A stretch of DNA of 64,000 nt, from contig JBBTSO010000004.1 in the NCBI GenBank assembly GCA_038064695.1, forward strand, positions 15,792 to 79,791. Direction: 5' to 3'. Source of the stretch: Patescibacteria group bacterium. Lineage in GTDB: Bacteria; Patescibacteriota; Minisyncoccia; Phycocordibacterales; Phycocordibacteraceae. The notes beneath the pieces were generated by a model that was not told the origin of the DNA, made no database searches, and worked only from the letters and a program-made list of their open reading frames with translations. This document shows, piece after piece, positions 1 to 64,000 of this stretch. Every line of letters starts with the position of its first letter. The first letter of the stretch is position 1. A program made the translations under genes and the position numbers.

Positions 1-47
1 GTTTGTTTGCGGGAACGCCGCGTTTTACTCGTGCCATGGTTAGATTT
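1..47 (-). CDS. rplT: 50S ribosomal protein L20, N-terminal fragment running off the window start
   Basis: Minus-strand ATG at 47..45 translates MARVKRGVPANK, matching the conserved L20 N-terminus. It sits downstream of infC and rpmI in the usual operon order. Only 15 codons fall inside the window. Confidence 0.5.
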
Positions 48-83
48 TGTTATTGAGTTTATACGAGATTAGAAAATCTTCCA

Positions 84-144
84 CCCCGCCCTCTACGCTC
101 GTTTTAGTATTGGTTTATTACTTGAGTAAGCACAGAGGGCGGGG
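84..144. repeat. perfect 11-bp inverted repeat (CCCCGCCCTCT / AGAGGGCGGGG) with a 39-nt loop, between rpmI and rplT
   Basis: Arms at 84-94 and 134-144 are perfect reverse complements. It lies inside the rpmI-rplT spacer of the minus-strand operon. Confidence 0.5.
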
Positions 145-187
145 TTTAAGAAAATTTAATTCATTCCATTCATAATATTTTCTAAAA

Positions 188-379
188 TTATGCGCCGCTT
201 CCAGCGAGAAAACGTGACTTTGCTTTATTTGATAAATGGATGGTTGAGTTACGCTTCTTCACTGAACGTGTTTTAGCGTTCTCTTTTGCGTTGAAGTGGT
301 TTTGTCCGCTCTTGCGAATGATGAGTTTTCCTTTCTTCGTTACGCGAATTCTTTTGCTAAATGACTTATTTGTTTTCAT
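188..379 (-). CDS. rpmI: 50S ribosomal protein L35
   Basis: Translation MKTNKSFSKRIRVTKKGKLIIRKSGQNHFNAKENAKTRSVKKRN is the small, basic, K/R-rich profile of L35. It follows infC directly. I chose the internal ATG because the longer ORF would overlap infC by about 50 nt. Confidence 0.65.
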   Translation of the reverse strand: MKTNKSFSKRIRVTKKGKLIIRKSGQNHFNAKENAKTRSVKKRNSTIHLSNKAKSRFLAGSGA

Positions 380-968
380 GTATTTCTTCTTTTGGTTTCT
401 CGCTTTTTGGGGCGTCACTTTTCTTCTTCTGGCTTACCCGCTCGAGGACGATGGTGAACCCTTTCGGCCCCTTCTGTACGTCCTCAGCTACTCGATACTC
501 CTCGGGGACTAAAAGGACAAAGCGCTGTAGCCGCTCCTTAAGGAAGGTAGCGTCCATGTACTTGTACCTACCTTTAAGGAAGAGCTCTATTTTAACCCGA
601 TGACCTTCGCGGAGCCACTCTGCAGTCTGGCGGGCTTTACGGGTTAGGTCATGCTCTCCCGTTACCACCTCTACCTGGATAGACTTAGTTTCAGTAGTGT
701 GCGCCTTGGATTTTGCCTCCCGCGCCTTCTTCTGCTGGTCGTATTGAAATTTACCATAATCCATGATTTTCGCAACCGGCGGGGTGGCGTTGGGCGAAAT
801 TTCAATAAGGTCTAGGTTTGCTTCCTGGGCAGCTTTGAGGGCCTCAGCAGTCGTAATAACTCCAATGTTTTCACCGTTGGCTCCAATGACACGAAGTTGG
901 GGTGCTCTAATTTGCGCGTTGATGCGCGTCGTGTCTTTTCTTTGTTGAGGTCGGCTGTAGGGTCTTAT
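366..968 (-). CDS. infC: translation initiation factor IF-3, probable non-AUG (AUA) start
   Basis: The C-terminal domain is given by ORF 366..764. Continuing the same frame upstream of the annotated ATG gives RINAQIRAPQLRVIGANGENIGVITTAEALKAAQEANLDLIEISPNATPPVAKIMDYGKF, the conserved IF-3 N-domain. The frame stays open to a stop at 975-977, and the only in-frame start-like codon upstream is ATA at 968..966. Confidence 0.8.
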   Translation of the reverse strand: MRPYSRPQQRKDTTRINAQIRAPQLRVIGANGENIGVITTAEALKAAQEANLDLIEISPNATPPVAKIMDYGKFQYDQQKKAREAKSKAHTTETKSIQVEVVTGEHDLTRKARQTAEWLREGHRVKIELFLKGRYKYMDATFLKERLQRFVLLVPEEYRVAEDVQKGPKGFTIVLERVSQKKKSDAPKSEKPKEEIHENK

Positions 969-1010
969 AAGTCTTTATTCTACGCAGTAATTTGTTTTTA
1001 GCAACCTATC

Positions 1011-1793
1011 TCAGGTGTTTTTTGTATGGGGAAGGAGTGCGCTCTCTCCTAGGGTGAGTCCTTCAACAAATGCTCGGTTCCCCGCAATAAAGTTCACATT
1101 TCTAAAATCGTAGGTATCGGTGCCGATGTTTTGCACAACCCCTCCTGCCTCTTCAACCAAGAGTGAGCCGGGTGCGTAGTCGTAGTCTTTACCGTAGGGG
1201 TCAAAACTAATACGTCCCTCCATTTTTCCTGAAGCAACGAGTGTTAGTTCATACCCTGCGGTTACGGTTTTTAGTGTTTTTGAAAGGCGGCGAAACTTAC
1301 TGTAGAGTTCATTATTTTCTGGTTTCCCACTCTGTGTTTCAATCGCCGAGAGTGAGTGTGAAAATGGCCTGGTGCTGACGGCGATACGCACGTCGTTTTT
1401 ATATGCCCCGCCGCCCCGGGTGGCGTGGTACATGGTGTCGCTCACAAAGTCGTAAATGGCTGAAGCCACTACCTTCTGTTCGCGGATGAGCGCCACCATG
1501 GTGGTGCAAAAGGGTATGCCGCGTACAAAGTGCATCGTTCCGTCAATGGGGTCAACGAGCCAGTACGCCTCGTGCGACCGGTCGCCACCGTACTCTTCAC
1601 CGACAAACTCAATATGCGGGTCAAGCGCGCGAAGTTCACGCGCGAGAAACTCCTCCACTTCAAAATCCAAACGCGTCACTACATTGTGTGCCCCGTCTTT
1701 CTCTTGTTGTTCAACGACGTTTCCATAGTGGGGGAGCGTAAGTGCGCGCGTACTTCGAATAATGCGGAGCGCGTCTTTAAAGAGAGCGTCCAT
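1011..1793 (-). CDS. inositol monophosphatase family protein (SuhB-like)
   Basis: WLVDPIDGT motif and IMPase-family length. I trimmed the start to the internal MDALFKD to avoid overlapping the upstream gene. Confidence 0.7.
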   Translation of the reverse strand: MDALFKDALRIIRSTRALTLPHYGNVVEQQEKDGAHNVVTRLDFEVEEFLARELRALDPHIEFVGEEYGGDRSHEAYWLVDPIDGTMHFVRGIPFCTTMVALIREQKVVASAIYDFVSDTMYHATRGGGAYKNDVRIAVSTRPFSHSLSAIETQSGKPENNELYSKFRRLSKTLKTVTAGYELTLVASGKMEGRISFDPYGKDYDYAPGSLLVEEAGGVVQNIGTDTYDFRNVNFIAGNRAFVEGLTLGESALLPHTKNT

Positions 1794-1795
1794 AC

Positions 1796-2110
1796 TTACT
1801 TCAAAGAAAATGGTGGGTACTGGTCGGTGACTCCTAGGAGGTAGAGGTTCATGCGAAGCTGCCACTGGAGCGTCCCTTTGACGAGATTATAAAAGTTTTC
1901 GGGGTACTTGCCCGTAAAGAGCACCACCACCTGCGCGAAAAACGCCACAATGACCATGATGATGCCGAGGAAGTAGAGAATAATAAAGTGAGGAATCAGC
2001 ATGACGAGCTTTGGAATCATAAAGAGGAGTGTTCCAAACGCAAGTAGTCGTGATGATTTAAGCGGTCGAGGGGCTACTAACTGTATGGGATGTTTTTGTT
2101 CTGTTTCCAT
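1796..2110 (-). CDS. small integral membrane protein
   Basis: 104 aa with two or three hydrophobic helices and no recognisable motif. Confidence 0.35.
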   Translation of the reverse strand: METEQKHPIQLVAPRPLKSSRLLAFGTLLFMIPKLVMLIPHFIILYFLGIIMVIVAFFAQVVVLFTGKYPENFYNLVKGTLQWQLRMNLYLLGVTDQYPPFSLK

Positions 2111-2134
2111 CCACTCAGTATATCAAAAAAGGAT

Positions 2135-3325
2135 TTAGAAGCGGGACTCCTCGTTTTCGTATGTTTCAGGTTCGTCGTTGTCGTCGTGAGTTTCTTCAAT
2201 CTCAATGATACGGAGGCGCGGTGGGTCTATACGGGAGGTGTCGTTGTTTAGCAAAACGTTTAACGTGTTCATACTGAACAGTACACGTTCAAACTCAAAA
2301 AACGCTTCACTAGAAAATCCATCTTGGAGCATGCGCTCCGCTTCGCTAAAGCGGTCGCGTGCGGTCGCGAGTTGTAGTTCAACGCGCCGCTGCTGTTCAC
2401 TGCTGAGCACTGCTCGTTTTTCTTGGTAGATTTTTCCTGTTTTCTCAAGCGCGTCTTTGGCAGCGCTCCTCATCCGCTCTGCAGCTGCAGCATAGCGCGT
2501 AGTGTCTTCAGTGGGGGGTAGCGTGGCTGAAGCAGAAACATCATCCTCGCTATCCGTTTCAGCCATGAGTGAAAATTGAGCTACCTCTACTTCAGGGGCT
2601 GCCGTTTTAAGCGAAACTTCCGCCGCAAACATTCTCGTGTTCGGTGAATCGTCTGACGACTTCCTTAAGCTCACGCTCGCGTAGCGTTTTGCTTCACCAA
2701 TTTTTGCAAGGCGTGAACGAACTTTCTCCTTCACGCTCTCGGTTTTTTCCGTTTCAAGAGACGCGAGTATCGCTTCATGGGCAGTGAGCGATGCTTCAAA
2801 GCGGCTCGCCAACTCGGTGGCAAGTACGGGATCGTTTTCTGAAATCAGCGCGATACGCTCCTCAACGCGGAGGGCGTGAGCATCAAAATTTTCTTCCAAA
2901 CGGTCTTTGCGTTCTTCGGTTAGCGACTCTTTGACCGCGAGTTGTTGTGCTTCCTCTAAGCGTCGCTCCGCGCGCCACGCCTCAACATCGGCCTGTGCCT
3001 CAGGACTTCCTGCAAACGCTACGCGAACTTCCTCGTTCACTGCTGTTTTTACTGGATAGAGTAGGTCGCCTGGAACCGCGCGCTCTGCCGCTTGCGCGAC
3101 TCCTCCTCCGACAAATACTAAGATGAAAAATGAGGCAAGAGCGGGCATCGATCTTCCAAAATCAAAAACTGAAAAAGGAGAACGCATGCGTCCAGGGAGC
3201 GTCACATTTTCAGGAAGTGGTTTCAGCGCGCGGTACTCTCCTAGACGCGTATGCAAAAGAGAACGCTCCTCCGCAGTGAGCGTTACGTTTTTTAGTGTAT
3301 TCAAAATGTCTTGTTCGTTTTTCAT
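2135..3325 (-). CDS. putative anti-sigma factor / membrane-anchored coiled-coil protein paired with the ECF sigma
   Basis: 4-nt overlap with the upstream ECF sigma gene. One TM helix (FFILVFVGGGVAQA) is followed by a long charged helical region. Confidence 0.45.
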   Translation of the reverse strand: MKNEQDILNTLKNVTLTAEERSLLHTRLGEYRALKPLPENVTLPGRMRSPFSVFDFGRSMPALASFFILVFVGGGVAQAAERAVPGDLLYPVKTAVNEEVRVAFAGSPEAQADVEAWRAERRLEEAQQLAVKESLTEERKDRLEENFDAHALRVEERIALISENDPVLATELASRFEASLTAHEAILASLETEKTESVKEKVRSRLAKIGEAKRYASVSLRKSSDDSPNTRMFAAEVSLKTAAPEVEVAQFSLMAETDSEDDVSASATLPPTEDTTRYAAAAERMRSAAKDALEKTGKIYQEKRAVLSSEQQRRVELQLATARDRFSEAERMLQDGFSSEAFFEFERVLFSMNTLNVLLNNDTSRIDPPRLRIIEIEETHDDNDEPETYENEESRF

Positions 3326-3828
3326 GTTTTTGTTTTGCCCTCTATGCGCGCGCGTAACTCCTGCATACCGCGAGTAATGCGAACCGAAATGACGTTGACC
3401 GTTTCTCCGGTAATCTCCGCAATTTCGCGCGGTTTTAATTCTTCCACGTACCTGAGGTACACCGCTTCGCGATACACCTCAGGGAGCGTGTTGATTACCC
3501 GAAGCGCATCGTTATAGGCAGTGCTGTTTTCCGCCTGTGCCTTCTCACCAAACTCAATGCCTGCGTCGTGCAATACATCGAGCGAGTCTGGTTTCTTTTT
3601 TCGGTAGTGGTCAATAATGAGGTTTCGGGCGATGGTGTAGATGAGCGCCCGCGGGTTTTCAATGTGCTTACCGGAGTGTAAGGTGTCCCACACTCGCATG
3701 AAAGTCTCCTGAGTGAGGTCAAGGGCCACGTCTCGGCTACTCGTTTTTGAAAAACAGAAGCGAAACAAGCCATCGGCATACTCGTGATGCCAGGACTCAA
3801 AGGATGTTTCTTTTGCGTGCTTCTGCAT
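3322..3828 (-). CDS. RNA polymerase ECF-type sigma-70 factor
   Basis: Region 2 (ALIYTIARNLIIDHYRK) and region 4 (REAVYLRYVEELKPREIAEITG) signatures; 168 aa. Confidence 0.8.
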   Translation of the reverse strand: MQKHAKETSFESWHHEYADGLFRFCFSKTSSRDVALDLTQETFMRVWDTLHSGKHIENPRALIYTIARNLIIDHYRKKKPDSLDVLHDAGIEFGEKAQAENSTAYNDALRVINTLPEVYREAVYLRYVEELKPREIAEITGETVNVISVRITRGMQELRARIEGKTKT

Positions 3829-3894
3829 AGAATGAGACGTTTTTAGGGCAGGTTTCTTTCCCCAAGTATACCGTGTCTATGGTACCCTAAAGGC

Positions 3895-4374
3895 ATGAAA
3901 AAAATACTTTCTGTGCTTCCCCACGCTATTGCGCTTTTCGGCGCGGTGATATTTCTTGATTCGCTTCGCTACAAGTTTACGAATGCACCTGAAACACAGG
4001 TGATTTTTGGAAAATTGGATGTGTGGGCGGCGACGTGGGGTGCGAGCGGTTTGTTTTCACACACAGGGCTTTTTAGTCAGTACGTCATTGGAAGCGCGGA
4101 GTTAGTTGCTTCCATTTTCTTGCTCATTGGCATTACGAAAATGTTTCGCCGATTTCAAGTGGTTGGCGCGTTGATTGCGTTTTGTGTGATGACGGGAGCA
4201 GTTTTCTTTCACCTTTTTACTCCACTCGGTATTGACCCGAATATGGATGGGGGAGGGTTGTTTGTGGCGGCAGTGGTCTTGTGGGTTGGTTCAATTGTCT
4301 TACTTGTCATTCGTCGTGCGGATTTGAAGGAGATAGTGAGACTAAAATTTGCGTACTTTTTTCCGAAGAAGTAA
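3895..4374 (+). CDS. DoxX-family membrane protein
   Basis: Four TM helices and DoxX-like topology. It is followed by an intrinsic terminator. Confidence 0.55.
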   Translation: MKKILSVLPHAIALFGAVIFLDSLRYKFTNAPETQVIFGKLDVWAATWGASGLFSHTGLFSQYVIGSAELVASIFLLIGITKMFRRFQVVGALIAFCVMTGAVFFHLFTPLGIDPNMDGGGLFVAAVVLWVGSIVLLVIRRADLKEIVRLKFAYFFPKK

Positions 4375-4377
4375 ACA

Positions 4378-4407
4378 CAAAACCCCGCTCACGCGGGGTT
4401 TTGTGTT
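4378..4407 (+). terminator. rho-independent terminator (CCCCGCtcaCGCGGGG + T-tract)
   Basis: GC stem followed by TTTTGTGTT immediately after the DoxX stop. Confidence 0.7.
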
Positions 4408-4540
4408 GGTAGTGGCGCCGAAGTGTACCCTTCGGCATCCTACAAAAATATAGTCACTGACGTTCGTTATTTTTGTATGCCAAGCATACGTCCGGCACTC
4501 GCTCAACCAAGAAAGTGCACCGCTCTTTCTTGATCTTCGC

Positions 4541-4563
4541 TCGTTTGGTTGTGGAGATGGTGG
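4541..4563. repeat. direct repeat of the tmRNA 3' terminal ~20 nt, about 180 nt downstream of ssrA
   Basis: ttggttgtggagatggtgggaag here versus ttggtgtggagatgctgggaatcg at 4739-4762. Confidence 0.5.
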
Positions 4564-4706
4564 GAAGTGTCTTCGCTTCGCTCGCACGCATCGGTCACAA
4601 GTCGCCCTTTGGGCGCTCGCGACCCCGCCTCGCATTGCCTTCGGCAACATGCTCCGGCCTTCGATTCCCAGCAGAAGCAAAGCAGTTTGCTTCTTCCGTT
4701 TCCACA

Positions 4707-4740
4707 CCAAAACAAAAACCGCCGAAGAGGCGGTTTGTTT
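4707..4740 (-). terminator. intrinsic terminator immediately 3' of the tmRNA
   Basis: Minus strand reads CCGCCTCTTCGGCGG followed by TTTTTGTTTT. Confidence 0.7.
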
Positions 4741-5140
4741 TGGTGTGGAGATGCTGGGAATCGAACCCAGATGCAATAAGAGAGTTTTAAGCGAGTCTAC
4801 AAAACGTAGTTCACTTTAGGTGTTTAAACAGTCGGTATAAAAAGTAAACAAAAGCACCGCCTGCCGAGCTCTTAGTTTTAGTGAAGTGGGTGAGCAGTAC
4901 ACTTCCTTAGCCTGAAGATATTACACCAGCGTTTCTTTATCAGACATCAAGAAACGTGATGTCGTCGGGTCAGCTTATGCAGCGACGCGAACGAACGCAA
5001 AGTCAGCCTTTGAAAACAAAGACTGGCCTGCGAAAAACGTGGGTTTTGCACGTTAGTGCGCTCGAGGTTTTAGGTGTTCTCCAGCATTCACCGTTTTGCA
5101 CGCAGAAAACAAAACTTATTGTCGAAGCCGATCATCCCCC
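4741..5140 (-). ncRNA. ssrA: transfer-messenger RNA (tmRNA, SsrA), about 400 nt
   Basis: Minus-strand 5' end GGGGGAUGAUCGGCUUCGACAAU matches the tmRNA 5' consensus (GGGG..G....GG.UUCGAC). The 3' end CUGGGUUCGAUUCCCAG-CAUCUCC-A is a T-arm plus an acceptor strand complementary to 5' GGGGAUG. An internal frame reads GCU GAC UUU GCG UUC GUU CGC GUC GCU GCA UAA, a tag ending in AA then stop. It is adjacent to smpB and followed by a terminator. Confidence 0.75.
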
Positions 5141-5142
5141 GA

Positions 5143-5190
5143 AAAAACGGGAAGGGAATTCCTGTTTTTTCGGGGAGTCACCAGCTAGTA
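5143..5190. promoter_or_regulatory. 14-bp inverted-repeat hairpin between smpB and the tmRNA 5' end
   Basis: ccccgaaaaaacgg ... cctgttttttcgggg. It could be the smpB terminator and/or a tmRNA 5' processing signal. Confidence 0.4.
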
Positions 5191-5214
5191 TTCTTTTTTC
5201 AAGGTGCCGGAAAA

Positions 5215-5667
5215 TCAATCGTGAGATTGATTTTTAAGATGCAACTGGATCTGTCGTTTGCTGTCGCGTTCTTTCAACGCCTCTCGCTTATCATACTTCT
5301 TTTTATGGCGCGCGACCGCTACTTCCAGCTTTATCTTCCTACCTCTATTATACCATTTTATAGGTACTATTGTCAAACCCTTCTGTCCCTCGTGCTCAGC
5401 AAGCGTCACCAACTCTTTTTTGTTTAAGAGTAACCGGCGCGTGCGGTCTGCAGTATAAGAGGCAGGGGTGTTCTCTACTTGATAGGGAGAAATGGTGGCG
5501 CCCAAGAGAAATGCTTCGCCACCACGAATGACGACGCGCGCGCCTTCTAAACTTCCCATTCCACTTCGCACCGCTTTCACTTCAAATCCTAGGAGTTCTG
5601 CTCCCGCTTCAAACGTTTCAAGTAATTCGTAATTCAAGCGCGCCTTTTTGTTTTCAATAAATGCCAT
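5215..5667 (-). CDS. smpB: SsrA-binding protein SmpB
   Basis: 150 aa; MAFIENKKARLNYELLETFEAGAELLGFEVKAVRSG is the SmpB hallmark. Confidence 0.85.
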   Translation of the reverse strand: MAFIENKKARLNYELLETFEAGAELLGFEVKAVRSGMGSLEGARVVIRGGEAFLLGATISPYQVENTPASYTADRTRRLLLNKKELVTLAEHEGQKGLTIVPIKWYNRGRKIKLEVAVARHKKKYDKREALKERDSKRQIQLHLKNQSHD

Positions 5668-5687
5668 CTAACGGTATAATACCTCGC

Positions 5688-7670
5688 ATGGACACAGACT
5701 CAAAAACACAAACCGTGAAAGAAAAAACAGAGAAGAAGGAAAAAGGGAAGAAAGGAAAGAAAAAACCAACACTTCCCAAACAGCTTGAACAGCTCGCGCA
5801 GTCTTCTCGTGAGGGGGGTTCGTGGGGAAACTTTACCTCCATCCTCATTACCATCCTCGTTCTCACGATGCTCTACTCTTTTGTCTCAAATGGTGGGAAA
5901 GAAGTAGAGCAAGTGTCGCTCTCCGCGCTTGTGTCTGACATTCGTGCGAGCGAAGTGACAAACATTGTGATTGCGGGAGATAAACTCACCATTACCTACA
6001 AAGACGAAACTGAAAAAGAGGGGAAAAAAGAGTACAATACCGCGCTCTCTGAGACCTTAGTGAACTACGGCTTAACCGCGGAAGAACTCGCCACCGTTGC
6101 CATTGAAGTTAAAAACGAAACTGGTTTTCGCTACTGGTTCTTCGCGCTCGCTCCTATTGCGGTGCCGCTCCTCTTAATCCTCGTGTTTGTGTGGTACCTC
6201 TCTCGCCAAGTGCGTGGCGCGGGTATGCAGGCGTTCACCTTCGGGCAGTCAAAAGCGCGCCTCACGGATCCCAAAGACAAAAATTCGCGCATTACGTTTT
6301 CTGACGTTGCGGGCGCAAAAGAGGCGAAGGAAGAGCTCACGGAAATCGTAGACTTTTTAAAGAACCCAAAAAAATTCTTGGACATCGGCGCGCGTATCCC
6401 GAAAGGAGTGTTGTTGATGGGAGCACCGGGCACCGGGAAGACACTTCTTGGTCGCGCTGTTGCGGGCGAGGCGGGCGTTCCGTTCTTCTCTATCTCAGGA
6501 TCTGAGTTTGTTGAAATGTTTGTGGGAGTTGGCGCCAGCCGTGTGCGCGATTTATTCCAAATGGCAAAACGCGCGGCGCCCGCCATTATTTTTGTTGATG
6601 AAATTGACGCCGTGGGGCGCGTGCGAGGTACGGGGGTTGGTGGGGGAAACGATGAGCGTGAACAAACCTTAAACCAAATTTTGGTTGAAATGGACGGGTT
6701 TGAACCCTCAGAGAAAGTCATTGTTATGGCGGCAACAAACCGTCCTGACGTCTTAGACCCCGCGCTTCTTCGTCCCGGCCGCTTTGATCGTCGCGTCACC
6801 ATTGACCTTCCTGACCGTGAGGGACGAGAGGAAATTCTCAAAATTCATGCGCGTAAAAAACCGCTCGCTGAAGATGTGAATTTAAAAATAGTTGCAGAAC
6901 GCACCCCAGGATTTTCAGGCGCTGATCTTCAGAGCTTGATGAACGAAGGCGCTATTCTTGCGGCGCGTGAGGATAGAAAGAAGGTAGCGCAGTTTGACTT
7001 GGTGCGCTCTATTGAAAAGGTAATGCTTGGTCCTGAGCGAAAAACACACATTCTTTCCCGCAAAGAGAAAGAAATAACCGCGTACCACGAAGCGGGACAC
7101 GCGCTGGTGGCGAGTGTGTTGCCGTACGCGGACCCCGTGCACAAAATTTCTATTATTTCTCGTGGACGTGCGGCCGGCTACACGCTCAAGCTTCCACTGG
7201 ATGATAAGAAAATGCAGTCGCGCAATGAATTTTTGGACGACATCGCGGTTAGTTTAGGTGGGTACATTGCTGAAGAAATGGTCTTTGGTGACTTAACGAC
7301 GGGTCCGTCAAACGACCTTCAGGTATTGACCGCGCTCGCGCGCGATATGGTTACCAAGTACGGTATGAGTAGCGTGATGGGGCCGGTGGCGCTTGAAGGG
7401 GAAGGTGGGCGTGCCATGTTTGGGCGCGGTATGAATGAGAAAGAGTATTCTCCTGAAGTGTCCGCAAAAATTGATGCCGAAGTGAAAAAAATTATTGATG
7501 ACGCGTATCGCAAAGCCACTGATCTTATTGTGAAACATCGCCCGGTCCTTGATGCTATTGCGAAAAAATTGGTGGTTGAAGAGAATATTGAACGTGATGA
7601 GTTTGAAAAACTCTTAATTCTTCACGGTATTGAGCCAAAAAAGAAGCAGGACATTGAACACCAGCCCTAA
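5688..7670 (+). CDS. ftsH: ATP-dependent zinc metalloprotease FtsH
   Basis: N-terminal TM helices, AAA module (GAPGTGKT Walker A, DEIDA Walker B), HEAGHA zinc motif. I moved the start to the ATG at 5688, which sits directly behind a TATAAT box. Confidence 0.9.
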
Positions 7671-7764
7671 ACACGCTGTCCACAGCAGGTCCTCAGAAGG
7701 CGTCTAATGGCTCTAAAATGTAGGTACAGGTCGAATTAATAAACCTCCCATAACTAAACGAATC

Positions 7765-8145
7765 ATGATTCAGAAGTTAGCGTGGATTTTTGCTGTAGTA
7801 TTTCTTGCGGTAGGTGTCTTGGGTTTTGTTCCAGGTATTACCTCTGATGGAATGCTCCTAGGCATCTTTGAGGTTGATATGGTGCACAACATCATTCACC
7901 TCGTTTCAGGTGCCGTATTTGCCTATGCAGCAATGCAATCAGCAAAAATGTCTAAAATGGTGTTCAAAGTGTTTGGTGTAATCTATGCGATAGTAGCGGT
8001 GGTTGGCCTTATGCAAGGCGACACGGTACTCGGATTGATTGCAACGAACATGGCAGACCATGTTCTCCATGTCATCCTTGCCGTAGCAATGCTCTACATT
8101 GGTTTTGGCATGAAAGAGAAAATGATGGCCACCCCGATGGTTTAA
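7765..8145 (+). CDS. small integral membrane protein
   Basis: 126 aa with four hydrophobic helices. A terminator follows. Confidence 0.4.
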   Translation: MIQKLAWIFAVVFLAVGVLGFVPGITSDGMLLGIFEVDMVHNIIHLVSGAVFAYAAMQSAKMSKMVFKVFGVIYAIVAVVGLMQGDTVLGLIATNMADHVLHVILAVAMLYIGFGMKEKMMATPMV

Positions 8146-8158
8146 GACATCTCTTTCA

Positions 8159-8190
8159 CAAAACCCCGCGTACGCGGGGTTTTGTTTATG
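8159..8190 (+). terminator. rho-independent terminator, near-copy of the 4378-4407 terminator
   Basis: aaaaccccgcgtacgcggggttttgtttat. Confidence 0.7.
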
Positions 8191-8437
8191 TTGCTAAGGC
8201 AGTAGATATTGTCTTTTTCTGATGTGTTAGCACTAACGTAGTTATGGCTATACAGAGAAGACTAAGTGTAAGGTTGAGTGCAGAAGACTCATCTTCGTCA
8301 TCTACAATCGGTTTTTCTTCAGTGTCTTCACTTTCGCTCCCTGTCTCTCCTCGGTCTTTCTTGGGATCTTTTTTGTGTGGCCAGTAACTCGGCCACGGAT
8401 TCCACATGCTCGGATAGTCGAACACTCCATTTTTCAT
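8186..8437 (-). CDS. hypothetical small protein
   Basis: 83-aa ORF with an acidic N-terminus and a C-terminal hydrophobic stretch. No homology recognised. Confidence 0.2.
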   Translation of the reverse strand: MKNGVFDYPSMWNPWPSYWPHKKDPKKDRGETGSESEDTEEKPIVDDEDESSALNLTLSLLCIAITTLVLTHQKKTISTALAT

Positions 8438-8786
8438 ATTTTATGTAGCTATTTTTATAATTTTCACCCCCTTAAAGAGTTTTTCAGAATAGTTGCTTGT
8501 TTTTTGTGAAATGAAAGTTAGTGGTGTATTGCTATACACCAAAAAAGAAAACAGCATTGAAATTTTTTGAATCGTGTGGAGAAAGTCCCATAGTTTCTTT
8601 ATTGTATTTCTTGTAATTCAAAAGTCAATGAATTATTTCAAGTACGTATTCACTTCTCGCGCACAACGTCTCTGACCTATTGTAACAACTTTGTCGCGAC
8701 CGCATCAAAGTTGTTACATTGGTGTGGTGAGGAGTTTGGGGAAGCTGTTGCGAGGGTGGGGTAGGAGGGGATATAGTTTAGTTACT

Positions 8787-8826
8787 GCACCCGTAGCTCA
8801 GGCAGGTTAGAGCGTAGAGCTTACTT
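8787..8826 (+). pseudogene. tRNA-like 5' fragment (acceptor and D-arm only)
   Basis: GCACCCG-TA-GCTC-AGGCAGGTTA-GAGC-G-TAGAG-CTTAC aligns with the 5' half of the neighbouring tRNA-Ile. No matching anticodon-stem 3' strand or T-arm follows. Confidence 0.35.
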
Positions 8827-8928
8827 CAAAGTGAGCGAGGGGAGAACGATTGGGCATGTAAGAGAAGCTTGCGCGCCCGTCGAGTTTCAGAAGTAAAGAG
8901 CAAGAGTTCTTTACTTGGTTCAATTCTC

Positions 8929-9005
8929 GGGCGCGTAGCTCAGTTGGTTAGAGCACAGAGCTTATACCTCTGCGGTCCCTGGTTCGAGTCCAGGCGCGCC
9001 CACCA
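8929..9005 (+). tRNA. tRNA-Ile (anticodon UAU), CCA encoded
   Basis: Cloverleaf GGGCGCG / GCTC-AGTTGGTTA-GAGC / CAGAG-CTTATAC-CTCTG / CCTGG-TTCGAGT-CCAGG / CGCGCCC-A-CCA. All four stems are fully Watson-Crick. Confidence 0.85.
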
Positions 9006-9047
9006 GCCCAATCGATATTCCGAGCGATCGCATGAAGCAAAGACGTA

Positions 9048-9097
9048 GTCTTTATACCTCTGCGGTCCCAGGGTATCGAGTCCAAGGGGGTGGACCA
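9048..9097 (+). pseudogene. tRNA-like 3' fragment duplicating the tRNA-Ile anticodon/variable region
   Basis: CTTTATACCTCTGCGGTCCC is 19/20 identical to tRNA-Ile positions 32-50. It then diverges (AGGGTATCGAGTCCAAGGGGGTGGACCA) with a degenerate T-arm. Confidence 0.35.
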
Positions 9098-9151
9098 ACA
9101 GTGGTTTTGGTTAGGGTTTTCTGCTATGCTCCATGCACACAATAAAAATAT

Positions 9152-9421
9152 ATGGCACTTTTTGAAATGATGGTGGCAAAAAATAAACCTTCTGTTCCTG
9201 GTGAAGACGGGAACGATTGGAAAGGTGACAGAGATCGTACGCCACCACCTGAGTATGGGAAAGAGTATTCTCCTGTTCCTACGCGGGAAGAGGAAGATGA
9301 ACTCATTGAAGGGATTTTAACGGGAGTAATTAAATTTAGTCCGTATCTGCTTGCTGCGGTGGCCGCATACTTTGTAGCAACACATTATTTTCGTTCCCCT
9401 CGATCAGCCGCCGCTTCTTAG
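9152..9421 (+). CDS. hypothetical small protein with C-terminal TM helix
   Basis: ORF only; acidic/proline-rich N-terminus and one hydrophobic helix. Confidence 0.3.
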   Translation: MALFEMMVAKNKPSVPGEDGNDWKGDRDRTPPPEYGKEYSPVPTREEEDELIEGILTGVIKFSPYLLAAVAAYFVATHYFRSPRSAAAS

Positions 9422-9443
9422 TAGTTTAAGTTGATATACTTGA

Positions 9444-10205
9444 GTGATGAAAATATGGAGTCCATTTAGAAAAAAGAAGATAGAAGGAGAAGTGGTTGAG
9501 TCTGGTGAACAAACTGATGCTCCAAAAAAGAAGTCTCGTGTTTTACGTGGCGCGGGAAAGGTGGCGCGCGCTGGTTGGGGCGCATTAAAAAATTTATTTA
9601 AATTTCCTAAAAACCCGGCTGGAGATGTAGTTGCTGTTGGTGCAACGGCAATCGTGACTGCTGCTGTCGTTGCGTCCGGCGCCGGAGAAGGTGATGAGGC
9701 GCTTTCGGTTAATGAAGGAACTGTTTCTGAAACACCTTCTTTAGACACGGAAACTAACGCCAGTGAGTTTCCAAATGAGTCGGTTGAAGAATCTTTTGCT
9801 CCGCTTCCTGAACTCGCGGTTGACGCGGTGCCTGGCGATGGTGCCATTACCATGATTTCTAAGTGGGCTGAAGTGGCAGCAGCAGATCCAAATATAAATT
9901 CCGAACAACTCGGGGGAACACTTGGGGCGTTGGTTGAAGCGGCGCGCTCGGGAGGTGATGTCTACGCGCTTGCCGAAGCACTCGCAAAAGAGTCAGGGCT
10001 GTACCAACCAAACGAAGCGTTGAATAGTTTTAATGTTTTCTCTGAAGGCGCGCTTCGTTTGCAATATGATGGTTCAGGCGGATATTCACTAACCATGGTA
10101 AATCCCGGCGGAGACTCTCACATCCTTCTCGCCATTTCATCCGAGGGAGTTGAAACAAAACAACCTCCCTATGCGGGTGATCAAATGATTACTCCAAAAA
10201 AATAA
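9444..10205 (+). CDS. hypothetical protein
   Basis: 253-aa ORF with an Ala/Gly-rich segment. No motif recognised. Confidence 0.35.
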   Translation: MMKIWSPFRKKKIEGEVVESGEQTDAPKKKSRVLRGAGKVARAGWGALKNLFKFPKNPAGDVVAVGATAIVTAAVVASGAGEGDEALSVNEGTVSETPSLDTETNASEFPNESVEESFAPLPELAVDAVPGDGAITMISKWAEVAAADPNINSEQLGGTLGALVEAARSGGDVYALAEALAKESGLYQPNEALNSFNVFSEGALRLQYDGSGGYSLTMVNPGGDSHILLAISSEGVETKQPPYAGDQMITPKK

Positions 10206-10234
10206 TGAATATAATGAGCTGTTGCTCAACTGTT

Positions 10235-12376
10235 TTATTCAAAGTGGAGCGAATGCGCTTTTGCCTCGGCGAGTATCTTTAGAGATGGAGCTTCTTTGAG
10301 TGCAGGGTCTTTTTGAACGAGGGCAAATGCCTCCGTGCGAGCGGCTTCAACGAGTTTCAGGTTTTTTAATGCCTCCATACCGACGTCGGAGAGGCCCCAC
10401 TGTCGGCCCCCGTACAGCTCTCCTGCGCCGCGAATTTCCAAGTCTCGCTCTGCCAGTTCAAAACCATTCTTTGCTTTCACAATTGCCTTCAGACGCGCAG
10501 AGTCTGTTTTTGTCGATGAATCCACCATTAAAAACGAGTAGGGCTGGTGTGATGAGCGCATCACACGTCCACGGAGCTGGTGCAATTGTGCAAGTCCAAA
10601 TCGTTCAGCTCCTTCTATCATAATGACGGTGGCGTTTGGAACGTTGACGCCCACCTCAACGACCGACGTTGCCACGAGCACGTCAATAATACCTTTCGCA
10701 AATTCACTCATAGTGTCCTCTTTTTCTTTCAGTGTCATTTTGCTGTGAAGTTTTCCAATGACAAACTCTGGGAATATGTTGGCAAGCGACTTCATTTCGC
10801 TCGCCACTGACTTTGTTTGAAGCGCAAGCGCTTTGGTCGGGTCGGGTTCGTCAATGCGGGGACAAATAACGTACGCCTGTCTTCCTTCTTTGAGTAAACC
10901 GCGAATGTGTTCATACGCTTTTGTTCGGCCGCTTGGTGGGACAACTTCTGTCTTTATTTCTTTTCTTCCCGCGGGAAGTTCATCAAGAATAGTGAGGTCA
11001 AGGTCGCCATAAAGAGTGAGTGCCAAGGTGCGGGGAATGGGGGTCGCCGTCATTGAAAGGAGGTGTGGCTGTACTGTGCCTTTTGCCACCAACTCTTTTC
11101 TCTGCATCGTGCCGAAGCGGTGTTGCTCATCAATAATGGCGTACGCGAGGTGTTTGAACTGCACTGTTTTTTGAATAAGCGCGTGGGTGCCGATGACAAT
11201 CGGAATTTCGCCATTTGCCACCCACTTTAAAAATTGTGAACGGGAAATAGGTGTTGCCTCGCGTTTGTTTACTTTAGAAGGAAACTTGTAGCACCCTGAT
11301 CCCGTGATAAGACCAATCTGAATAGGGTGATCAACAAAAAAATCGGTAAATGTTTTGAAGTGTTGTTTTGCCAAAATTTCAGTGGGGCAAAGGTACGCTA
11401 CCTGGAGTCGGCCAAAGTCTTGCGCCACTCCTTTTTTGTTTTTTGGCCGACTGGTTGCAACCGCGTAGGCGGTCGCTGCGGCGACCGCCGTTTTTACGCT
11501 CCCCACGTCACCTTCCAAAAGGCGGTACATAGGGTGGGGGCGTTCAAAATCTTTGAGAATTTCTTGAATGGCCGTCTCCTGGCCTTTGGTGGGGGAGAAG
11601 GGAAATGAGTTGGTAAAGACGGTAACGCGCGCTTCGTCAGCGTCTACCGCGTACGCGCTCCGTGCCACGTGCGCCTCGCGCTCCAGCGCACGCGCGATTT
11701 GAATTAAAAACACTTCTTCAAACGCGAACCGTTTTTTTGCCGCTTCGGCATCTTTTTCTTTTTTGGGTTCGTGCGCAAAAATAAGCGCGGACTTTATATC
11801 GGGGAGGTTGTATTTTTTTCGTATGTTCTCGGGGATAGGATCGGGGACCTCGTTCCAATCAATAGCGCGCAAAATTTTCTGTATGGTGTGGTACATCCAT
11901 AGAGACGACACGCCGAATGATTCAGGGTATACGGGGAAGAGTCCCGAGTGTTGTTGCAGAATGGGAATGTTGTCAGTTTTTTCTACCGTGGGGTTTGCAA
12001 TGTATTTCTTGCCACTCCGTTCTGTTACTTTCCCACGTAGGCGCACCAGCTGCCCCACGGGAATCATTTTCGCGAGGTAGGGTTGGTGGAACCACGTCAC
12101 TTTGAGTGTTCCCGTTTCGTCGCTAAAATTTCCTTCGGCGATAGGCACTTTTGTTTTCCAGGAACGCTTCATATCTAAGCGCGAAAACTGCCCGTACAAA
12201 ACCGCTACGTCGCCGTCCTTTAAACTGGAGACCTGTTTGATGTCGGCGGATGATTCGTATCGTGAGGGAAGGTGGTAGAGGAGGTCGCGCACGGTAACAA
12301 TTCCAAGTTTTTTTAAACCCGGGGTGTGGTGCTTGGTGAGGCGCGCGTGGTGTGAAAGCAAATCGTCAGGGAGCAT
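10235..12376 (-). CDS. recG: ATP-dependent DNA helicase RecG
   Basis: 713 aa. Wedge-domain N-terminus, SF2 helicase motifs (GDVGSGKT Walker A, DEQHRFG). Confidence 0.9.
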   Translation of the reverse strand: MLPDDLLSHHARLTKHHTPGLKKLGIVTVRDLLYHLPSRYESSADIKQVSSLKDGDVAVLYGQFSRLDMKRSWKTKVPIAEGNFSDETGTLKVTWFHQPYLAKMIPVGQLVRLRGKVTERSGKKYIANPTVEKTDNIPILQQHSGLFPVYPESFGVSSLWMYHTIQKILRAIDWNEVPDPIPENIRKKYNLPDIKSALIFAHEPKKEKDAEAAKKRFAFEEVFLIQIARALEREAHVARSAYAVDADEARVTVFTNSFPFSPTKGQETAIQEILKDFERPHPMYRLLEGDVGSVKTAVAAATAYAVATSRPKNKKGVAQDFGRLQVAYLCPTEILAKQHFKTFTDFFVDHPIQIGLITGSGCYKFPSKVNKREATPISRSQFLKWVANGEIPIVIGTHALIQKTVQFKHLAYAIIDEQHRFGTMQRKELVAKGTVQPHLLSMTATPIPRTLALTLYGDLDLTILDELPAGRKEIKTEVVPPSGRTKAYEHIRGLLKEGRQAYVICPRIDEPDPTKALALQTKSVASEMKSLANIFPEFVIGKLHSKMTLKEKEDTMSEFAKGIIDVLVATSVVEVGVNVPNATVIMIEGAERFGLAQLHQLRGRVMRSSHQPYSFLMVDSSTKTDSARLKAIVKAKNGFELAERDLEIRGAGELYGGRQWGLSDVGMEALKNLKLVEAARTEAFALVQKDPALKEAPSLKILAEAKAHSLHFE

Positions 12377-12421
12377 GGTACAGTAGCAAACAGTGTCACT
12401 ACAGTATACGCTTCAGAGCTC

Positions 12422-13570
12422 ATGAAAAAAAAGAAAATAGACATTGGAAAGAAGTCACTCAAAGCGCATAAAAAGCTTGGGGGGAAAATTGCTACCGCCT
12501 CAAAAGTAACCTTAAAATCGCTCTCTGATTGGAGTACCTACTACACTCCCGGGGTAGGGGCAGTATCCACCCACCTAGCGAAACATCCCCATGACGCGAG
12601 CGTCTACACCATCAAGAAAAATACCGTCGCGGTTATCTCTGACGGTTCAGCGGTGTTGGGTTTAGGAAATATCGGCCCCTACGGCGCGCTCCCTGTTATG
12701 GAAGGCAAGGCGGCAATTTTTAAAGAGGTGGCGAACGTTGACGCAGTTCCTATCGTTTTAGACACACACGACCAAGAAAAAATTATTGAAACTATTGTAC
12801 ACATTGCGCCCGCATTTGGTGGCATAAACTTAGAAGATATTGCCTCGCCACAGTGTTTTTATATTGAAGAGGAGTTAAAAAAACAACTTTCCATTCCCGT
12901 GATGCACGACGACCAGCACGGGACCGCTATCGTGGTTTTGGCAGCGCTCACTAACGCATTAAGAGTGGTAAAAAAGAAAAAGGAAACTGTTTCAATAGTG
13001 ATTCTTGGTGCAGGAGCTGCGGGTTCTGCGGTAGCAAAATTGCTCGCGCTCGCCGGCTTTAAGGACCTCTGTGTCGTTGATCGTGAAGGCGCACTTTGTA
13101 GTTCAACAGCCGAGTTGCCGCTTCATAAAAAAATTCTTGCAATGCTCCCCTCTACAAAGTCTCATCTTAAAACACTTGAAGAGGTTATGGTGGGGGCAGA
13201 CGTTTTTATTGGCATTTCAAGCGCGAACGCAATAACCCAAAAAATGGTGAAGTCCATGGCGCCACACTCCATTGTTTTTGCGCTTGCCAACCCCACTCCA
13301 GAAATTATGCCGGACCTTGCAAAGCGTGCGGGGGCAAAGGTGGTGGCCACAGGAAGGTCTGACTTTCCAAACCAAGTTAACAACGCGCTTGTATTTCCTG
13401 GCGTGTTTCGCGGAGCGCTTGACCACCACGTGACTCAGATAACTGACGAAATGAAGCTTCGCGCTGCATACGCGCTCGCCAGAATGGTAAAAAAACCACA
13501 CGCGGAGCACATCATTCCGTCAGTACTCAATCCTCAGGTGGTGAAAGCGATAGCCAAGGCGATTAAGTAG
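12422..13570 (+). CDS. NAD(P)-dependent malic enzyme (short form)
   Basis: YTPGVG motif, Rossmann GAGAAG; 382 aa, typical of prokaryotic short malic enzymes. Confidence 0.8.
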   Translation: MKKKKIDIGKKSLKAHKKLGGKIATASKVTLKSLSDWSTYYTPGVGAVSTHLAKHPHDASVYTIKKNTVAVISDGSAVLGLGNIGPYGALPVMEGKAAIFKEVANVDAVPIVLDTHDQEKIIETIVHIAPAFGGINLEDIASPQCFYIEEELKKQLSIPVMHDDQHGTAIVVLAALTNALRVVKKKKETVSIVILGAGAAGSAVAKLLALAGFKDLCVVDREGALCSSTAELPLHKKILAMLPSTKSHLKTLEEVMVGADVFIGISSANAITQKMVKSMAPHSIVFALANPTPEIMPDLAKRAGAKVVATGRSDFPNQVNNALVFPGVFRGALDHHVTQITDEMKLRAAYALARMVKKPHAEHIIPSVLNPQVVKAIAKAIK

Positions 13571-13583
13571 GATACTTGACTTT

Positions 13584-14147
13584 TTACTCTCCCACATCAC
13601 GAAGTGGTTGGTCAGTTTTTCCTTCGCGTAGCAGCGTATACGTACCTGCGGTAACATCAACGTCATAAATATTAAAGTTCGTATCGAGGTCAAAGTTGGG
13701 AAAGTGTCGCGCAAAATTCATAGAAATTGAACCCTGCGGACTGGTGACACGGTGGAACACATGGGTGGGCCAGCCTAACAGCGCAGGCCCTGAATGAATT
13801 TCTTTTCCGCGATGAACAATAGAGTTTGGGGTAACAACAAATGTTTCTATAGCTCCGTGAGTAGATGTGTACAGTTCAACGACACGTTCTCCCCCCAACA
13901 CAAGTAGGTTGTCTTCTTGGTCGGGGTGCATGTACCACGCGCGTACGTCGGGACGGTTTACTGCAATCGGGCTAAAGGCGCCCACATCGTGGTGCACGCG
14001 GTCAATGGAGTGAATGTATTCAATAAATCCTCCAGGCAAATCGTGAAATTGGACACTCGGTGTGGTGCGCAGTGGCACGAGCGGAATAAAAAATACGAGT
14101 CCAGGAACTATGTCGTGATGCAGTTTCTCTTTCATAATACGGGCCAT
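13584..14147 (-). CDS. cupin-fold protein (possible sugar epimerase/isomerase-like)
   Basis: 187 aa with His-rich beta-barrel-like segments (HPDQEDN, HH). Family assignment is uncertain. Confidence 0.35.
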   Translation of the reverse strand: MARIMKEKLHHDIVPGLVFFIPLVPLRTTPSVQFHDLPGGFIEYIHSIDRVHHDVGAFSPIAVNRPDVRAWYMHPDQEDNLLVLGGERVVELYTSTHGAIETFVVTPNSIVHRGKEIHSGPALLGWPTHVFHRVTSPQGSISMNFARHFPNFDLDTNFNIYDVDVTAGTYTLLREGKTDQPLRDVGE

Positions 14148-14218
14148 TTTAACACAGCAGAGATTGTTGAAATATTGAGCAATTTGACAATTTTATATAA
14201 AAATGATATAATACCACC

Positions 14219-15103
14219 ATGGCTTGGTTTGAAAAGTTGCAAGAAAATGCCCCCACTTTATTTTCCGAATTAAAACGGTCTCGCGCTTTTGCTGTCCCCG
14301 AGGAAAGAAACTTTGTTGCGCCACGGTCTCCGCATGAAAAACCACCCATTGAAGATGAGGTGGTAGTACTTGATGTAAATAAAGTAAAGCCTGACTTGGT
14401 GGAGAGCCTTGTACATCGTGGAGGTACTGTGGTATTTGATGGCAACGTGACTGACTACTATTTTGATATCAGAAGTGGAGATGTAAAGACATACCCAATG
14501 GTGCAGGATTGGCCCCGCATTCGTCATAAACTTCACGTTGATGGGAGAGAAACATATGAGTTTACCCAAAAAGGAGTCCGCTCAACCACTGAAAGTGGCG
14601 GTTCAAAGTCAGGTGAATTTACGGAAGTGTGTTCTTCGTATGAAGAAGCTGATGCGGCGATGCGTTCGTACCTTGCTTCTTGCGGGTTAGATAGCACAAC
14701 GATTGCATCACTCTACGCATGGAATGTTTTTTCTAAACATCGCACTTCTATTGAACTTGAGAATGTCGCGGTTGACGTTGATACGTGGATTCGTCGAGAA
14801 ATTGTACTTGATGAAACAGCACCAACTCCTATTACGGCCAAACAAACATTTAACACTCCGGATGCTGATGTACAGATACCCACCTACGCTGAGTTTGAAG
14901 TTATCTATGACGACCCCGAAGGTGATCCAGAAAAACAGAGTATCGCAAACGCAAAAATTCAAGAACGAGATGCACTCATGGCAGAACTCGGAGTCCAATC
15001 CTCAAAGATTGGAACAGGAGTGATTGAATCTCACTATGGTGGAAAACCATCATGGCAAATTCGCGATGAATATAGAAAACAAAAAATAGAGAACGCTGCT
15101 TAG
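14219..15103 (+). CDS. hypothetical protein
   Basis: 294-aa ORF with protein-like composition. No motif recognised. Confidence 0.4.
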   Translation: MAWFEKLQENAPTLFSELKRSRAFAVPEERNFVAPRSPHEKPPIEDEVVVLDVNKVKPDLVESLVHRGGTVVFDGNVTDYYFDIRSGDVKTYPMVQDWPRIRHKLHVDGRETYEFTQKGVRSTTESGGSKSGEFTEVCSSYEEADAAMRSYLASCGLDSTTIASLYAWNVFSKHRTSIELENVAVDVDTWIRREIVLDETAPTPITAKQTFNTPDADVQIPTYAEFEVIYDDPEGDPEKQSIANAKIQERDALMAELGVQSSKIGTGVIESHYGGKPSWQIRDEYRKQKIENAA

Positions 15104-16443
15104 TCTGTTTCCCACGGAAGTGCTCCTCCGGGAATGTATGTTTTGAGCGCGGGCTCTCCCTGCTCCCACGTTTCAAGAATTGGGTCGGCAAATATCCATT
15201 CAAGTTCCACTTCCTTTTTCGTGGGGAAGCGCGTGTGGTCGCTATGCCATGAATCCAAAAACAGTTGCGCGTACTCGTCAGCGTACTGAATTTTTGGTTC
15301 CTCATCTTTATATTCTTCAATAGTGGTGATGAGCGACCCTTTTTTAGTGTAGATACGAGGAACAGGTTCAAGCTCTATATGGAGTGAGTCGGTGTGATCG
15401 CAGTCAAACTCAATGACGACGTCTTTTTTAATCTGACTCATGCGTTTTCCTCCGCGGAGGCGGACCGGAACTCCTTTGTGTGGCGCGTGCGTTAAGGCAA
15501 AGCGAATATCAAAGTACGTTTCAACGCGTGAGTCTTGAGCAACCCCTGGGATGCTCTGGTATGTTTCGTACTGCGCACGGGTGGTGTTTTCTATAATGTG
15601 ACCGTCAGTGAGTTTGGGAAGGGATGCGATAAACGATTCGCGAGCGGAACAAACGGCTCGCGGCGTGAAGTCGGGAATTTCCATAAGCGAGAGCGCTAAC
15701 ATTTCTAGGTGATGATTTTGACCCACGTCGCGGAGTGCTCCCACGCCGTCATAAAATGCGCCACGTTTTTCAACACCCATTTCTTCAAAAAGAGTAACCG
15801 TCACCTCTTTAATGCGCTCAGTGAGACGGAGCGTTTCGTATAAGTGGTGATCGCGCCTAGCGTGTAAAAGTTTTTGAAGGACGGGTTTTGCCAGGTAGTG
15901 GTCAATGCGGAAAATTTCACTCTCGTCAAAATATTCGTCTAAAAATGCATTTAGCGCGCGTGCCGTTTCTTCGTTTTTCCCAAACGGTTTTTCAATAAGA
16001 ATATTGCGGTGGGTGCTCCCTTTCGGCGCCACCGACGCAATATGGGGGACTAAGGTGCGTACCAACTCAGGCGGTACGGCGAGGTAAAAGCTTTTGAGTG
16101 ACAAACTGCCACGAAGCATGTCGTTGTGTTCAAAACGTTTTTTGAGTTCTGTAAAAGAGTCAACATCATGAAATTCGCCCCGGTGATAGTGGAAGAGTTC
16201 CAAAAATCCTTTCGAAGAGCGCACGGTACAGTCCGACTGAACACGTTTGAGGTTAATAAATACATACTCACGGAAGCTTTCGGTTGTGTGCGGGTGTCTC
16301 CCAAAACCAATGACTGAAAATGATTCAGGAATTTTTTTCCTCGTGTAGAGAAAGTAGAGTGAAGGAATTATTTTTCGTGCAAATAAATCTCCCGTCGCAC
16401 CGAATACGGTGAACGTGATAGGAGTGCCAGCAAGAGTGTTCAC
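15100..16443 (-). CDS. zwf: glucose-6-phosphate 1-dehydrogenase
   Basis: N-terminal FGATGDLA NADP motif and the RIDHYLAK signature (RIDHYLGK consensus). Confidence 0.85.
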   Translation of the reverse strand: MNTLAGTPITFTVFGATGDLFARKIIPSLYFLYTRKKIPESFSVIGFGRHPHTTESFREYVFINLKRVQSDCTVRSSKGFLELFHYHRGEFHDVDSFTELKKRFEHNDMLRGSLSLKSFYLAVPPELVRTLVPHIASVAPKGSTHRNILIEKPFGKNEETARALNAFLDEYFDESEIFRIDHYLAKPVLQKLLHARRDHHLYETLRLTERIKEVTVTLFEEMGVEKRGAFYDGVGALRDVGQNHHLEMLALSLMEIPDFTPRAVCSARESFIASLPKLTDGHIIENTTRAQYETYQSIPGVAQDSRVETYFDIRFALTHAPHKGVPVRLRGGKRMSQIKKDVVIEFDCDHTDSLHIELEPVPRIYTKKGSLITTIEEYKDEEPKIQYADEYAQLFLDSWHSDHTRFPTKKEVELEWIFADPILETWEQGEPALKTYIPGGALPWETD

Positions 16444-16497
16444 GGTAGGGGAATAGTATCAGGTTCACGCTTCACTACCCCCACGTACGTGCCAAAA

Positions 16498-17313
16498 CTA
16501 TACGTCAATTACCTCAGCGGCGTTTCCTCCTTGGATGTAGACTTCAATGAAGCGGTCGTCTTTGTACCCAGAGCTTCCTACGGCGGCACCAAGTTGTCCT
16601 TCAGGAACGTCTTTAAGGCGGTTATACATAGGAATAGTTCGTCCCCCGAGTTCTATTTCTTTAGGCATTTTTCCTCCGTAGTCGTCCAACGTGAGTGTTG
16701 TTTTTATGTTTCCGAAGTTATCGGCAAACCACGCGCGTGCTGGCGCGTCTGGAATACCTTCAATGGGTACTTCTACGCCTGGACACAAAATTCCTTTTGA
16801 AATGTAGGCGTGCGCGACGCGTGGCATAAAGTTGAGGCTTCTGAACTGTGTGCTACTGATGCGATCTGCTTCCTCCTGATCAATAATGAGGAGTTTCACC
16901 AACTCTTTTAGAGACTCGTGGTAGTTAAACACGTGTACCTTATCAATGAGTTTGAATTTTTTAAGGAGTGAGAGCATGTATCCGCCGAGTGTTGACACGA
17001 TGTCGGTGTTGTCTACGCGGGTGTAACAGAAAGGAGTTCCGTTATCTAGGTTGTTGAAGTGAGAAAATTTATCAATACTTTTTGAGAGCCACCACGCTTT
17101 TCGTGAGCGGGGAGCCACGTTTGCAAGAATGAGTCCTTTGCCTCCGTAGAGAGAGTCAAGCGTGTCAATAATCATTCCGCTCGCCTCAAGGTCGTGTGTT
17201 GCACCAATAAACGAAACGGGAGCATTGAAGAGGGACTCCGCGCGTGTTACCTGTCGCCCTTTTGCGTTCTCATCGCGACAGTCATTGATGATGGTTATTT
17301 GCATACGTAACAA
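16498..17313 (-). CDS. SAM hydroxide adenosyltransferase (DUF62) family protein
   Basis: N-terminal ITIINDCRD...ATHD and C-terminal FGNIKTTL resemble the SAM hydrolase / chlorinase-fluorinase fold family. Confidence 0.5.
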   Translation of the reverse strand: MLRMQITIINDCRDENAKGRQVTRAESLFNAPVSFIGATHDLEASGMIIDTLDSLYGGKGLILANVAPRSRKAWWLSKSIDKFSHFNNLDNGTPFCYTRVDNTDIVSTLGGYMLSLLKKFKLIDKVHVFNYHESLKELVKLLIIDQEEADRISSTQFRSLNFMPRVAHAYISKGILCPGVEVPIEGIPDAPARAWFADNFGNIKTTLTLDDYGGKMPKEIELGGRTIPMYNRLKDVPEGQLGAAVGSSGYKDDRFIEVYIQGGNAAEVIDV

Positions 17314-17317
17314 TTAT

Positions 17318-17364
17318 GAAAAATAAAAAAGCCCCGAAAGACTGCTTTAAGCATAGCACGGGGC
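17318..17364 (-). terminator. intrinsic terminator after tRNA-Ser
   Basis: Minus strand has a GCCCCG...CGGGGC stem followed by TTTTTTATTTTT. Confidence 0.6.
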
Positions 17365-17391
17365 CTCTCTAGAGGGGAAGGGAATTACTAG

Positions 17392-17478
17392 CGGAGACGA
17401 CTGGATTCGAACCAGTGAGGGCGGTTAAGCCCTACCTCGTTAGCAGTGAGGCGCTTTCGACCACTCAGCCACGTCTCC
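17392..17478 (-). tRNA. tRNA-Ser (anticodon GCU), no encoded CCA
   Basis: Minus strand GGAGACG ... CTGCTAA anticodon loop ... long variable arm (GGGC/GCCC stem) ... ACTGG-TTCGAAT-CCAGT ... CGTCTCC-G. 87 nt. Confidence 0.85.
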
Positions 17479-17566
17479 GTTTTGACAACGATAACATAAA
17501 AGGTTTACACAAACTACCTTCAGTCTGTAGTTCATAAATAGGTTATGTGTGTTACGGTAAACTTCT

Positions 17567-18460
17567 ATGAATTGGATTTTTCTGTCTCTCGCCGCTCCCT
17601 TTTTTTGGGCGGGGTCTAATTTTATTGATAAGTACATTTTAGAGAAACACATAAAAGGTATTTTTGACTTTCTCTTTTTTACTACGCTCACAAACTGGGT
17701 GTTCTTTTTTGGAATATTTTTATTTATTGGCATGCCTACATTTTCGTGGAATACACTAATTCCGATTAGCACTGGGTTAGTGCTCGTATACTCCTACGGG
17801 TTTTATGGGAAGGCTTTACAACAGAGCGATACATCTGCATTAGTAATTTTGTTTAAATTAGTGCCTGTAATTACACTCGCACTCGCTTTTATTTTTCTAG
17901 GACAATCTCTTGCCCCACATGAGTTATTTGGTTTTTTTGTTGTTTTATGCGGAGCTTTTTTGATGTCGTTTGAAAAAAGTACAGGGAAATTTTTCAAAGG
18001 GTTTTGGATGATACTCGTTGCAATAGTGATTTGGTCTGTGATGACCTTGGTTGTTGATTTTGGTCTTACCACGATGTCGTTTTGGGAATATTTTATGTTA
18101 GACAACCTAGGATCTGCCTTAGCTGGACTTACCTTGCTGGCCACTTCTTCTCTCCGTGCTCAAATAAGTGAGGGGATACGCTCTGCAAATATTAAAAAAT
18201 ACTTTTGGTTTTCTATAAACGGTCTCCTAGATTTTTTTGGTCAGATGAGTATCAAAATGGCGCTTGCCATTGCTCCTTCAGCTGGTCTCGTGATGGCGGT
18301 AACTCAAGTGCAGTCGTTTTACGCAATACTTATAGGCATTTTTGCAACCATTCTTTTGCCGAACATTATTAGGGAGGATATTAGTAAGACAACTCTCATG
18401 AAGAAAGTGTTTGGGGCATCGGTAATGTTTGCGGGTATCTTTTTTATTTTAGTTTTGTAG
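17567..18460 (+). CDS. DMT/EamA-like polytopic membrane transporter
   Basis: About 10 predicted TM helices and two-repeat architecture. Confidence 0.45.
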   Translation: MNWIFLSLAAPFFWAGSNFIDKYILEKHIKGIFDFLFFTTLTNWVFFFGIFLFIGMPTFSWNTLIPISTGLVLVYSYGFYGKALQQSDTSALVILFKLVPVITLALAFIFLGQSLAPHELFGFFVVLCGAFLMSFEKSTGKFFKGFWMILVAIVIWSVMTLVVDFGLTTMSFWEYFMLDNLGSALAGLTLLATSSLRAQISEGIRSANIKKYFWFSINGLLDFFGQMSIKMALAIAPSAGLVMAVTQVQSFYAILIGIFATILLPNIIREDISKTTLMKKVFGASVMFAGIFFILVL

Positions 18461-18462
18461 GC

Positions 18463-19107
18463 TTATTTCGCCAGCGCAACACGAATAATGTCTGTAGCGC
18501 CTGCCTCAAAGAGCGCGCGCGTCGCATCTCCTAACGTTGCGCCGCTTTCGGTAACGTCGTCAATAAGAAAAATTGTTTGCCCGCGTACCGTGGAATGTAA
18601 GTGTACTGGCACGAAAAATGCTCCCGCTATATTGTCCGCGCGTTTATTTTTTGGCACTTTCGTTTGACTCGGACGGTCGTGGCGTGAGAGCACATCAGCG
18701 TACTGGTACGTATTTTTTATATCGCTTGGGAGGGCTTCAAGTATTCTTTTTACCTGGTGGGCCCCGCGGCGCCGCGCACGCGTGGGAGCAGTGGGGACAG
18801 GAACGAGTAGGGGAATATTTTTGTCACTCTTTTTCTCTCGCGTTCTCTCTATATCGCAGATCATGTCGCGTAGTATGAGCGCGAGTACAGAACTACTGTG
18901 AGCGTCCCGGTAGTATTTGTTTGCCTTAATGAGCGCGCGCACCCCTTCGTGTGCATAGGGAAGTCCTGTGTAGACACTACTTTCACTTCTCAATGACAAT
19001 ACAAACAAAGGTTTTAGTGTTTCTTTGCTAACCGAGTGTGCCACAACCACGTCCCGGTGTGGAGGGAAAAGCATGTCAACGATCGCCTTAAGTCCAGCGT
19101 TCACCAT
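18463..19107 (-). CDS. ComF-family phosphoribosyltransferase-domain protein
   Basis: C-terminal PRTase motif IFLIDDVTESGATL. Confidence 0.55.
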   Translation of the reverse strand: MVNAGLKAIVDMLFPPHRDVVVAHSVSKETLKPLFVLSLRSESSVYTGLPYAHEGVRALIKANKYYRDAHSSSVLALILRDMICDIERTREKKSDKNIPLLVPVPTAPTRARRRGAHQVKRILEALPSDIKNTYQYADVLSRHDRPSQTKVPKNKRADNIAGAFFVPVHLHSTVRGQTIFLIDDVTESGATLGDATRALFEAGATDIIRVALAK

Positions 19108-19139
19108 GGTATTCTAGAATAGTACTCCTTAAAAGCGGT

Positions 19140-20249
19140 ATGGCTTTTTCACTAAACTCACTTTCAAAAACAGTAGAATCATTCGTTGATTCGTTTCAAA
19201 AAAAAGACGGCGAGAGCGTCGTGGGTATTGATATTGGTACGTCATCAATAAAAATAGTGCAGCTCGCCGAAAAAAAGGGCACGGCGGTGCTAGAAACGTA
19301 TGGAGAAATTGCACTCGGCCCGTATGGCGACGCTGAAGTGGGGCAGGCAGTAAATCCGCCACCTGAAAAAGTTGCTGAAGCACTCACTGATGTTATGCGT
19401 GAGGCAAACGTCACCAGTCGCGTGGGAGGTATCGCGGTTCCGCTCTCGGCAAGTTTGATTAGTTTAATTACACTCCCCACGAAGGATGAACAAGACCTTG
19501 CGGCGATGATCCCTATTGAGGCGCGAAAATATATTCCTGTACCGGTGGGAGAGGTAACGCTGGATTGGTTTGTCATTCCCGAAGCAGAGTCAGAGTTTTT
19601 GAGTGCTGCGGGAAGAACGAAGACGCCTAACTCAACTGATGTGTTGTTAGTTGCCATTCACAACGCCACACTCACTCGTTTGGACACGATTACGAAAGCG
19701 ACCGCCATCACGCCACGTTTCTACGAAATTGAAGCGTTCAGCATGGGTCGCGCGGCGTACGAACACGACACCGCGCCTACGATGGTTATTGATCTCGGGG
19801 CTTCCAGTACCCGGGTATATGTTATTGAATTCGGCATCATAGATATTTCGCACACTATTACCAAAGGTGGGCAAGATTTAACACATGCGCTCGCGCGTTC
19901 GCAGAGTCTCACTTTTTCCGAAGCAGAAACCATTAAACGAACGAAAGGCATTTCAAATCAAGAACTTGGACAAACGAGCCTTGAATTTATTTTTTCCGAA
20001 GCGCGGCGCATTTTCCTTAACTACCAGCGCAAAGAGGGGAAGGCAATCGCCAAGGTGGTGTTTGTGGGTGGTGGGGCGCAGCTGTCGGGTATTGATACCA
20101 TTGCAAAAAATTATTTTGATGCGCCTATCGTGTTTAGTTCCGCGTTTGACCGTGTGCTTGCGCCTGCGTTTATTGCCGACGTGCTCCGAAGTGCGGGCCC
20201 CTCGTTTGCAACCGCGGTGGGCCTGGCACTTCGCGCGTTGAAGAAGTAA
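19140..20249 (+). CDS. pilM: type IV pilus assembly ATPase-like protein PilM
   Basis: Actin-like fold with VGIDIGTSSIKIV N-terminus; 369 aa. Opens the pilMNO block. Confidence 0.8.
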   Translation: MAFSLNSLSKTVESFVDSFQKKDGESVVGIDIGTSSIKIVQLAEKKGTAVLETYGEIALGPYGDAEVGQAVNPPPEKVAEALTDVMREANVTSRVGGIAVPLSASLISLITLPTKDEQDLAAMIPIEARKYIPVPVGEVTLDWFVIPEAESEFLSAAGRTKTPNSTDVLLVAIHNATLTRLDTITKATAITPRFYEIEAFSMGRAAYEHDTAPTMVIDLGASSTRVYVIEFGIIDISHTITKGGQDLTHALARSQSLTFSEAETIKRTKGISNQELGQTSLEFIFSEARRIFLNYQRKEGKAIAKVVFVGGGAQLSGIDTIAKNYFDAPIVFSSAFDRVLAPAFIADVLRSAGPSFATAVGLALRALKK

Positions 20250-20363
20250 AGAATAGTGATTAGTTGTTAGTTTCTAGTGGTTAGCCAGACAGAGTCTAAA
20301 AATATCCGGCACTTTCTAAAAATAATTGTTAACTATCCACTAGCAACTATCCACTAGCAACTA

Positions 20364-21020
20364 ATGGGTGATACACTTTTTATACGTATGCAAGAGCGGG
20401 TCAAAACTTCATTTATTCCAAAAGCCTCACTCGCCGTGGAGCACCGAGAGAGTACCAGCAAAAATCCTATCGGGATCGTTAATATTATCGCGACTATTAT
20501 TCTGATTGCTGCCATTATTGGTGCCGTGGTGCTTTTTCTCTTTGAGCAGTTCACCATTCAAAGCATTGAACGTAAACGAGATTCTCTTGACCGTGCCCGC
20601 GCCGCATTTGAACCTGCCACTATTAAAGAGTTGTCACGTCTCAACACGCGCCTTGAAGGCGGGAGTGTTCTCTTAGGAAGTCACCTGGCGCCCTCGTACC
20701 TTTTTGACGAGATAGAAAAACTTACCCTAGACTCAGTTCGTTTCAGAGATTTCTCTTACGGGGAGGTGAGTCCGGGCCGTATCATGGTGGCAATGGCGGG
20801 TGAGGCACGGAGTTTTAATGCGCTTGCGCTCCAGTCAGACGCGTTCGGAGCCAGTGATTTTTTTACTGAACCTATTTTCACCGACCTTAACTTAGACGAC
20901 ACGGGAAACGTGGTGTTCACTTTCAACGGTGTGGTTGATACTACTCAACTCAGATTTACGCCACGAGCAGTAACGGACGTTGCTCCTTCCACCGATACAT
21001 CCAATGAAGTGGCACCATGA
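20364..21020 (+). CDS. PilN-like bitopic pilus assembly protein
   Basis: Single N-terminal TM helix plus periplasmic domain. Position after pilM. Confidence 0.5.
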   Translation: MGDTLFIRMQERVKTSFIPKASLAVEHRESTSKNPIGIVNIIATIILIAAIIGAVVLFLFEQFTIQSIERKRDSLDRARAAFEPATIKELSRLNTRLEGGSVLLGSHLAPSYLFDEIEKLTLDSVRFRDFSYGEVSPGRIMVAMAGEARSFNALALQSDAFGASDFFTEPIFTDLNLDDTGNVVFTFNGVVDTTQLRFTPRAVTDVAPSTDTSNEVAP

Positions 21021-21559
21021 GAGGACTAATTCCCGTTTTGTTTGTCGTGATCGCCGGAGGAATTTTCTTCGGATTTATTGACCCTGCATACGATCGTATT
21101 CGCGAACTGCGCGCTGAAGAGTCTCAGTTTGACCAAGCGCTTACCCGCTCAAAAGAGTTGCAACAGGTGCGTGACGAACTACTCTCTCGCTACAATACTT
21201 TTTCACAAGGTGAATTAGATCGTCTCCAGAAACTGTTGCCTGACAACGTTGATAACGTGCGTTTGATTTTGGACTTTGACTCTCTCGCGTCACGCTACGG
21301 TATGCGCGTGCGAAATGTAGCACTTGAAACGAACGAGTCACGCGCGGCGCGCGGTCAAGTAGGGGCAGAGGAGTCGCGGTTTGACTCCCTCATCCTCTCA
21401 TTTTCAGTAACAGGCAACTATGACACCTTTCGCGCGTTCCTTGCTGACTTGGAGCAGAGTTTGCGTCTTGTTGATGTAAATTCAATTTCATTTTCAGCAA
21501 CACCGTCTGGAATTTATGATTACGCGGTGTCCATTAAAACGTACTGGCTAAAACCATGA
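21017..21559 (+). CDS. PilO-like bitopic pilus assembly protein
   Basis: 4-nt overlap with the upstream gene. N-terminal TM helix and coiled coil. Confidence 0.5.
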   Translation: MRGLIPVLFVVIAGGIFFGFIDPAYDRIRELRAEESQFDQALTRSKELQQVRDELLSRYNTFSQGELDRLQKLLPDNVDNVRLILDFDSLASRYGMRVRNVALETNESRAARGQVGAEESRFDSLILSFSVTGNYDTFRAFLADLEQSLRLVDVNSISFSATPSGIYDYAVSIKTYWLKP

Positions 21560-21864
21560 TGAATCTCTTTAAACAATACCAACAAGTTATCACTATCGGC
21601 CTCGTCGTCATTGCGGGGTTTGTCGCGTACTCAGTCTTTTTTAAGCCAACGAACGAAAACGCGCTTACCGCACAGACAGTTGATCCTTCAAAGACAGCGG
21701 TGGAACAAGAATTGATTGCGCTCCTCATTGAACTGCGCTCTATAAAATTAGATACAGCAGTGTTTGGGGATGAACGTTTCAAAGCACTCCAAGATTTTAG
21801 TCAGCAGATTGTGCAAGAACCAATCGGTCGAGAAAATCCCTTCGCTCCTCTGGGACAAAAATAG
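21556..21864 (+). CDS. small bitopic membrane protein (pilus assembly accessory?)
   Basis: 4-nt overlap with upstream gene; one TM helix; 102 aa. Confidence 0.35.
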   Translation: MMNLFKQYQQVITIGLVVIAGFVAYSVFFKPTNENALTAQTVDPSKTAVEQELIALLIELRSIKLDTAVFGDERFKALQDFSQQIVQEPIGRENPFAPLGQK

Positions 21865-21867
21865 AGT

Positions 21868-23622
21868 ATGGATGTACTCACCCTTCTCAAAGATAAAGGG
21901 ATAATAGACGACCAAGCGGTCGCAGCGGTTAAAGAAGAGATTAGTCAGCGCGGGCAAACGCTTGAAGAAGCGCTCCTCGCTCGTGGCGTTTCGGCGTCAG
22001 ACATTTTAGCAGCGCGCGGTGAATACTTTGAAGTTCCCGTCCGTACCCTTGAAAGCGGAGAGACCGTCGCGTACGAAATTTTAAAATACATTCCTGAAGA
22101 ATCAGCGCGTCACTACCACTTTGTGCCGCTGGCGGTTAATGATGGCGTGTTGGAAGTGGGAACCACGGACCCTGACAATCTTGAGGCAGTTGAAGCACTC
22201 AATTTTATTACGTCTCGCACCAACATTCCGTACAAACTGTTTCTCATTTCAGAGAAAGATTTTGAAGCAGTGCTCAGTACGTATAAAGGACTCACGGGGG
22301 AAGTGGGGAAGGCACTCAACGAACTACAAACTACCATTACTGTTGACGATGTCGTTGAAGATAGTGGTGCAGAAGAATCTGAAAAAAATATTGTTGCAGA
22401 AACCCCTGGAACATTCAAAGAAGACGCGCCCGTTACGAAAATAGTAGCAACGGTGCTCCGCTATGCCGTTGATGGCGCAGCGTCTGACATACACATTGAA
22501 CCCACTCGCGGAGATGTAAAAGTACGTTTTCGTGTCGATGGATTGATGCACCAATCACTGACGCTTCCGAAAAACGTGGAGCGCGCAGTGGTTGCACGTA
22601 TCAAAGTGCTCGCTTCGCTTAAGCTAGATGAGCGAAGAAAACCGCAAGACGGCCGCTTCTCTGCCACCATTGACGACCGCCGCATTGATTTTCGTGTTTC
22701 AACATTCCCCACCTACCACGGGGAAAAAGTGGTGATGCGTATTTTGAATAGAAACGCTGAGAAATTAACCTTAGAGAGTTTAGGGCTCAGTCCGCGCCAC
22801 ATTGAAATGATACGTCGCGCCATTGCGCGTCCGTATGGCTTGATTATTATTTCAGGCCCTACGGGGTCAGGAAAATCAACAACGCTCTACAGTATGCTCC
22901 AGGAGTTAGAGCGTAGCGAGATGAACGTAGTGTCTCTTGAAGACCCAATTGAATATGACGTGGAAGGCGTATCGCAGTCTCAAGTGAGGCCGGAAATTGG
23001 GTATACCTTTGCGAGCGGACTTCGCTCTATCCTTCGCCAAGACCCCGACATTATTATGGTGGGAGAAATTCGCGACAAAGAAACCGCACAGCTTGCCATT
23101 CAGGCAGCGCTCACGGGGCACCTCGTACTCTCAACCCTTCACACCAACAATGCTATTGGCGTGGTACCTCGCTTGGTAGACATGGGCATTGATCCCTACC
23201 TCATTGCGCCGACACTCATTCTCTCCATCGCACAACGTCTTGTTCGCAAGCGTTGTCCTGACGCAGGGAAACCTATGCCCTACGAGGGGAGCGTGTCAGC
23301 ACTCGTTGGAAAAGAATTTCAAGGTCTCTCTCCGGAATTACTCAAAGAGGTGCCAAAACCAAAAGAAGTGTTTGGTATCGCTCCTTCGCCCGACTGTCCG
23401 AATGGAACGCGGGGGAGACTCGGCGTATTTGAATTTCTTCCTACTTCAAAAGAAATTGAACGGGTGATTCTAAAAAATCCCGTTGACGAAGCCATTTTTG
23501 AGGTGGCACGTGCTCAGGGTATGATGACCATGAAAGAGGATGCTATTATAAAAATGCTTAACGGCACTATTCCATTTGAAGAAATTAATACTCTTGGTTC
23601 GGATGTAGTGCTACAAGACTAA
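21868..23622 (+). CDS. pilB: type IV pilus assembly ATPase PilB/GspE
   Basis: GSPII N-domain, Walker A GPTGSGKST, VGEIRD, and a tetracysteine-region equivalent. Confidence 0.9.
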   Translation: MDVLTLLKDKGIIDDQAVAAVKEEISQRGQTLEEALLARGVSASDILAARGEYFEVPVRTLESGETVAYEILKYIPEESARHYHFVPLAVNDGVLEVGTTDPDNLEAVEALNFITSRTNIPYKLFLISEKDFEAVLSTYKGLTGEVGKALNELQTTITVDDVVEDSGAEESEKNIVAETPGTFKEDAPVTKIVATVLRYAVDGAASDIHIEPTRGDVKVRFRVDGLMHQSLTLPKNVERAVVARIKVLASLKLDERRKPQDGRFSATIDDRRIDFRVSTFPTYHGEKVVMRILNRNAEKLTLESLGLSPRHIEMIRRAIARPYGLIIISGPTGSGKSTTLYSMLQELERSEMNVVSLEDPIEYDVEGVSQSQVRPEIGYTFASGLRSILRQDPDIIMVGEIRDKETAQLAIQAALTGHLVLSTLHTNNAIGVVPRLVDMGIDPYLIAPTLILSIAQRLVRKRCPDAGKPMPYEGSVSALVGKEFQGLSPELLKEVPKPKEVFGIAPSPDCPNGTRGRLGVFEFLPTSKEIERVILKNPVDEAIFEVARAQGMMTMKEDAIIKMLNGTIPFEEINTLGSDVVLQD

Positions 23623-23626
23623 TACT

Positions 23627-24037
23627 ATGGGCGACGTCACTAAAAAAAGAAATTATTCCATCCTTCTTGTTGATGATGACAAGTTCCTTTTAGATATTTA
23701 TTCACTCAAATTTAAAGAGTGTGGTTCAACGGTAGAAGCAGAACCCGACTCAATAAAAGCGCTGGAACGCCTGCGCGGTGGATTTAAACCGAACGTTATT
23801 TTACTCGACGTCATTATGCCCAATATGAATGGCTTTGATTTTCTTGAAACCGTTAAAAAAGAAAATCTCGCTCCAGGTGCCACTATTATTATTCTTTCCA
23901 ACCAAGGACAAGATGAGGATTTAAAAAAGGCGACTGACCTCGGTGCCGATGGATACATTGTAAAGGCGAGTGCCATTCCTTCTGAGGTGTTAGAAAAAAC
24001 ACTCGCCTACGCGGATAAAAAACAAACAGGAAAATAA
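23627..24037 (+). CDS. CheY-like response regulator receiver protein
   Basis: LLVDDD acidic pocket, phospho-acceptor D in LLDVIMP, conserved K. Receiver domain only. Confidence 0.7.
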   Translation: MGDVTKKRNYSILLVDDDKFLLDIYSLKFKECGSTVEAEPDSIKALERLRGGFKPNVILLDVIMPNMNGFDFLETVKKENLAPGATIIILSNQGQDEDLKKATDLGADGYIVKASAIPSEVLEKTLAYADKKQTGK

Positions 24038-24129
24038 CTCTTTTTCCTCAGAGTGGGCGCGGTGTTCCATTGGCCACCTTATTTTACTTGTATACTAAAC
24101 CTATGATTCTTTTGTAAGATTCATCTACT

Positions 24130-25191
24130 ATGGATTATGCTACTGAACTCGCTGGTTTAATTGAAACGGTCATCACCGAAGGCGCCTCGGATTTGCACCT
24201 TACCACCAACTCGTTTCCGATCATTCGTGTGTCGGGGTCTCTCGTCCCACTCATAAAACGTCCCCAGTACACCAAAGAAGACATACTAGGATTTTTGGAT
24301 GTGCTCGCAACCCCCGAGGAAAAGCAAAGTTTTTTTGACACCCAGGAGCTCGACTTTTCATTTCAACATAAAGACCAAGCGCGATTCCGCGGAAACTCAT
24401 TTTTTGAACGAGGAAGCGTTTCCATCGCGCTGCGTATTATTCCAAGCTCAATTAAAACGTTTGAAGAACTCAGCTTGCCACCCATTTTGGATACCTTCGC
24501 GAGCTTGGAACAAGGATTTTTCCTTGTCGTCGGCCCCGTGGGGCAGGGAAAGTCAACGACACTCGCTTCAATGATTGAACGGATCAATCAAAACAGAAGC
24601 GAACACATTGTGACCATTGAAGATCCTATTGAGTATTTGTTCAAACCAGTAAAGTCTATTATTAATCAGCGCGAAGTTCGTGTGGACACAAAAAGTTTCC
24701 ACAGCGCGCTCCGCTCAGCGTTTCGTCAAGATGTTGACGTCATTATGGTGGGGGAGATGCGCGGTCCCGACACCATGAGCGCCGCGGTTACTGCCGCAGA
24801 AACAGGGCACCTCGTGCTTTCAACGCTCCACACCAACAACGCTGCGCAAACCATTGACCGCATCATTGACTCATTCCCTGCGGGGCAGCAGGACCAAATT
24901 CGCCTGCAGCTCGCTTCAAGTTTGGCGGGTATCTTTTCACAACGATTACTCCCCCGTATTTCTGGTGGCTTGATACCGGCGTATGAACTTCTGATTAATA
25001 ATGAAGCGGTAGCAAACTTAATTCGCGAGCGACGCACGCACGAAATTAACGCCGTCATTGAAACGGGCATGGAAAATGGCATGATTGACATGAACCGCTC
25101 TCTCGCCGAATTGGTGCGAAGAGGCGAGATTACTCCCGAAGTAGGACTTTCGCGTTCTCTCAACCCTAAAGCCTTCTCACGACTCATTTAA
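24130..25191 (+). CDS. pilT: twitching motility ATPase PilT
   Basis: Walker A GPVGQGKSTT, VGEMRG, AIRNLIRE-like C-terminal motif (ANLIRER). Confidence 0.9.
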   Translation: MDYATELAGLIETVITEGASDLHLTTNSFPIIRVSGSLVPLIKRPQYTKEDILGFLDVLATPEEKQSFFDTQELDFSFQHKDQARFRGNSFFERGSVSIALRIIPSSIKTFEELSLPPILDTFASLEQGFFLVVGPVGQGKSTTLASMIERINQNRSEHIVTIEDPIEYLFKPVKSIINQREVRVDTKSFHSALRSAFRQDVDVIMVGEMRGPDTMSAAVTAAETGHLVLSTLHTNNAAQTIDRIIDSFPAGQQDQIRLQLASSLAGIFSQRLLPRISGGLIPAYELLINNEAVANLIRERRTHEINAVIETGMENGMIDMNRSLAELVRRGEITPEVGLSRSLNPKAFSRLI

Positions 25192-25197
25192 TTTTTC

Positions 25198-26400
25198 ATG
25201 TTGTTTAATTACGAAGCACTCGATCAGGCAGGAACAAAACAAACGGGAACCATTGATGCGGTTTCTCGGGACGTGGCGATTCAGTCACTGCAGCGCAGGG
25301 GCCTCTCAGTGTCTTCGGTGATAGAGTCTGCGCCACAAGGTGGAACTTTTAACATCGCGCTTTTTGAAACAGTTTCAAACAGCGATATTGTATTGTTGAG
25401 TCGACAAATTGCAACACTTTTTGAAGCGCAGGTATCAGCGCTTCGTATCTTCCGCTTGCTTGCTTCAGAAGCGGATAAACCGCTTTTGCAGCGCGTCCTC
25501 ACTGAAGTTGCTGATGACCTACAGGCAGGAAGTCCCATTTCAAAATCTCTTTCCAAACACCCAAAAGTGTTCAGTTCTTTCTACGTCAACATGGTGAGAA
25601 GCGGAGAAGAGTCAGGAAAACTTGACGAGACATTCCTGTACCTCGCTGATTACCTTGACCGTACGTATGAAATTGTTTCTAAGGCGCGCAACGCGCTCAT
25701 TTACCCCGCATTCGTGATTTCTACGTTCGTGGTGGTGATGATTTTGATGATGACGATGGTTATTCCGCGCATCTCGCAAATTTTGATTGACTCAGGTCAA
25801 GAAATTCCGGTGTACACGCAGATCGTTATTGCTATGTCTAATTTCTTTGTGGACTACGGGGTGTTTTTATTGATCTTGGCAGTCATTGGCGGATACTTTT
25901 TGGTGCGTTACGCATTGACTGAGGGAGGGAAGGGACAGTTTGACCGTCTGCAACTTCAAATTCCTTACGTAGGAACGCTATATCGAAAACTATATCTTTC
26001 GCGTATTGCCGATAACCTTTCAACGATGTTGGGGAGCGGAATTTCAGTCGTGCAAGCAACTGAAATCACGGCGAGCGTTGTGGGCAACGCGCTCTTTGCT
26101 GATATTCTCACCGAAACTTCAAATGCTATTAAGGGGGGAGGATCTATTTCAGAATCACTCAGTAAGTATGATGAAATTCCTGGCATCATGACCGCGATGA
26201 TAAAAGTGGGGGAAGAAACAGGGGAGTTAGGCAAAATTTTGAAAACACTCGCGCGCTTTTACCAACGTGAAGTGACCAACGCCGTCGACACCCTCGTTGA
26301 CCTCATTGAGCCGTTTATGATTGTGGTTCTTGGCTTAGGCGTTGGTATCTTGCTCGCCTCAGTCCTCATTCCGATATACAACATCTCTTCGGCTATTTAA
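25198..26400 (+). CDS. pilC: type IV pilus inner-membrane platform protein PilC/GspF
   Basis: Two T2SSF repeats and three TM helices; 400 aa. Confidence 0.85.
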   Translation: MLFNYEALDQAGTKQTGTIDAVSRDVAIQSLQRRGLSVSSVIESAPQGGTFNIALFETVSNSDIVLLSRQIATLFEAQVSALRIFRLLASEADKPLLQRVLTEVADDLQAGSPISKSLSKHPKVFSSFYVNMVRSGEESGKLDETFLYLADYLDRTYEIVSKARNALIYPAFVISTFVVVMILMMTMVIPRISQILIDSGQEIPVYTQIVIAMSNFFVDYGVFLLILAVIGGYFLVRYALTEGGKGQFDRLQLQIPYVGTLYRKLYLSRIADNLSTMLGSGISVVQATEITASVVGNALFADILTETSNAIKGGGSISESLSKYDEIPGIMTAMIKVGEETGELGKILKTLARFYQREVTNAVDTLVDLIEPFMIVVLGLGVGILLASVLIPIYNISSAI

Positions 26401-26452
26401 TCCTCTCTCACTTTAGCGAAGTGTCTCTTACTACCGAGCGAGAGAAGATCAT

Positions 26453-26476
26453 AAAAACACCATAGGTGTTTTTATG
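26453..26476 (+). terminator. intrinsic terminator after pilC
   Basis: aaaaacacc-atag-ggtgttttt. Confidence 0.6.
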
Positions 26477-26618
26477 ATTGAACGAGCGCTGGAAGCAAGA
26501 AATTGTGTAGCAATTTCTTATCCACACATCCCCCCTCCCAGGGACCGCGAGCTCGTTACAATGGTGGAGACCCTGTATACAAGAAGGTCTTAATATTAAA
26601 TTGTTTCGTTTACTCATT

Positions 26619-27068
26619 ATGTTCAAAAATACAAAGCGAGGCTTCACTTTAATTGAACTCCTCGTAGTGATTGCAATCATTGGTATTCTTTCGTCAGTAG
26701 TCTTGGCATCATTAAATGATGCACGTCAGAAGTCGCGTGACGCAAAACGCGTTGCAGATGTTCGCCAGCTTCAGCTTGCGATGGAGTTGTTCTTCGATGC
26801 GAACTCATCGTATCCAACAACCACCTTAGGATCAGGTAACCTTGTTCCTAACTACATCGCTACTATTCCTGCTGATCCATTGGGAGGTTCATACTTCTTT
26901 GAATCTCTTTCAGCAACAGATTACAACCTCGGTGCTGACTTGGAAGCAAGCACACACCAGGCATTGAGCGCTGACGTTGATTCCGGAAACGGCGGAACAA
27001 TTGATGCAGGAGACGACGACAGTTGTACGGGTACTGCTGGACGGTACTGTTACAGCGTGAAGCCGTAA
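26619..27068 (+). CDS. pilA: type IV major pilin (class III signal peptide)
   Basis: MFKNTKRG|FTLIELLVVIAIIGIL prepilin leader plus conserved N-terminal helix. Confidence 0.75.
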   Translation: MFKNTKRGFTLIELLVVIAIIGILSSVVLASLNDARQKSRDAKRVADVRQLQLAMELFFDANSSYPTTTLGSGNLVPNYIATIPADPLGGSYFFESLSATDYNLGADLEASTHQALSADVDSGNGGTIDAGDDDSCTGTAGRYCYSVKP

Positions 27069-27084
27069 GTTCTCTCGTTTTAAC

Positions 27085-27118
27085 AAAAAACCCAGCCTAC
27101 GCTGGGTTTTTCTGTTTT
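27085..27118 (+). terminator. intrinsic terminator after the pilin gene
   Basis: aaaaaacccagcctacgctgggtttttctgtttt. Confidence 0.7.
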
Positions 27119-27184
27119 AGGAAAACAACTGCTCTAAAGACAAAGCGTGAAAGGGAGTGTCAGTAGTGTACGATATAGACATAC

Positions 27185-28048
27185 ATGGAGTTTTTTTTGT
27201 TAGGAATTTTTTTTCTCGGAAGTATTGTGGGGAGTTTTTTAAACGTGGTGGTGTTTCGTTTTGGTTTTCAAGAAGCACCTCGTAGTCGTTCTGCGTGCCA
27301 GGCGTGTGGACACACGTTGCAGTGGTTTGAATTATTTCCAATCGCGTCGTTTATTTTTTTGAGAGGAAAATGTAGGGCGTGTGGAAGCGCGTTATCTCCA
27401 CAATATCCGCTCATGGAACTTTCACTCGGCATACTTTTTGTTTTGACAATGCTTGCCGTTCCTTTCCCGCTCACTTTAGTAGGGATATTGTTTTTTGCCT
27501 CCGCACTCGTTTTTTGGGCAGTGTTTTTGGCAATTACTGTGTATGATCTAAAACATACACTCGTGCCTTCTGTGCTGGCGTGGTGGTTAATTGGCTCGGC
27601 TGTAGCAATGCGCGGACTTGACGCGCTTTTGTTCAGCGATCCGGCGCTGTTTGTTGATGGAGTAATAGGAGGCGTATTAAGTGCATTTTTTATTGGAATA
27701 GTGGTGTTGGTTACTCGCGGTAGGGGAATGGGTGCAGGTGATATCTATATTGCCGGGGCGATCGGGATACTCTTTGGCTTAAGTCGTGGCTTTGAAGTAT
27801 TACTCATTGCATTTTGGATAGGTGCACTTGTTGGAATTGCACTCATTGGTGGCGGATACCTTTATAGAACGTATAGGTTACCCCCGTTTTTAAGAAGCAA
27901 AAATCTCCAAAGAGGGAAAGGAGGATTTAGAATGAAGTCTGAAGTGCCGTTCGTTCCTTTTCTTTTTTTGGCAACGTGCATAGGGATGTTCACGCACTTC
28001 TCTCCACTCGCACTTATCGCAACGTATACGGGCATTCTATGGCCATAA
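27185..28048 (+). CDS. pilD: prepilin peptidase (A24 family) PilD
   Basis: Two CxxC pairs (CQACGH...CRACGS), polytopic. Directly precedes the pseudopilin genes. Confidence 0.85.
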   Translation: MEFFLLGIFFLGSIVGSFLNVVVFRFGFQEAPRSRSACQACGHTLQWFELFPIASFIFLRGKCRACGSALSPQYPLMELSLGILFVLTMLAVPFPLTLVGILFFASALVFWAVFLAITVYDLKHTLVPSVLAWWLIGSAVAMRGLDALLFSDPALFVDGVIGGVLSAFFIGIVVLVTRGRGMGAGDIYIAGAIGILFGLSRGFEVLLIAFWIGALVGIALIGGGYLYRTYRLPPFLRSKNLQRGKGGFRMKSEVPFVPFLFLATCIGMFTHFSPLALIATYTGILWP

Positions 28049-28647
28049 AAACTCATCATTTATCACGCATTACTCATTGCAGCGTAAAAGTATTTTGTGC
28101 TTTCTCACTGGTTGAGTTGTTGGTGGTGCTCAGTATTTTAACGATGGTTTCAAGCGTAGTGCTCGCCAACCACTCACGTTTTAACGGAACCGTTCTTTTA
28201 GGCTCGCTCGCGTATGACATTGCGCTTTCGGTGCGTCAGGCACAAGTATATGGTTTATCAGTTCGCCAATACTCCGATGATTTCCACGTGGGATACGGGG
28301 TTCATTTTTCGGATGCGAGTTCCTATATTTTTTTTGTTGATAGAAACATAAATCAGCAGTACGACGAAGGAGAGGATTCCATCGTGCAAACCTATACCGT
28401 TGGGCGTGGGCACATCATTCAGTCGTTCTGCGGAGTCACTGCCAACGGCACTGAACGCTGTTCAGATTCAGAGACTCCCATAACGCACCTCGATGTTGTT
28501 TTTTTGCGCCCCGACCCCGATGCGGTAATGAGCTCTAACGAACCTGGCATGCTCTCGCAAGGTATTATTACCGTAGCGGCGCCTTCGGGAGACACGCGTT
28601 CCATCGTAGTTGCCTCAACGGGACAAATTTCAGTACAGAATCCATGA
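28039..28647 (+). CDS. pseudopilin / minor pilin 1
   Basis: Prepilin N-terminus ...CAFSLVELLVVLSILTM; overlaps pilD end. Its stop overlaps the next start in an ATGA junction. Confidence 0.55.
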   Translation: MAIKTHHLSRITHCSVKVFCAFSLVELLVVLSILTMVSSVVLANHSRFNGTVLLGSLAYDIALSVRQAQVYGLSVRQYSDDFHVGYGVHFSDASSYIFFVDRNINQQYDEGEDSIVQTYTVGRGHIIQSFCGVTANGTERCSDSETPITHLDVVFLRPDPDAVMSSNEPGMLSQGIITVAAPSGDTRSIVVASTGQISVQNP

Positions 28648-29330
28648 AAAAATTAGTATCCAGTATCCAGTATCCAGTATCCAGGGAAGCGCACAAGCGG
28701 GACGTTTTTCATACTCAATACTCAATACTCAATATCCAATACTCCAGTGTGAAGCCCGGCTTCACGTTGATTGAAATGATGGTGGCTGTTTCTATTTTTT
28801 CAATTGTTATGTTAATTGGCGTCGGTGCGCTGCTTTCACTCGTTGACGCCAACCGTCGCGCGCAGGCAATAAATTCTGTTATCAATAACATGAATGCAGC
28901 GTTAGAAAGTATGTCGCGCTCAGTTCGTGTGGGAACTACCTACCACTGCCGTACGAACGCGGTGGTGCCGAGTCCTGAAGAAATTTCTGAAACGCAAGAC
29001 TGCGCAGCTGGCGGAGGGTTACTGCTTGCTTTTGAGGCGTCAGACGGTGATCGCTCTGACCCTGAAGATCAAATTGTGTACCGACTCAACACGCTTCAGT
29101 CGCAGTTAGAACGTTCACTTGATTCGGGGGCAACGTGGGTTGCACTCACTGCACCTGAAGTGACCATAGAGTCGTTTGAATTTTTTGTCATAGGATCTTC
29201 ACCACTCTCCGCGGGAGATGCCATTCAACCGCGCGTGCTTATGAAGATCCGTGGATCGGCGCCCGTACCGGGAGGTTCAACCAATTTCAGCGTGCAGGCG
29301 TCAGTGACACAGAGAATTATTGATATATGA
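28644..29330 (+). CDS. pseudopilin / minor pilin 2 with heptamer-repeat leader
   Basis: GFTLIEMMVAVSIF prepilin motif. The 5' 100 nt is the shared repeat element. An alternative GTG start at 28749 would give a short MKPG|F leader. Confidence 0.55.
   Translation: MKKLVSSIQYPVSREAHKRDVFHTQYSILNIQYSSVKPGFTLIEMMVAVSIFSIVMLIGVGALLSLVDANRRAQAINSVINNMNAALESMSRSVRVGTTYHCRTNAVVPSPEEISETQDCAAGGGLLLAFEASDGDRSDPEDQIVYRLNTLQSQLERSLDSGATWVALTAPEVTIESFEFFVIGSSPLSAGDAIQPRVLMKIRGSAPVPGGSTNFSVQASVTQRIIDI
28655..28745 (+). repeat. heptamer tandem-repeat element copy 1: (AGTATCC)x4 - 28-nt spacer - (ATACTCA)x5
   Basis: Read directly: agtatcc x4 at 28655-28682; atactca/atatcca/atactcc units at 28711-28745. Confidence 0.9.
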
Positions 29331-29970
29331 AAAAATTAGTATCCAGTATCCAGTATCCAGTATCCAGGGAAACGCAAAAGCGGGACGTTTTTCATACTCA
29401 ATACTCTCTACGGGGTTTCACTTCGACCAGAGAGGGAGAAAATGAAAACGAGTTTTCATTTTTCCCGAACGCCGTCGAAGCAAAAGCGCAACGCGCTTTT
29501 ACGCTGATAGAAACATTGGTGGCTATTTCTATTCTCCTTCTTTCGCTCGCTGCTCCACTTTCCATTGCGGCACAATCACTACGCTCTGCCTATTACGCAC
29601 GAGATCAAATCACCGCGTTCTATCTTGCACAAGAGGCCGTGGAGTACGTGCGGGCGGTGCGTGACCAGAATTACCTCGGCGGTATTCCATGGCTCACGGG
29701 GATTGAAGATTGTGTTGATACAACGTGCGCGGTTGATTTCACCAACTTTAGTCATGAAGTGTGCGCAGGTGACTGCCCACTCCTTTTGCTTGGAAACACC
29801 TCAGGTCTCTTTAACCTAAGTTCAGGAGACCCAACGATCTATCGTCGCACCTTGGAAATAAACTCCATCGAAGGAATATCGGACGAGGTGACCGTGTTGG
29901 TTCGTGTCTCGTGGCAGAGCGGAAAAATAGAACGAGAGTTTGAAGTTCAAGAACAACTCTTTAATTGGCT

Positions 29971-29974
<4 letters not shown>
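29327..29974 (+). CDS. pseudopilin / minor pilin 3 with heptamer-repeat leader
   Basis: AFTLIETLVAISILL motif. The same 5' element is present, and there is no alternative in-frame start before the prepilin helix. Confidence 0.5.
29338..29407 (+). repeat. heptamer tandem-repeat element copy 2: (AGTATCC)x4 - spacer - (ATACTCA)x2
   Basis: agtatcc x4 at 29338-29365; atactca, atactct at 29394-29407. Confidence 0.9.
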
Positions 29975-32627
<2,653 letters not shown>

Positions 32628-32651
32628 TTTTGTTACGATGCCTGTACGAAT

Positions 32652-32948
32652 ATGGCTATTTCAAAAGACGAGGTAAAAAAACTTGCAGAGCTCTCTCGTT
32701 TGGAACTCACTGATGCCGAGGTTGAAAAAATGCAACACGATATAGACGCGGTAATTTCCTACGTTGATACGTTGCAAACGGTAGACCTCCCTGAAGTCCC
32801 CGAAGGCACCATTTACTTTGATGAGGTAAACGTGATGCGTGAAGACGGTGACGCACTCCCTGGAGACGCGTTTACTGACGCGCTTCTTGCTCAGGCGCCG
32901 CGTCGTCAGGGGCGATTCGTGAAAGTGAAAAAAATTCTTGGCTCATAA
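32652..32948 (+). CDS. gatC: aspartyl/glutamyl-tRNA amidotransferase subunit C
   Basis: 98 aa; MAISKDEVKKLAELSRLELTDAEVEKM is the classic GatC N-terminus. Directly precedes gatA. Confidence 0.8.
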   Translation: MAISKDEVKKLAELSRLELTDAEVEKMQHDIDAVISYVDTLQTVDLPEVPEGTIYFDEVNVMREDGDALPGDAFTDALLAQAPRRQGRFVKVKKILGS

Positions 32949-34359
32949 TATGGATACAAAAAAACTTTCAGCTAAAGCAATCGCCGAAGGCATACGAACA
33001 AAGCAGTTTTCTGCTGTTGAAGTGACTCGCGCGTACTTAAAAAATATTGAAGCACAAAATACCACGCTCAATGCGCTCCTTGAGGTGTTTGATGATGCTG
33101 AAAAAAATGCCGCGCGCGTTGATGAACTCATTGCAAAAGGAGAAGTGACTTCGCCGCTCTCAGGTGTGCCTATGGTGGTTAAAGATAATATTTTAATTGA
33201 GGGGAAAATAGCGAGCGCGGCGTCTCGTATGCTCGCCACTCACCGAGCGCCGTATGACGCGACCGCAATTTCAAAATTAAAAAAAGCGGGAGTTGTTTTT
33301 TTAGGGAGAGCAAATATGGACGAATTTGCGATGGGTTCTTCAACGGAAAATTCCGCGTACGGTCCAAGTAAAAATCCGTTTGATGTTACGCGTGTCCCTG
33401 GAGGATCTTCGGGCGGGTCTGCGTCAGCAGTTGCGGCCGACCTTGTTCCTGTTTCGCTTGGGTCTGAGACGTGTGGTTCTATTCGTCAGCCCGCATCACT
33501 CTGTGGATTGGTTGGTTTGAAACCGACGTACGGCGCTATTTCGCGGTACGGTTTGATTGCGATGGGTTCTTCGCTTGATCAAATTGGTCCACTTTCTCAT
33601 ACCGTGGATGACAGCGAATTACTTTTTGAAGCGATGAAGGGTCACGACGATATGGATAGCACGAGTTTACCCGACGACGGAGAAGTGGCGACGCCAAAGA
33701 ATAAAAAAATTGGAATTCCTCGTGAGTTTGTAAAAGACGCGGCACCCGCAGTGCAAGAGGTATTTGAAAAATCGCTCGCGACACTCCGTGAGCGCGGGTA
33801 TGAAATTGTAGATATTGAATTTCCCTCAGCACCGTTTGGACTTGCCGCGTACTACATCGTGATGCCCGCAGAAGTGTCTACCAACCTTGCACGACTCGAT
33901 GGAGTTCGCTACGGGTTGCACGTGGAGGGGAAGGACCTGTTGGACGAGTATAAAAAATCGCGCCGCGAAGGATTTGGTCCAGAAACGCGCCGTCGCATCA
34001 TTCTTGGCGCGTACGTACTTTCTTCAGGGTACTACGATGCCTATTATCGACGAGCAACGGCGCTCCGTAGCGTTATTGCCAAAGATTTAGAGCGAGCATT
34101 TGCAGACGTTTCATACATCGCAACTCCGACGACGCCAAACGCGGCATTTAAAATTGGTGAGAAGAGCGACCCGCTTTCTATGTACCTTGAAGACGTGTTT
34201 GCCGCGCCAGCAAACTTAACGGGTATTCCTGCTATTTCTGTTCCGCATCAAACGATTGTGCGCGACGGAGTAACCCTTCCTGTAGGGATTCAATTTATGA
34301 GTCCGAAGCGCACTGAAAAAACACTCTTTACTATTGCGCGCGATTTGATGGAGGGGTAA
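32938..34359 (+). CDS. gatA: aspartyl/glutamyl-tRNA amidotransferase subunit A
   Basis: Amidase signature GGSSGGSASAVAA; 473 aa. Confidence 0.9.
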   Translation: MAHNMDTKKLSAKAIAEGIRTKQFSAVEVTRAYLKNIEAQNTTLNALLEVFDDAEKNAARVDELIAKGEVTSPLSGVPMVVKDNILIEGKIASAASRMLATHRAPYDATAISKLKKAGVVFLGRANMDEFAMGSSTENSAYGPSKNPFDVTRVPGGSSGGSASAVAADLVPVSLGSETCGSIRQPASLCGLVGLKPTYGAISRYGLIAMGSSLDQIGPLSHTVDDSELLFEAMKGHDDMDSTSLPDDGEVATPKNKKIGIPREFVKDAAPAVQEVFEKSLATLRERGYEIVDIEFPSAPFGLAAYYIVMPAEVSTNLARLDGVRYGLHVEGKDLLDEYKKSRREGFGPETRRRIILGAYVLSSGYYDAYYRRATALRSVIAKDLERAFADVSYIATPTTPNAAFKIGEKSDPLSMYLEDVFAAPANLTGIPAISVPHQTIVRDGVTLPVGIQFMSPKRTEKTLFTIARDLMEG

Positions 34360-34388
34360 GAGAATTTTTCTTGATACTATAGAGAGGA

Positions 34389-35069
34389 ATGGACTGGCTA
34401 CACTTTTTAAACCTTCAGTTTTGGTATTGTGTCATTTACTCACTCTTCGGAGGGGAGTGTACCTATGTAAACGAAAATGGTGAAGTGGTTCCGGTGGTAC
34501 AAGCGCCGCCGACAGAACAGGTTGGTTTTTTTGAATCTATAGTGAACGCATTTTCTTCAGGGGGGAGCGCGGTGTGGGATTCAGTTTCCGGTGTACTTTT
34601 TTTTCTGTGGGACGCGTTCAGCGCGCTCTCGTGGACATTCTCCACGTTACTTTTCATTGCTATCCTTGCAACGCTTGGAGGATTGGCATGGGTTCGTTTT
34701 CGTGAACTCTCTCAGTACGGAGTGCTTCCTCCTAAAACCGAAGCTGAGCGTGCGATGCGTGATCAATGGAATGAGCTTCTTGAGGGAGCACTCTCTTCTG
34801 ACCCTAAGGAGTGGCGCGAATCAATTCTCGCCGCTGACCGTATGCTCGGCGACCTTCTTGGAGCACTCGGTATTCAAGGCGCGACTACCCCAGACAAAAT
34901 GCGTATGCTTCCTGAAGACGCGTTTCAAACAGTGCCCCAAGCGTGGGAAGCACACCGCGTGCGAAATTTTATTTCAAGCGGTGCCTCTGATTTTATTTTG
35001 ACGCAACGCGAAGCGTTTCGCGTGATGAAGCTCTATGAGCAAGTTTTTGAAGAGCATCGGTATATTTAA
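34389..35069 (+). CDS. hypothetical membrane protein
   Basis: 226 aa; two or three TM helices followed by a soluble helical domain. Confidence 0.4.
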   Translation: MDWLHFLNLQFWYCVIYSLFGGECTYVNENGEVVPVVQAPPTEQVGFFESIVNAFSSGGSAVWDSVSGVLFFLWDAFSALSWTFSTLLFIAILATLGGLAWVRFRELSQYGVLPPKTEAERAMRDQWNELLEGALSSDPKEWRESILAADRMLGDLLGALGIQGATTPDKMRMLPEDAFQTVPQAWEAHRVRNFISSGASDFILTQREAFRVMKLYEQVFEEHRYI

Positions 35070-35184
35070 AAAAGTTGATAGTGGTTAGTGGTCGGTGGTT
35101 AGCATAGTAAACCTTGAAACAATTAGAAAAAAGAGTAGAATAGTCTTACCTAGAAACTAGCCACTAGTATCTAGCAACTAGTAT

Positions 35185-35255
35185 AGCGGGGTAGAGGAGA
35201 GGTACCTCGGGAGGCTCATAACCTCCAGACCCTGGTTCGATTCCAGGCCCCGCAA
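35185..35255 (+). tRNA. tRNA(CAU) - Met / initiator-like, A1-A72 mismatch, no encoded CCA
   Basis: AGCGGGG-TA-GAGG-AGAGGTA-CCTC-G-GGAGG-CTCATAA-CCTCC-AGAC-CCTGG-TTCGATT-CCAGG-CCCCGCA-A. Anticodon CAU. The 1-72 pair is mismatched, a feature usually seen in bacterial initiator tRNAs. Confidence 0.7.
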
Positions 35256-35260
35256 CAAAC

Positions 35261-35288
35261 AAAAAAAGCACCGCAAGGTGCTTTTTTG
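35261..35288 (+). terminator. intrinsic terminator after tRNA(CAU)
   Basis: aaaaaaagcacc-gcaa-ggtgcttttttg. Confidence 0.7.
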
Positions 35289-35434
35289 ATTGTAGACGGG
35301 GCAGCAAGACAAAAGTTTGTCTTGCGTCTAGAATCGAACGGGAGGGGGTCGGGGAACGGGAGTTCCCCGTATAGGAAGGCAGGACGAAGTCCGTTGGAAA
35401 ACCGTTGGTTTCCAAAGAGTGAGATAGCAAAGCG

Positions 35435-35453
35435 TCCAGGCCCCGCAACAAAA
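35435..35453 (+). repeat. direct repeat of the tRNA(CAU) 3' end, 180 nt downstream of it and followed by a second terminator
   Basis: tccaggccccgcaacaaaa versus tccaggccccgcaacaaac at 35241-35259. Terminator aaaaaacgccgcgaggcgttttttctg at 35455-35487. Confidence 0.6.
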
Positions 35454-35507
35454 TAAAAAACGCCGCGAGGCGTTTTTTCTGTTTTTTATGGTACCGTAGC
35501 AGTAATT

Positions 35508-36230
35508 ATGCAAGCACTGATTCTCGCCGCGGGGAAGGGAACGCGAATGCGGCCGCTCACTGACGACAGGCCAAAACCGATGGTGCACCTTTTAGGGAAG
35601 CCAATTCTCGCGCACGCTATTGAGTGCTTACCAAAAGAAATTACTGAGGTGGTGGTGGTTATCGGGTACCACGGGGAAAAAATTAAAGAATACTTCGGGT
35701 CTTCGTATAACGAAAGAGCAATTTCATACGTTGAGCAACGTGAAAACAAAGGCCCTGCTCACGCGCTCTTCACGGCGCGTGAAGCTCTCACCTCAGACCC
35801 GTTTTTACTTGCTGCAGGTGACAATGTAAATGTGTTTTCAATTCCGTCATACATACACCCCGGCTCGTACGTACTCTACGTGCACTCGCACCAAGAGCCA
35901 TACCGTTTTGGAGTAGTGGAGTTAACTGAAGACGGAAAACGGGTAAAAAATATAGAAGAGAAACCAGAAAGCCCTGCGTCTAACCTCATCAGCACGGGAA
36001 CTATGATTTTAGGGAAAGATGTATTTAACCTTTCGCTTACTCTTCACAAAGAGCGAGGAGAATATTTTATGCCTCCGGTCGTGATGCAGGCAGTTTCGGA
36101 AGGAATCCCGGTGTCTGTTGAAGAACAGACGTTGTGGATAGGGGTTGATTCGCCAGGAGATATACCTGTTGCGGAGCTTGAACTAGCGCGTTTTTTAGAA
36201 AAAAAAGGTTTGGGGAAAAACGACGCCTGA
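35508..36230 (+). CDS. sugar-phosphate nucleotidyltransferase
   Basis: N-terminal LILAAGKGTRMRPLT (GxGTRxxPxT) signature; 240 aa. Confidence 0.7.
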   Translation: MQALILAAGKGTRMRPLTDDRPKPMVHLLGKPILAHAIECLPKEITEVVVVIGYHGEKIKEYFGSSYNERAISYVEQRENKGPAHALFTAREALTSDPFLLAAGDNVNVFSIPSYIHPGSYVLYVHSHQEPYRFGVVELTEDGKRVKNIEEKPESPASNLISTGTMILGKDVFNLSLTLHKERGEYFMPPVVMQAVSEGIPVSVEEQTLWIGVDSPGDIPVAELELARFLEKKGLGKNDA

Positions 36231-36250
36231 TGGTATTATCAACATTATTG

Positions 36251-36324
36251 GTCGACATAGCTCAGATGGTTAGAGCGTGGGACTCATAAGCCCAAGGTCG
36301 GAGGTTCGATTCCTCCTGTCGACA
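36251..36324 (+). tRNA. tRNA(CAU) - elongator Met-like, G1-C72 paired, no encoded CCA
   Basis: GTCGACA-TA-GCTC-AGATGGTTA-GAGC-G-TGGGA-CTCATAA-GCCCA-AGGTC-GGAGG-TTCGATT-CCTCC-TGTCGAC-A. Confidence 0.8.
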
Positions 36325-36384
36325 CTCTTTTCAATCCACAAGATAAAAAATTGTGTTTTAAATTTTTTATGGTAGTCTTTTCCA

Positions 36385-37443
36385 ATGGGGGATATACCTA
36401 TTCCATTTGGCCTCACGTTTGATGATGTGCTCCTTGAGCCTCGCAAGACCTCTGTCATGCGAAACGAGGCTTCGGTCAAAACTCAGTTTTCAAAAAATAT
36501 AACCATTGATATTCCGCTTATTGCAGCGGCGTCTGACACTGTGAGTGAGCCCGCGCTCGCCATCGCGCTCGCCAAAGCCGGAGGCATCGCGGTACTTCAC
36601 CGTAACTGTAGTGTTGAAGACCAGCTTGCCATGGTACGCGAGGTAAAAAAGGCAGGAGTAAAAGTAGCAGCGGCAATTGGTCCCACTGATGTAGAGCGCG
36701 CGCGCCTCCTTGATGAAGCGGGGGTTGACGCGGTAGTGATGGACTGCGCGCATGCTCATGCTCCAGGTATTATTGAAGCAGCGAAGAAAATAAAATCATT
36801 TCTCAAAGCAGACTTTGTGGTGGGGAACATAGTGACCGCGGAGGCGGCGCGCGATTTTGCTCCGTACGCGGACGCGTTTAAAGTTGGCATCGGACCTGGT
36901 TCTATTTGCACTACGCGCATTGTGAGTGGTGTGGGAGTTCCCCAGCTCACCGCTATTCAAAATGTTGTTTCAGTTGCACACAAAAAACAAATTCCTGTTA
37001 TTGCGGACGGCGGTATTCGCGCCTCGGGAGATATGGTTAAAGCGTTTGCCATGGGAGCGTCATCAGTTATGCTCGGCTCGCTCTTTGCGGGAACCGAAGA
37101 AGCGCCTGGCGACGTCGTTGTCGTGTCGGGGAAAAAATATAAAGTGTATCGCGGGATGGGAAGCAAGGAGGCGCTAGAAAAACGCCACGCGGTTGATCGT
37201 TATGCGCAAGATGTGGGCAACCACACACCCGAAGGAATTTCAGGAATGGTCCCGTTTCGGGGCACGGTGAAAGAGTTCACGAATCAGATGGTGAATGGCA
37301 TACGGTCAGGAATGGGATACATAGGCGCGCCCACCATTTCCGATATTAAAAAGCAGGCGCGGTTTATTCGCATTACGTCTGCTGGACTTATGGAGTCGCA
37401 CCCCCACTCGCTCACCATGCGTCCGGAGCGCGAAGAACAATAG
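36385..37443 (+). CDS. IMP dehydrogenase / GMP reductase family protein (no CBS insert)
   Basis: Catalytic loop [14 protein letters not shown]-barrel length 352 aa. Sits beside add and guaA. Confidence 0.75.
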
Positions 37444-37444
37444 T

Positions 37445-38437
37445 ATGAATGCACTTAGTCCAAAAAAAGCAGAACTTCACACACATCTTGGCGCCGCGGT
37501 AGACCCCGTGGTCTTGTGGACTATCGCGCACCAACAAGGTATTCGTCTGCCTGTGCGCAACTATTGGGATTTTCAGAAAATGATCACCATGTCGGGTGAT
37601 AAAAAAAACGAATCACTCCACGCGATGGATAAAGATTTTTTCCACTGGACTGAACTTATTCAGTCGTCGCCCGAAGCACTTGAAATGTCGGTCCACTCAG
37701 TGATTGGGGGAGGGTATCGAAAATGTAATTTGACGCTCCAAGAACTTCGCTTTAACCCTATGCTCAGAAATCGTGCCGGTGAGCGTGACCTAGATCACAT
37801 TATTCTTGCGGCGCTGTGGGGTATGCGTCGCGCGGTTTTGGAATATCCGGAAGTAAAAGCGGGAGTTATTTTGATGATGGATAGGCGATTCTCACTTACG
37901 CAAAACGAAATTATTGTAGAAAAGGCAATTCGCTACATGAACGATGGCATCATCGGCGTTGACGTAGCGGGGCCTGACCACCCTACATTTTCTATGGAAG
38001 CGCACGCGCCACTGTTTGAGCGCGCACGAAACGCGGGGTTGGGAATTACGGTACACACGGGCGAAGTGGGCAACATTGATGAAATGGAGTACGTTATCAA
38101 GAACATTAAACCGGATCGCATCGGCCACGGCGTTATGGCTGCAGCACACCCACACCTCCTTGAGCTATTGCGTTCAAGTGGCATTACGCTTGAAGTGTGT
38201 CCTACCTCAAACTTACGAAATAGCGTTCTTCCTGACGTGGAGACGTTAAAACGCACACTACGCACGTTTATAGACAGTGGGGTCGCGTTCACTATAAACA
38301 CCGATGGACCGGAGATGTACCAGACCAATGTGCTCAACGAAGAAATGTTTCTGCAGTCAGAAGGAATTTTAAGTGAAGCAGAAGTTGCTACCTGCACCGA
38401 ACGCGCATTCAACGCGTCATTTATTAAAACATCGTGA
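37445..38437 (+). CDS. adenosine/adenine deaminase family protein
   Basis: ELHTHLGAA zinc-ligand motif near the N-terminus; HG..D; 330 aa. Confidence 0.7.
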   Translation: MNALSPKKAELHTHLGAAVDPVVLWTIAHQQGIRLPVRNYWDFQKMITMSGDKKNESLHAMDKDFFHWTELIQSSPEALEMSVHSVIGGGYRKCNLTLQELRFNPMLRNRAGERDLDHIILAALWGMRRAVLEYPEVKAGVILMMDRRFSLTQNEIIVEKAIRYMNDGIIGVDVAGPDHPTFSMEAHAPLFERARNAGLGITVHTGEVGNIDEMEYVIKNIKPDRIGHGVMAAAHPHLLELLRSSGITLEVCPTSNLRNSVLPDVETLKRTLRTFIDSGVAFTINTDGPEMYQTNVLNEEMFLQSEGILSEAEVATCTERAFNASFIKTS

Positions 38438-39978
38438 GCCCTATGAAACACGACTCAATTGCGGTTTTAGATTTTGGTTCTCAGTATAGCCACCTCATCG
38501 TACGCCGCATCAGAGAATTAGGTGTTCACGCTGAACTTCTCTCGCCGCACATGAAGGCAAGCGAACTAAAAGAGTACAAAGGAATTATTTTTTCAGGAGG
38601 ACCTCAAAACCTTTCTGACTCGGACGCGCTCATTGCCGACATCGCCATTTACGCGCTTCCCGTGCCTCTCTTGGGTATTTGCTACGGGTTGCAGTTGATG
38701 GCGCACCAGTTGGGGGGAAGTGTAGGTGCGGGGAAAGAACGAGAATATGGGCCTACCGACGTAACTATTACTGAAACTACAGGTTTATTTGCAGGACTCA
38801 ATGCCACCGAGCGCGTGTGGATGTCTCACGGAGATTATGTCGCAACAGTTCCCGAAGGATTTACGGTCACTGCATTTTCTCCCACGTGTCCGACCGCGGG
38901 GATGATGAATGAAAAAACGAAACGATATGGAATCCAGTTTCACCCCGAGGTGGTGCATACCAAAAACGGAATGCGCGTTCTTGAAAATTTTATTGCCATA
39001 ACGGGCGCGAACAAAACGTGGTCGCTCAATGAGGGATGGATTGAAGAACAGGTGTCACGCATCAGAACTCAGGTAGGGGATAGTCGCGTTTTGTGTGCGC
39101 TCTCGGGAGGCGTTGACTCTTCCGTCGCCGCATTTTTGGTGCACCGCGCGGTGGGGAGCCAGCTAACGTGTGTCTATGTAGACACGGGGTTAATGAGGAA
39201 GAACGAAACGCAGGAAGTACGTGATGCGTTTGCCGCTCTTCCCGACTTGGATTTTCGCGTCATAGAGGCCGAAAGCGTGTTTTTGGAAAAGCTAGCGGGA
39301 GTTACCGAGCCAGAAGAAAAAAGAAAAATTATTGGCGAAACGTTCATTCGCATTTTTGAGAAAGAGGCAAAAACCATTGGTGACGCAGAATTTTTAGTTC
39401 AAGGAACGCTCTACACTGACGTCATTACCTCGGGCGTTTCCGTAGGAGGTGTTGCGGCAAAAATAAAGTCTCACCACAACGTGGGCGGACTACCCAAGGA
39501 TCTTTCATTTTCATTGATTGAACCACTCCGCGACCTCTACAAAGATGAAGTTCGCATGCTCGGGCGTGCCCTCGGCGTTCCTCTCACTATCGTGGAGCGC
39601 CAACCGTTTCCTGGTCCAGGGCTTGCTGTTCGCATTATTGGAGACATCACTCCTGATCGTTTACATATTTTGCGCGAAGCAGACGCCATTTTTAGAGAAG
39701 AAATAAAAAATGCAAACCTCGGAAGTGCTATTCAGCAGTATTTTACGGTGCTCCCCGTCGTGCGTTCAGTGGGGGTGCAGGGGGACGCGCGTACCTATGG
39801 ATATCCCATTATTTTGCGTGCAGTTACCACAACCGACTTTATGACTGCCGACTGGGCGCGCATTCCGTACGAGGTGTTGGAAAAAATTTCAACGCGCATC
39901 ACGAACGAAGTAAAAGACGTTACCCGCGTGGTGTACGACATCACTCCCAAACCTCCCGGAACCGTAGAGTGGGAGTAG
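38434..39978 (+). CDS. guaA: GMP synthase (glutamine-hydrolysing)
   Basis: GATase domain (GICYGLQ catalytic Cys), PP-loop SGGVDSSV, C-terminal dimerisation domain. Confidence 0.9.
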   Translation: MSPMKHDSIAVLDFGSQYSHLIVRRIRELGVHAELLSPHMKASELKEYKGIIFSGGPQNLSDSDALIADIAIYALPVPLLGICYGLQLMAHQLGGSVGAGKEREYGPTDVTITETTGLFAGLNATERVWMSHGDYVATVPEGFTVTAFSPTCPTAGMMNEKTKRYGIQFHPEVVHTKNGMRVLENFIAITGANKTWSLNEGWIEEQVSRIRTQVGDSRVLCALSGGVDSSVAAFLVHRAVGSQLTCVYVDTGLMRKNETQEVRDAFAALPDLDFRVIEAESVFLEKLAGVTEPEEKRKIIGETFIRIFEKEAKTIGDAEFLVQGTLYTDVITSGVSVGGVAAKIKSHHNVGGLPKDLSFSLIEPLRDLYKDEVRMLGRALGVPLTIVERQPFPGPGLAVRIIGDITPDRLHILREADAIFREEIKNANLGSAIQQYFTVLPVVRSVGVQGDARTYGYPIILRAVTTTDFMTADWARIPYEVLEKISTRITNEVKDVTRVVYDITPKPPGTVEWE

Positions 39979-40002
39979 GTAGATGTTGCTATACTAGTTG
40001 CT

Positions 40003-40941
40003 ATGGAACTTTTTATATGGATAGGAGTTTTTTTAGCGGCACTCGTCGCGCTCATTAAGGGTGCCGATTGGGTATTGGAGAGCGCACAGAAAATTGGTCT
40101 TGCGCTCGGTATGGCACCGTTTTTGGTCGGAGTGGTTATTGTGGGGTTTGGGACCTCAACACCCGAGTTAGTATCATCACTTTTTGGTATGTGGCAAGGC
40201 GCAACCGAAATTCCCGTCGCAAACGCCGTAGGGTCAAACGTTGCCAATATTCTTCTCATCATTGGTCTTTCGGCGATTTTTTCAAGAGGTGCATTGGCGG
40301 TAAATAAAAACCTTATTGATTTAGAAATTCCGCTCCTTGTTCTCGTTACACTCTTTTTCTACGGCGTTGCGTATGACGGAGTAGTAACCATTGCCGAGTC
40401 AGTGTTTCTTCTTCTCGGCTTCGTCGTGTACCTACTCTATTCATTTTTTCACCGAGACGGAGTGGAGGAGAGTATCGTCACCGAAAAACCAAAGGTATCT
40501 ATAAAAGATATTGCGCTTCTTTTGGTAGGGTTTGTGTTTTTGATTGCGGGCGCCAAGTATTTAATTGACGCGGTGTTGGTGGTGTCAGAAATGGTAGGGA
40601 TTTCAGTGGGCATCATTACTATTCTTGCTGTAGCGGTGGGAACGTCGCTCCCTGAGTTGATTGTGTCTATTAAAGCCGCACTCGCCAAACAGGGTGAAAT
40701 TTCAGTGGGGAATATTTTTGGCTCCAATGTGTTTAATATACTTTTAGTGGTCGGCGTTTCTGGATTATTTGGGACACAAACGTTGGACGCAGCAACGATG
40801 ACGTACGCCCTACCTATGCTCTTGGTGGCCACGTTTGTCTTTATCATTTCAGGTATTTCAAAAAAGATTTACGTCTGGGAAGGCGCCTTCTACATCCTCA
40901 TCTACGCACTCTTTGTCGCCAAAATTTTTGGTTGGGTGTAA
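40003..40941 (+). CDS. Ca2+/Na+ antiporter (CaCA family)
   Basis: Two alpha-repeats GTSTPEL and GTSLPEL; 10 TM helices. Confidence 0.8.
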   Translation: MELFIWIGVFLAALVALIKGADWVLESAQKIGLALGMAPFLVGVVIVGFGTSTPELVSSLFGMWQGATEIPVANAVGSNVANILLIIGLSAIFSRGALAVNKNLIDLEIPLLVLVTLFFYGVAYDGVVTIAESVFLLLGFVVYLLYSFFHRDGVEESIVTEKPKVSIKDIALLLVGFVFLIAGAKYLIDAVLVVSEMVGISVGIITILAVAVGTSLPELIVSIKAALAKQGEISVGNIFGSNVFNILLVVGVSGLFGTQTLDAATMTYALPMLLVATFVFIISGISKKIYVWEGAFYILIYALFVAKIFGWV

Positions 40942-40959
40942 TTGAAAAAAGTGGCTTTT

Positions 40960-41146
40960 TAAGGTATCTTTTGGGAACGCAGTCGTATGAGTGGCAGCTT
41001 GCAGTCGTAAGCAAAGCTTCCATCTGCTGCGTTCGGGAAAAATAAAAATTTATTTTCATTTTCTCCCTCACTTGCAGTCGCAAGTGAAAGCTTGCGCCTG
41101 CATCATTCGGAGATAATAAATATAAATGTTATTATCCTCTTCATTC
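40960..41146 (+). repeat. leader of the tRNA-Asp gene containing three extra copies of GCAGTCG(T/C)A, the tRNA 5' end, and a 35-nt direct repeat
   Basis: cgcagtcgtatg at 40978, ttgcagtcgtaagcaaagcttcc at 41003, ttgcagtcgcaagtgaaagcttgcgcc at 41073, then the tRNA start at 41147. Confidence 0.5.
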
Positions 41147-41220
41147 GCAGTCGTAGCTCAACTGGTTAGAGCACCCGCCTGTCACGTGGGAGGTTGCGGG
41201 TTCAAGTCCCGTCGACTGCG
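41147..41220 (+). tRNA. tRNA-Asp (anticodon GUC)
   Basis: GCAGTCG ... CCCGC-CTGTCAC-GTGGG ... GCGGG-TTCAAGT-CCCGT-CGACTGC-G. Confidence 0.85.
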
Positions 41221-41228
41221 CACATTTT

Positions 41229-41257
41229 AAATCTCGCTTTGAAAAAGCGAGATTTTT
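41229..41257 (+). terminator. intrinsic terminator after tRNA-Asp
   Basis: aaatctcgcttt-gaaa-aagcgagattttt. Confidence 0.7.
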
Positions 41258-41445
41258 CGTTAGAATGTCGGGACGAGATAAGCGAACCTGCCTGGAAGCC
41301 TAGCGATGCTAGTCTTGCAACGGCGGCGCTCGAAGAGAATATACGCAAGCGTCTATTCTCCTTCTCGCTTGCTGTTGTATCGGGTATGATACAACAGCTT
41401 CACTCGGACGTCATGAAAGCTTGGCTTTCGCGACGCTGCTCGCTT

Positions 41446-41521
41446 GCCGTTGTAGCTCAGCTGGTAGAGCACTTCCATGGTAAGGAAGAGGTCCCCGGTT
41501 CAATCCCGGGCAACGGCTCCA
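41446..41521 (+). tRNA. tRNA-Thr (anticodon GGU), CCA encoded
   Basis: GCCGTTG ... CTTCC-ATGGTAA-GGAAG ... CCCGG-TTCAATC-CCGGG-CAACGGC-T-CCA. Confidence 0.85.
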
Positions 41522-41546
41522 GCTTTTCCATTTTTGGGAAAGTGTT

Positions 41547-41622
41547 GCCACCTTAGCTCAGTTGGTAGAGCAATTGCATCGTAAGCAATGGGTCCCCGGT
41601 TCAAGTCCGGGAGGTGGCTCCA
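41547..41622 (+). tRNA. tRNA-Thr (anticodon CGU), CCA encoded
   Basis: GCCACCT ... ATTGC-ATCGTAA-GCAAT ... CCCGG-TTCAAGT-CCGGG-AGGTGGC-T-CCA. Confidence 0.85.
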
Positions 41623-41647
41623 GAACAGTGCGATACACTGCCAGTAT

Positions 41648-42532
41648 ATGACCAAAGACGAGGCAAAAAAACGCATTAAAGAGATTGAGGATGCTATGGC
41701 GCTCCCGGACTTTTGGAATGATTCGGGAAAGGCACAAGCACTCATTAAAGAAATGAAAGACCTTGCTGCGGTCGCTGAAGGCGGGTCGCGTTATGACAAC
41801 GGGCCTGCAACTATTTCTATTCTTGCGGGAGCAGGAGGAGACGATGCTGAAGATTTTGCCGGCATTCTCTTTCGTATGTACCAAGGCTACGCGACCCAAG
41901 AAGGGTACGAGGTGCGTTTTCTTGACGAAAATGAAAACGACCACGGCGGGTACCGCAACGTAACCTTTGAAATAGAAGGAAAGGGCGTGTACGGGAACGT
42001 GAAGCACGAAGCAGGTGTGCATCGCCTGGTACGCATTTCTCCCTTTAACGCGAATGGCAAACGCCAAACGTCGTTCGCACTCGTTGAAGTGTTACCAAAA
42101 GTCACTGACGAAGACGCGGTGGAATTAAAAGACGAAGATTTAGATATTCAATTTGCAAAATCAGGGGGTGCGGGAGGACAAAATGTAAACAAGCGAGAAA
42201 CTGCCGTGCGCATCGTGCACAAACCCACGGGGCTTTCCGTGCACGTTTCAAACGAACGCAGTCAGCAGGCAAACCGTGAACGTGGACTCACGCTCCTCCG
42301 TTCAAAATTATTTAAACAGGAAGAGGAGCGAAAAGAAAAAGAGCGTCGTGGACTTTCTCTTGCTCCAACGACCGCCATTGAGTGGGGAAGTCAGATTCGT
42401 TCGTATGTGCTTCACCCGTACAAGTTAGTGAAAGATCACCGCACCGATACTGAGGTCCACGATGTGGACAGCGTCCTGCACGGAGGCCTAACAGTATTTA
42501 TCCAAGCGATGAAAGAAAGTACGGTAGAATAA
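41648..42532 (+). CDS. prfB: peptide chain release factor 2, N-terminally short, no programmed frameshift
   Basis: SPF tripeptide (RISPFNANG) and GGQ (SGGAGGQNVNK). Start chosen at ATG 41648, 25 nt after tRNA-Thr; the track ORF start at 41588 lies inside the tRNA. Confidence 0.8.
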   Translation: MTKDEAKKRIKEIEDAMALPDFWNDSGKAQALIKEMKDLAAVAEGGSRYDNGPATISILAGAGGDDAEDFAGILFRMYQGYATQEGYEVRFLDENENDHGGYRNVTFEIEGKGVYGNVKHEAGVHRLVRISPFNANGKRQTSFALVEVLPKVTDEDAVELKDEDLDIQFAKSGGAGGQNVNKRETAVRIVHKPTGLSVHVSNERSQQANRERGLTLLRSKLFKQEEERKEKERRGLSLAPTTAIEWGSQIRSYVLHPYKLVKDHRTDTEVHDVDSVLHGGLTVFIQAMKESTVE

Positions 42533-42546
42533 GTAGTGGTTTTCGT

Positions 42547-43227
42547 ATGATTTATTTTGATAACGTCACCAAAATCTATTCGGACAATTCAGTTGCGTTG
42601 GAGGGAGTAACGCTCACCGTTTCGCCGAAAGAATTTGTTTCTATTGTGGGTCACGCGGGGGCGGGGAAAACGACGCTCCTCAAAATGATCCTCGCCGAGG
42701 AAGCACCCACCACCGGTGCTGTTTATTTTGAATCAGTTGATATTCACAAAATTCCTCGCTCCCAGTTGCATACTCTCCGTCGGAAAATAGGAACAGTGTT
42801 TCAAGACTTTAGATTGATTCCCAACAAAACCGCGTATGAAAATATTGCGTTTGCGATGGAAGCCGCAGGCAGAACCGACGAAGAAATAGCGGGTGACGTG
42901 CCGCACGTGCTTGAACTGGTAGATCTCGCTGAAAAAGCATGGAATTTTCCGCGTGAATTATCCGGTGGTGAACGCCAGCGCGTGGCTATTGGACGTGCCA
43001 TTGTGAACCAGCCGGACGTGCTGTTAGCCGACGAACCAACGGGAAACTTAGACCCTATCAATACGTACCAGGTGGTAGAAATTTTAAAACGCATCAACGA
43101 GCTCGGTACGACGGTGGTTTTGACGAGTCACAATAAAGGAGTGATTGATTCTCTGGGGAAGCGCGTTATCACCATGGACAATGGTCGCGTAGTGCGGGAC
43201 GATAAGGAGGGAAGGTACGTTCTATGA
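42547..43227 (+). CDS. ftsE: cell division ATP-binding protein FtsE
   Basis: ABC ATPase: Walker A GHAGAGKTT, signature LSGGERQR, Walker B LLADEPTGNLD. Confidence 0.85.
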   Translation: MIYFDNVTKIYSDNSVALEGVTLTVSPKEFVSIVGHAGAGKTTLLKMILAEEAPTTGAVYFESVDIHKIPRSQLHTLRRKIGTVFQDFRLIPNKTAYENIAFAMEAAGRTDEEIAGDVPHVLELVDLAEKAWNFPRELSGGERQRVAIGRAIVNQPDVLLADEPTGNLDPINTYQVVEILKRINELGTTVVLTSHNKGVIDSLGKRVITMDNGRVVRDDKEGRYVL

Positions 43228-43402
43228 AATCTTATGAGCGTCGCGAGTTAGATTTCATTGAACCCAGCCTTCTTTGTTTTATGACCACATCCTCAAAAAA
43301 TATGGTAGCGCGTGGCGCGGTTTTAAACAATCCGTTATATTGGTTAAGAAGGCTGGGTAGAAGTTTTTCTAACTACACTGCGTTCAGTAAGAATCACTAA
43401 CT

Positions 43403-44323
43403 ATGCTCTGGGTAAACATTAAACGAATTTGTAGGTCTGGCCTCACCAGTTTTATGCGAAACAGTTTTGTTTCGCTTGCGTCGATATTCGTAATGACTAT
43501 GACGCTCGCCATCATTGGTTCCTTGATGTTTTTAAATGGAATTGTGGGGGACTTTATTGCGTACGTTGAAAACAAAGTAGACATCAACGTGTACTTCACG
43601 ACGACGGCGAACGAAGAGGCGATACAGGACCTCTCAAACGAAATAAAAAACTTACCTGAAGTCTCATACTTGGAATACATTTCTCGCGAAACTGCGCTCG
43701 CGCAGTTTCGCGAGCGCCACGTAGACGACCAGTCCACGCTCCAGGCGTTGGACGAGCTTTCTGAAAACCCCTTCGGCGCGGCGCTTTCTATAAAAGCAAA
43801 AGATCCATCGCAGTATGAGGGTATAGCGCAGTATCTAGAAGATAGGCAAACCGACGCTTCCGGAGCGCCTTTTATAGACTCAATCAACTATGCTCAGAAC
43901 AAAACAGTGATTGACCAGCTTCAACTCCTTACGAAATACGTTGAGCGTTTCGGGTATGCCATTATCATCCTTTTCGCGTTGGCATCTATTTTGATTACCT
44001 TTAATACCCTCCGCCTTGCCATTTACACTGCCCGTGAAGAAATAAGCGTCATGCGCCTTGTAGGGGCTTCCAACGCCTATATTAGGGGTCCTTTTATCGT
44101 AGAGGGGACACTCTACGGCATGGTTTCGGGCGGCATTGCCTTGGCACTTTTCTTTCCCGTAACCTACCTTTTAAGAGACGCAACGGTTACCGCCTTCGGA
44201 ACAGACATCTTTGGCATGTACCTTGAACAGTTCTTCGTATTCTTCATTACGCTCATTTTCGTTGGCGCGCTCCTTGGTGCGGTTTCTAGTTTTCTTGCAG
44301 TGAGGAAGTACTTGAGTGTTTAG
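43403..44323 (+). CDS. ftsX: cell division permease FtsX
   Basis: Four TM helices, large periplasmic loop, C-terminal FtsX motif region. 175-nt spacer after ftsE. Confidence 0.8.
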   Translation: MLWVNIKRICRSGLTSFMRNSFVSLASIFVMTMTLAIIGSLMFLNGIVGDFIAYVENKVDINVYFTTTANEEAIQDLSNEIKNLPEVSYLEYISRETALAQFRERHVDDQSTLQALDELSENPFGAALSIKAKDPSQYEGIAQYLEDRQTDASGAPFIDSINYAQNKTVIDQLQLLTKYVERFGYAIIILFALASILITFNTLRLAIYTAREEISVMRLVGASNAYIRGPFIVEGTLYGMVSGGIALALFFPVTYLLRDATVTAFGTDIFGMYLEQFFVFFITLIFVGALLGAVSSFLAVRKYLSV

Positions 44324-44405
44324 TATTGAGTATTCAGTATTCTGTATTGAACCTTAAGCAGTGGGGTCGCCTGAACTGGAAACTATATACTGAATACGGT
44401 ATACT
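44324..44405. repeat. heptamer array AGTATTG-AGTATTC-AGTATTC-TGTATTG, 35-nt spacer, inverted AGTATAC-CGTATTC-AGTATAT, including a perfect 10-bp inverted repeat
   Basis: Read directly. tattcagtat at 44331-44340 pairs with atactgaata at 44387-44396. Same AGTAT(C/T)N unit as in the pseudopilin 5' ends. Confidence 0.8.
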
Positions 44406-44413
44406 TTTATGAT

Positions 44414-46132
44414 ATGAGCAGCTCTCGCGAAACTCAAACACAAAAGCGCGGGAGAGCCCCCCTCAAAAAGAAAAAAAATCATAAGTATCTCTTCGTCATC
44501 GGTGGAGTGATGAGTGGCGTGGGGAAAGGTATTGCGGCTTCCTCTATCGCGTTGATTTTAAAGAACGAAGGGTACCGGGTGAACACGGTAAAGGTAGACC
44601 CGTATTTGAATGTTGATGCAGGAACGATGAATCCTACCGAACACGGGGAGGTGTTTGTGCTTGAGAGCGGCTTGGAAACCGACCAAGACATGGGGAACTA
44701 TGAGCGATTTCTAAACGTAGCGCTCAAATCGCACGACTATATGACGAGCGGTATGGTGTATTCCACCGTTATTGAACACGAACGTAACCTTGCCTACGGG
44801 GGTAAGTGCGTGGAAGCCATTCCACACGTGCGTGATGAAATTATTCGCCGCTTCCGCACCGCGGCGGAAATGAATAACTCGGATGTTTCCGTTATTGAAA
44901 TTGGGGGAACCGTGGGAGATTTTCAAAATGAATTATTTATTGAAGCAGCGCGCGCGCTCAAAGTAGAACACCCACAGGATGTTATGTTCGCGTTGGTGTC
45001 GTACCTCCCGATTCCAGGGAGCTTGGGAGAGATGAAAACAAAACCAACGCAGAACGCCATTCGCCAGTTGAACTCGTACGGCGTGCAGGCAGACATTGTC
45101 ATCGCCCGCTCCAAAGTTGCCTTAGACGCGCGTCGCAAGGAGAAAATCGCAACTAGTTGCAACGTGCTCGCGGCAAATATTATTTCAGCGCCCGACGTTG
45201 AGAGCATTTACGACGTACCCATTAACTTTGAAAAAGAAAAGGTAGGAGCAATCGTGGTGAAGACGCTCGGGTTGCCGTACCGTAAGGCAAAAATGGGTGA
45301 GTGGGAGCGCTTTGTGGCGAAAATTAAAAATGGAACAGGTGAAGTAAAGATTGGGATTGCCGGAAAATATTTTGATACGGGAGACTTCGTGTTGACGGAC
45401 GCGTACCTTTCAGTCATTGAGGCAATTAAATTTTCCGCTGCAGAGTGTGGCGTGAAGGTGTCTATTGATTGGATTAATGCCAAAGATTTTCAGGTGGCAA
45501 AACCGAATGTGGCAGTGCTTAAAAAATATGACGGACTTATTGTGCCGGGCGGGTTTGGTGAAACAGGCATTGAAGGGAAAATAAAAGTTATACAGTACGC
45601 GCGTGAAAATAACATCCCGTACTTCGGCCTCTGTTACGGTATGCAACTGGCGGTCGTTGAGTACGCGCGAAACGTGTTGGGAATTACTAACGCACACACC
45701 ACTGAAATAAACCCTCAGACGAAAGATCCCATTATTGACGTGATGCCTGACCAAAAGAAAATTATTAAAGATAAAAACTACGGCGGCACGATGCGTTTGG
45801 GAACGTACCCCGCGCTTTTGAAAAAAGATTCTATCGCGGCACGCGCGTACGGCGCCTCAAAAGTGTCTGAGCGTCACCGTCATCGCTATGAGGTGAATCC
45901 CGAGTATATTAAGCGGCTGGAGGAGGGAGGGATGGTATTTTCAGGCGTTTCTCCCGACGGGGTTTTGATGGAAATTGCTGAATTAAAAGAGGGGAAACAT
46001 CCTTTTTTCCTAGGCACGCAGTTTCATCCTGAACTTCAGGCACGTCCTCTTGCGCCGCACCCACTGTTCACCGCGTTTATAAAAGCGTCACTCAAAGGAA
46101 AGAAAACATTATCAGTTAAAAGTACAAAGTAG
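44414..46132 (+). CDS. pyrG: CTP synthase
   Basis: N-terminal synthetase domain (GGVMSGVGKG) and C-terminal GATase (GLCYGMQL catalytic Cys); 572 aa. Confidence 0.9.
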   Translation: MSSSRETQTQKRGRAPLKKKKNHKYLFVIGGVMSGVGKGIAASSIALILKNEGYRVNTVKVDPYLNVDAGTMNPTEHGEVFVLESGLETDQDMGNYERFLNVALKSHDYMTSGMVYSTVIEHERNLAYGGKCVEAIPHVRDEIIRRFRTAAEMNNSDVSVIEIGGTVGDFQNELFIEAARALKVEHPQDVMFALVSYLPIPGSLGEMKTKPTQNAIRQLNSYGVQADIVIARSKVALDARRKEKIATSCNVLAANIISAPDVESIYDVPINFEKEKVGAIVVKTLGLPYRKAKMGEWERFVAKIKNGTGEVKIGIAGKYFDTGDFVLTDAYLSVIEAIKFSAAECGVKVSIDWINAKDFQVAKPNVAVLKKYDGLIVPGGFGETGIEGKIKVIQYARENNIPYFGLCYGMQLAVVEYARNVLGITNAHTTEINPQTKDPIIDVMPDQKKIIKDKNYGGTMRLGTYPALLKKDSIAARAYGASKVSERHRHRYEVNPEYIKRLEEGGMVFSGVSPDGVLMEIAELKEGKHPFFLGTQFHPELQARPLAPHPLFTAFIKASLKGKKTLSVKSTK

Positions 46133-46133
46133 T

Positions 46134-46694
46134 ATGAACGAGTCATCATCTCCCCGCGACGTTGCCGTTTTTGGTGGCGGGTGTTTCTGGTGTACTGAAG
46201 CAGTGTTCAAAATGCTGAAAGGGGTGTACGCCGTGGGCCCGGGGTACACAGGCGGGCGCGTGGCGAACCCCTCGTACGATCAGGTGTCTATGGGAAACAC
46301 GGGACACGTTGAGGTGGTGCGCGTGGAGTATGACCCGCGTGAAGTCTCGTACAAAACGCTCCTCACCATTTTCTTTGCGTCACACGACGCGACACAGGTG
46401 AATAGGCAGGGGAATGATGTGGGAGAACAGTACCGCTCGGTCATTTTTTACACATCGGAGTCACAGAAACAGGAAGCCGAAATGTTCATCGCAACGCTTG
46501 ATGCATCAGCAAAAGACGGCGACCCGATAGCAACCACCGTGGAGCCGCTCGGTGAGTTTTATGACGCCGAAGGGTACCACAAAGATTTTTACGCGCGGAA
46601 CCCAAACCAAGGGTACTGCCAAGTCATCATTGCGCCCAAACTACAAAAGGTACAAAAAGAGTTCGCGGAACTTTTAAAAAGTAGTGCCGCATGA
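46134..46694 (+). CDS. msrA: peptide methionine sulfoxide reductase MsrA
   Basis: GGGCFWC catalytic motif. Confidence 0.85.
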   Translation: MNESSSPRDVAVFGGGCFWCTEAVFKMLKGVYAVGPGYTGGRVANPSYDQVSMGNTGHVEVVRVEYDPREVSYKTLLTIFFASHDATQVNRQGNDVGEQYRSVIFYTSESQKQEAEMFIATLDASAKDGDPIATTVEPLGEFYDAEGYHKDFYARNPNQGYCQVIIAPKLQKVQKEFAELLKSSAA

Positions 46695-47140
46695 TAAACC
46701 TGTTTGGTTTTTCTATTTTCCTCATCCATATTCACGTAACTACCCTCGCGCTGCTTCTGTGCGCGGTTGCATTCGCGGACCATGAAGCGTTTGCGTGGCT
46801 TCGGGGGAAGAAGGAGACACTCTCAAAAAAGATTTTGATGCGCGTGCACCTCTTTACGTGGGCGGGGCTTTTGGTGATGGTTACCACCGGCGTTCAAATG
46901 GCGTTGCCACTCGCTGACTTTTTAGTAACTAATGTTGCATTTTACTTTAAAATGTTTTTTGTAAGCGCACTCATTATAAATGCGGTGGTGATAGGGTTTT
47001 TATTGAACGTCGCGGCGGAGCGCTCGTTTGCGAGTCTTTCTCGTAAGGAGCGCATTCCGCTTTTTATAAGCGGTGGCGTTTCAACCGTAAGTTGGATAGG
47101 GGCAATCGTATCGGCATTCGCTATGGGAATTGGTCTTTAA
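46691..47140 (+). CDS. hypothetical integral membrane protein
   Basis: 4-nt overlap with msrA; four TM helices; 149 aa. Confidence 0.4.
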   Translation: MINLFGFSIFLIHIHVTTLALLLCAVAFADHEAFAWLRGKKETLSKKILMRVHLFTWAGLLVMVTTGVQMALPLADFLVTNVAFYFKMFFVSALIINAVVIGFLLNVAAERSFASLSRKERIPLFISGGVSTVSWIGAIVSAFAMGIGL

Positions 47141-47176
47141 ACAAAACCCCCTCCATGTGGAGGGGGTTTTGTTTAT
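47139..47176. terminator. bidirectional intrinsic terminator
   Basis: aaacaaaaccccctccatgtggagggggttttgtttat lies between convergent genes. Confidence 0.7.
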
Positions 47177-47183
47177 AAAGAAG

Positions 47184-47660
47184 TTACTCGGTAACCGTTA
47201 AAGTTCCGACCATTCCCATCTGGCGGTGAGTACCTACTGAACAGTAGTACTCAAACGTGCCCACTTTGTCGGCAACGAACTCAACTGTTTCTTCTGTGCC
47301 TCCTTGAAGTTGTTTAGTTTTTACATTGAACTCGTCAATTACAAAGTCGTGGAGACCGTCCACATTCTTAAAGGTAATGCGCACCGTCTCACCCTTTTTT
47401 GCAGTTATGGTGTTCGGCTTAAAATAAAACTTTCCGCCTTCCACATTTATAAGGTTCACGAGTGAGTTGGTATCGTCTGCAGCGAGGGCTCCGTCGTCTT
47501 CCACAACCATTTCTTCTACTCCCTCTACTCCAGGAACAGGCATCGTGTTTTGAACGGCACCCTCTTCCGCTTTAGACGTGTCAGCGGGCTGGTTTCGAGA
47601 GAGGTAGTATGCACCTCCAAAAACAAGAACGAGTATCAGTATTGCAATAGTTGTCTTCAT
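47184..47660 (-). CDS. membrane-anchored cupredoxin (type-1 blue copper protein)
   Basis: C-terminal YYCSVGTHRQMGM copper ligands (C, H, M) and an upstream His; N-terminal TM anchor. Start moved to MKTTIAILIL. Confidence 0.6.
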   Translation of the reverse strand: MKTTIAILILVLVFGGAYYLSRNQPADTSKAEEGAVQNTMPVPGVEGVEEMVVEDDGALAADDTNSLVNLINVEGGKFYFKPNTITAKKGETVRITFKNVDGLHDFVIDEFNVKTKQLQGGTEETVEFVADKVGTFEYYCSVGTHRQMGMVGTLTVTE

Positions 47661-47751
47661 AGTGTTTTTTATTAATTTCTTGTCTTTCCAGTATAACGTA
47701 TGCTGTTCATTGAAAAAGGCTTTTCTTTTGTTACTGTTCATTATGAGGTGT

Positions 47752-48684
47752 ATGAAGTCTCTTTACGTAGCCTTTGGTTTAGCAACACTGTTCCTTCTTT
47801 TAACATTTCCACTTCGTGTAGGTGTGGCACCCGCTTTGCCTAAAGAAGAACCGAAAGACGAGGCAACGCTCCTGTTTGGGGGAGATATGATGTTTGATCG
47901 CTATATTCGGCAAGTGACCGAAATAGTCGGTGGGGATTACGTGTTTTCGTGTATTGCCCCGCTCTTGCTTGAAGTTGACGGGGTCGTGGCAAACCTTGAA
48001 GGCCCCATTACAAACTTTCCCTCAGTGAGCGTGGGTACTGACGAGACGATGCAGGGGCACTTTTCGTTTACCTTTCCTCCTGAAACAGCGGAGGTGTTAA
48101 AGCGTCATAACTTTTTGGCGGTGAACCTTGGAAACAACCACATCGTGAACCTTAGTCTGAAAGGCATTAGACAAACGAAAGTGTATCTGGAGGCGTCTGG
48201 CGTGGCGTATTTTGGCGACCCTGAAGCGAGCGAAGAGGGAAGAGTGTTACGCAAAGTGGTAAACAACATTCCATTTTCGTTTGTTTCGTGGAGCGACTGG
48301 ACTTCAGATAAGACTGACCACACCGTTCAACAGGTAAAAAAGGAAAAAGAGTTGGGAAATGTGGTTGTGGTGTACGCCCACTGGGGGGAAGAGTATGTTC
48401 CTAGGACGGAGAAAATGAAGACGCTGGCGCGGCAGTTTGTGGACGCGGGTGCGAGCCTCGTGGTTGGCTCGCACCCGCACGTGGTGCAAGAGAGCGAGCG
48501 ATACAAAAATGTTTCTATCTACTATTCCCTTGGCAACTTCGTCTTTGACCAGTATTTCTCTGATGCGGTCCGCAACGGACTTTTGCTTGAAGTTACCTTT
48601 GACGCGGACGGGGTGGAGAGTATTAAAGAGATTCCGATTGTGTTAAACCCCGACGGGCGCACCTGTTTTCGCGATCGCGATTGA
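47752..48684 (+). CDS. CapA/PgsA-family metallophosphoesterase (poly-gamma-glutamate/capsule-type)
   Basis: NLEGPI, NLGNNH, GSHPHV motifs; signal/TM N-terminus. Start moved to the ATG at 47752. Confidence 0.65.
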   Translation: MKSLYVAFGLATLFLLLTFPLRVGVAPALPKEEPKDEATLLFGGDMMFDRYIRQVTEIVGGDYVFSCIAPLLLEVDGVVANLEGPITNFPSVSVGTDETMQGHFSFTFPPETAEVLKRHNFLAVNLGNNHIVNLSLKGIRQTKVYLEASGVAYFGDPEASEEGRVLRKVVNNIPFSFVSWSDWTSDKTDHTVQQVKKEKELGNVVVVYAHWGEEYVPRTEKMKTLARQFVDAGASLVVGSHPHVVQESERYKNVSIYYSLGNFVFDQYFSDAVRNGLLLEVTFDADGVESIKEIPIVLNPDGRTCFRDRD

Positions 48685-48710
48685 AAAAACTTTTTGTTAT
48701 TTTTATTCTA

Positions 48711-49451
48711 CTATTTTGACACTCCTCGGAAATAGTCCGTCCCTCGGCCTTCTGGCCATTTTTGCGTTTCAATAAAGCGGCATAGGTAGGAATAAAAATT
48801 CACAGCCGATTGAATCGACGCTAATTTAATTCCTATGAATAATGTTGGATTAGTGTTAAAACTTTTCTTCAGGTAAATGGCGTCGGTTGGTAATATTGCT
48901 ATTTTGCTCCCATCTCCATGAACAATTCCATTTCTCTTGGAGTATAGATAATCCGCATAACCAATAACAGACGAGGGAACCTTGTTTCCTCTCGGTTTAT
49001 ATGAAAGGTGGATGCGGCCATCGTTAGCGTTAACCCTGGGACGGTTTAATTCTTGGCTTTCAACCTGCAGGCAGGTTTCCAAGAGTGTTCTAAGTTTTTT
49101 TGAATGACGTTCGCGTAGAAAATTAATTCGTACCAATTCTTCGATTCTCATTTTCACGTCCTCTTTCGGATTTTCTGAAGAGAGTATTTCATAAAACTCT
49201 TTGGCGTTAATGGTAGTATCTTTGACTTTATTAAGAACACTATCTTTAAATTCGGGAGAACTCTCTGCAAAAATGAGCAGTAAATAATCTAACAAGACAT
49301 CGAAACGGTTCACGAGATTTGTATATACCAAACGCTGTAGGTGTTTCCTATTTGCTTCTACTTTAATATTCTTCAGTTCGATAAGTGCTGATTCAATCTC
49401 GGTTTTTGAAAATTTCTCGAATTTTTTTATTAAGTTATCCGCTTCTTTCAT
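48711..49451 (-). CDS. hypothetical protein, possible HEPN-type (R-x4-H) domain
   Basis: C-terminal RNGIVHG fits the HEPN Rx4-6H motif and the protein is helical. Weak evidence. Confidence 0.3.
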   Translation of the reverse strand: MKEADNLIKKFEKFSKTEIESALIELKNIKVEANRKHLQRLVYTNLVNRFDVLLDYLLLIFAESSPEFKDSVLNKVKDTTINAKEFYEILSSENPKEDVKMRIEELVRINFLRERHSKKLRTLLETCLQVESQELNRPRVNANDGRIHLSYKPRGNKVPSSVIGYADYLYSKRNGIVHGDGSKIAILPTDAIYLKKSFNTNPTLFIGIKLASIQSAVNFYSYLCRFIETQKWPEGRGTDYFRGVSK

Positions 49452-49631
49452 AGGGTTAATTATACTCCCCGGAATCCGAACCTATCTCAATATACCTTCT
49501 TGTGCCTAAGACGGCATATGTCCTACTTTCGAGCGAACGAGGGTAATGAAAAAGTATGTTCATGCGCACAGCTGCGATGTCTGGTCCCGTACCACGTAAG
49601 TGAGACTGTTGAGCCTTATTGTAGCCGACTT

Positions 49632-50060
49632 TCAATTCTCACGCTGACGGCTTTGGGTCGATGTATTTAAGAGATACTCTTCCCACACTATCGGATACTG
49701 CTCGTGAGTTTTTGCCTCGACAAAAGCTACGCCCGAAGGAGTAAGTTCTCCCACTTTTCTAAACGGTCTCCATTCCAACCTCTTGAGAAGTCTTGCCTCG
49801 ACCAGGTGACTATCCTTGAACCGGACTTCGTAGGGGTTTCCCTGCAGATCGTTTTGCTCAAAATGCTCTTCTAGCATAGGGATGTTATCCGCATACTGCG
49901 GAGCGCTGGTTATCATTACCCCAACGAAGTAAGAGTCGTCATGACCGTCCAAAAAGACGATCGGGTGGATGGCGTCCGACCCCTTTCGACCGTATAAAAT
50001 ATCGCCCTTGTTCCATTCCATATATGACTTTTGTACCAAAATTATACAGTTTTGTACCAA
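49632..50060 (-). CDS. hypothetical protein, possible MazF/PemK-like toxin fold
   Basis: KGDILYG...HPIVFLDGHDDSYFVGVMITS resembles the MazF/Kid pattern (GDIvlV...RPavVvs). Weak evidence. Confidence 0.3.
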   Translation of the reverse strand: MVQNCIILVQKSYMEWNKGDILYGRKGSDAIHPIVFLDGHDDSYFVGVMITSAPQYADNIPMLEEHFEQNDLQGNPYEVRFKDSHLVEARLLKRLEWRPFRKVGELTPSGVAFVEAKTHEQYPIVWEEYLLNTSTQSRQREN

Positions 50061-50131
50061 AAAACGGCATCTGTATTTCCCCCGGGGAGAAATAGGCCGC
50101 TTTTTGTCTCGGCCCCCTATATACTTGAAAT

Positions 50132-50788
50132 ATGGATAGCGAGCAGAAAAAAGTAGCCTTTTACAGCTTCCCTCATGAACGAGAGGATCTAACTTTGCAT
50201 GTACGCCCTACTGCAAACGCGTGGTGGAAAGATCTGAAAAAAGTTGGCCTCCTTTTGGATGCGTTTGATAACCATTGTTCTCCGATCGATGAGGCTTGCT
50301 ACGTCGCGGGTATAACGCGCCGGCAATATAAATACTTCGCCCAGGAGCATCCAGTAATTTACGAACGGCGAAGGCGAGCAAAGTTTGCAAAGTGCGAACG
50401 CGAGATTGAAGAGAAAAGTTCGATGTATGGACACAGGATGAGAAACGGGAGTATGAAAAGTACGTTTCAGTTTCTTACATTCACAGAGCCGGGACAATTC
50501 GACTTGCGATACCGATCTGACTACGCGCGACTTCGCCGAATCCACGGACTCCCTGCTCATACGCCACCCCCAAGATCGGAAGAAGAAAAGCGTAGAGATA
50601 TGTTGGCGGAGGTTGAGAAGACCCGCATTATGCTGGGCCATCCTTCTGATCCGAAGCACTATGCGGTGTGCCAGGAGTGCGAACATCTTCTTCTCCCGCC
50701 ATCCGAGTGGCCTGAGCCGTATCGCTCTTCTTATTTTCAAAGTATGCCTCAAGGGCCAGCTCAGCCAAGTCATACAACTGCTGTCTAA
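50132..50788 (+). CDS. hypothetical protein (HTH-like segment); the 3' third is uncertain
   Basis: The N-terminal two-thirds look protein-like (ACYVAGITRRQYKYF HTH-like). The Pro-rich C-terminus overlaps a better-looking minus-strand ORF. Confidence 0.25.
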   Translation: MDSEQKKVAFYSFPHEREDLTLHVRPTANAWWKDLKKVGLLLDAFDNHCSPIDEACYVAGITRRQYKYFAQEHPVIYERRRRAKFAKCEREIEEKSSMYGHRMRNGSMKSTFQFLTFTEPGQFDLRYRSDYARLRRIHGLPAHTPPPRSEEEKRRDMLAEVEKTRIMLGHPSDPKHYAVCQECEHLLLPPSEWPEPYRSSYFQSMPQGPAQPSHTTAV

Positions 50789-50843
50789 CTTCAATAAGGT
50801 ATTCATCGGTGTAAGTCTCATCGGCTGGTAACAGCTCCCGCAT
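50628..50843 (-). CDS. small acidic protein (hypothetical)
   Basis: MRELLPADETYTDEYLIEVRQQLYDLAELALEAYFENKK is an acidic helical peptide directly downstream of the Imm gene. Start trimmed to the internal ATG. Confidence 0.25.
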   Translation of the reverse strand: MRELLPADETYTDEYLIEVRQQLYDLAELALEAYFENKKSDTAQATRMAGEEDVRTPGTPHSASDQKDGPA

Positions 50844-50866
50844 CTTCGCAAGAGATATACGACCAT

Positions 50867-51073
50867 CTACTGAGTCGGGATTATTTTCTTGTTGTCGTCC
50901 GCTACTGCCCATACAAGTGCAATTACCCAGCCAATAAGTGTCCACCCCAGGAAGAGATTGAGGACGAAGATGGCCCCAGCATTAGACCGACCACGAATAA
51001 TCCCGATACCCGCCGGGAGCATGTAAATGGTGAGGCACAACAGGATGCCGATAATTAGAGTTATTGCTTTCAT
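50867..51073 (-). CDS. superinfection immunity protein (T4 Imm-like family)
   Basis: 68 aa, two TM helices. YMLPAGIGIIRGRSNAGAIFVLNLFLGWTLIGWVIALVWA matches the Imm-superinfection family motif (...NLxLGWTxIGWxxALxWA). Confidence 0.6.
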   Translation of the reverse strand: MKAITLIIGILLCLTIYMLPAGIGIIRGRSNAGAIFVLNLFLGWTLIGWVIALVWAVADDNKKIIPTQ

Positions 51074-51198
51074 GTGTGTTCTATACCTTCCTTTTAAAAA
51101 TTGTCGTAATCAGGTTATCCCCTTATGGACCTTACGGGGTTAGTGTAGCATAAATATCCCATTTTGGGATATCCTCTTTTAGGATACACGCTTAGTGG

Positions 51199-51417
51199 AT
51201 GGACAAATCCATCCACTCAAAGGAATACAAGATAGTTCTTGAGCGTATGAGGAAAGCGCGACTTGAAGCCGGTCTCACACAAGTGCAGGTCGCGAAGAAA
51301 CTGGGCCACCACCAGTCTTACGTATCGAAGATTGAAAGCGGAGAACGTCGTGTTGACGTTATCGAACTGAATAAGTTCGCAAAGCTTTACGGAAAGAGCG
51401 TTAACTACTTCCTCTAG
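51199..51417 (+). CDS. XRE-family helix-turn-helix transcriptional regulator
   Basis: GLTQVQVAKKLGHHQSYVSKIESGER Cro/C1-type HTH; 72 aa. Confidence 0.75.
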   Translation: MDKSIHSKEYKIVLERMRKARLEAGLTQVQVAKKLGHHQSYVSKIESGERRVDVIELNKFAKLYGKSVNYFL

Positions 51418-51423
51418 AGAGAC

Positions 51424-51993
51424 TTAGTAAAAAATGACTCCGCTTCTCTTGAGTTCACTGCGTATCTGTAAATAATCAGGTATCCCTTTCTCGACCCATT
51501 TCCAAAATTTCCGGGAGTGATTGAACTCTTTCAAGTGAGACATCTCGTGCGCGATGATGTAGTCAGAGAGTCGCTGCGGCAAAAGTGCAATTTTGTAGTT
51601 AAAATTTAGGTTGCCTTTCTTTGAGCAACTACCCCAGCGGGTCTTTTGGTTCTTGATGTTAATTTGATTGTAATCGGCCTTATAGATCTTGTTGAAGTGC
51701 TTAACCCGGGCAACAGCGAGAGCCTGCGCACCGTCCTTATATTTTATATAGTCGGACTCGCTATATCGTGCGATTGCCTGACCTTTGAACTGTTTAAAGA
51801 ACGCGATCTTGGAGAAAAGCCACTGGCTCTTCTCTTTAATAAATCGCTCTGCTGTTGATTCCTGAAGATCAAACGGCGTTGTAACAACAATCGTCCCATC
51901 GCAATACACTGCGAGTCGCATTCTACGTGCTCGCTTACTCTTGCGGAGTGTGTAGTCAACTTTACGATTTGCGAGAGTGATTTGCTTCCTCAT
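51424..51993 (-). CDS. DUF45 / M48-like zinc metallohydrolase (YgjP family), RM-associated
   Basis: WGSCS ... HEMSHL motif arrangement. Immediately downstream of hsdR. Confidence 0.7.
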   Translation of the reverse strand: MRKQITLANRKVDYTLRKSKRARRMRLAVYCDGTIVVTTPFDLQESTAERFIKEKSQWLFSKIAFFKQFKGQAIARYSESDYIKYKDGAQALAVARVKHFNKIYKADYNQINIKNQKTRWGSCSKKGNLNFNYKIALLPQRLSDYIIAHEMSHLKEFNHSRKFWKWVEKGIPDYLQIRSELKRSGVIFY

Positions 51994-51994
51994 A

Positions 51995-54901
51995 TCAGAA
52001 TTTCTTAATCACTATGTCGACTAAGCGATTGAGATACTTGTGGAAATCCGCGACCTTTAACTTTCCTTTGTATTCTTTAAGCACAAGCTCCTGAACAATC
52101 CGCTTCACTTCTTTGAGGAATTCGTCACGCTTTGAGGATTCCTGCCATCCCTCATCGAGAACATCTTGAAGCCGGCTGGTCATATCTTTGATGAAATCAC
52201 GAATGACATCCTTATCTCCTTCAACGAATTCTTCTGAGATGACATAGAGGCCGTACTCTTTCAGTGAATAACCAAGCTCTTTTGCCTCGTCTCCCTTTTT
52301 CTTTATGTCTTCAAGAAGCTCCTGGTATCGCTTGATGCGCTCCGATAGATCGATCTGATTTTGTTCAAACTCCTTACGAATAGCGGAGAGCCGCTCACTG
52401 AACTTTTTGTACGCAGGGTTAGTGTCGACGTTTATGGAGATTTCTTGCTTAAGCATCTTCTCCAGGTTAAGCGCCTTCTCTTCATCATCCATCTTATTGA
52501 GCCGCTCCATGACATAAAGGTCATTCACATTGAGCTCCCTAAAGTTCTTAGTGATACCTTCGTAGTCCACGCGCTGCTGAATGAGAAGCTTTACCTTCTC
52601 ACCATACTCAGCAAGAAGCTCAGCGTCGGTCATCTTAGCTCCGTATTCCTTGTCGAATGCAATATAAACGCTCGTAAGCCATTCAAATGCCCGAATATGT
52701 GTCTTCAAAAATGGGTCAGGAGAGAGAATCTCAAACAAGAGCTTGAGACGGGCATACTTCTCACGAAAGAACTTCTGCTTATCGGTGTTCTCCGCAAAGA
52801 TCTTAAGACAGCGGCGCAGGTTTTCAATTGATGGATCCTCAATACTGACTCCTCCAAACACATCCATAGTCTCTTCAAGCACTTCGATAAACTCTTCCTT
52901 GAGCTTGTCGATGTTGATCATTGCAGAATCAACAACGCTCTCATCAAAGTTAAGCGCCTTGTGGAGACTCTTCGTGATGCCGTAGTAGTCGATAACCTTG
53001 CCGGCCCCCTTGTTTGGGTACACACGGTTCGTGCGTGCAATGGCCTGTAGCAAATTGTGATCCCAGAGCGGCTTATCAAGGTACATGACCTGTTCAACTG
53101 GGGCGTCAAAGCCGGTCAAAAGCATGTCACAAACCAGTAGGAACTTGAGAGGACTGTTTGGATCCTTAAACTCATTGATCAACTTCTCCCGCTTCGCTTT
53201 AGTAGTGTTGTACTTCTGGAGATCCTCAGCGCTTGTATTTGGGTCGCCTGGGGAATAAATGACGGCCGACCACTCCTTGGGCACAAGTTCGTCTAGCAAT
53301 TCTTTGTATCTCGCTGTCGCCTCACGGTCATAGCAGACAATCTGTGCTTTGAAACCAGCGGGTTCAACGTACAGTTTGTAGTGCTCGACAATATCTTGTG
53401 CAACAGCACGCATACGTCTATCGAGCTTTACGATCGCTTCTTTCTTCCCATATTTCTTTGCAACCTGGTCTTTCTCTTTGTCCGAAAGTCCCTGGGTTAG
53501 TTCTTCAAATTGCTTATCTATTTTCTCTTCATCAATAAAGAACTTTGAGAGTCGTGCTTCGTAAGTAACCGGGAGCGTGGCCCCATCCTCAACGGCTTGC
53601 TGAATCGAGTAATAGTCTAAGTAGCGCTCTCCCTCCTCCCCGAAGTTGCGATGGGTATTAAGTGTAGCTTTATCGATAGGCGTACCGGTAAAACCAAAGA
53701 AGAAAGCGTTCTTCAGAGAACTGCGGAGATTGATTGCAGAAACACCTTCGTTGTCTCTATGAGCCTCGTCTGAAAGAACGATAATGTTCTCGTCGAGATT
53801 CTCTATTTCATTTCCAAGCTCAGAGAATTTCTGAATAGTGGATATAAAGATGCCACGCTCAGGTGATTGTATTTTCTTCTCGAGCTCTTTGCGCGAATCA
53901 ACACGGACGACATTCTTACCTCCGCAGTTTACAAAAGTCTCATAGATCTGATCATCAAGGTCAATGCGGTCAACCAGAATAAATATCTTCGGATTCTTAA
54001 GTGCTTTATCAAAACGTAGCTTCCACGCAGTAAAGAACATCGTTAAGGACTTACCGGACCCCTGGGTGTGCCAAATAAGACCGCGCTTCTGGCTGCCTTC
54101 TGCCACTCGCTCGACAATCTTGTTTGTCGCTCGAAGTTGCTGATACCGTGCAATTTTCTTTACAGTGCGTTCCTTCTCCTTTTCGAAAAGAATAAAGTTC
54201 CTCACAATATCCAGTAAGCGTTCTTTTGAGAGTAGCGCCGTGAGAGTCATTTCCAATTCGCCACCGGCCAGCTTTTCAAGCTCCTCGTCACGCCATCGCA
54301 AGAAATACTGTGCAGGGGCATACGTAGCCCCGTACACAGTCTGTAGACCGTCAGTAGCGATATTGAAACAGTTCGGCCAGAACAGTTTGAATGCATTGCG
54401 CTCATAGCGCTTTATCTGCCCAACAGCGTTTGTATAGTTCACATTGCTTGCGGCAGTGGGACTCTTAGCCTCTACATCCACCACCGGGAGACCATTTAGG
54501 AAAACCATTACATCCGGGCGAATGTTCTCGGAATTTCCCTCAAAATAGAATTGATTGGTTACAACAAACCGATTATTGTCAGGTGTTTCAAAGTCGACGA
54601 CATAGTAGTCCCGCATTTTGCCGGTCTGAGGATCCTTCAAGTTGACGCCATCTCGAAGCATTTGAAGAAATGCTTCGTTGTTATCTATCTTCTTCACTTC
54701 GCGAACGACTGATACAGCTTCGTCTTCACCTATTCCGTTAATTTTCTTCACTGCTTCAAGAAGAAGCGGAGTGATTATGTATTCATTCTCAAACTCGCGG
54801 AGCTTGGTGAACTCCTGTGGCTTGATGTATTCGAAACTAAGCTTCTCTTGGAGAAACTTAATGACGTGATTTTCTACTGTATATTGTTCGTTGAATTTCA
54901 T
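51995..54901 (-). CDS. hsdR: type I restriction enzyme R subunit
   Basis: 968 aa. SF2 translocase motifs (TQGSGKS Walker A, VLSDEAHR DEAH box), N-terminal nuclease region, C-terminal helical domain. Confidence 0.9.
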   Translation of the reverse strand: MKFNEQYTVENHVIKFLQEKLSFEYIKPQEFTKLREFENEYIITPLLLEAVKKINGIGEDEAVSVVREVKKIDNNEAFLQMLRDGVNLKDPQTGKMRDYYVVDFETPDNNRFVVTNQFYFEGNSENIRPDVMVFLNGLPVVDVEAKSPTAASNVNYTNAVGQIKRYERNAFKLFWPNCFNIATDGLQTVYGATYAPAQYFLRWRDEELEKLAGGELEMTLTALLSKERLLDIVRNFILFEKEKERTVKKIARYQQLRATNKIVERVAEGSQKRGLIWHTQGSGKSLTMFFTAWKLRFDKALKNPKIFILVDRIDLDDQIYETFVNCGGKNVVRVDSRKELEKKIQSPERGIFISTIQKFSELGNEIENLDENIIVLSDEAHRDNEGVSAINLRSSLKNAFFFGFTGTPIDKATLNTHRNFGEEGERYLDYYSIQQAVEDGATLPVTYEARLSKFFIDEEKIDKQFEELTQGLSDKEKDQVAKKYGKKEAIVKLDRRMRAVAQDIVEHYKLYVEPAGFKAQIVCYDREATARYKELLDELVPKEWSAVIYSPGDPNTSAEDLQKYNTTKAKREKLINEFKDPNSPLKFLLVCDMLLTGFDAPVEQVMYLDKPLWDHNLLQAIARTNRVYPNKGAGKVIDYYGITKSLHKALNFDESVVDSAMINIDKLKEEFIEVLEETMDVFGGVSIEDPSIENLRRCLKIFAENTDKQKFFREKYARLKLLFEILSPDPFLKTHIRAFEWLTSVYIAFDKEYGAKMTDAELLAEYGEKVKLLIQQRVDYEGITKNFRELNVNDLYVMERLNKMDDEEKALNLEKMLKQEISINVDTNPAYKKFSERLSAIRKEFEQNQIDLSERIKRYQELLEDIKKKGDEAKELGYSLKEYGLYVISEEFVEGDKDVIRDFIKDMTSRLQDVLDEGWQESSKRDEFLKEVKRIVQELVLKEYKGKLKVADFHKYLNRLVDIVIKKF

Positions 54902-56061
54902 GATTCTAGATCTATTTGCAGATTCGTAAGTGCCGCTTGGTACTCCTGTGCCCTTGTAATTATTGCCGTCGCAGTAGATTCCGCTTCATCGTTTCCAACA
55001 CCTACGCGAATCAGTTCATTGCTTAGGTCTACCTGATTGACATTTGCGAAGCCAAGCACCGCTCTAACAGAAAGATTTTCTTTGATAGAATCTTGCTCTG
55101 AGGCAATTAAGAGTTTAGAGGCTTGCGATACTCCGTGAAGCAAGAAAGAAACATCTTGTTTACTGATGACTTTTTTAATTCGGACCTTTAACTCCTCCTC
55201 ATTTACCTCTTCAGAAACGTTGGTACCACTGAATATCTGACGATTAATATCTTCGTTGCTAGCCACCTCTCCCAGGCCGAGACGATCGCCACTTACAAAA
55301 CCGATGTTTGTGACATTCATATTTGTCTGGGTCAGAAGAAAGTTAATCATGAGGTACCCCTGGTCTCGGTAATTAATATCTTTCAGCCGCTCATACTGTG
55401 CTTTATCGGCCTGTTCTAGCTTAGTTAAAAATTCTGCCCATTCTTTGTCGCGAATTTTGTCGAGATGGTACATCAAGAATTTCTTAAACTCTTTTATATC
55501 CTTCAGCTTTTCCTCTTTAAGGTTGTTTTTGTTTATCAGGAAGCACGCTGAACGTTTGCCAAGCCGGGCAAAGCCGAGATCTTTCAGAAAGACCGGGTAC
55601 AGTCTGTTTGGTTGTGTTTCAAAATCTGGTATTGCAAGAGAGCGAACCAATCTACCTAGAGACGCACTATATACAAAGAGTGTGTAGTAGCCGGATGTAG
55701 TTGCTAAAGCAAAGAGGTCTTTTTCGCGCACTTCACTCTCTGCAAGGAGTTTGTTCAGAAGACCAAGCGCCTTCTGTCGTTCAGCGCGATCCGCGAAATA
55801 TTCTTTTTGCTCTTTCGCAAGTTTATCAAGATCTTCCTTCGTTTGCGTCGCCGTTTCAGCAACTGAATCAATTTTTGCGTCTGATAGATCCTGGTTTTTA
55901 TCCTCCTGGTACTTCTGATAAAAGCCATGCGATATGTCAACGACAAAGTAAAGAAGAAAAAGTACCGGGCTTTTCAATATCACTACAGCAAAAGCCCCGA
56001 GAGCTTTGAGGCCCAGGAGTTTATATTCAAGCAGCCGTTCTATTTCTTTCTTGGTAATCAT
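54898..56061 (-). CDS. uncharacterised membrane-anchored coiled-coil protein embedded between hsdS and hsdR
   Basis: 4-nt overlaps at both ends (56058-56061, 54898-54901). N-terminal hydrophobic segment LGLKALGAFAVVILKSPVLFLLYFVV. No Walker motifs and no recognisable nuclease or methylase motifs. Confidence 0.5.
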   Translation of the reverse strand: MITKKEIERLLEYKLLGLKALGAFAVVILKSPVLFLLYFVVDISHGFYQKYQEDKNQDLSDAKIDSVAETATQTKEDLDKLAKEQKEYFADRAERQKALGLLNKLLAESEVREKDLFALATTSGYYTLFVYSASLGRLVRSLAIPDFETQPNRLYPVFLKDLGFARLGKRSACFLINKNNLKEEKLKDIKEFKKFLMYHLDKIRDKEWAEFLTKLEQADKAQYERLKDINYRDQGYLMINFLLTQTNMNVTNIGFVSGDRLGLGEVASNEDINRQIFSGTNVSEEVNEEELKVRIKKVISKQDVSFLLHGVSQASKLLIASEQDSIKENLSVRAVLGFANVNQVDLSNELIRVGVGNDEAESTATAIITRAQEYQAALTNLQIDLES

Positions 56062-57239
56062 GGTGTTTTTACTCTCACCGATCCTGTCAGCAGGTCTTGC
56101 ATGAGACCCTTCTTAAGTAGAAAAAGCTTGCCCTTCAATTTTTGATTGATGGAGATTTTTTCATCGACCGAAGTGAGAATGTTGGCAATTTCTTTTTGTT
56201 CACTGACAGAAGGGCGAGATATGTACATCTCACGAATAACAGTTTGGGATATGTTTGGTTGTGCAGCGCCCCGGGCTTTAGAAATTAGTTCTTCAGTCTT
56301 ATTGGAAAGAAAATAATACACAAACTCTGGATTGAAGTGTTCGCTAGGCAAAACTCCACAAACCGCCTGGTTGGTTGAAGCATTAATCGATAAAAATCCA
56401 ACTTGCCCCGCCGTTGCCCCATACATTGCAACAAGAACAGTACTTTTGGGGAATATTTTTGCAGATGAGTTTTTAAGGCCAGCATTTGTAATATATTGAG
56501 TGGCATTATAAACACGTCCTTGTCGTACCTCACCGCTCGTTAACCAAGGGATAGTGCCGCCCTCGTAGTATTCTTTTTTACTCTTGAGTGGAGTGCCACC
56601 GGAAGAGGTGTCGAGGACATCACCAAGCTTTTTGACGTCCCACGTACTTGGTACTTCTCCGATTTCTGTTCTCTTAAATTTCGTATGTCCGATACCACGC
56701 GTAAATAGCTGCTGCATTAGCCCGCCCTTGAGTTTCTCGGTCGCAGTAATGATCTCATCAGTTTTCTGAATCTCTTCATCAACCACACTCAAGATCTCCG
56801 CGATTTTCTTTTGTTCAGAGTGTGGAGGAACAAGAACCTCCATGTTTTGATATTGAGAAATGTAATATCGTTTATGACTTCCCGTCGGAAAGTTGATTGA
56901 CTTCATTTTCTCGTAGACAAACTGAAGGTCGACATCGGCACCCCTTTCCTTGAGAATTTTTATTGCCGACGACTTAACCTTAAACGGAAAATCTGCGAAC
57001 TTGCTGTCGGTTGTAAAATCATCAAAAATTATTGCCGGCAAATTTGTATAAATACCGTCTTTCTCATCCGTATAACCGAGAACAAAAGACTTGTTTGCAG
57101 TAAGAACTGGCGTGCCGGCTTTTATATATCGATTGTTCTCGACTATGTATCTGTCGGGACGTTCATAACCCAGCAGATCCTTAATCTGTCTTACTTGCCA
57201 CCCTTTCGGAATATTCTTTTTTGGCGCAGTTTTTGTCAT
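56058..57239 (-). CDS. hsdS: type I restriction-modification specificity subunit
   Basis: Two target-recognition domains separated and flanked by conserved coiled-coil repeats; 393 aa. Confidence 0.85.
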   Translation of the reverse strand: MTKTAPKKNIPKGWQVRQIKDLLGYERPDRYIVENNRYIKAGTPVLTANKSFVLGYTDEKDGIYTNLPAIIFDDFTTDSKFADFPFKVKSSAIKILKERGADVDLQFVYEKMKSINFPTGSHKRYYISQYQNMEVLVPPHSEQKKIAEILSVVDEEIQKTDEIITATEKLKGGLMQQLFTRGIGHTKFKRTEIGEVPSTWDVKKLGDVLDTSSGGTPLKSKKEYYEGGTIPWLTSGEVRQGRVYNATQYITNAGLKNSSAKIFPKSTVLVAMYGATAGQVGFLSINASTNQAVCGVLPSEHFNPEFVYYFLSNKTEELISKARGAAQPNISQTVIREMYISRPSVSEQKEIANILTSVDEKISINQKLKGKLFLLKKGLMQDLLTGSVRVKTP

Positions 57240-59041
57240 TTTCTAAATTCGATCTCAGTAAAAAGCGCAGCGATATTTTTCTTGGTCGTATCGCTCAAAG
57301 TCACTGACCCAGCACGCACCTTCTGGAGAAACTTGCGCGCGAGCAATACCTTGTCGGGACGCGACTTGAGACCTTTGATGTACTCGGAGTTTGAGGATGT
57401 GTATGCGAGCTTTGTATCCTCAAGAACATATTCCTTGAAATCTTCAACACTGAAGATGTCAACAATAGTTGTTCCGTCCTTTTTGGTGACCACTTTTATA
57501 GCTTCTGGAAGCACTTTCCAATCCTTCAACCTCTTCTCGCCATCCTTCTTACCTTGGTCGTTGTCATAGAGGTAACGAACGTTGGCACCCCAGCCCTCAA
57601 GAACCGCACCGACGAGGCCCATGTTCGGTGCACCGCCGCCATTGATGAAGTTCGTTTTGAGAGTCTTTTTCTCAAGCTCCTTGAAAGCTCGGAGATAGAA
57701 CACGTCTTCCGGCCCTTCGACTACAACGTTATCCTTTTGATCAAGGTTTGTAATTGAGTCGTTAATGCCGAGACCAATAGCGGTGAGAATAGGCGTAAGT
57801 GTTTCTTTGTCTGCAGTCGGATGAGCGTGTATTTTGCCGAGTATCTTTGTGCCTTTCGCTGTCTTTTCGATCAATCGAACATTTTCAAGGTTATCCTCGG
57901 TAAGGAGATACGGGGAGTGCGTCGAGAAGACAACAGGGTTATCGTTCGTGTGCTCCGTGAGGACCTGTAACAGGTCCTTCTGGGCTTTGGCATGCAGATA
58001 GAGGCCCGGCTCGTCGATTAGGATGACGTTCGGCTTGTCTTCCTGAAGCCGCGCGACGATTTTTACATAGAATGATAGGTACCACTGCTGACCCTTGCTC
58101 CGTTGCGAGGGGTAGTAGAGCTTATTACTCTCGACGATCCAGAAGTTAATGTCCGTACCGTCTTTTTTGACCTCCAATTTTATTTTGTCCTGCGTCCAAT
58201 ATTTCTCAAATTTGTCAGAAAATTCAACGTTCACGGTCTTCTCGTGATTTGCCTGCTCCTGCTGGTTCGTTGATGCCATCTTTGCGATGGAAAAGTTGCT
58301 GACCTGTTCAAGATCTTTCGCCCAGTCATTTGTTGCAAGTGAAGCAATGGGAATTGATTTCGGGAATTCGTCGTCGAAGGACGAGAAGAGAACGAAGTAA
58401 GGAAGTTGAGTCTCAACGAATTTGCTGATGAAAGCAGTTACCACACTCTCTCGCGCATAAAAGTCGTCAGCGGCCTTGCCAATCTTCTCGACCTCACTTG
58501 CCACATCTGTTAACCCCGGATTCTGGTTCTTAAAAGTCTCCGCTTCGGCTTTATAGTCGCTGAGTTTTTGCTTCTCGAAGCGTGGGAATTTTGCGTCACT
58601 GCCAGCAGTCTTAATGAGAGAGTCGGCCTTCTTCATCGAATCGAGAATCTGTTTTTTTGATGTGCTGTATATATTTGGCAGACTAAGCAGTTTTCGTGAT
58701 TCATCATCAAACGTGTATGTATCCGCACCAAATTTCTTCGTGAGGGTAATGAGTGTATCCTTGGAGACTGTTGTTCCGGCCGCTGCCTCGTCAAGGAGAT
58801 CATTTATTTCCTCTTTCGTGAGAGTAAAGGAGATCGAGACTTCAGGAATCCCGTCTCCTTCGATTGGTTTTGCCTCTCCTCTGATTGCTCGGCTTTGATG
58901 GAAGTCTTCCAGTGCTTCGAGCACAGAAGTTTTCCCAGACTCGTTTTTGCCAGCAAGAATGGTTAGTTTTTCACTGAAATAACAATCACCGGAGTCCACG
59001 ATGGATTTGTAGTTTTTGATTCTGAATTTCGTAAGTTTCAT
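57236..59041 (-). CDS. OLD-family ATP-dependent endonuclease (ABC-type ATPase + Toprim) embedded between hsdM and hsdS
   Basis: N-terminal Walker A ILAGKNESGKTSVLEAL; Walker B/D-loop LIDEPGLYLH; C-terminal Toprim-like VVVEGPEDVFYLRAF and YLYDNDQGK (DxD). ATG at 59041 lies 4 nt after the hsdM stop; the longer track ORF extends into hsdM. Confidence 0.65.
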   Translation of the reverse strand: MKLTKFRIKNYKSIVDSGDCYFSEKLTILAGKNESGKTSVLEALEDFHQSRAIRGEAKPIEGDGIPEVSISFTLTKEEINDLLDEAAAGTTVSKDTLITLTKKFGADTYTFDDESRKLLSLPNIYSTSKKQILDSMKKADSLIKTAGSDAKFPRFEKQKLSDYKAEAETFKNQNPGLTDVASEVEKIGKAADDFYARESVVTAFISKFVETQLPYFVLFSSFDDEFPKSIPIASLATNDWAKDLEQVSNFSIAKMASTNQQEQANHEKTVNVEFSDKFEKYWTQDKIKLEVKKDGTDINFWIVESNKLYYPSQRSKGQQWYLSFYVKIVARLQEDKPNVILIDEPGLYLHAKAQKDLLQVLTEHTNDNPVVFSTHSPYLLTEDNLENVRLIEKTAKGTKILGKIHAHPTADKETLTPILTAIGLGINDSITNLDQKDNVVVEGPEDVFYLRAFKELEKKTLKTNFINGGGAPNMGLVGAVLEGWGANVRYLYDNDQGKKDGEKRLKDWKVLPEAIKVVTKKDGTTIVDIFSVEDFKEYVLEDTKLAYTSSNSEYIKGLKSRPDKVLLARKFLQKVRAGSVTLSDTTKKNIAALFTEIEFRK

Positions 59042-59045
59042 AATT

Positions 59046-60791
59046 TCAATAATTAAGCTCTTTGAGATATCCTTCGACTTTTTTATCAAGCTCCGTACGT
59101 TCCTTCTCAAGAACAGCGAGCTCCTTGCGCACAGCAGAGACGTCAACCTCTTCCTCCTTGTCACCATTTTCAATATAGCGACGCACATTAAGATTGAACT
59201 CATTTGCCTCTATCTCTTTGAGATCAACGACCCGGGTGTAGTTATCAATATCCTTAAAGCCGTCATACGCTTTGACGATCTTCTGAATGTCCTGGTAGCG
59301 AAGAGAGTTCTGATTCTTACCCTCAGAAAAGTCCTTTTCACCATCGACAATAAGCACCTTACCTTTGCGAGCTTCTGGCTTGTTTTTGTTGAAGATAAGA
59401 ATCGCTGCTGGAATACTTGTGCCGTAGAAAAGCTTTGATGGGAGTGCGATCACCGCCTCAATGAGATCGTTCTTGAGTATTTGCTCGCGAATACGACCTT
59501 CAGACCCACCTCTAAACAGCACCCCGTGTGGGAGCACGATACCAGCGCGCCCATTCGAATTCATCGATTTAATGATGTGAAGTACGAATGCATAATCAGC
59601 GTTCTTGTTCGGCGGCAATTCATATCCGTCGATACGGCCATATTTGTCCGACTTGAACATCTCATACTCCCAGTCGTTGATTGAGTACGGAGGGTTTGCG
59701 ACACAGATATCAAATGACTTGAGACTGCCATTCGGATTCAGAAACTGTGGGTTAGCCAAAGTATCTCCACGTAGAATGTCGGCGCTGTCGAGACCATGAA
59801 GAAACATGTTGATCTTCGCAATTGCGTATGTACCAATGTTGATCTCTTGGCCGTAGAGATAGAGAGTGCGTGCAACTTGTTCGCCCTCTTTTTCTTTCAA
59901 ATGATGGAACGCTTCAAGAAGGAACCCGCCTGATCCGACCGTAGGGTCGTAGATGTGATCCTTTTTGTGCGGCTTGAGTATTTGTATGATGACGCGCTCT
60001 ACCTCACGCGGAGTATAAAACTCACCTCCTTTCTTCCCAGCGTCAGCCGCGAATTGCTTGATGAGGTATTCGTATGCGTCACCAAGAACGTCGGAGTTAA
60101 TGTAAGTGTCGCCAAAGTTATACTGCGAGAAGTGGTTTATGAGACGCTGTGTCGTTTCGTTCGGGAATCGGTCCTTGTTTGCAAAATCGAGATCGTCAAA
60201 AATTCTGTCGAGTTTCGGGCTGTTTGCATTTGCGAGCTTTTCAAAAATCTCATTGAGTTTCTTGCCGATATTCTCAGCCTTCTCTTCAACGACGGCCCAA
60301 CGGCACTCCTTTGGTACTTGAAAGCGGTGATTGTAGTCTGCCCGCGCGATTGTTTCGTCTTTGAACTCATCCATCACCCGCGCGTACTCCTCATCCCACA
60401 CGTCGCTGATGCGTTTAAAAAAGAGGAGGCCGAAGATGTACTTTTTATAGTCGGAGCTATCAATTTTGCCGCGCAGAATGTCGGCGCTCTTCCAGAGAAA
60501 TTGTTCAAGCTGCGGAAGAGTAAGCTTGCTCCCCATCTTATCGACGATCGTCTGGATGTCTTGGGGGCGGTATTTACGATCCCCACGTTTACCAGAACGC
60601 ATAGGCACTAAAATGCCCTCCTTTTCCCAGTTACGGAGAGTGTCCGGATGGATATTAAAAATCTCTGCCACTTGGCCGATAGAGAGGAGGTCGGGCTTAT
60701 CCTTGAGCTTTGCTTGGATGTCTTTTCTCATAATCTTCATTAATATCCTATCTGACTGCAAATACAAAGTCAAGTGTTCATAGGTCTTCAT
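59046..60791 (-). CDS. hsdM: type I RM N6-adenine DNA methyltransferase M subunit with an N-terminal MerR/excisionase-type HTH extension
   Basis: HsdM_N helix (LPQLEQFLWKSADILRG), SAM motif, catalytic NPPY (ANPPYS). The first ~85 aa (SIGQVAEIFNIHPDTLRNWEKEGILVP) form an HTH_17/MerR-like domain in the same frame. Confidence 0.85.
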   Translation of the reverse strand: MKTYEHLTLYLQSDRILMKIMRKDIQAKLKDKPDLLSIGQVAEIFNIHPDTLRNWEKEGILVPMRSGKRGDRKYRPQDIQTIVDKMGSKLTLPQLEQFLWKSADILRGKIDSSDYKKYIFGLLFFKRISDVWDEEYARVMDEFKDETIARADYNHRFQVPKECRWAVVEEKAENIGKKLNEIFEKLANANSPKLDRIFDDLDFANKDRFPNETTQRLINHFSQYNFGDTYINSDVLGDAYEYLIKQFAADAGKKGGEFYTPREVERVIIQILKPHKKDHIYDPTVGSGGFLLEAFHHLKEKEGEQVARTLYLYGQEINIGTYAIAKINMFLHGLDSADILRGDTLANPQFLNPNGSLKSFDICVANPPYSINDWEYEMFKSDKYGRIDGYELPPNKNADYAFVLHIIKSMNSNGRAGIVLPHGVLFRGGSEGRIREQILKNDLIEAVIALPSKLFYGTSIPAAILIFNKNKPEARKGKVLIVDGEKDFSEGKNQNSLRYQDIQKIVKAYDGFKDIDNYTRVVDLKEIEANEFNLNVRRYIENGDKEEEVDVSAVRKELAVLEKERTELDKKVEGYLKELNY

Positions 60792-60812
60792 AGGTTAATA
60801 ACCTAACTTACG

Positions 60813-62207
60813 TTGCAAAATAAGGATAATTTGGTTATCCACTACCGCACTAGACTTCCTGACCCGGGTCCGGCTATATGTAGCTGTATGGAAAACGCGA
60901 CCCTTTATGGGGCCCAAATAGCCGCCCCTACCCCTCAGGAGGCCGTAGCGATCCGTTATTGCCTGTATGCTCGTAAATCCAGTGTAGCAGAGGAGAAACA
61001 AGCCTTATCGGTAGAATCCCAAGTTAAGGAGATGCTGGCGGTAGCCCAGCGGGAAAATCTTGAAATAGTGGACATTTACCGGGAATCTCATTCGGCCAAG
61101 GCCTGTGGAGAAAGACCTGTCTTTAATCAGCTCTTGAGCGACATCCGGGCAGAGAAATTCAACGGGGTCCTTGTATGGCATCCTGACCGGCTCAGCAGGA
61201 ATGCCGGCGACCTGGGTGCGATCGTAGACCTCTTTGATCAAAAGAAACTCATTGAAATAAAGACTCACAGCCAGCGCTTCACAAATAATCCGAATGAAAA
61301 ATTCCTGCTCATGATTCTTGGTAGCCAAGCAAAGCTGGAGAACGACAACAAAAGCATCAACGTAAAGCGTGGGTTGAAAACTAAGTGCGAACTGGGGCTC
61401 TGGCCGTCGGTGGCACCGACAGGATATTTGAATAGTAAAAACGTAACGCAGAAAGGTCAGGTGTTTGTGGATCCCGAAAGAGCACCTCTCATTAAGGAAC
61501 TTTTTACAAAGTTTGCACACCACGGCATGAGTGGCAGAAAAATCTTTCGTTGGCTTCGCGAGATAGGTTTCCTTACCCGAACTGGCAAACCACTGACGCT
61601 AAGCAACATATACGTTATCTTAAACAACCACTTTTATTACGGTGCTTTTGAATATCCCAAGGCAAGCGGTAGATGGTACCAGGGTAGCCACACTCCCCTC
61701 ATCACCAAGGGGCTCTTTGATGATGTACAGAAACAACTGCAACTACAACGCAAGATTAAGGGAAAGAACAAGGAGTTCGCATTCACGAAGCTAATGACCT
61801 GCGGGCTGTGCGGTTCGGGGATCAGCGCAGAGGAGAAATATAAAAATCTGAAAGACGGATCCGTTGCCAAGTACATCTACTATGGCTGTACCCGGGCACG
61901 AGACATAAACTGCAAGGGTGGATATCTCGAGGAGAGGCAACTTGTCACTCAGTTATTGGAGCTGATGGATAAGGTGGATCTCGACAAATCCGGTATACGA
62001 AAAAAGTTAGAGATGGAGATCGAGCGACATAAAAAGTTCCACTCAAACATTATGGGCAAAAAAGAGGAGGAGTATCGAGCAAAAGATGTCGACATACGAA
62101 ATTACGCAAAGTATGTTTTGAACGAAGGATCCATCTTTGAGAAACGTGACTTGATTGGATGCCTACGTAGCAAAGTGCAGATCTCAAATAAGCGCATATC
62201 CATCTAA
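60813..62207 (+). CDS. large serine recombinase (integrase type)
   Basis: Catalytic YARKSS...Q resolvase domain, recombinase domain, zinc-ribbon CGLCGSG...YYGC, coiled-coil C-terminus. The true start may be ATG 60885. Confidence 0.85.
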   Translation: MQNKDNLVIHYRTRLPDPGPAICSCMENATLYGAQIAAPTPQEAVAIRYCLYARKSSVAEEKQALSVESQVKEMLAVAQRENLEIVDIYRESHSAKACGERPVFNQLLSDIRAEKFNGVLVWHPDRLSRNAGDLGAIVDLFDQKKLIEIKTHSQRFTNNPNEKFLLMILGSQAKLENDNKSINVKRGLKTKCELGLWPSVAPTGYLNSKNVTQKGQVFVDPERAPLIKELFTKFAHHGMSGRKIFRWLREIGFLTRTGKPLTLSNIYVILNNHFYYGAFEYPKASGRWYQGSHTPLITKGLFDDVQKQLQLQRKIKGKNKEFAFTKLMTCGLCGSGISAEEKYKNLKDGSVAKYIYYGCTRARDINCKGGYLEERQLVTQLLELMDKVDLDKSGIRKKLEMEIERHKKFHSNIMGKKEEEYRAKDVDIRNYAKYVLNEGSIFEKRDLIGCLRSKVQISNKRISI

Positions 62208-62215
62208 CTCATTGC

Positions 62216-62255
62216 AAAAAGAAAAACCGCTGAGATTAGTCAGCGGTTTTTCTTC
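62216..62255 (+). terminator. intrinsic terminator after the recombinase gene
   Basis: aaaaaccgctgagattagtcagcggtttttc. Confidence 0.7.
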
Positions 62256-62344
62256 TCTGAATACGGCGCTCAGCCGGTATGCCATGACGGGATGGAGTTA
62301 TCTAGTTTCGACGGCTTTAGGTCCATCGATACTAAACTAGACTG

Positions 62345-62415
62345 CTGGGAGACTTGGATTCGAACCAAGATTGACTGCTCCAGAGGCAGTAGTCCTACCA
62401 TTAGACGATCTCCCA
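62345..62415 (-). tRNA. tRNA-Gln (anticodon CUG)
   Basis: Minus strand UGGGAGA-UC-GUCU...GGAC-U-ACUGC-CUCUGGA-GCAGU-CAAU-CUUGG-UUCGAAU-CCAAG-UCUCCCA-G. U1-A72 as in many tRNA-Gln genes. Confidence 0.8.
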
Positions 62416-62478
62416 GCTGTATTCACGAATCAAAGAACAACTTTTTCATTACCGAGTGAGCGCTGAAAGGAAGCTTTG

Positions 62479-62500
62479 CTTACCACTAGACGATCTCCCA
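62479..62500 (-). pseudogene. partial duplicate of the tRNA-Gln 5' 22 nt
   Basis: ttaccactagacgatctcccaa versus ctaccattagacgatctcccag at 62396-62417. Confidence 0.4.
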
Positions 62501-62598
62501 ATATCCGCTCAGCGTATATGAAAAAGGCTCTTTTTTCAATCTAAAGTTCCCATACTATGAAAACTTATTTTTCTGCATTGCTAAGAGGTTGAAAAACT

Positions 62599-63864
62599 CT
62601 AGTACACCCCGGCTTCTTGTAGGTATGAGTTGAAGAATTGTTTGCAGTCGAAGTCGCCTTCGGTGGTGGCACCTTGGCCGCACTCATTTTGTGCAGGGTC
62701 AGGTATGCCGCAGATTGTGCCGTGGCAGTGGTAGTAGGCGCATTTGTCGGGCTTGGCAAGATGCAAGGCAGTGGGGAAGGCACGTTGGCGTGCTTCATTT
62801 TCTTTCCTAATCTGTTCTTCTCGCGCTCTGATTTTTGCTTCTACGTCGTGCAATTCTTGTTCAAGTGCTTCTTTCTCGGCGAGCCTTCTCTCACGAAGGT
62901 TTTTATAAAAATCTAAGCCGGACTCAATGTTCACTTTGCGTTCAGCGCGAAGCGCGTTTAGTGCACCCTCAAACTGGGTTTTGGTACTTTCGGGCGGAAT
63001 GTAGGTGTCCACTTCGCTCAAATCAACACGAAGTTTGCTTTCGCGCTTCGTTATGTTTTCTATACTGTCATCAACTGCTTGTATTTCGCCAGGTATGGCG
63101 GCCGCTCGGGCACGCAGTGCGGCGAGTTCTGGGTCAAGCGCAGGGTCTAAGAGTCGGCAGCTCGCAAGGTTTGTTGGTGTGTCACCCTCTCCGGATTCAC
63201 CATCGCGAATAGGGTCGGTGAAGGCGTCTTTTCCTTTCGGAGGGTTACATGCTTTTTCTCTCGCGTCTAAGCCCGCGAGGCCTGCGTTAAGTGCTGCACG
63301 GAGCGCCTGTGTGTTTTGTGTAAAGGTGGCTTGGGTTGCCGCCATAGACGCGTCGTAGGCGTCAAAACACGCCTTAGTGTCGGACGCTTCGTATGGAATA
63401 TCGGGTTTCGGCGGGTTTGCGGCGCGACACTGGTCTAAGGCACCTTTCGCGTCTTTGTAGTTTTTATACGCGATGTCGCGCTTTGCAAAGTAGTTTTGAA
63501 ATTCTGCGTACGAAGCACTGTCCGGAGGTGAGGGGATGTCATTAAATCCGCTGACGGCTTCGTCGCGTACTTTTTGTTCGTTAGCGCACGGGTCGGTGGG
63601 CGAGGCACTGAGGCATGCGCTTAAACGTTCCTCCGCAGCCGACCGCTCTTCTGCAAATACTTCCACACTTGCTGCAACTCCCGCATCGTAGAGCCCCTGG
63701 AGTTCTACACGCGCCTCGTCTATCGCGTCGCACGCTATAGCACTGGCATTAAAACTTTGGAGAGCGAGAATGATACCGGCAACCGCCACAGCGGCTACTA
63801 CGACGGCCCCGGCAAGGGTGCGTGAATTCATATCTAAAAACAGTATACTCCTGTTTTGATGCAA
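62599..63864 (-). CDS. hypothetical secreted/membrane-anchored Cys-rich protein
   Basis: 421 aa. N-terminal TM/signal (LAGAVVVAAVAVAGIILAL), long Ala-rich coiled region, C-terminal Cys cluster (CAYYHCHGTICG...CGQG...C). Confidence 0.45.
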   Translation of the reverse strand: MHQNRSILFLDMNSRTLAGAVVVAAVAVAGIILALQSFNASAIACDAIDEARVELQGLYDAGVAASVEVFAEERSAAEERLSACLSASPTDPCANEQKVRDEAVSGFNDIPSPPDSASYAEFQNYFAKRDIAYKNYKDAKGALDQCRAANPPKPDIPYEASDTKACFDAYDASMAATQATFTQNTQALRAALNAGLAGLDAREKACNPPKGKDAFTDPIRDGESGEGDTPTNLASCRLLDPALDPELAALRARAAAIPGEIQAVDDSIENITKRESKLRVDLSEVDTYIPPESTKTQFEGALNALRAERKVNIESGLDFYKNLRERRLAEKEALEQELHDVEAKIRAREEQIRKENEARQRAFPTALHLAKPDKCAYYHCHGTICGIPDPAQNECGQGATTEGDFDCKQFFNSYLQEAGVY

Positions 63865-63912
63865 GGGTAGTATTCCTCCTCACCCATACAACCTTTTTGC
63901 TACAATACTGCT

Positions 63913-64000
63913 ATGGACTTAAGTTTTGTTGAACCGAAGACCGTTTTTTTAATTCTGCACCTCGTGGGGCTGGCGTTAGGTGTTGGGGGAGCGTTGATAT
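63913..64000 (+). CDS. 5' end of a membrane-protein gene running off the window
   Basis: ATG at 63913 translates MDLSFVEPKTVFLILHLVGLALGVGGALI, a hydrophobic helix. Truncated by the window end. Confidence 0.3.
   Translation, partial: MDLSFVEPKTVFLILHLVGLALGVGGALI

Follow-up and report, generated by a model that had tools for sequence, protein, structure and literature searches.

The window, which is the whole 64,000-nucleotide stretch of DNA that was analysed, carries a previously unannotated tmRNA gene (ssrA) directly downstream of smpB, followed by a noncoding unit of about 175-195 nucleotides at positions 4543-4736 (Table 1). An unannotated minus-strand tmRNA adjoining smpB was the original prediction, and it proved right in every checkable detail. 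The Rfam tmRNA model (RF00023), run with Infernal, matches the gene over model positions 1-374 with 76.3 bits, above the gathering score of 47 (E = 7e-28). As for the labels given to the flanking genes, smpB is solid (PF01668, 147 bits), whereas 'doxX' is weak (DoxX_2, E = 7.7e-4, below the Pfam cut-off).

Table 1. Features of the ssrA locus and of the tRNA-Met locus, in window coordinates.
Feature	Positions	Strand	Basis or remark
smpB, 150 aa, directly upstream of ssrA	5215-5667	-	Pfam PF01668, 146.9 bits
Candidate ssrA promoter, sigma-70-type TTGACA-18-TATAAT, TG before second hexamer, within smpB coding region	5347-5376	-	
Leader hairpin, descending arm formed by first ~14 nt of tmRNA	5126-5186	-	inverted repeat
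tmRNA (ssrA)	4743-5139	-	RF00023 and direct sequence reading
Tag reading frame GCA...GCA UAA, AKPTFFAGQSLFSKADFAFVRVAA	4974-5048	-	conserved in relatives
T-arm CUGGG-UUCGAUU-CCCAG	4754-4770	-	sequence reading
Acceptor stem GGGGAUG/CAUCUCC, 7 bp; 3' strand	4747-4753	-	sequence reading
Discriminator A	4746	-	sequence reading
DR1: T-loop, T-stem 3' strand, acceptor 3' strand and trailer of functional ssrA; copied downstream in both orientations	4737-4765	-	repeat and pattern searches
Intrinsic terminator hairpin, bidirectional; tip of long palindrome	4716-4736	.	terminator prediction and inverted repeats
Anti-trailer/anti-acceptor arm GUUUUGGUGUGGAAACG, complementary to 4737-4753	4697-4713	-	plus-strand match, 2 mismatches; predicted pairing
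Hairpin h1, 9-bp stem, CUGC loop	4673-4694	-	same position in 11 other element copies, stem sequences differ
Anti-T arm UGCUGGGAAUCGAA, exact complement of ssrA T-loop and T-stem 3' strand (4752-4765)	4660-4673	-	14/14 positions
Conserved structured core, two hairpins	4589-4663	-	covariance model R1, 71.8 bits, E = 1e-15; covariation
Core first hairpin, irregular: 3-bp closing helix, GAG/AGG purine-purine internal loop, variable stem	4627-4658	-	
Core second hairpin h3: base GGUCGCGAG/CUUGUGACC, two G·U pairs, bulged A, variable tip	4593-4624	-	
Linker hairpin, short, GC-rich, with GCGAAGC; only in window copy	4567-4592	-	sequence and fold
DR2: decayed direct copy of ssrA 3' end, UUCCCACCAUCUCCACAACCAAAC	4543-4566	-	repeat 21/24 and flank argument
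Second element, behind tRNA-Met(cat) (35185-35256)	35257-35449	+	same architecture, different core
tRNA-Met element, terminator	35261-35287	+	
tRNA-Met element, anti-acceptor arm	35295-35302	+	
tRNA-Met element, h1	35304-35325	+	
tRNA-Met element, anti-T arm	35327-35339	+	
tRNA-Met element, DR2	35435-35449	+	

The gene has the standard one-piece form. Its 5' end reads GGGGAUGAUCGGCUUCGAC from position 5139, which agrees with the canonical start that had been described, except that the fifth G proposed there (5140) lies outside the 7-bp acceptor stem. The T-arm, the acceptor strand complementary to the 5' end and the intrinsic terminator behind the gene are all present as anticipated, and the tRNA-Ala-like domain includes a G3·U70 pair as the third pair of the acceptor stem in addition to the T-arm and discriminator A. 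CAC follows directly after the discriminator, and therefore CCA is not encoded by ssrA, as had also been noted. The tag frame runs GCA AAA ... GCU GCA UAA, with the expected ending, and its frame, its resume codon GCA and its stop TAA are kept in five relatives (L037, L038, L039, L040 and L001). Tags of 20-25 amino acids, each ending in A, are found in the six aligned ssrA genes. The regions of pseudoknots PK1-PK4 are within the span of the Rfam alignment, where several pairs are non-canonical.

The model score, tRNA-Ala-like domain, tag frame and smpB partner of a standard one-piece tmRNA (RF00023) are thus all found here, and the locus holds a bona fide tmRNA gene, in one piece, from a bacterium of Patescibacteria (Paceibacteria-type). 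The gene departs from the standard in its long tag (24 aa), in not encoding CCA and in being missed by ARAGORN, all of which is normal variation for the Candidate Phyla Radiation. ARAGORN had been proposed as a check alongside Infernal and reported no tmRNA at the locus; we set this result aside because the Rfam match, the conservation of the tag frame and the anatomy are concordant. The tmRNA itself is routine: an annotation gap is filled, and Infernal finds tmRNAs of the Candidate Phyla Radiation that ARAGORN can miss. The candidate ssrA promoter matches at 12 of 12 hexamer positions, a perfect match from which its function is inferred. The smpB-ssrA gene order is retained in most related loci examined, and the tmRNA would be expressed together with smpB or just after it. 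Pairing between the leader and the tmRNA 5' end is also predicted in L037-L040, L001 and L010.

The unit behind ssrA is composed, in order, of an anti-acceptor arm, a hairpin with a CUGC loop, an anti-T arm, a two-hairpin core and a displaced ssrA 3' end. The repeat of the ssrA 3' end that had been reported downstream is confirmed, in that 4543-4566 repeats 4737-4760, 194 nucleotides away, with 21 of 24 positions identical (repeat family D1). An antisense T-loop had likewise been noticed, and the exact plus-strand sequence TTCGATTCCCAGCA is present at 4660-4673, but the inverted copy of the ssrA 3' end (4660-4713) is longer than described: it is interrupted by a 22-nucleotide hairpin and resumes as a complement of the acceptor strand and trailer at 4697-4713. 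The exact antisense T-loop has two sites where 0.04 are expected, and the pattern CATCTCCACANCNAAAC has three where 0.14 are expected. The downstream repeats of the ssrA 3' end are real and beyond chance. DR1 and the arms are predicted to fold into a very stable, tRNA-shaped three-way hairpin (-67.6 kcal/mol, z = -10.1). The 175-nucleotide interior contains no genes, only overlapping mechanical ORFs that run across ssrA without coding evidence.

The same architecture is found behind ssrA in eight other Paceibacteria contigs (L013, L014, L009, L010, L002, L037, L043 and L051), behind tRNA-Ile in L015 and behind tRNA-Met in the window. In every copy of this architecture, the arms match the copy's own host gene. 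Thus, the T-loop UUCAAUU pairs with AAUUGAA in L009, L002 and L051, UUCGCAA with UUGCGAA in L010, CUCAUUA with AAUGAG in L037, and the acceptor strand CGUCUCC with GGAGACG in L051. Summed over copies, the arms form 318 Watson-Crick pairs with DR1 versus 197 with DR2. The tRNA-Ile host of the family is tRNA-Ile(UAU), and 3' ends of tRNA-Ser probably serve as hosts in related genomes as well. A related subtype follows tRNA-Gly in L023, with an anti-T arm and DR2 and without an anti-acceptor arm or h1. In L070, element units form a tandem array whose neighbours are cellular genes.

A regular expression for the h3 hairpin proved too loose to be specific, and a covariance model of the core (R1) was used instead. 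All R1 matches with E < 0.01 in 459 kb are directly downstream of ssrA or tRNA-Ile(tat), except for L070, whose host gene is outside the sequence covered. The core of the tRNA-Met element has no match to R1, even with filters off, and is a different subtype. The window core is 83% identical to that of L070, which has a different host gene, and 67% identical to that of L037, which has the same host gene and is the closest relative found. The ssrA core of L010 and the tRNA-Ile core of L015 belong to one subtype. Both comparisons speak for movement of the element from one host gene to another.

Across 15 sequences, the core positions are paired in 92.8% of cases versus 68.6% in shuffles, with slid controls at 32-44%, and 16 of the 21 pairs covary; RNAalifold applied to the core likewise gives 21 pairs, 15 of them compensatory. 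One core G·U pair is near-invariant (13 of 15 sequences). Compensatory change at 16 of 21 core pairs, together with this G·U, requires selection on a folded single strand, and the covariation and this G·U point to an RNA of the ssrA-sense strand. A plus-strand tRNA-like gene was dropped as a candidate: it would lack the T-stem 5' strand, and the core G·U pairs would be C·A on the plus strand. When the regions around two copies (window 4340-4800 and L015 5870-6400) were compared with Rfam 15, the only matches were to tRNA and tmRNA, plus others at chance level.

Covariation strongly disfavours a reading as neutral debris, in which the attL-side and attR-side ends of a larger island would have been brought together by internal deletion, template switching at the terminator palindrome would have generated the inverted copy and kept it free of mismatches, and the whole would be functionless. 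Tiny inter-repeat remnants are indeed common at tRNA-Ile in this lineage, with gaps of roughly 4-40 nucleotides (L066, L042 and window 9006-9098). The decay of DR2, the missing G·U bias in the arms and the absence of genes from the segment also suit such an origin. However, the same contiguous unit, with h1 at one junction, is present in 12 copies, which is not expected of independent deletions, and R1 finds the core only behind ssrA or tRNA-Ile. We therefore judge this explanation to be very unlikely.

The polarity of the unit is revealed by L012, which has no element. Its ssrA flank is the same as the flank that follows the second copy in L037 (common ...CTCCACAAAATTAAGGARCGTAGYGACTAWAATTTTGTAGG), whereas the flank of DR1 in L037 differs, the first copy there being followed by a different, element-borne terminator. 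Because the L012 flank matches the L037 DR2 flank, DR2 has the character of an original 3' end that was displaced when something integrated into ssrA, and the unit is thus an insertion that provides ssrA with a substitute 3' end. The segment is also variable among relatives, a point that had been proposed as a check, with a patchy distribution: 9 of about 45 related ssrA loci have the element, and L038-L040, whose SmpB proteins are 69-76% identical, lack it behind ssrA and carry plain terminators there. The original prediction had offered an att-type scar of a lost element or a partial ssrA duplication. The att-type aspect survives in that the second copy is in the ancestral flank, but the stretch from one copy to the other is a conserved unit, complete and with covarying RNA structure, that recurs behind ssrA and tRNA genes; it is neither what a lost element left behind nor a simple partial duplication.

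With moderate confidence, we favour a model in which the unit behind ssrA is a miniature noncoding integrative element that carries a structured RNA. Its point of entry into ssrA would lie between T-loop and 3' end, as it does for tDNA-targeting integrative elements. It would supply the present ssrA 3' end and terminator (DR1, 4716-4765), and the original 3' end would have been pushed downstream to become DR2 (4543-4566), where it would be decaying. Members of the family would take the 3' ends of ssrA, tRNA-Ile(UAU), tRNA-Met and probably tRNA-Ser, with arms re-matched each time and some units accumulating in tandem arrays, and the two-hairpin core would be maintained by compensatory changes on the ssrA-sense strand. 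The match of the arms could be upheld by quasi-palindrome correction or by selection acting on the hairpin.

Several observations count against the integrative model. The arms have no bias to G·U over A·C (7 versus 8). No strain-level presence or absence was seen (five of five near-identical contigs have the element), and no excised form was seen. Copies linked to tRNA-Ile in L009, L046, L005, L001 and L039 have no anti-T arm, and some of them are without DR2, so the features that appear integrative are not universal in the family. What remains at the ssrA site of L015 is DR1, the terminator and the beginning of the anti-acceptor arm, and this resembles a deletion more than an empty site.

Some of the same data suit a resident trailer RNA, in which h1 and the core are a small RNA co-transcribed with tRNA-Ile or tmRNA. 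The arms would then pair with the 3' end of the gene as a processing or stability stem (for RNase III, for example), mirroring the leader hairpin, which likewise pairs with the tmRNA 5' end in the window, L037-L040, L001 and L010. Local slippage between repeats would be the source of DR2 and of the tandem units. In L001 there is no terminator between tRNA-Ile and h1, and co-transcription is therefore the only option there. Core covariation and the conserved G·U suit a sense-strand RNA, tandem duplications with variable boundaries are found in L001, L005 and L070, and no recombinase is nearby. If correct, this model would add a new class of tRNA-linked small RNA in minimal-genome organisms. However, a resident RNA does not account well for the patchy distribution, including its absence from ssrA in L038-L040, or for the fact that DR2 rather than DR1 precedes the ancestral flank. 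Moreover, homologous cores, each with its arms re-matched, are found at more than one host gene, similarity among cores does not follow the relatedness of the hosts, and a good terminator stands ahead of the window element. We consider a resident trailer RNA possible, although rather unlikely.

Under the integrative model too, read-through from ssrA or a tRNA gene might yield the core as RNA. A canonical terminator separates ssrA from the window element, and no promoter was recognised inside the element, both of which count against expression of the core as RNA. A predicted fold of the read-through RNA pairs GGGGAUG at the tmRNA 5' end with DR2 and leaves DR1 locked in the three-way hairpin, as might be expected of an intron-like insertion in the T-loop that is removed from the transcript, with DR2 as the functional 3' end. 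The order of the arms, with the anti-3'-exon segment ahead of the anti-5'-exon segment, is also reminiscent of a group I internal guide sequence. Nevertheless, DR2 is degenerate: the window copy is without most of the T-loop, and those of L009, L014 and L051 are badly decayed or truncated. In addition, ssrA is complete without splicing, and the core, at about 75-110 nucleotides, is too small for a group I or II intron and has no Rfam intron or ribozyme match. These characteristics make an intron-like insertion extremely unlikely. A group I intron in the tmRNA T-loop was rejected (uninterrupted ssrA, a two-hairpin core of ~75 nucleotides, no Rfam intron family). A second degenerate tmRNA, SRP RNA, 6S RNA, RNase P RNA, group II domain 5 and known small ribozymes were also discarded, as their anatomy does not fit and Rfam gives no match.

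Neither the surroundings of the copies nor the annotated portions of the window, where Pfam matches reveal housekeeping genes and a type I restriction-modification system, showed an integrase, transposase or reverse transcriptase, which counts against the integrative model. Inspection of the first residues of ORFs and of gene order downstream of 12 element copies found nothing resembling a recombinase, and several of these ORFs look housekeeping (IF3, L20, MetK and RecG). The integrative element might be, or formerly have been, mobilised in trans, for instance by a tRNA-gene-specific integrase active in the lineage. Fragments of the tRNA-Ile 3' half that begin in the anticodon loop (window, L066, L041 and L042) are counted as integrase activity at tRNA genes in this lineage. 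A putative 4.8-kb island at the tRNA-Ile of L009 was set aside, because its distant repeat falls inside coding sequence and was taken to match by chance. A phage origin is unsupported: scans of a viral collection with core or h1 patterns gave only chance matches in phage coding genes, apart from L070, whose neighbours are cellular. A blastn search with the element matched nothing among GenBank phages or PLSDB plasmids.

Among known systems, tRNA and tmRNA islands of tyrosine integrases have in common with the element the 3' part of an ssrA or tRNA gene as the target, the regeneration of the gene by element-borne sequence, a displaced direct 3' fragment at the far end, an identity block that starts in the T-loop, and tandem arrays with target fragments between units. 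According to the Islander paper (PMC4383910), islands rebuild the tDNA that they split, and a displaced piece of it stays behind; ssrA-specific islands are known from Dehalococcoides (PMC3146451). At the present locus, the gene is intact, a displaced direct 3' fragment is present, and the element-less L012 has the flank of L037 DR2, but no integrase gene is within the window element or was seen in neighbouring genes. The element also differs from such islands in its size of only about 175-195 nucleotides without any genes, and in its inverted target copies and covarying RNA-type structure, both of which are outside the island paradigm.

The tyrosine-integrase model gives no reason for antisense arms or RNA-type covariation, an observation that speaks against the integrative reading.

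CIMEs are kilobase-sized decayed ICEs or IMEs, and we know of no conserved folded RNA or target-complementary arms described for them. The element resembles CIMEs in that att-type repeats flank it on either side, it encodes no recombinase, it can accrete in tandem and it is presumed to depend on a trans recombinase, but it is much smaller than kilobases and carries a folded RNA-type core and arms. CIMEs and other non-autonomous integrative remnants have been reviewed (PMC5704250). The family is set apart by a compact, covarying RNA-type structure without an Rfam family and by its association with the 3' ends of tRNA and tmRNA genes in this group of tiny groundwater bacteria (Paceibacteria). 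As a mobile unit it would be among the smallest integrative elements described, and it would pose the problem of where an element without proteins gets sequences that match its target.

Another conceivable reading is that the arms act as guides or, folded with the element's own target copy, as a hairpin mimic of the double-stranded target, and so direct a trans-encoded recombinase to the tRNA or tmRNA 3' end, with h1 and the core as a protein-binding scaffold. We hold this to be quite improbable; its likeness to CTX attP, attC and IS110 bridge RNAs is conceptual only. It would suit the host-matched, variable segments around a conserved hairpin, the use of one scaffold on four different host genes, and the tandem arrays. 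By analogy with integron attC and the CTX-phage attP hairpin, structure seems to be conserved over sequence, h3 has a conserved base, an extrahelical (bulged) A and a highly variable tip that recall attC anatomy, and an inverted target-like pair could fold into a mimic of the target duplex. CTX phage and integron cassettes likewise encode no recombinase of their own. In contrast to these systems, the element contains no R-box (GTTRRRY) or dif-like sequence and has a tRNA or tmRNA gene as its target. An integron attC site was excluded as a candidate, given that R''/R' boxes (RYYYAAC / GTTRRRY) are absent, the h3 base is GGUCGCG/UGUGACC and there is no integron context.

A similar analogy might be drawn with IS110 bridge RNAs, group II exon-binding sites and the retroviral primer-binding site, in which a conserved scaffold carries short, variable, target-complementary segments. 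The retroviral primer-binding site is complementary to a tRNA 3' end, and the complementarity of the element similarly spans the acceptor 3' strand and T-arm. However, that complementarity reaches into the genomic trailer and omits a CCA complement, and there is no adjacent recombinase or reverse-transcriptase gene. An IS110-type bridge RNA was likewise rejected, on the grounds that no DEDD/serine recombinase ORF is adjacent and that small, conserved internal loops stand where two large programmable ones would be expected.

Direction by base pairing is further disfavoured in that no associated protein was identified, nothing like attC R-boxes or an Rfam family match was found, and several tRNA-Ile-linked copies have no anti-T arm. 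The re-matching of arms could also be palindrome correction after insertion and not the cause of targeting. It seems equally doubtful, then, that the family represents a new kind of protein-less mobile unit that finds a tRNA or tmRNA 3' end by pairing, uses its scaffold to recruit a recombinase encoded elsewhere, and exchanges arms to retarget among ssrA, tRNA-Ile, tRNA-Met and tRNA-Ser. The element family explains the partial ssrA and tRNA 3' ends and the 'antisense T-loops' in these genomes, and R1 provides a searchable model for it.

The ordinary part of this finding is an unannotated tmRNA gene in the gap between smpB and a gene labeled doxX. All of the features originally listed for it are visible on the minus strand within positions 4200-5700. 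The Rfam tmRNA model gives a full-length match at 4743-5139 (minus strand) with 76.3 bits, above the gathering score of 47. ARAGORN, which had been proposed as an alternative check, reported only eight tRNAs in the window and missed the gene. The acceptor stem is formed by GGGGAUG (5139-5133) and CAUCUCC (4753-4747), with G·U as pair 3, and the T-arm is CUGGG-UUCGAUU-CCCAG. As the nucleotides after the discriminator A (4746) are CAC, CCA addition must be post-transcriptional. The tag frame begins with the conserved GCA after ..GUGCAAA, ends with GCU GCA UAA as predicted, and yields AKPTFFAGQSLFSKADFAFVRVAA. Its resume codon, frame, and TAA stop coincide with those of five aligned relatives, wherein all tags have 20-25 residues and terminate in alanine. 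The smpB gene indeed lies directly 5´ of ssrA (Pfam SmpB, 147 bits), but the downstream doxX label reflects only a sub-threshold DoxX_2 match. An intrinsic, bidirectional terminator for ssrA is located at 4716-4736. We consider the tmRNA identification settled.

Related SmpB proteins come from metagenome-assembled genomes labeled Paceibacteria, Kaiserbacteria, or Patescibacteria, and a tmRNA gene comes after smpB at the majority of related loci that were inspected. An identical SmpB is present in contigs of GCA_964357335.1 and of Hainich groundwater (H41) assemblies. The ssrA-to-doxX spacer is 100% identical in five near-identical contigs, and thus strain-level differences are not available for comparison. 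One contig (L029, Hain_H41_01um_R1_6787) ends inside ssrA near window position 4825, immediately ahead of the T-arm; the downstream repeats and palindrome may have broken the assembly there.

The unexpected part is that the segment behind ssrA, presumed to be a scar, is a single organized unit and belongs to a hitherto undescribed family of structured elements that match their host genes and are located at tRNA and tmRNA 3´ ends in Patescibacteria. The duplicated ssrA 3´ end was correctly recognized, with 21 of 24 positions identical between 4543-4566 and 4737-4760, as was the antisense T-loop, which matches exactly over 14 nucleotides (4660-4673). Relative to shuffles, both greatly exceed chance expectation. 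The functional ssrA 3´ end (DR1), the terminator, and the two complementary arms are predicted to form a three-way hairpin (-67.6 kcal/mol; z = -10.1 versus shuffles).

Features of the elements behind ssrA and tRNA-Met in the window. Parts of the ssrA element are in the order read on the ssrA strand.
Feature	Order	Coordinates	Strand
DR1: ssrA T-loop, T-stem 3´ strand, acceptor 3´ strand, trailer	first		-
Terminator hairpin	second, after DR1	4716-4736	bidirectional
Complement of trailer and acceptor strand (anti-acceptor arm)	third	4713-4697	-
h1, 9-bp hairpin with CUGC loop	fourth	4694-4673	-
Complement of T-stem 3´ strand and T-loop (anti-T arm)	fifth	4673-4660	-
Two-hairpin core	sixth	4663-4589	-
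Short linker hairpin	seventh, between core and DR2		-
DR2, copy of the ssrA 3´ end	last	4566-4543	-
Anti-T arm of tRNA-Met element		35327-35339	+
Direct repeat of tRNA-Met element		35435-35449	+

The same part order occurs 3´ of ssrA in the related loci L002, L009, L010, L013, L014, L043, L051, and L037, the last of which was the nearest relative identified (81% SmpB identity). In the window, tRNA-Met(cat) (35185-35256) is followed by a second element of like architecture at 35257-35449 (plus strand), comprising a terminator, an anti-acceptor arm, a hairpin, the anti-T arm TCTAGAATCGAAC, a core of ~95 nucleotides, the direct repeat TCCAGGCCCCGCAAC, and a second terminator. A tRNA-Ile(tat) gene in contig L015 likewise precedes a copy, and a related subtype behind tRNA-Gly in L023 has the anti-T arm and DR2 without the anti-acceptor arm or h1. 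Several tRNA-Ile-linked copies consist of the trailer palindrome and core only, without the anti-T arm. On the upstream side of tRNA genes, used as a control, the 3´-end repeat was absent and inverted matches were few and isolated.

The arms change in step with the T-loop or acceptor of the host gene (UUCAAUU/AAUUGAA, UUCGCAA/UUGCGAA, CUCAUUA/AAUGAG, CGUCUCC/GGAGACG). Summed over 12 copies, they form 318 Watson-Crick pairs with DR1 versus 197 with DR2, which is decayed or truncated to varying degrees. This decay counts against an intron-like reading, which we disfavor even though the tmRNA 5´ end is paired with DR2 in the fold predicted for the read-through transcript. In hairpin h1, the CUGC loop and the location are constant but the stem sequence varies, and matches to hairpins of this type in ~0.5 Mb are essentially confined to these elements. 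Within the arms, G·U is not in excess over A·C (7 versus 8), and therefore complementarity may be maintained at the DNA level and not as RNA, perhaps through quasi-palindrome correction with the tRNA arm protected by selection.

RNAalifold predicts 21 pairs from eight cores, 15 of them with compensatory changes. A covariance model (R1) built from these eight was searched over 54 sources (459 kb in total) and returned 15 matches below E = 0.01, including a single one in the 64-kb window and none to the tRNA-Met element core. Apart from an array in contig L070, whose host gene falls outside the sequence examined, every match is immediately 3´ of ssrA or tRNA-Ile(tat). Across the alignment of 15 sequences, paired cells make up 92.8% versus 68.6% in shuffles, pairing falls to 32-44% when partners are slid by 1-3 columns, and 16 of 21 pairs have changes on both sides. 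Of these sequences, 13 of 15 retain one particular G·U pair at the second hairpin base, and 7 have G·U at another position. These pairs would be C·A mismatches on the opposite strand, and so the folded strand is ssrA-sense. We conclude that selection acts on the core as a folded single strand, and the covariation disfavors the view that the segment is pure debris. No Rfam family matches the window element or the L015 copy, and no similar DNA was found in GenBank phages or PLSDB plasmids.

Two independent elements (L015, 6085-6195; L051, 5668-5795) carry an extra insert of 110-170 nucleotides at the junction of the first core hairpin and the second (h3), with long terminal inverted repeats and a flanking 7-8-nucleotide duplication (GGGCAGG; GGCGAGCC). 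They represent MITE-like insertions or, alternatively, a long optional hairpin. Tandem h3-type hairpins alone (GGGUCGCG...GUGAC[U/G]AC) follow a full core in L046 (260-411) and L039 (700-870).

Flanking sequences reveal the polarity of insertion. In the element-free locus L012, ssrA runs directly into ...CTCCACAAAATTAAGGAACGTAGTGACTATAATTTTGTAGG, whereas in L037 this flank comes after DR2, and DR1 is followed by a different sequence, the terminator of the element. Judged from these flanks, the element is shown to have inserted into the T-loop-to-3´-end segment of ssrA, whose present 3´ end is the one supplied by the element. Elements integrating at tRNA or tmRNA genes are expected to show this polarity; the Islander description of tDNA-integrated islands (PMC4383910) has a replacement 3´ end brought in and the original displaced. 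The original prediction was correct in its observations and half-right in its interpretation: the polarity supports an att-type reading of the repeat, but the segment is a member of a structured family and not a scar.

The downstream motif of the L012 and L037 flanks is also present in the window at 4476-4374 (minus strand). It comprises a -10-like box (TATATT/TATAAT/TAAAAT), GUAGG, a hairpin, CCACUA, and a strong terminator (4374-4407), and might represent an independently promoted small RNA gene.

Every copy has the left boundary of its repeat inside the T-loop, and the right edge is 3 to >40 nucleotides beyond the discriminator. Several observations point to movement of the elements. Distribution is patchy: the close relatives L038-L040 have plain terminators after ssrA, and L039 carries a core behind tRNA-Ile. 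Both core subtypes are present at ssrA and at tRNA-Ile. The window core is most similar to that of L070 (83% identity), versus 67% for the L037 ssrA copy. The L070 repeats terminate in ...CCCTCTCCG, probably a tRNA-Ser-type 3´ end, and tandem units are found in L070, L001, and L005.

We lean toward the interpretation that these are miniature non-coding integrative elements that carry a structured RNA. Such an element would need a recombinase supplied in trans; we further infer that its core is transcribed and that the arms are kept matched to the host gene by selection for the hairpin or by quasi-palindrome correction. No integrase, transposase, or reverse transcriptase is found beside any copy, as judged from gene order and the first residues of ORFs downstream of 12 copies, or in Pfam-annotated parts of the window. 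Pattern scans of viral collections returned only chance matches and L070, whose neighbors are cellular genes, and no phage with the element. Base-pairing-directed targeting by a protein-less scaffold seems improbable. No promoter was recognized inside the element, and a good terminator separates it from ssrA in the window. In L001, h1 follows tRNA-Ile with the terminator absent between them.

The main rival, to which we assign a low probability, is that the element functions in processing as a resident trailer RNA. Consistent with this, the tmRNA 5´ end also pairs, in this clade, with a leader hairpin, and therefore both tmRNA ends can be locked in flanking hairpins. This smpB-ssrA hairpin (5126-5186, minus strand) uses the first ~14 nucleotides of the tmRNA as its descending arm, and equivalent pairing is predicted in L037-L040, L001, and L010. 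A perfect promoter match (TTGACA-18-TATAAT, with TG before the second hexamer) at 5347-5376 (minus strand), ~200 nucleotides 5´ of the tmRNA start and inside smpB, may drive ssrA. Its location implies that leader-type hairpins are read through.

A tRNA-Ile gene in the window has the unusual anticodon UAU (tat) and an encoded CCA. A foreign tRNA-Ile 3´ half lies ~40 nucleotides downstream (~9046-9098) and starts in the anticodon loop; together they span 8929-9098 (plus strand). Comparable tandem halves are present in L066, L041, and L042. Such halves are classic integrase att scars, and thus tRNA-gene integrases have acted in the lineage. In L042, L044, and L066, an inverted copy of the ssrA acceptor end is found ~100 nucleotides 3´ of ssrA, followed by a small GIY-YIG-type ORF (MYYVYILKS...YIG...), and this arrangement may constitute another type of mobile unit linked to ssrA. 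Elsewhere in the window (51995-60791, minus strand), a type I restriction-modification system (HsdR, HsdS, HsdM) has an AAA_15/AAA_21 ATPase gene and an unannotated gene for a 387-aa protein lying in between.

Follow-up and report, generated by a model that had tools for sequence, protein, structure and literature searches.

Described large serine recombinase (LSR) elements, among them those of SPbeta (SprA), TP901-1, A118, the phiC31 and Bxb1 phages and SCCmec (CcrAB), encode a recombinase with Resolvase, Recombinase and zinc-ribbon domains, a catalytic serine and a DRLSR motif. These elements carry the integrase gene terminally; their attP, an imperfect palindrome of ~50 bp, joins the P and P' arms, and attL combines a host arm with an element arm. 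The sites used by the well-studied serine integrases are, to our knowledge, protein-coding or intergenic. Insertion at the 3' end of a tRNA gene is instead seen in tyrosine-integrase islands, which leave the tRNA intact, place the integrase gene beside it, have an atypical composition and variable defence cargo, and return repeatedly to one tRNA hotspot, where fragments of the tRNA remain as scars. Here we describe 13.7 kb of foreign DNA with anti-phage genes, located between capA and tRNA-Gln in a groundwater Patescibacteria (CPR) genome, that combines features of both. It matches the LSR elements in recombinase architecture, integrase position and att-site organization, but it targets a tRNA gene at the extreme 3' end, its host belongs to the CPR/Paceibacteria, and its cargo consists of defence genes rather than a phage or resistance cassette. 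It matches the tyrosine-integrase islands in all the respects listed, but uses a serine recombinase, is not flanked by a long direct repeat, and in some sublineages has a P arm that is merely tRNA-like, with no exact copy of the tRNA end.

The cargo also has described parallels. In the Campylobacter RloA-H ('R-linked ORFs') and E. coli prr (PrrC) loci, as in this island, accessory genes are nested within a tightly packed hsdM/hsdS/hsdR operon, an OLD/AAA_15-type ATPase is among them, and the occupants of the slots differ between related loci. Unlike those loci, the island carries in its hsdS-hsdR slot a family, u387, with no known homologue, its HsdM has a MerR-type HTH, and the whole operon is cargo of a mobile island. 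Its OLD protein shares an N-terminal ABC-type ATPase and a C-terminal Toprim region with P2 Old, Gabija GajA and PARIS AriA, but differs from Gabija, PARIS and retron-Old in being embedded in a Type I restriction-modification (RM) operon with no GajB, AriB or retron partner. Unlike phase-variable Type I RM systems with invertible hsdS, the island has a single hsdS and no inverted hsdS repeats.

Results

We analysed a window of 64,000 nt, in which the island occupies positions 48685-62343. GC content was 0.449 in the island compared to 0.477 elsewhere in the window (Mann-Whitney p = 3e-4, 1-kb windows), and every other 13.7-kb block of the window had a GC content of at least 0.462. The tetranucleotide correlation to the host signature dropped from ~0.92 to 0.49-0.64 in the island. 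Both measures thus set apart from the host the AT-richer block that an earlier sequence-only reading had placed at 48690-62500; its left end near capA was retained, while the right end was moved to 62343, the 3' end of the tRNA.

Empty sites beside tRNA-Gln, which that reading had suggested looking for, were found in ~35 related Paceibacteria genomes that keep the flanking synteny, with ctpS through capA followed by tRNA-Gln(CUG) 40-2500 nt after capA. In other genomes, islands with the same LSR, often with the same Type I RM backbone, were present at the tRNA-Gln 3' end (L037, L083, L084/85, L112, L121, L123, L131, L133 and L145-147). Identity to the window on each contig was 79-95% for the LSR, 61-66% for CTP synthase and 50-58% for CapA. 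As the LSR is more conserved than the host proteins encoded on the same contigs, these values suggest horizontal spread. No circular or empty-site variant of the source genome was detected; all Hainich and Logan contigs had the island. These comparisons agree with the earlier proposal of an integrated island, and we consider it very probable that its own LSR inserted the island at the host tRNA-Gln(CUG) 3' end. The features of the two island ends are as follows.

48685..48710, no strand: capA-side junction, the 26 nt from the capA stop (48684) to the stop of the first island ORF
60888..62207, plus strand: LSR, 439 aa, full length, with Resolvase, Recombinase and Zn_ribbon_recom domains
62219..62250, no strand: bidirectional intrinsic terminator hairpin
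62254..62296, minus strand: conserved stem-loop module CATACC-N-GC UGAGN GC-N'-GUAU, showing covariation, between P' and the terminator
62301..62341, minus strand: hairpin 1, with a distal arm (62301-62315) that varies between islands and a proximal arm inside P'
62320..62339, minus strand: element-borne P' half-site of attL, TAGTTTAGTATCGATGGACC, a conserved 20-nt motif
62340..62343, minus strand: spacer AGTC at the island/host junction (AGTT, AGCT, AACG or CACC in other islands)
62344..62415, minus strand: host tRNA-Gln(CUG), whose 3' end forms the B arm and the putative crossover site (terminal CAGC)
62479..62500, minus strand: duplicated tRNA-Gln 5' end, outside the island and 63 nt upstream of the tRNA gene

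The LSR is, as first read, the last gene before tRNA-Gln, with a terminator between them, and the LSR gene was 3' of tRNA-Gln in every context recovered. Its catalytic domain matched PF00239 (2.4e-24), with YARKSS and HPDRLSRN motifs in the translation, and its C-terminal part matched PF07508 (3.7e-15); the zinc ribbon match was borderline (PF13408, 2.2e-5; 25.2 bits against a cut-off of 25.3). The protein aligned over its full length with homologues of 439-445 aa, in a family of more than 120 clusters at 72-91% identity. The closest solved relatives were the SPbeta and TP901-1 integrases, and the best matches in NCBIfam and PDB were CcrB, XisF, SPbeta SprA and TP901-1, with all NCBIfam scores far under the equivalog cut-offs. 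Distant relatives (45-60% identity) were encoded on contigs classed as viral by IMG/VR. The domain architecture and catalytic motifs are those of a serine integrase, and the recombination chemistry is that predicted for such an enzyme. No recombination directionality factor was identified in the island.

The 20-nt P' motif started 4 nt past the tRNA in at least 20 contigs with differing tRNA-Gln genes. The 20 distinct tRNA-Gln sequences adjoining P' had a mean pairwise identity of 68%, and the next 24 nt a mean of 47%. Part of the high P' identity seen across the metagenome loci is built in, since these were fetched with the P' pattern; in islands found via the protein alone, P' matched at 20/20 (L083) or 19/20 (L084 and L145) positions. 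The attL hybrid of tRNA, 4 nt and conserved P' is thus a junction conserved across different tRNA sequences. Reading the 20-nt motif as the P' half-site would place the crossover in CAGC, the last bases of the tRNA gene.

Metagenomes also contained P+P' junctions without a tRNA (L126, L128, L129, L124, L118 and L132), a complete attL/attR pair (L113, whose P side matches L118), a 3.2-kb element between P' and a second P arm (L129), and gene-free 165-nt mini elements with both ends. In the window, searches from capA to the LSR with three P-arm versions and an HMM of P ends gave no P half-site or attR, and none was recognisable in the capA-side junction, where the earlier reading had suggested looking for a matching repeat (near 48.69 kb); L083 and L084 likewise had none within 10 kb. 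Because serine integrases need only a 2-bp core, the lack of an att-like repeat at this boundary, previously named as an outcome that would refute an island, is unsuited as a test. The missing half-site at the capA end does suggest that the copy in the source genome may be truncated and fixed.

An 8-bp inverted repeat is present at 62301-62308/62334-62341 as described earlier, but its suggested role as the recombination core was not borne out: the tRNA-proximal arm overlaps the conserved P', and the putative crossover maps to the tRNA CAGC. The covarying stem-loop at 62254..62296 is a candidate that may represent an sRNA or a cis element on the tRNA-sense strand. The duplicate of the tRNA-Gln 5' end is real (20/22 overall, 19/20 in the core). 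The crossover position of the LSR does not explain it; the copy is a recombination scar and no part of the island. Fragments of tRNA-Gln in several relatives show that events at this hotspot were repeated.

A six-gene operon (hsdM-old-hsdS-u387-hsdR-ygjP) occupies much of the island and encodes a Type I RM system, with the HsdR, HsdM and HsdS genes all in one locus and two accessory genes nested among them.

59046..60791, minus strand: HsdM, Type I methyltransferase (N6_Mtase and HsdM_N), with the MerR-type HTH at its N-terminus
57236..59041, minus strand: OLD-family ATPase-Toprim nuclease, between hsdM and hsdS
56058..57239, minus strand: HsdS, Type I specificity subunit (Methylase_S, two matched stretches), single copy
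54898..56061, minus strand: u387, 387 aa, with long helices and, at the N-terminus, a hydrophobic stretch that is putatively transmembrane
51995..54901, minus strand: HsdR, Type I restriction subunit (HSDR_N/SWI2_SNF2/T1R domains)
51424..51993, minus strand: YgjP-like metallopeptidase-domain protein, last gene of the operon

The ends of u387, which belongs to a family of 25 members, overlap hsdS and hsdR by 4 nt each. L135-137 also have a gene in the hsdS-hsdR slot; L083 and L112 have none there. The OLD gene is also found in L112 and is absent from L083; L037 and L135 have other genes in its place. The OLD protein matched AriA (7e-27), Old (5e-24) and GajA (1e-16) in PADLOC, and GajA and Ts OLD in PDB (~1e-6). 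Its gene is flanked by hsdM and hsdS, with no GajB helicase, AriB or retron partner beside it; an OLD protein inside a Type I RM operon without such a partner fits no defined multi-gene OLD system. No inverted fragments or partial copies of hsdS were found, and there were no long inverted repeats in 47-64 kb.

The left part of the island holds regulatory and small genes.

51199..51417, plus strand: XRE-family HTH repressor, 72 aa, 90% identical to its L083 counterpart
51098..51198, no strand: XRE regulatory region with palindromes ATATCCCATTTTGGGATAT and TATCCTCTTTTAGGATA, 91-93% identical to L083
50867..51073, minus strand: imm68, superinfection-immunity membrane protein (Imm_superinfect), 68 aa
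50061..50866, no strand: doubtful coding stretch, with conflicting public gene calls
49632..50021, minus strand: u142/129-aa ORF, upstream of u246
48711..49451, minus strand: u246, HEPN-like candidate, 246 aa, with R173-x4-H178

Around 50061..50866, codon scores back only a plus-strand ORF at 50132-50460 and a minus-strand ORF at 50628-50912, and the stretch probably consists of decayed genes. In u246, R173-x4-H178 is invariant in 31 sequences and the model is all-helical (pLDDT 91); there is no Pfam match, and although HEPN toxins were the top Foldseek matches, these were non-significant (E > 1, TM below 0.35). The family has 49 members, mostly from CPR, including a homologue (68%) in another LSR island, L139, at tRNA-Gln(UUG). 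The 129-aa ORF had been proposed to be MazF-like, but 0/45 members of its family (257 cluster representatives) matched PemK/MazF, and no Pfam or PDB profile matched. The defence- and phage-related content read from the sequence stands for the RM, OLD, Imm and XRE genes and lacks sequence support for MazF; the HEPN-like label keeps its invariant motif and helical model, and lacks significant structural matches. The uncharacterised genes would presumably also function in defence. No conjugation or phage structural genes are present in the island, so transfer would need the help of another element.

Discussion

We propose that a circular form of the element would have carried an attP of ~50 bp, composed of a P arm, a core and the P' arm TAGTTTAGTATCGATGGACC, which the LSR would have recombined with an attB in tRNA-Gln. 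The left arm of attB would be the T-arm/acceptor 3' strand of the tRNA, with the crossover dinucleotide in the terminal CAGC, so that the tRNA would stay intact; integration would then yield an attL of tRNA, 4 nt and P'. The cargo delivered would be defensive: the RM operon, the XRE repressor with superinfection immunity, and the HEPN-like protein with its small partner.

It is possible, though we favour a single island, that the locus is composite, with the LSR island proper (~51.1-62.3 kb, XRE to attL) abutting an older, unrelated remnant from a separate event at the same hotspot. This remnant would comprise u246, u142, the decayed ORFs and imm68 (48.7-51.1 kb). The window and L083 share a backbone that runs from XRE to attL, and the leftmost 2.4 kb (u246 to imm68) had no match among the other loci compared and could thus be a separate insertion. 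The decayed appearance of 50.06-50.87 kb, tandem elements at the tRNA-Gln site elsewhere (L129 and L114) and the tRNA-Gln fragments in several relatives would fit such a history. However, the likeness to L083 runs left of XRE to the very edge of the available DNA, so the shared backbone may extend further, and L139 has XRE and the u246 homologue in the same relative order. There is also no internal P or P' site between the two parts, and their GC contents are similarly low (0.442 and 0.448).

Other readings concern what the recombinase does. The LSR and attL could form a landing pad, with a domesticated recombinase that captures or exchanges cassettes at a tRNA-Gln defence hotspot rather than moving the whole island. 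Strong conservation of the LSR and P' extends to loci where searches for attR gave nothing (window, L083 and L084). Between P' and the LSR, different genomes have no gene, a 447-aa ORF, AbiTii, a 1607-aa ORF or a methyltransferase, and both the mini elements and tandem P+P' junctions exist. We nonetheless think this rather unlikely: serine integrases are not known to carry out attP x attL recombination, ordinary islands are equally expected to vary their cargo around a conserved integrase module, and the distal ends may simply lie past the 10-kb flanks. Descent from a temperate phage that lost its structural genes is improbable as well. The LSR, XRE repressor and Imm_superinfect protein would be its integrase, repressor and superinfection exclusion, all typical of lysogeny modules, and LSR relatives at 45-60% identity do occur on IMG/VR contigs; but Pfam and PHROGs searches gave no terminase, capsid, tail, portal or lysis gene, all island ORFs together yielding only Imm_superinfect and HTH proteins, and virion genes are lacking from the gene tables of L083, L084, L135 and L145. 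IMG/VR contains no exact copy of the P' motif, and one of its contigs (L087) has tRNA-Gln and host ctpS beside its LSR, showing that it includes chromosomal DNA. That the LSR is instead an invertase phase-varying the adjacent Type I RM system is largely refuted and very hard to credit. The LSR gene is adjacent and divergent to hsdM in the window, L083, L037, L112 and L135, and an XRE block is inverted between contigs in one related island, but the only hsdS has no inverted repeats or partial copies, L084 and L145 carry the same LSR but no RM system, and the large C-terminal domains of the protein, Recombinase and zinc ribbon, are those of integrases.

Integration by the LSR remains our preferred reading, and the locus is one of a large family of islands, not described before, that have in common an LSR inserting precisely at the tRNA-Gln 3' end.

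A probable integrated defence island at the 3' end of tRNA-Gln

The block between capA and tRNA-Gln(CUG), at 48685-62343, is very probably an island integrated by the large serine recombinase (LSR) that it encodes. Its GC content is 0.449, compared to 0.477 elsewhere in the window (Mann-Whitney p 3e-4, 1-kb windows), and no other 13.7-kb block of the window falls below 0.462. Tetranucleotide correlation with the host signature drops from ~0.92 to 0.49-0.64 inside it. Both measures agree with the AT-richer block of shifted composition described in a sequence-only reading, which had set the right boundary at 62500; we correct this to 62343.

The source genome is a groundwater member of the Patescibacteria (CPR), of Paceibacteria/Kaiserbacteria type, and proteins identical to those of the window were found on Hainich H41 0.1-µm contigs and in an NCBI MAG labelled 'Patescibacteria group bacterium'. 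We compared the region with 80 loci from GTDB genomes, each surrounding a CapA homologue; CapA identity to the nearest of these genomes is only 45-67%. (L-numbers denote comparison loci from related genomes or metagenome contigs.) About 35 of the 80 are empty sites, in which ctpS...capA is followed by tRNA-Gln(CUG), on either strand, within 40-2500 nt. Island genes occur in only two, L037, where an LSR (54% identity), hsdM (82%), hsdS, and hsdR (86%) lie on the 3' side of tRNA-Gln, and L032, with an LSR at 37% identity and an XRE regulator at 69%. The relatives lacking the block, its foreign composition, and the presence of the same LSR 3' of tRNA-Gln elsewhere bear out the earlier proposal of an integrated defence island at this tRNA. 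Exact-protein look-ups returned no circular or empty-site variant of the same genome, and the island was present on all contigs matched.

At several seemingly empty sites (L029, L033, L040, L010, L014, L021), the T-arm/acceptor 3' portion of the tRNA recurs in inverted orientation 20-150 nt 3' of tRNA-Gln; this copy may represent the attB B' arm or a scar from earlier elements. Genes on the right-hand side of the tRNA encode a secreted protein with little conservation (u421, an uncharacterised protein named, like others here, by its length in amino acids), a membrane protein, and TypA/BipA, in a gene order that is not conserved among relatives. Elsewhere, at 8929-9005, the window encodes a tRNA-Ile with anticodon UAU, an uncommon bacterial way to read AUA.

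Cargo genes

Features of the island and its tRNA-side end
48711-49451, minus: u246, uncharacterised
49632-50021, minus: 129-aa ORF
50061-50866, minus: doubtful coding status; public calls disagree (225 aa or 94 aa)
50867-51073, minus: Imm_superinfect
51199-51417, plus: XRE
51424-51993, minus: ygjP-like, restriction-modification (RM) operon
51995-54901, minus: hsdR, RM operon
54898-56061, minus: u387, uncharacterised, RM operon
56058-57239, minus: hsdS, RM operon
57236-59041, minus: OLD-family ATPase-Toprim protein, RM operon
59046-60791, minus: hsdM with MerR-type HTH, RM operon
60888-62207, plus: LSR with Resolvase, Recombinase, and zinc-ribbon domains; YARKSS and DRLSRN motifs
62219-62250: bidirectional intrinsic terminator hairpin
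62254-62296, minus: conserved stem-loop module
62301-62308/62334-62341: 8-bp inverted repeat
62320-62339, minus: 20-nt P' motif
62344-62415, minus: tRNA-Gln(CUG)

Within the tightly packed Type I RM operon are two slots whose contents vary among relatives. Between hsdM and hsdS, the window and L112 carry the OLD nuclease, L037 a 217-aa ORF, and L135-137 a 480-aa ORF; between hsdS and hsdR, the window carries u387, L135-137 a u387 homologue, and L037 a 323-aa ORF, while this slot is empty in L112 and both are empty in L083. Models of AriA, Old, GajA, and PtuA recognise the OLD protein, and the partner genes of those systems are absent. u387 belongs to a 25-member family and has an N-terminal hydrophobic, putatively transmembrane, segment as well as long helices; it gave no informative match in Pfam, PADLOC, NCBIfam, PHROGs, a PDB sequence search, or Foldseek (AF2 model pLDDT 68). 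The N-terminal ~90 residues of HsdM form a MerR-type HTH, likewise in L083 and L135; this domain may regulate RM expression from within the operon's own methyltransferase.

The island lacks phage structural genes and conjugation genes. The Rx4H motif of u246 is invariant and its structure is confidently modelled as all-helical, with non-significant similarity to HEPN toxins. The family of the 129-aa ORF (257 cluster representatives) shows no MazF/PemK signal, so its earlier description as MazF-like is not supported. At 50061-50866 codon scores back fragments only, and this stretch probably consists of decayed genes. A plus-strand ORF, u218(+), was considered as a relative of the L133 HTH protein and is not homologous to it.

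A recombinase family associated with tRNA-Gln

The nearest solved relatives of the LSR are the SPbeta and TP901-1 integrases. Its family comprises >120 cluster representatives (72-91% identity), most of which carry the label Paceibacterota, and in every recovered context, including several metagenome contigs, the LSR lies 3' of tRNA-Gln and convergent with it. Identity to the window's LSR is 91% in L083, 78% in L084/85, and 77% in L145-147, the last at tRNA-Gln(UUG). Remoter relatives adjoin tRNA-Gln (L087, L139) or tRNA-Ser(GCU) (L135), or lie near tRNA-Leu (L013). On shared contigs, the LSR is 79-95% identical to that of the window, compared to 61-66% for CTP synthase and 50-58% for CapA; this difference points to horizontal spread.

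In a more distant subfamily, the recombinase ORF enters the opposite-strand tRNA-Gln by ~50-60 nt (tRNA/ORF at 11326-11398/11347-12993 in L032 and 4967-5038/4978-6516 in L139), so its C-terminus may be set by integration. A block of XRE, 221-aa, and 177-aa genes is inverted between L139 (7047-8471) and L140 (328-1752), contigs that are otherwise near-identical. This block adjoins a 512-aa LSR at tRNA-Gln(UUG) and could be an invertible segment or a population variant.

Proposed attachment sites at the tRNA end

A 20-nt motif, TAGTTTAGTATCGATGGACC, starts 4 nt past the tRNA in the window, L083, L084/85, and L145-147, loci that were found through their proteins and independently of the motif. 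A metagenome scan with the motif gave 29 loci, among which high motif identity arises by construction. In total, the motif abuts 20 distinct tRNA-Gln sequences with a mean pairwise identity of 68%, and across these loci the 24 nt beyond it share a mean identity of only 47%. A constant motif beside variable tRNAs indicates that it belongs to the element, as its P' half-site, which puts the host/island junction inside the 4-nt spacer (AGTC in the window; AGTT, AGCT, AACG, or CACC in other loci).

At L126, L128, L129, L124, L118, and L132, a tRNA-3'-like arm precedes the motif and there is no tRNA (e.g. GTTCCAACRTCGTMC..GACGGCCAGCAG). These sites join P to P' (P+P' junctions) and are attP or tandem joints; in L129, a second P arm 3.1 kb onward bounds a minimal element. 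L113 has both attL (the tRNA-side junction) and attR (the far-end junction), and the P side of its attR matches the L118 junction. Comparison of these three sites maps the putative crossover to CAGC, the last bases of the tRNA gene. The sequence-only reading had noted the terminator hairpin and the 8-bp inverted repeat, both of which we found, and had suggested the repeat as the recombination core. This role is not upheld, since the arm nearer the tRNA overlaps P' and the far arm falls in a patch that differs between islands.

Gene-free mini elements extend ~165 nt past the P' motif in L106, L108/L134, L110/L115, L113, and L124. They retain P' at one end and a P-like sequence at the other (TATATTTTGAGCCACGAAA..GTTCGARTCC), and are possibly non-autonomous derivatives mobilised in trans.

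The reported copy of the tRNA-Gln 5' end at 62479-62500 is present (20/22 nt). Because the LSR crossover would fall at the tRNA 3' end, the recombinase does not explain it. Similar fragments lie upstream of tRNA-Gln in L005 (~60 nt), L011, L033, and L070 and of tRNA-Ser(GCU) in L089 and L135, and in several island-bearing loci they sit 60-95 nt upstream of the intact tRNA. We rejected them as a regular by-product of the island, since few loci have them and most attL-bearing loci do not; we provisionally regard the copy as a scar that some other event left at a hotspot of recombination.

A conserved RNA-like module

The space from P' to the bidirectional terminator holds a conserved module, CCGTCATKGCATACC-N-GCUGAGNGC-N'-GUAUUCAGA. 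A search with an HMM built on this module found 15 instances (E ≤ 1.6e-5) in all comparison DNA and the window. The stem-loop is present in the window, L083, L037, L035, L087, L109, L121, L122, L125, L128, L131, L132, L145, L005, and L119. Where a complete tRNA is nearby, the module lies within ~150 nt downstream of tRNA-Gln (once tRNA-Ser), in the tRNA orientation; three other instances follow P' at junctions without an intact tRNA. It also occurs in L035 and L087, which represent a sublineage whose P' is different. Across 15 distinct sequences, pairing in the 7-bp stem is 94%, compared to 84 ± 2% when shuffled. One pair varies with compensatory changes (GC 5, UA 5, CG 4, UG 1), and five wobble pairs are valid on the tRNA-sense strand only. 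Rfam searches of the structured region and of a mini element matched only the tRNA.

The module may be an sRNA, made when transcription from the tRNA promoter reads through, or it may act in cis in recombination. A more elaborate and rather improbable version is that hairpin 1 (formed by the inverted repeat), the stem-loop, and the terminator form an sRNA transcribed solely by read-through from the tRNA-Gln promoter, and so only once the element is integrated, which would report the integrated state and regulate the island, with targets such as the LSR, excision, or cargo. Under this sRNA reading, the 165-nt mini elements and the variable slot beside P' would make the site a cassette-accepting platform rather than a simple island.

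The capA-side end and the unity of the block

The capA and u246 stop codons are 26 nt apart. No P half-site turned up from capA as far as the LSR, or within 10 kb in L083 or L084, whether the query was one of three forms of the P arm, a general pattern resembling a tRNA 3' end, or an HMM built on P ends. The matching repeat expected near 48.69 kb was not found either: direct and inverted repeats joining the two island ends were at chance level. A ATGGACCT match at 51125 was discarded as an end repeat, as it falls in the conserved XRE operator region. Had the island brought a tRNA of its own, a 3' piece of tRNA-Gln would be expected beside capA, and none was found. Either this sublineage has a P arm that differs from the ones recovered, or the island has lost its distal end by deletion and become fixed.

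The window and L083 share a backbone from XRE to attL (XRE 90%, operator region 91-93%, hsdM 81%, hsdR 71%), and the leftmost 2.4 kb of the island has no match in any other comparison locus. The block could thus be of composite origin, which we consider somewhat unlikely. L139, an LSR/tRNA-Gln island, pairs XRE with a 68% u246 homologue, and because of this combination we treat the block as a single island. Upstream of XRE, at 51150-51187, two palindromes (ATATCCCATTTTGGGATAT, TATCCTCTTTTAGGATA) are 91-93% conserved with L083, above the coding sequence, and are likely operators.

Significance

An integrative island that relies on a serine integrase and carries defence cargo is of a known kind. 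Of added interest is that the family is large, abundant, and highly conserved. It is specific for tRNA-Gln, has so far been met in Paceibacteria only, and offers att sites that can be defined, along with a candidate sRNA. A limited search of the literature on CPR serine recombinases, and on serine recombinases that use tRNA-Gln, returned no description of such a family; the well-studied serine integrases are known to target protein-coding or intergenic sites. To our knowledge, the mobile elements of CPR/Patescibacteria and their integration sites are poorly charted.

The modular slots documented in the Type I RM operon here hold the OLD nuclease and a member of the 25-member u387 family. The LSR could serve for site-specific integration in bacteria for which genetic methods are at present lacking. 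Collectively, the target of the LSR family at the tRNA-Gln 3' end, the P' half-site, and the candidate attP provide a marker for Paceibacteria defence islands, and these findings are evidence that Paceibacteria symbionts have recently exchanged defence cargo horizontally.

Follow-up and report, generated by a model that had tools for sequence, protein, structure and literature searches.

An OLD-like gene and an uncatalogued candidate defence gene, X387, nested in a type I restriction-modification operon of Patescibacteria

The operon and its island

The window (the whole stretch of patescibacterial DNA analysed, 64,000 nt) contains six co-directional genes on the minus strand in the order HTH-fused hsdM, OLD-like gene, hsdS, a gene for an uncharacterised protein (X387), hsdR and a YgjP-like (DUF45) gene (Table 1). 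Gene order and coordinates agree with an original prediction made earlier for this DNA. HsdM has an N-terminal MerR/HTH_17 DNA-binding domain at residues ~35-82 (Pfam MerR_1, 6e-12), an AdoMet-binding motif DPTVGSGGF at residue 282 and NPPY at residue 366. HsdR contains the PD-(D/E)xK-type nuclease residues D130...E144-A-K146 and a helicase DEAH motif at residue 378. [quoted passage not shown] The YgjP gene follows hsdR also in all four other complete RM operons that carry X387 and in the locus L032 (the other loci compared are given L numbers); in this RM lineage the operon invariably ends with the peptidase.

Of the five junctions, three (OLD/hsdS, hsdS/X387 and X387/hsdR) are 4-nt ATGA overlaps. 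The junctions had been described as translationally coupled 4-nt overlaps, which is correct for these three and incorrect for the hsdM/OLD junction, where a gap of 4 nt is found (TGAaattATG), and for hsdR/YgjP, where the gap is 1 nt. Because both extra genes are tightly packed in the operon, they are probably co-transcribed and co-translated with the type I RM genes. Promoter-like and terminator-like sites occurred in numbers roughly equal to those in shuffled sequence and are therefore of no help in delimiting transcription units.

The locus is best read as an integrative defence island adjacent to tRNA-Gln. Recombinases homologous to the one divergent from hsdM adjoin the X387 gene or operon in L001, L010, L021, L027 and L030, and a serine or tyrosine integrase lies within three genes of X387 in nine contexts. 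The X387 regions of L027 and L010 are flanked by tRNA-Gln, those of L003, L030, L008 and L012 by tRNA-Gly(CCC). When the far boundary of the island was sought through a repeated copy of the tRNA-Gln region, only a 14-nt inverted match turned up, which is probably due to chance.

Table 1. Features of the operon and of the adjoining integration region, with positions in the window
Feature	Position	Strand	Evidence
hsdM, type I methyltransferase subunit	59046..60791	-	Pfam N6_Mtase 2e-109, HsdM_N 1.7e-26; TIGR00497 above cutoff
OLD-like ABC ATPase-Toprim protein, 601 aa	57236..59041	-	Pfam AAA_15 1e-24, AAA_21; PADLOC AriA ~5e-27, Old 5e-24
hsdS, specificity subunit, two target-recognition domains	56058..57239	-	Pfam Methylase_S 6.5e-43 (two stretches); PADLOC Specificity_I 7e-72
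X387, 387-aa uncharacterised protein between hsdS and hsdR	54898..56061	-	conserved ORF without curated-family match
hsdR, restriction and translocase subunit	51995..54901	-	TIGR00348 1e-168; Pfam HSDR_N, SWI2_SNF2, T1R_D3-like, T1RH-like_C
YgjP-like (DUF45) zinc metallopeptidase	51424..51993	-	Pfam YgjP-like 2.7e-42; HEMSH at residue 149
Large serine recombinase, divergent from hsdM, probable island integrase	60813..62207	+	Pfam Resolvase, Recombinase, Zn_ribbon_recom
tRNA-Gln(CTG), probable integration target beside the recombinase	62344..62415	-	ARAGORN

The OLD-like protein

The true start of the OLD-like gene is the ATG at 59041; the longest open reading frame (from 59203) overlaps hsdM. 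The ATPase motifs comprise Walker A G31-T38 (GKNESGKT), the signature S315-x-GQQ, Walker B D343-E344 and the H-loop H375, and the Toprim residues are E442 and D446 (EGPED) and D493 and D495 (DND). All of these residues are at least 98% conserved among 116 homologues, which confirms the Walker A/B and the Toprim-like EG..D and DND motifs noted before. The possibility that the Toprim residues might be missing in an alignment was checked; they are present, with E442 aligning to E379 of GajA and D493/D495 to D432/D434. The protein resembles the solved structures of OLD and GajA only distantly (E ~1e-6). The OLD-like_TOPRIM model PF20469 scores 19.9 bits on the protein, below its cutoff of 23.2, and is carried by OLD homologues at 55-57% identity. 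The best PADLOC match is the AriA model (5.6e-27), which covers the generic AAA_15 region only, and the AriAB fusion model aligns to residues 1-385 only; the C-terminus instead matches the Old model and, below threshold, PF20469. No UvrD-like helicase (class 2, Gabija), retron reverse transcriptase (class 3) or separate AriB (class 4, PARIS) was found beside the OLD gene in the window, L031, L032 or L037. An assignment to Gabija was rejected, as the UvrD/PcrA-like helicase GajB is absent next door and HsdR is the only helicase of the operon.

On the basis of its sequence and neighbours the protein is a class-1-type (single-gene) OLD. Like the class 1 proteins P2 Old and Thermus scotoductus OLD, it is a single polypeptide with an N-terminal ABC ATPase, a C-terminal Toprim domain and conserved motifs, and like them it has no helicase or reverse-transcriptase partner. 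It is expected from its family to be an ATP-dependent DNA nuclease directed against invading DNA. According to a review (PMC10568477), it is unusual for class 1 OLD genes to adjoin other defence genes; the subfamily found here differs from class 1 OLD in general, in that it recurs in or beside type I RM systems. The homologue in L032 is embedded in another RM operon, alongside PDC-S21 and a PD-T4-5-like gene, and others were found beside an RM system or standing alone (L031; Lactococcus plasmid L037). The OLD-like gene is a portable, self-contained single-gene module. The arrangement had been proposed to be an undescribed RM-linked one, a claim that was not sustained, since multi-gene defence operons with embedded OLD-like ATPase-Toprim genes and further defence genes had already been described (Payne et al. 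2024, bioRxiv 10.1101/2024.01.29.577857). HEC-04, an embedded ATPase-Toprim protein, has proven defence activity (Payne et al. 2024). The OLD-like gene of the window adds little beyond one more embedded class-1-type OLD.

X387, a rare family with a predicted membrane hairpin

Judged by its conservation, X387 is a real gene of a rare family that is confined to CPR bacteria and DPANN archaea. The family comprises ~100 clusters at 50% identity (among 1.84 billion proteins), and its wider membership is steady in length (~340-420 aa). A spurious or decaying frame, such as an insertion remnant, would fit the lack of a match to any curated family and is already refuted by 25 full-length homologues at 43-100% identity, by length and motifs conserved across the clusters, by a confident AF2 model (pLDDT 84) and by conserved start/stop coupling.

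No significant match to X387 was found in Pfam, PADLOC (none of 5027 models, the PDC and HEC candidates included), NCBIfam or PHROGs. Across 80 family members Pfam produced no more than isolated chance matches, and searches of the PDB with the single sequence and with an 80-sequence profile gave nothing below E=0.04. Foldseek against the viral structures of BFVD gave no match with E<=0.001, and homologues were absent from the 50,697 phage records of INPHARED, the 72,556 plasmid records of PLSDB and the IMG/VR contigs. A profile from a deep alignment, run against a set of 5.8 billion proteins, found no further relatives and no domain fusions.

The AF2 model shows an N-terminal helical hairpin followed by a long helix. 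An N-terminal hydrophobic segment (Kyte-Doolittle, 19-residue window >=1.6, within the first ~90 residues) is present in 75 of 80 family members, and the hydrophobic hairpin of the sequence and model suggests insertion into the membrane. The helices of the hairpin are short (~15-17 residues each), and the hairpin could instead be a buried helical core. Among the polar residues conserved family-wide, basic ones predominate (R153, R166, K292, K296, K327), alongside a few that are acidic. Hydropathy, the AF2 model and a motif scan thus confirm the earlier description of a hydrophobic hairpin with a following helix and no Walker A. Also confirmed was the statement that X387 is not PrrC: a P-loop is absent from the sequence, which excludes RloC as well, and there is no match to the PADLOC PrrC model. 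A nuclease or peptidase was ruled out by the absence of conserved catalytic residues, and a HUH Rep-like protein by the absence of the conserved histidine pair.

The genomic contexts (~18 informative ones, in which distant family members are represented by n=3) fall inside and outside RM operons. X387 lies between hsdS and hsdR, the position of PrrC, in six loci (the window, L001, L006, L008, L012 and the partial L016), so that the placement noted for the window is recurrent. The position is constant down to ~45% identity of X387, and the ATGA overlap with hsdS is retained in all five complete operons. The slot between hsdM and hsdS holds a 480-aa unknown, a 166-aa unknown, a PDC-M50 TIR cassette or nothing in the four other complete X387 operons. 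Only the window, among the six RM-embedded loci, combines X387 with OLD, and no OLD homologue occurs in L001-L030. The sister RM operon L032 of the same lineage lacks X387 and has other cargo in that slot; cargo of the sister loci includes PDC-M50, PDC-S21, NucC-like and PD-T4-5-like genes. The concern that homologues might never be found near RM genes was checked and does not apply, as X387 occurs inside RM operons six times and OLD homologues occur in or beside them.

At least 12 contexts of X387 are without RM genes; here the gene is usually found on islands with an integrase and a neighbouring tRNA gene. In L003, L019 and L021 its immediate upstream neighbour encodes an RHH-domain protein, and 7-39 nt separate the two genes; these RHH partners are large (~298 aa) and have a C-terminal domain without known family. 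In the minimal island L036, X387 and its 212-aa wHTH-like partner are accompanied by a 55-aa gene and an integrase. In L033 a distant homologue (P0037) is situated 11 nt downstream of an AbiL-like pair of AAA_21 ATPase and RloB (Toprim-like). X387 thus closes a small cassette in which the upstream partner is HsdS, an RHH or wHTH-like protein, or the AbiL-like ATPase and RloB; there is no co-directional upstream partner in L010, L018 and L027. When the partner families fam6 and fam8 were compared with hhalign, only RHH-like segments aligned (E=0.08, not significant), and homology of these families is therefore not claimed. The C-terminal domains of both have no PDB or Pfam match. RM-embedded and RHH-partnered X387 proteins interleave in the tree, and those of L012 (RM) and L003 (RHH) are 74% identical.

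Independent cargo and the possible role of X387

The locus is best explained as an RM island with two independent nested cargo genes. The backbone would be the complete type I RM system (HTH-HsdM, HsdS, HsdR) with the lineage-typical YgjP-like peptidase; the hsdM-hsdS slot would be a variable cargo slot, here filled by the class-1-type OLD, and the hsdS-hsdR slot a second one, here filled by X387. That OLD and X387 are independent of each other, that the cargo slots are variable and that the island is mobile is observed directly in the contexts. A probability of about 0.55 is given to the explanation as a whole, which includes an effector role for X387.

Genes nested in type I RM operons are usually defence genes, a relation termed guilt-by-embedding (Payne et al. 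[quoted passage not shown] TgvAB of the Vibrio cholerae VPI-2 type I RM system and the rlo genes of Campylobacter likewise lie between hsd genes. X387 is recurrently nested in a defence operon and carries neither a mobilome nor a housekeeping annotation, which makes it a defence candidate by context. It differs from the catalogued embedded genes in that no PADLOC model recognises it; the RefSeq genomes that Payne et al. 2024 screened probably included too few of its uncultivated CPR/DPANN hosts. Nesting in type I RM is an established route to new immunity genes, and the locus shows it at work in Patescibacteria, ultra-small uncultivated bacteria of whose defence repertoire little is known. The arrangement is thus of an already known kind, and X387, which keeps the PrrC slot across deep divergence and matches no curated library, may be an uncatalogued defence gene and a lead for phage-defence research.

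A mechanism for X387 can be offered tentatively and with low confidence, by analogy. X387 would act at the membrane, without enzymatic activity, as a toxic or abortive-infection effector in the manner of two-transmembrane-helix (2TM) effectors, and its activity would be restrained by the co-translated upstream partner; where it is embedded in RM, the HsdS-containing complex would take that part, as in PrrC with EcoprrI. The role of effector is suggested by the conserved putative membrane hairpin, the coiled-coil-like helix and a cytosolic domain with basic residues and without catalytic-type ones. The three X387 genes without an upstream partner (L010, L018 and L027) do not sit well with a toxin dependent on neutralisation by a partner. 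In the 2TM effectors of CBASS and Pycsar a short N-terminal membrane hairpin is combined with a larger cytosolic sensing domain, and an enzymatic signature is lacking. X387 would be alike in architecture; however, no sequence or fold similarity to them was detected and no nucleotide-second-messenger synthase lies nearby, so that the likeness is an analogy of action and not homology.

Like X387, PrrC is encoded by an additional gene that lies after hsdS and before hsdR in a type I RM operon. The proposed shared logic is that of a latent suicide effector which is restrained by the RM complex and would be freed when a phage inhibits restriction. PrrC is, in contrast, an ABC-ATPase fused to an anticodon nuclease, whereas X387 has neither P-loop nor nuclease signature and has a putative N-terminal membrane hairpin. 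Outside RM operons PrrC is hardly ever found (Payne et al. 2024), whereas X387 occurs there as well. The original prediction of an abortive backup that acts upon inhibition of the RM system may hold for X387 alone. In the RHH cassettes of L003, L019 and L021 the order of the genes matches the antitoxin-then-toxin order of type II toxin-antitoxin systems with an RHH antitoxin, from which they differ in the large size of the RHH partner; the operon of the window has no RHH partner. A more far-reaching and unlikely extension is that X387 founds a new CPR/DPANN family of membrane-anchored guards, coupled to the HsdS complex or to RHH/wHTH sensors, which would kill or arrest the cell at the membrane when an anti-restriction protein of a phage disables the partner, as a non-nuclease counterpart of PrrC. 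If X387 does guard restriction at the membrane, it would be a second, mechanistically different RM-coupled suicide defence and would give an experimental entry to the immunity of episymbiotic microbes.

Owing to the strong link with integrases, X387 could serve a mobile element rather than the host. It would then be an addiction gene of the toxin-antitoxin kind or act in membrane-level exclusion of competing elements, and would be a hitch-hiker in RM operons. This is rather unlikely as its main role. The integrases close to X387 in nine contexts are in its favour, as are minimal islands in which the X387 cassette is the sole apparent cargo (L036, and L027 with tRNA-Gln, X387 and a recombinase) and upstream RHH/wHTH partners of a kind typical of type II antitoxins and autoregulators. 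However, the phage, plasmid, IMG/VR and BFVD collections contain no X387 homologue, and the gene is placed precisely inside six RM operons, in the five complete of which stop and start codons overlap; this makes random hitch-hiking less likely, as a hitch-hiker would more probably sit beside the operon. Addiction and defence are, moreover, not mutually exclusive.

It is unlikely that X387 belongs to the type I enzyme as an accessory subunit rather than being a separate defence effector, either as a membrane tether that brings the HsdS/M/R complex to the site of DNA entry or as a regulator of assembly or restriction alleviation. Some type I restriction enzymes are membrane-associated, and X387, with its putative membrane anchor, has a long helix that could bind to the coiled-coil of HsdS. 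Consistent with such a subunit are the ATGA overlap with hsdS, the fixed position down to ~45% identity, and the conserved basic residues without a catalytic signature. Against it stand the RM-free contexts (at least 12), the identity of up to 74% between RM-embedded and RHH-partnered proteins, and the sister operon L032, in which other cargo replaces X387.

The original prediction had regarded OLD and X387 as one module split by hsdS, that is, as two components of a new RM-linked system. This is very unlikely and is largely refuted by the contexts, although both genes are in a single tightly packed operon. The ATPase and RloB pair upstream of P0037 in L033 resembles a split OLD or AbiL and could mean a functional link of X387 to ATPase-Toprim proteins; also, a 382-aa gene without Pfam match, close to X387 in length, was found 5.5 kb from the OLD homologue P0138. 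However, the four other complete X387 RM operons have neither OLD nor an ABC ATPase, and the RM-free contexts have no OLD homologue, L033 alone having an ATPase-Toprim-like pair. X387 was absent from the three OLD neighbourhoods, of four contexts, that were searched by profile. The OLD family is large, with more than 1100 matches at E<=1e-10 as compared with the ~100 clusters of X387, which makes an obligate partnership impossible for most of its members.

Operon layout and probable island setting

The operon consists of six co-directional genes on the minus strand (window 51424-60791), in the order given by the original prediction and, as predicted, with two accessory genes embedded among those of a type I RM system. 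An exact match to a database protein (P0001, 100% identity) assigns the window to a Patescibacteria metagenome-assembled genome. ATGA overlaps are present at three of the five junctions (OLD/hsdS, hsdS/X387 and X387/hsdR); the other two, for which overlaps had also been claimed, are spacers of 4 nt (hsdM/OLD) and 1 nt (hsdR/YgjP). The longest ORF for OLD, the 601-aa OLD-like ATPase-Toprim protein, begins at 59203, within hsdM; the start common to its homologues is the ATG at 59041, 4 nt past the hsdM stop (TGAaattATG).

Features of the operon, its flanks and the remainder of the window
Feature	Position	Strand	Remark
hsdM	59046-60791	-	type I methyltransferase gene
OLD-like gene	57236-59041	-	start ATG at 59041
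hsdS	56058-57239	-	specificity gene
X387 gene	54898-56061	-	387-aa ORF
hsdR	51995-54901	-	restriction subunit gene
YgjP/DUF45 gene	51424-51993	-	
Large serine recombinase	60813-62207	+	divergent from hsdM, just upstream of it
tRNA-Gln(CTG)	62344-62415	-	beside recombinase
Orphan ORF	48711-49451	-	
Orphan ORF	49632-50060	-	
Orphan ORF	50132-50788	+	
Orphan ORF	50189-50866	-	
Alanine-rich ORF	62599-63864	-	421 aa
tRNA-Ile, anticodon TAT	8929-9005		ARAGORN prediction

Judged by its sequence motifs, the type I RM backbone is intact. HsdM carries NPPY (residue 366) and DPTVGSGGF (residue 282), HsdS contains two target-recognition domains, and HsdR has a nuclease motif (D130...E144-A-K146), DEAH at residue 378 and a TIGR00348 match (1e-168). 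The product of the last gene contains the HEMSH zinc motif typical of YgjP-like peptidases. A MerR/HTH_17 domain at the N-terminus of HsdM (residues ~35-82) may be a built-in operon regulator. The same N-terminal domain is found on HsdM in four other complete X387-bearing RM operons, and that of locus L006 additionally has a C-terminal KilA-N domain.

Since the recombinase gene stands beside tRNA-Gln(CTG), the RM operon appears to ride a tRNA-targeted integrative island. Similarity of the window to other X387 loci does not extend beyond the RM-plus-recombinase block, except that L010 and L027 match the tRNA-Gln region over short stretches and L026 gives a single short, weak match; no att-like repeat marking the far island boundary was found. 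The orphan ORFs, which separate the YgjP gene from housekeeping genes (PGA_cap, cupredoxin), have no Pfam or PADLOC match and may be further island cargo. A 246-aa orphan protein, the only one searched against the PDB, also gave no match there; it contains an RNGIVH (Rx4H, HEPN-like) motif. The two long orphan ORFs at 50.1-50.9 kb overlap on opposite strands, leaving the coding strand ambiguous. Around the alanine-rich ORF of 421 aa the GC content rises to 53% (vs about 47%); the ORF has no Pfam match, and its marginal PADLOC LmuB match (E=0.0045) is probably due to chance.

The X387 family

X387, the 387-aa product encoded between hsdS and hsdR, is a real gene product of an uncharacterised family. 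The concern that its ORF might be spurious is answered by 25 full-length homologues (identity 43-100%). Searching 1.84 billion cluster representatives with a profile gave only 100 matches, nearly all of 340-420 aa, and the family is thus rare and of a single architecture. No credible Pfam domain was found in the 80 members scanned, and X387 itself has no match in Pfam, PADLOC (models of phage-defence candidates, PDC, and Hma-embedded candidates, HEC, included), NCBIfam or PHROGs; PDB sequence searches, BFVD, IMG/VR, PLSDB and INPHARED were likewise negative. Several distant members come, by source name, from DPANN archaea (Pacearchaeota, Woesearchaeota, Micrarchaeota, Norongarragalinales), and occurrence in both CPR bacteria and DPANN archaea, all ultra-small episymbionts, suggests inter-domain transfer. 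The DPANN clades include proteins P0027, P0083, P0102 and P0104.

The AlphaFold2 model (80-sequence alignment) is confident (pLDDT 84, pTM 0.69). It contains the expected N-terminal hairpin (~residues 4-47), which continues as a long helix up to residue 108, followed by an alpha/beta domain (~120-280) and a helical C-terminal domain (288-380). A hydrophobic N-terminal segment is present in 75 of the 80 members (Kyte-Doolittle 19-residue mean ≥1.6). Most of the conserved polar positions are basic (R153, R166, K292, K296, K327) and a few are acidic; no conserved catalytic-type constellation is found across the family. X387 has no P-loop, bearing out the view that it lacks a Walker A motif and is not a member of the PrrC family.

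The 36 loci gathered around X387 homologues, many duplicating one another, were annotated with the window proteins and by all-against-all clustering, and yielded 18 informative contexts, the window included. X387 occupies the PrrC position between hsdS and hsdR in six of them (window, L001, L006, L008, L012 and partial L016), so that its predicted recurrence beside hsdS holds. Elsewhere it follows an RHH protein (fam6, ~298 aa; L003, L005, L019, L021), a ~390-aa protein with an RHH-like motif (fam8; L014, L022, L028), a wHTH-like 212-aa protein (L036), or an AbiL-like AAA_21 ATPase and RloB (L033); it has no co-directional upstream gene in L010, L018 and L027. In L033 (4928-10661) the homologue is followed by a fragment of an integrase gene and by an unrelated multi-transmembrane protein of 374 aa.

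Candidate roles of X387

The favoured but tentative reading of X387, given a probability of roughly one in four, is a non-enzymatic effector that would act at the membrane, of an abortive-infection or toxin-like kind. Its N-terminal hairpin would anchor in the membrane while a partner or signal would be bound by the cytosolic domains, and the co-translated upstream protein would hold X387 latent, this being an HsdS-containing complex in RM operons and the RHH or wHTH protein elsewhere. Within the RM operon X387 is proposed to work as PrrC does with EcoprrI; PrrC is almost exclusively RM-embedded (Payne et al. 2024, bioRxiv 10.1101/2024.01.29.577857).

In nine contexts X387 has a serine or tyrosine integrase no more than three genes away, and tRNA-Gln or tRNA-Gly(CCC) flanks several X387 islands. 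An addiction or exclusion role of X387 in the service of the integrative element is considered unlikely. Among loci L001, L010, L021, L027 and L030, related recombinases and one or other of these tRNAs are found alongside X387. In L010 (1834-6143) the stretch from tRNA-Gln to the serine recombinase/X387 pair encodes an N6/N4 methyltransferase, a HerA-like DUF87 ATPase and an unknown protein of 446 aa, which may form another defence cassette on the same island type.

That X387 is a genuine RM accessory subunit, e.g. a membrane tether, is quite improbable. RM-embedded and RHH-partnered genes interleave in a neighbour-joining tree, and RM-embedded X387 of L012 is 74% identical to its RHH-partnered homologue in L003 and less close to every other RM-embedded copy. 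The readings are not fully mutually exclusive. The chief value of the arrangement is that it supplies X387, a defence candidate which is uncatalogued, CPR/DPANN-restricted and readily approached by experiment.

The OLD-like protein and the cargo slots

OLD matches AAA_15 and AAA_21 across residues 1-380, as well as the PADLOC AriA and Old models. Its closest solved structures are GajA and Thermus scotoductus OLD (E about 1e-6); E442 aligns with GajA E379, and D493 and D495 with D432 and D434. The C-terminal 200 residues score 19.9 bits against Pfam OLD-like_TOPRIM, slightly below the 23.2-bit cutoff, and precomputed annotation places this domain in homologues of 55-57% identity. The predicted ATPase and Toprim motifs are present and at least 98% conserved in an alignment of 116 homologues (Walker A G31-K37, signature S315-x-GQQ, Walker B D343-E344, H375; Toprim E442, D446, D493, D495), and OLD is predicted to be catalytically intact. 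It is assigned to the class-1 type of single-gene proteins (classification of PMC10568477) because it lacks an accompanying gene for a helicase, a reverse transcriptase or a separate Toprim protein. The family is large (>1100 matches at E≤1e-10, many 70-83% identical, from several phyla), and family knowledge suggests that OLD would act as an ATP-dependent Toprim nuclease and autonomous second defence line.

RM-embedded X387 loci share the plan HTH-hsdM, slot, hsdS, X387, hsdR, YgjP, and all five complete operons retain the ATGA overlap of hsdS with X387. The hsdM-hsdS slot differs in every complete operon: the window has OLD there, L001 a 480-aa unknown, L006 a 166-aa unknown, L008 a ThsB-like TIR gene with a gene of 135 aa (a match to PADLOC candidate PDC-M50), and L012 nothing. 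In L006 a NucC-like DUF6602 gene additionally separates X387 from hsdR. In this RM lineage the hsdM-hsdS and hsdS-hsdR junctions serve as cargo slots whose contents, where recognisable, are defence genes, either known or candidate, with OLD as one interchangeable occupant of the first and X387 as a recurrent one of the second. The arrangement is a variant of the nesting of defence genes in type I RM already described by Payne et al., whose HEC-04 is a validated embedded ATPase-Toprim protein; TgvAB, nested in a type I RM operon of Vibrio cholerae, is likewise validated.

That OLD and X387 form one system divided by hsdS is favoured only by the distant X387 homologue following the ATPase and RloB pair in L033, and is not supported, since the two do not co-vary: X387 lacks OLD in every other context examined, and no X387 homologue was found by profile search of the DNA in the three searchable OLD neighbourhoods. 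Four OLD contexts besides the window were inspected. Two homologues stand alone (an Acidobacteria contig, a Lactococcus plasmid), one adjoins a type I RM system, and one lies between hsdM and hsdS of a same-lineage RM operon (L032). A 382-aa gene without Pfam match is located near OLD homologue P0138. The L032 operon (4913-15687), which ends with hsdR and YgjP, illustrates heavy use of the RM cargo slots: nested among its hsd genes are the OLD homologue, PDC-S21 (DUF4917/SIR2-like), a 53-aa gene and a PD-T4-5-like 201-aa gene, and a half-size hsdS is located upstream of hsdM.
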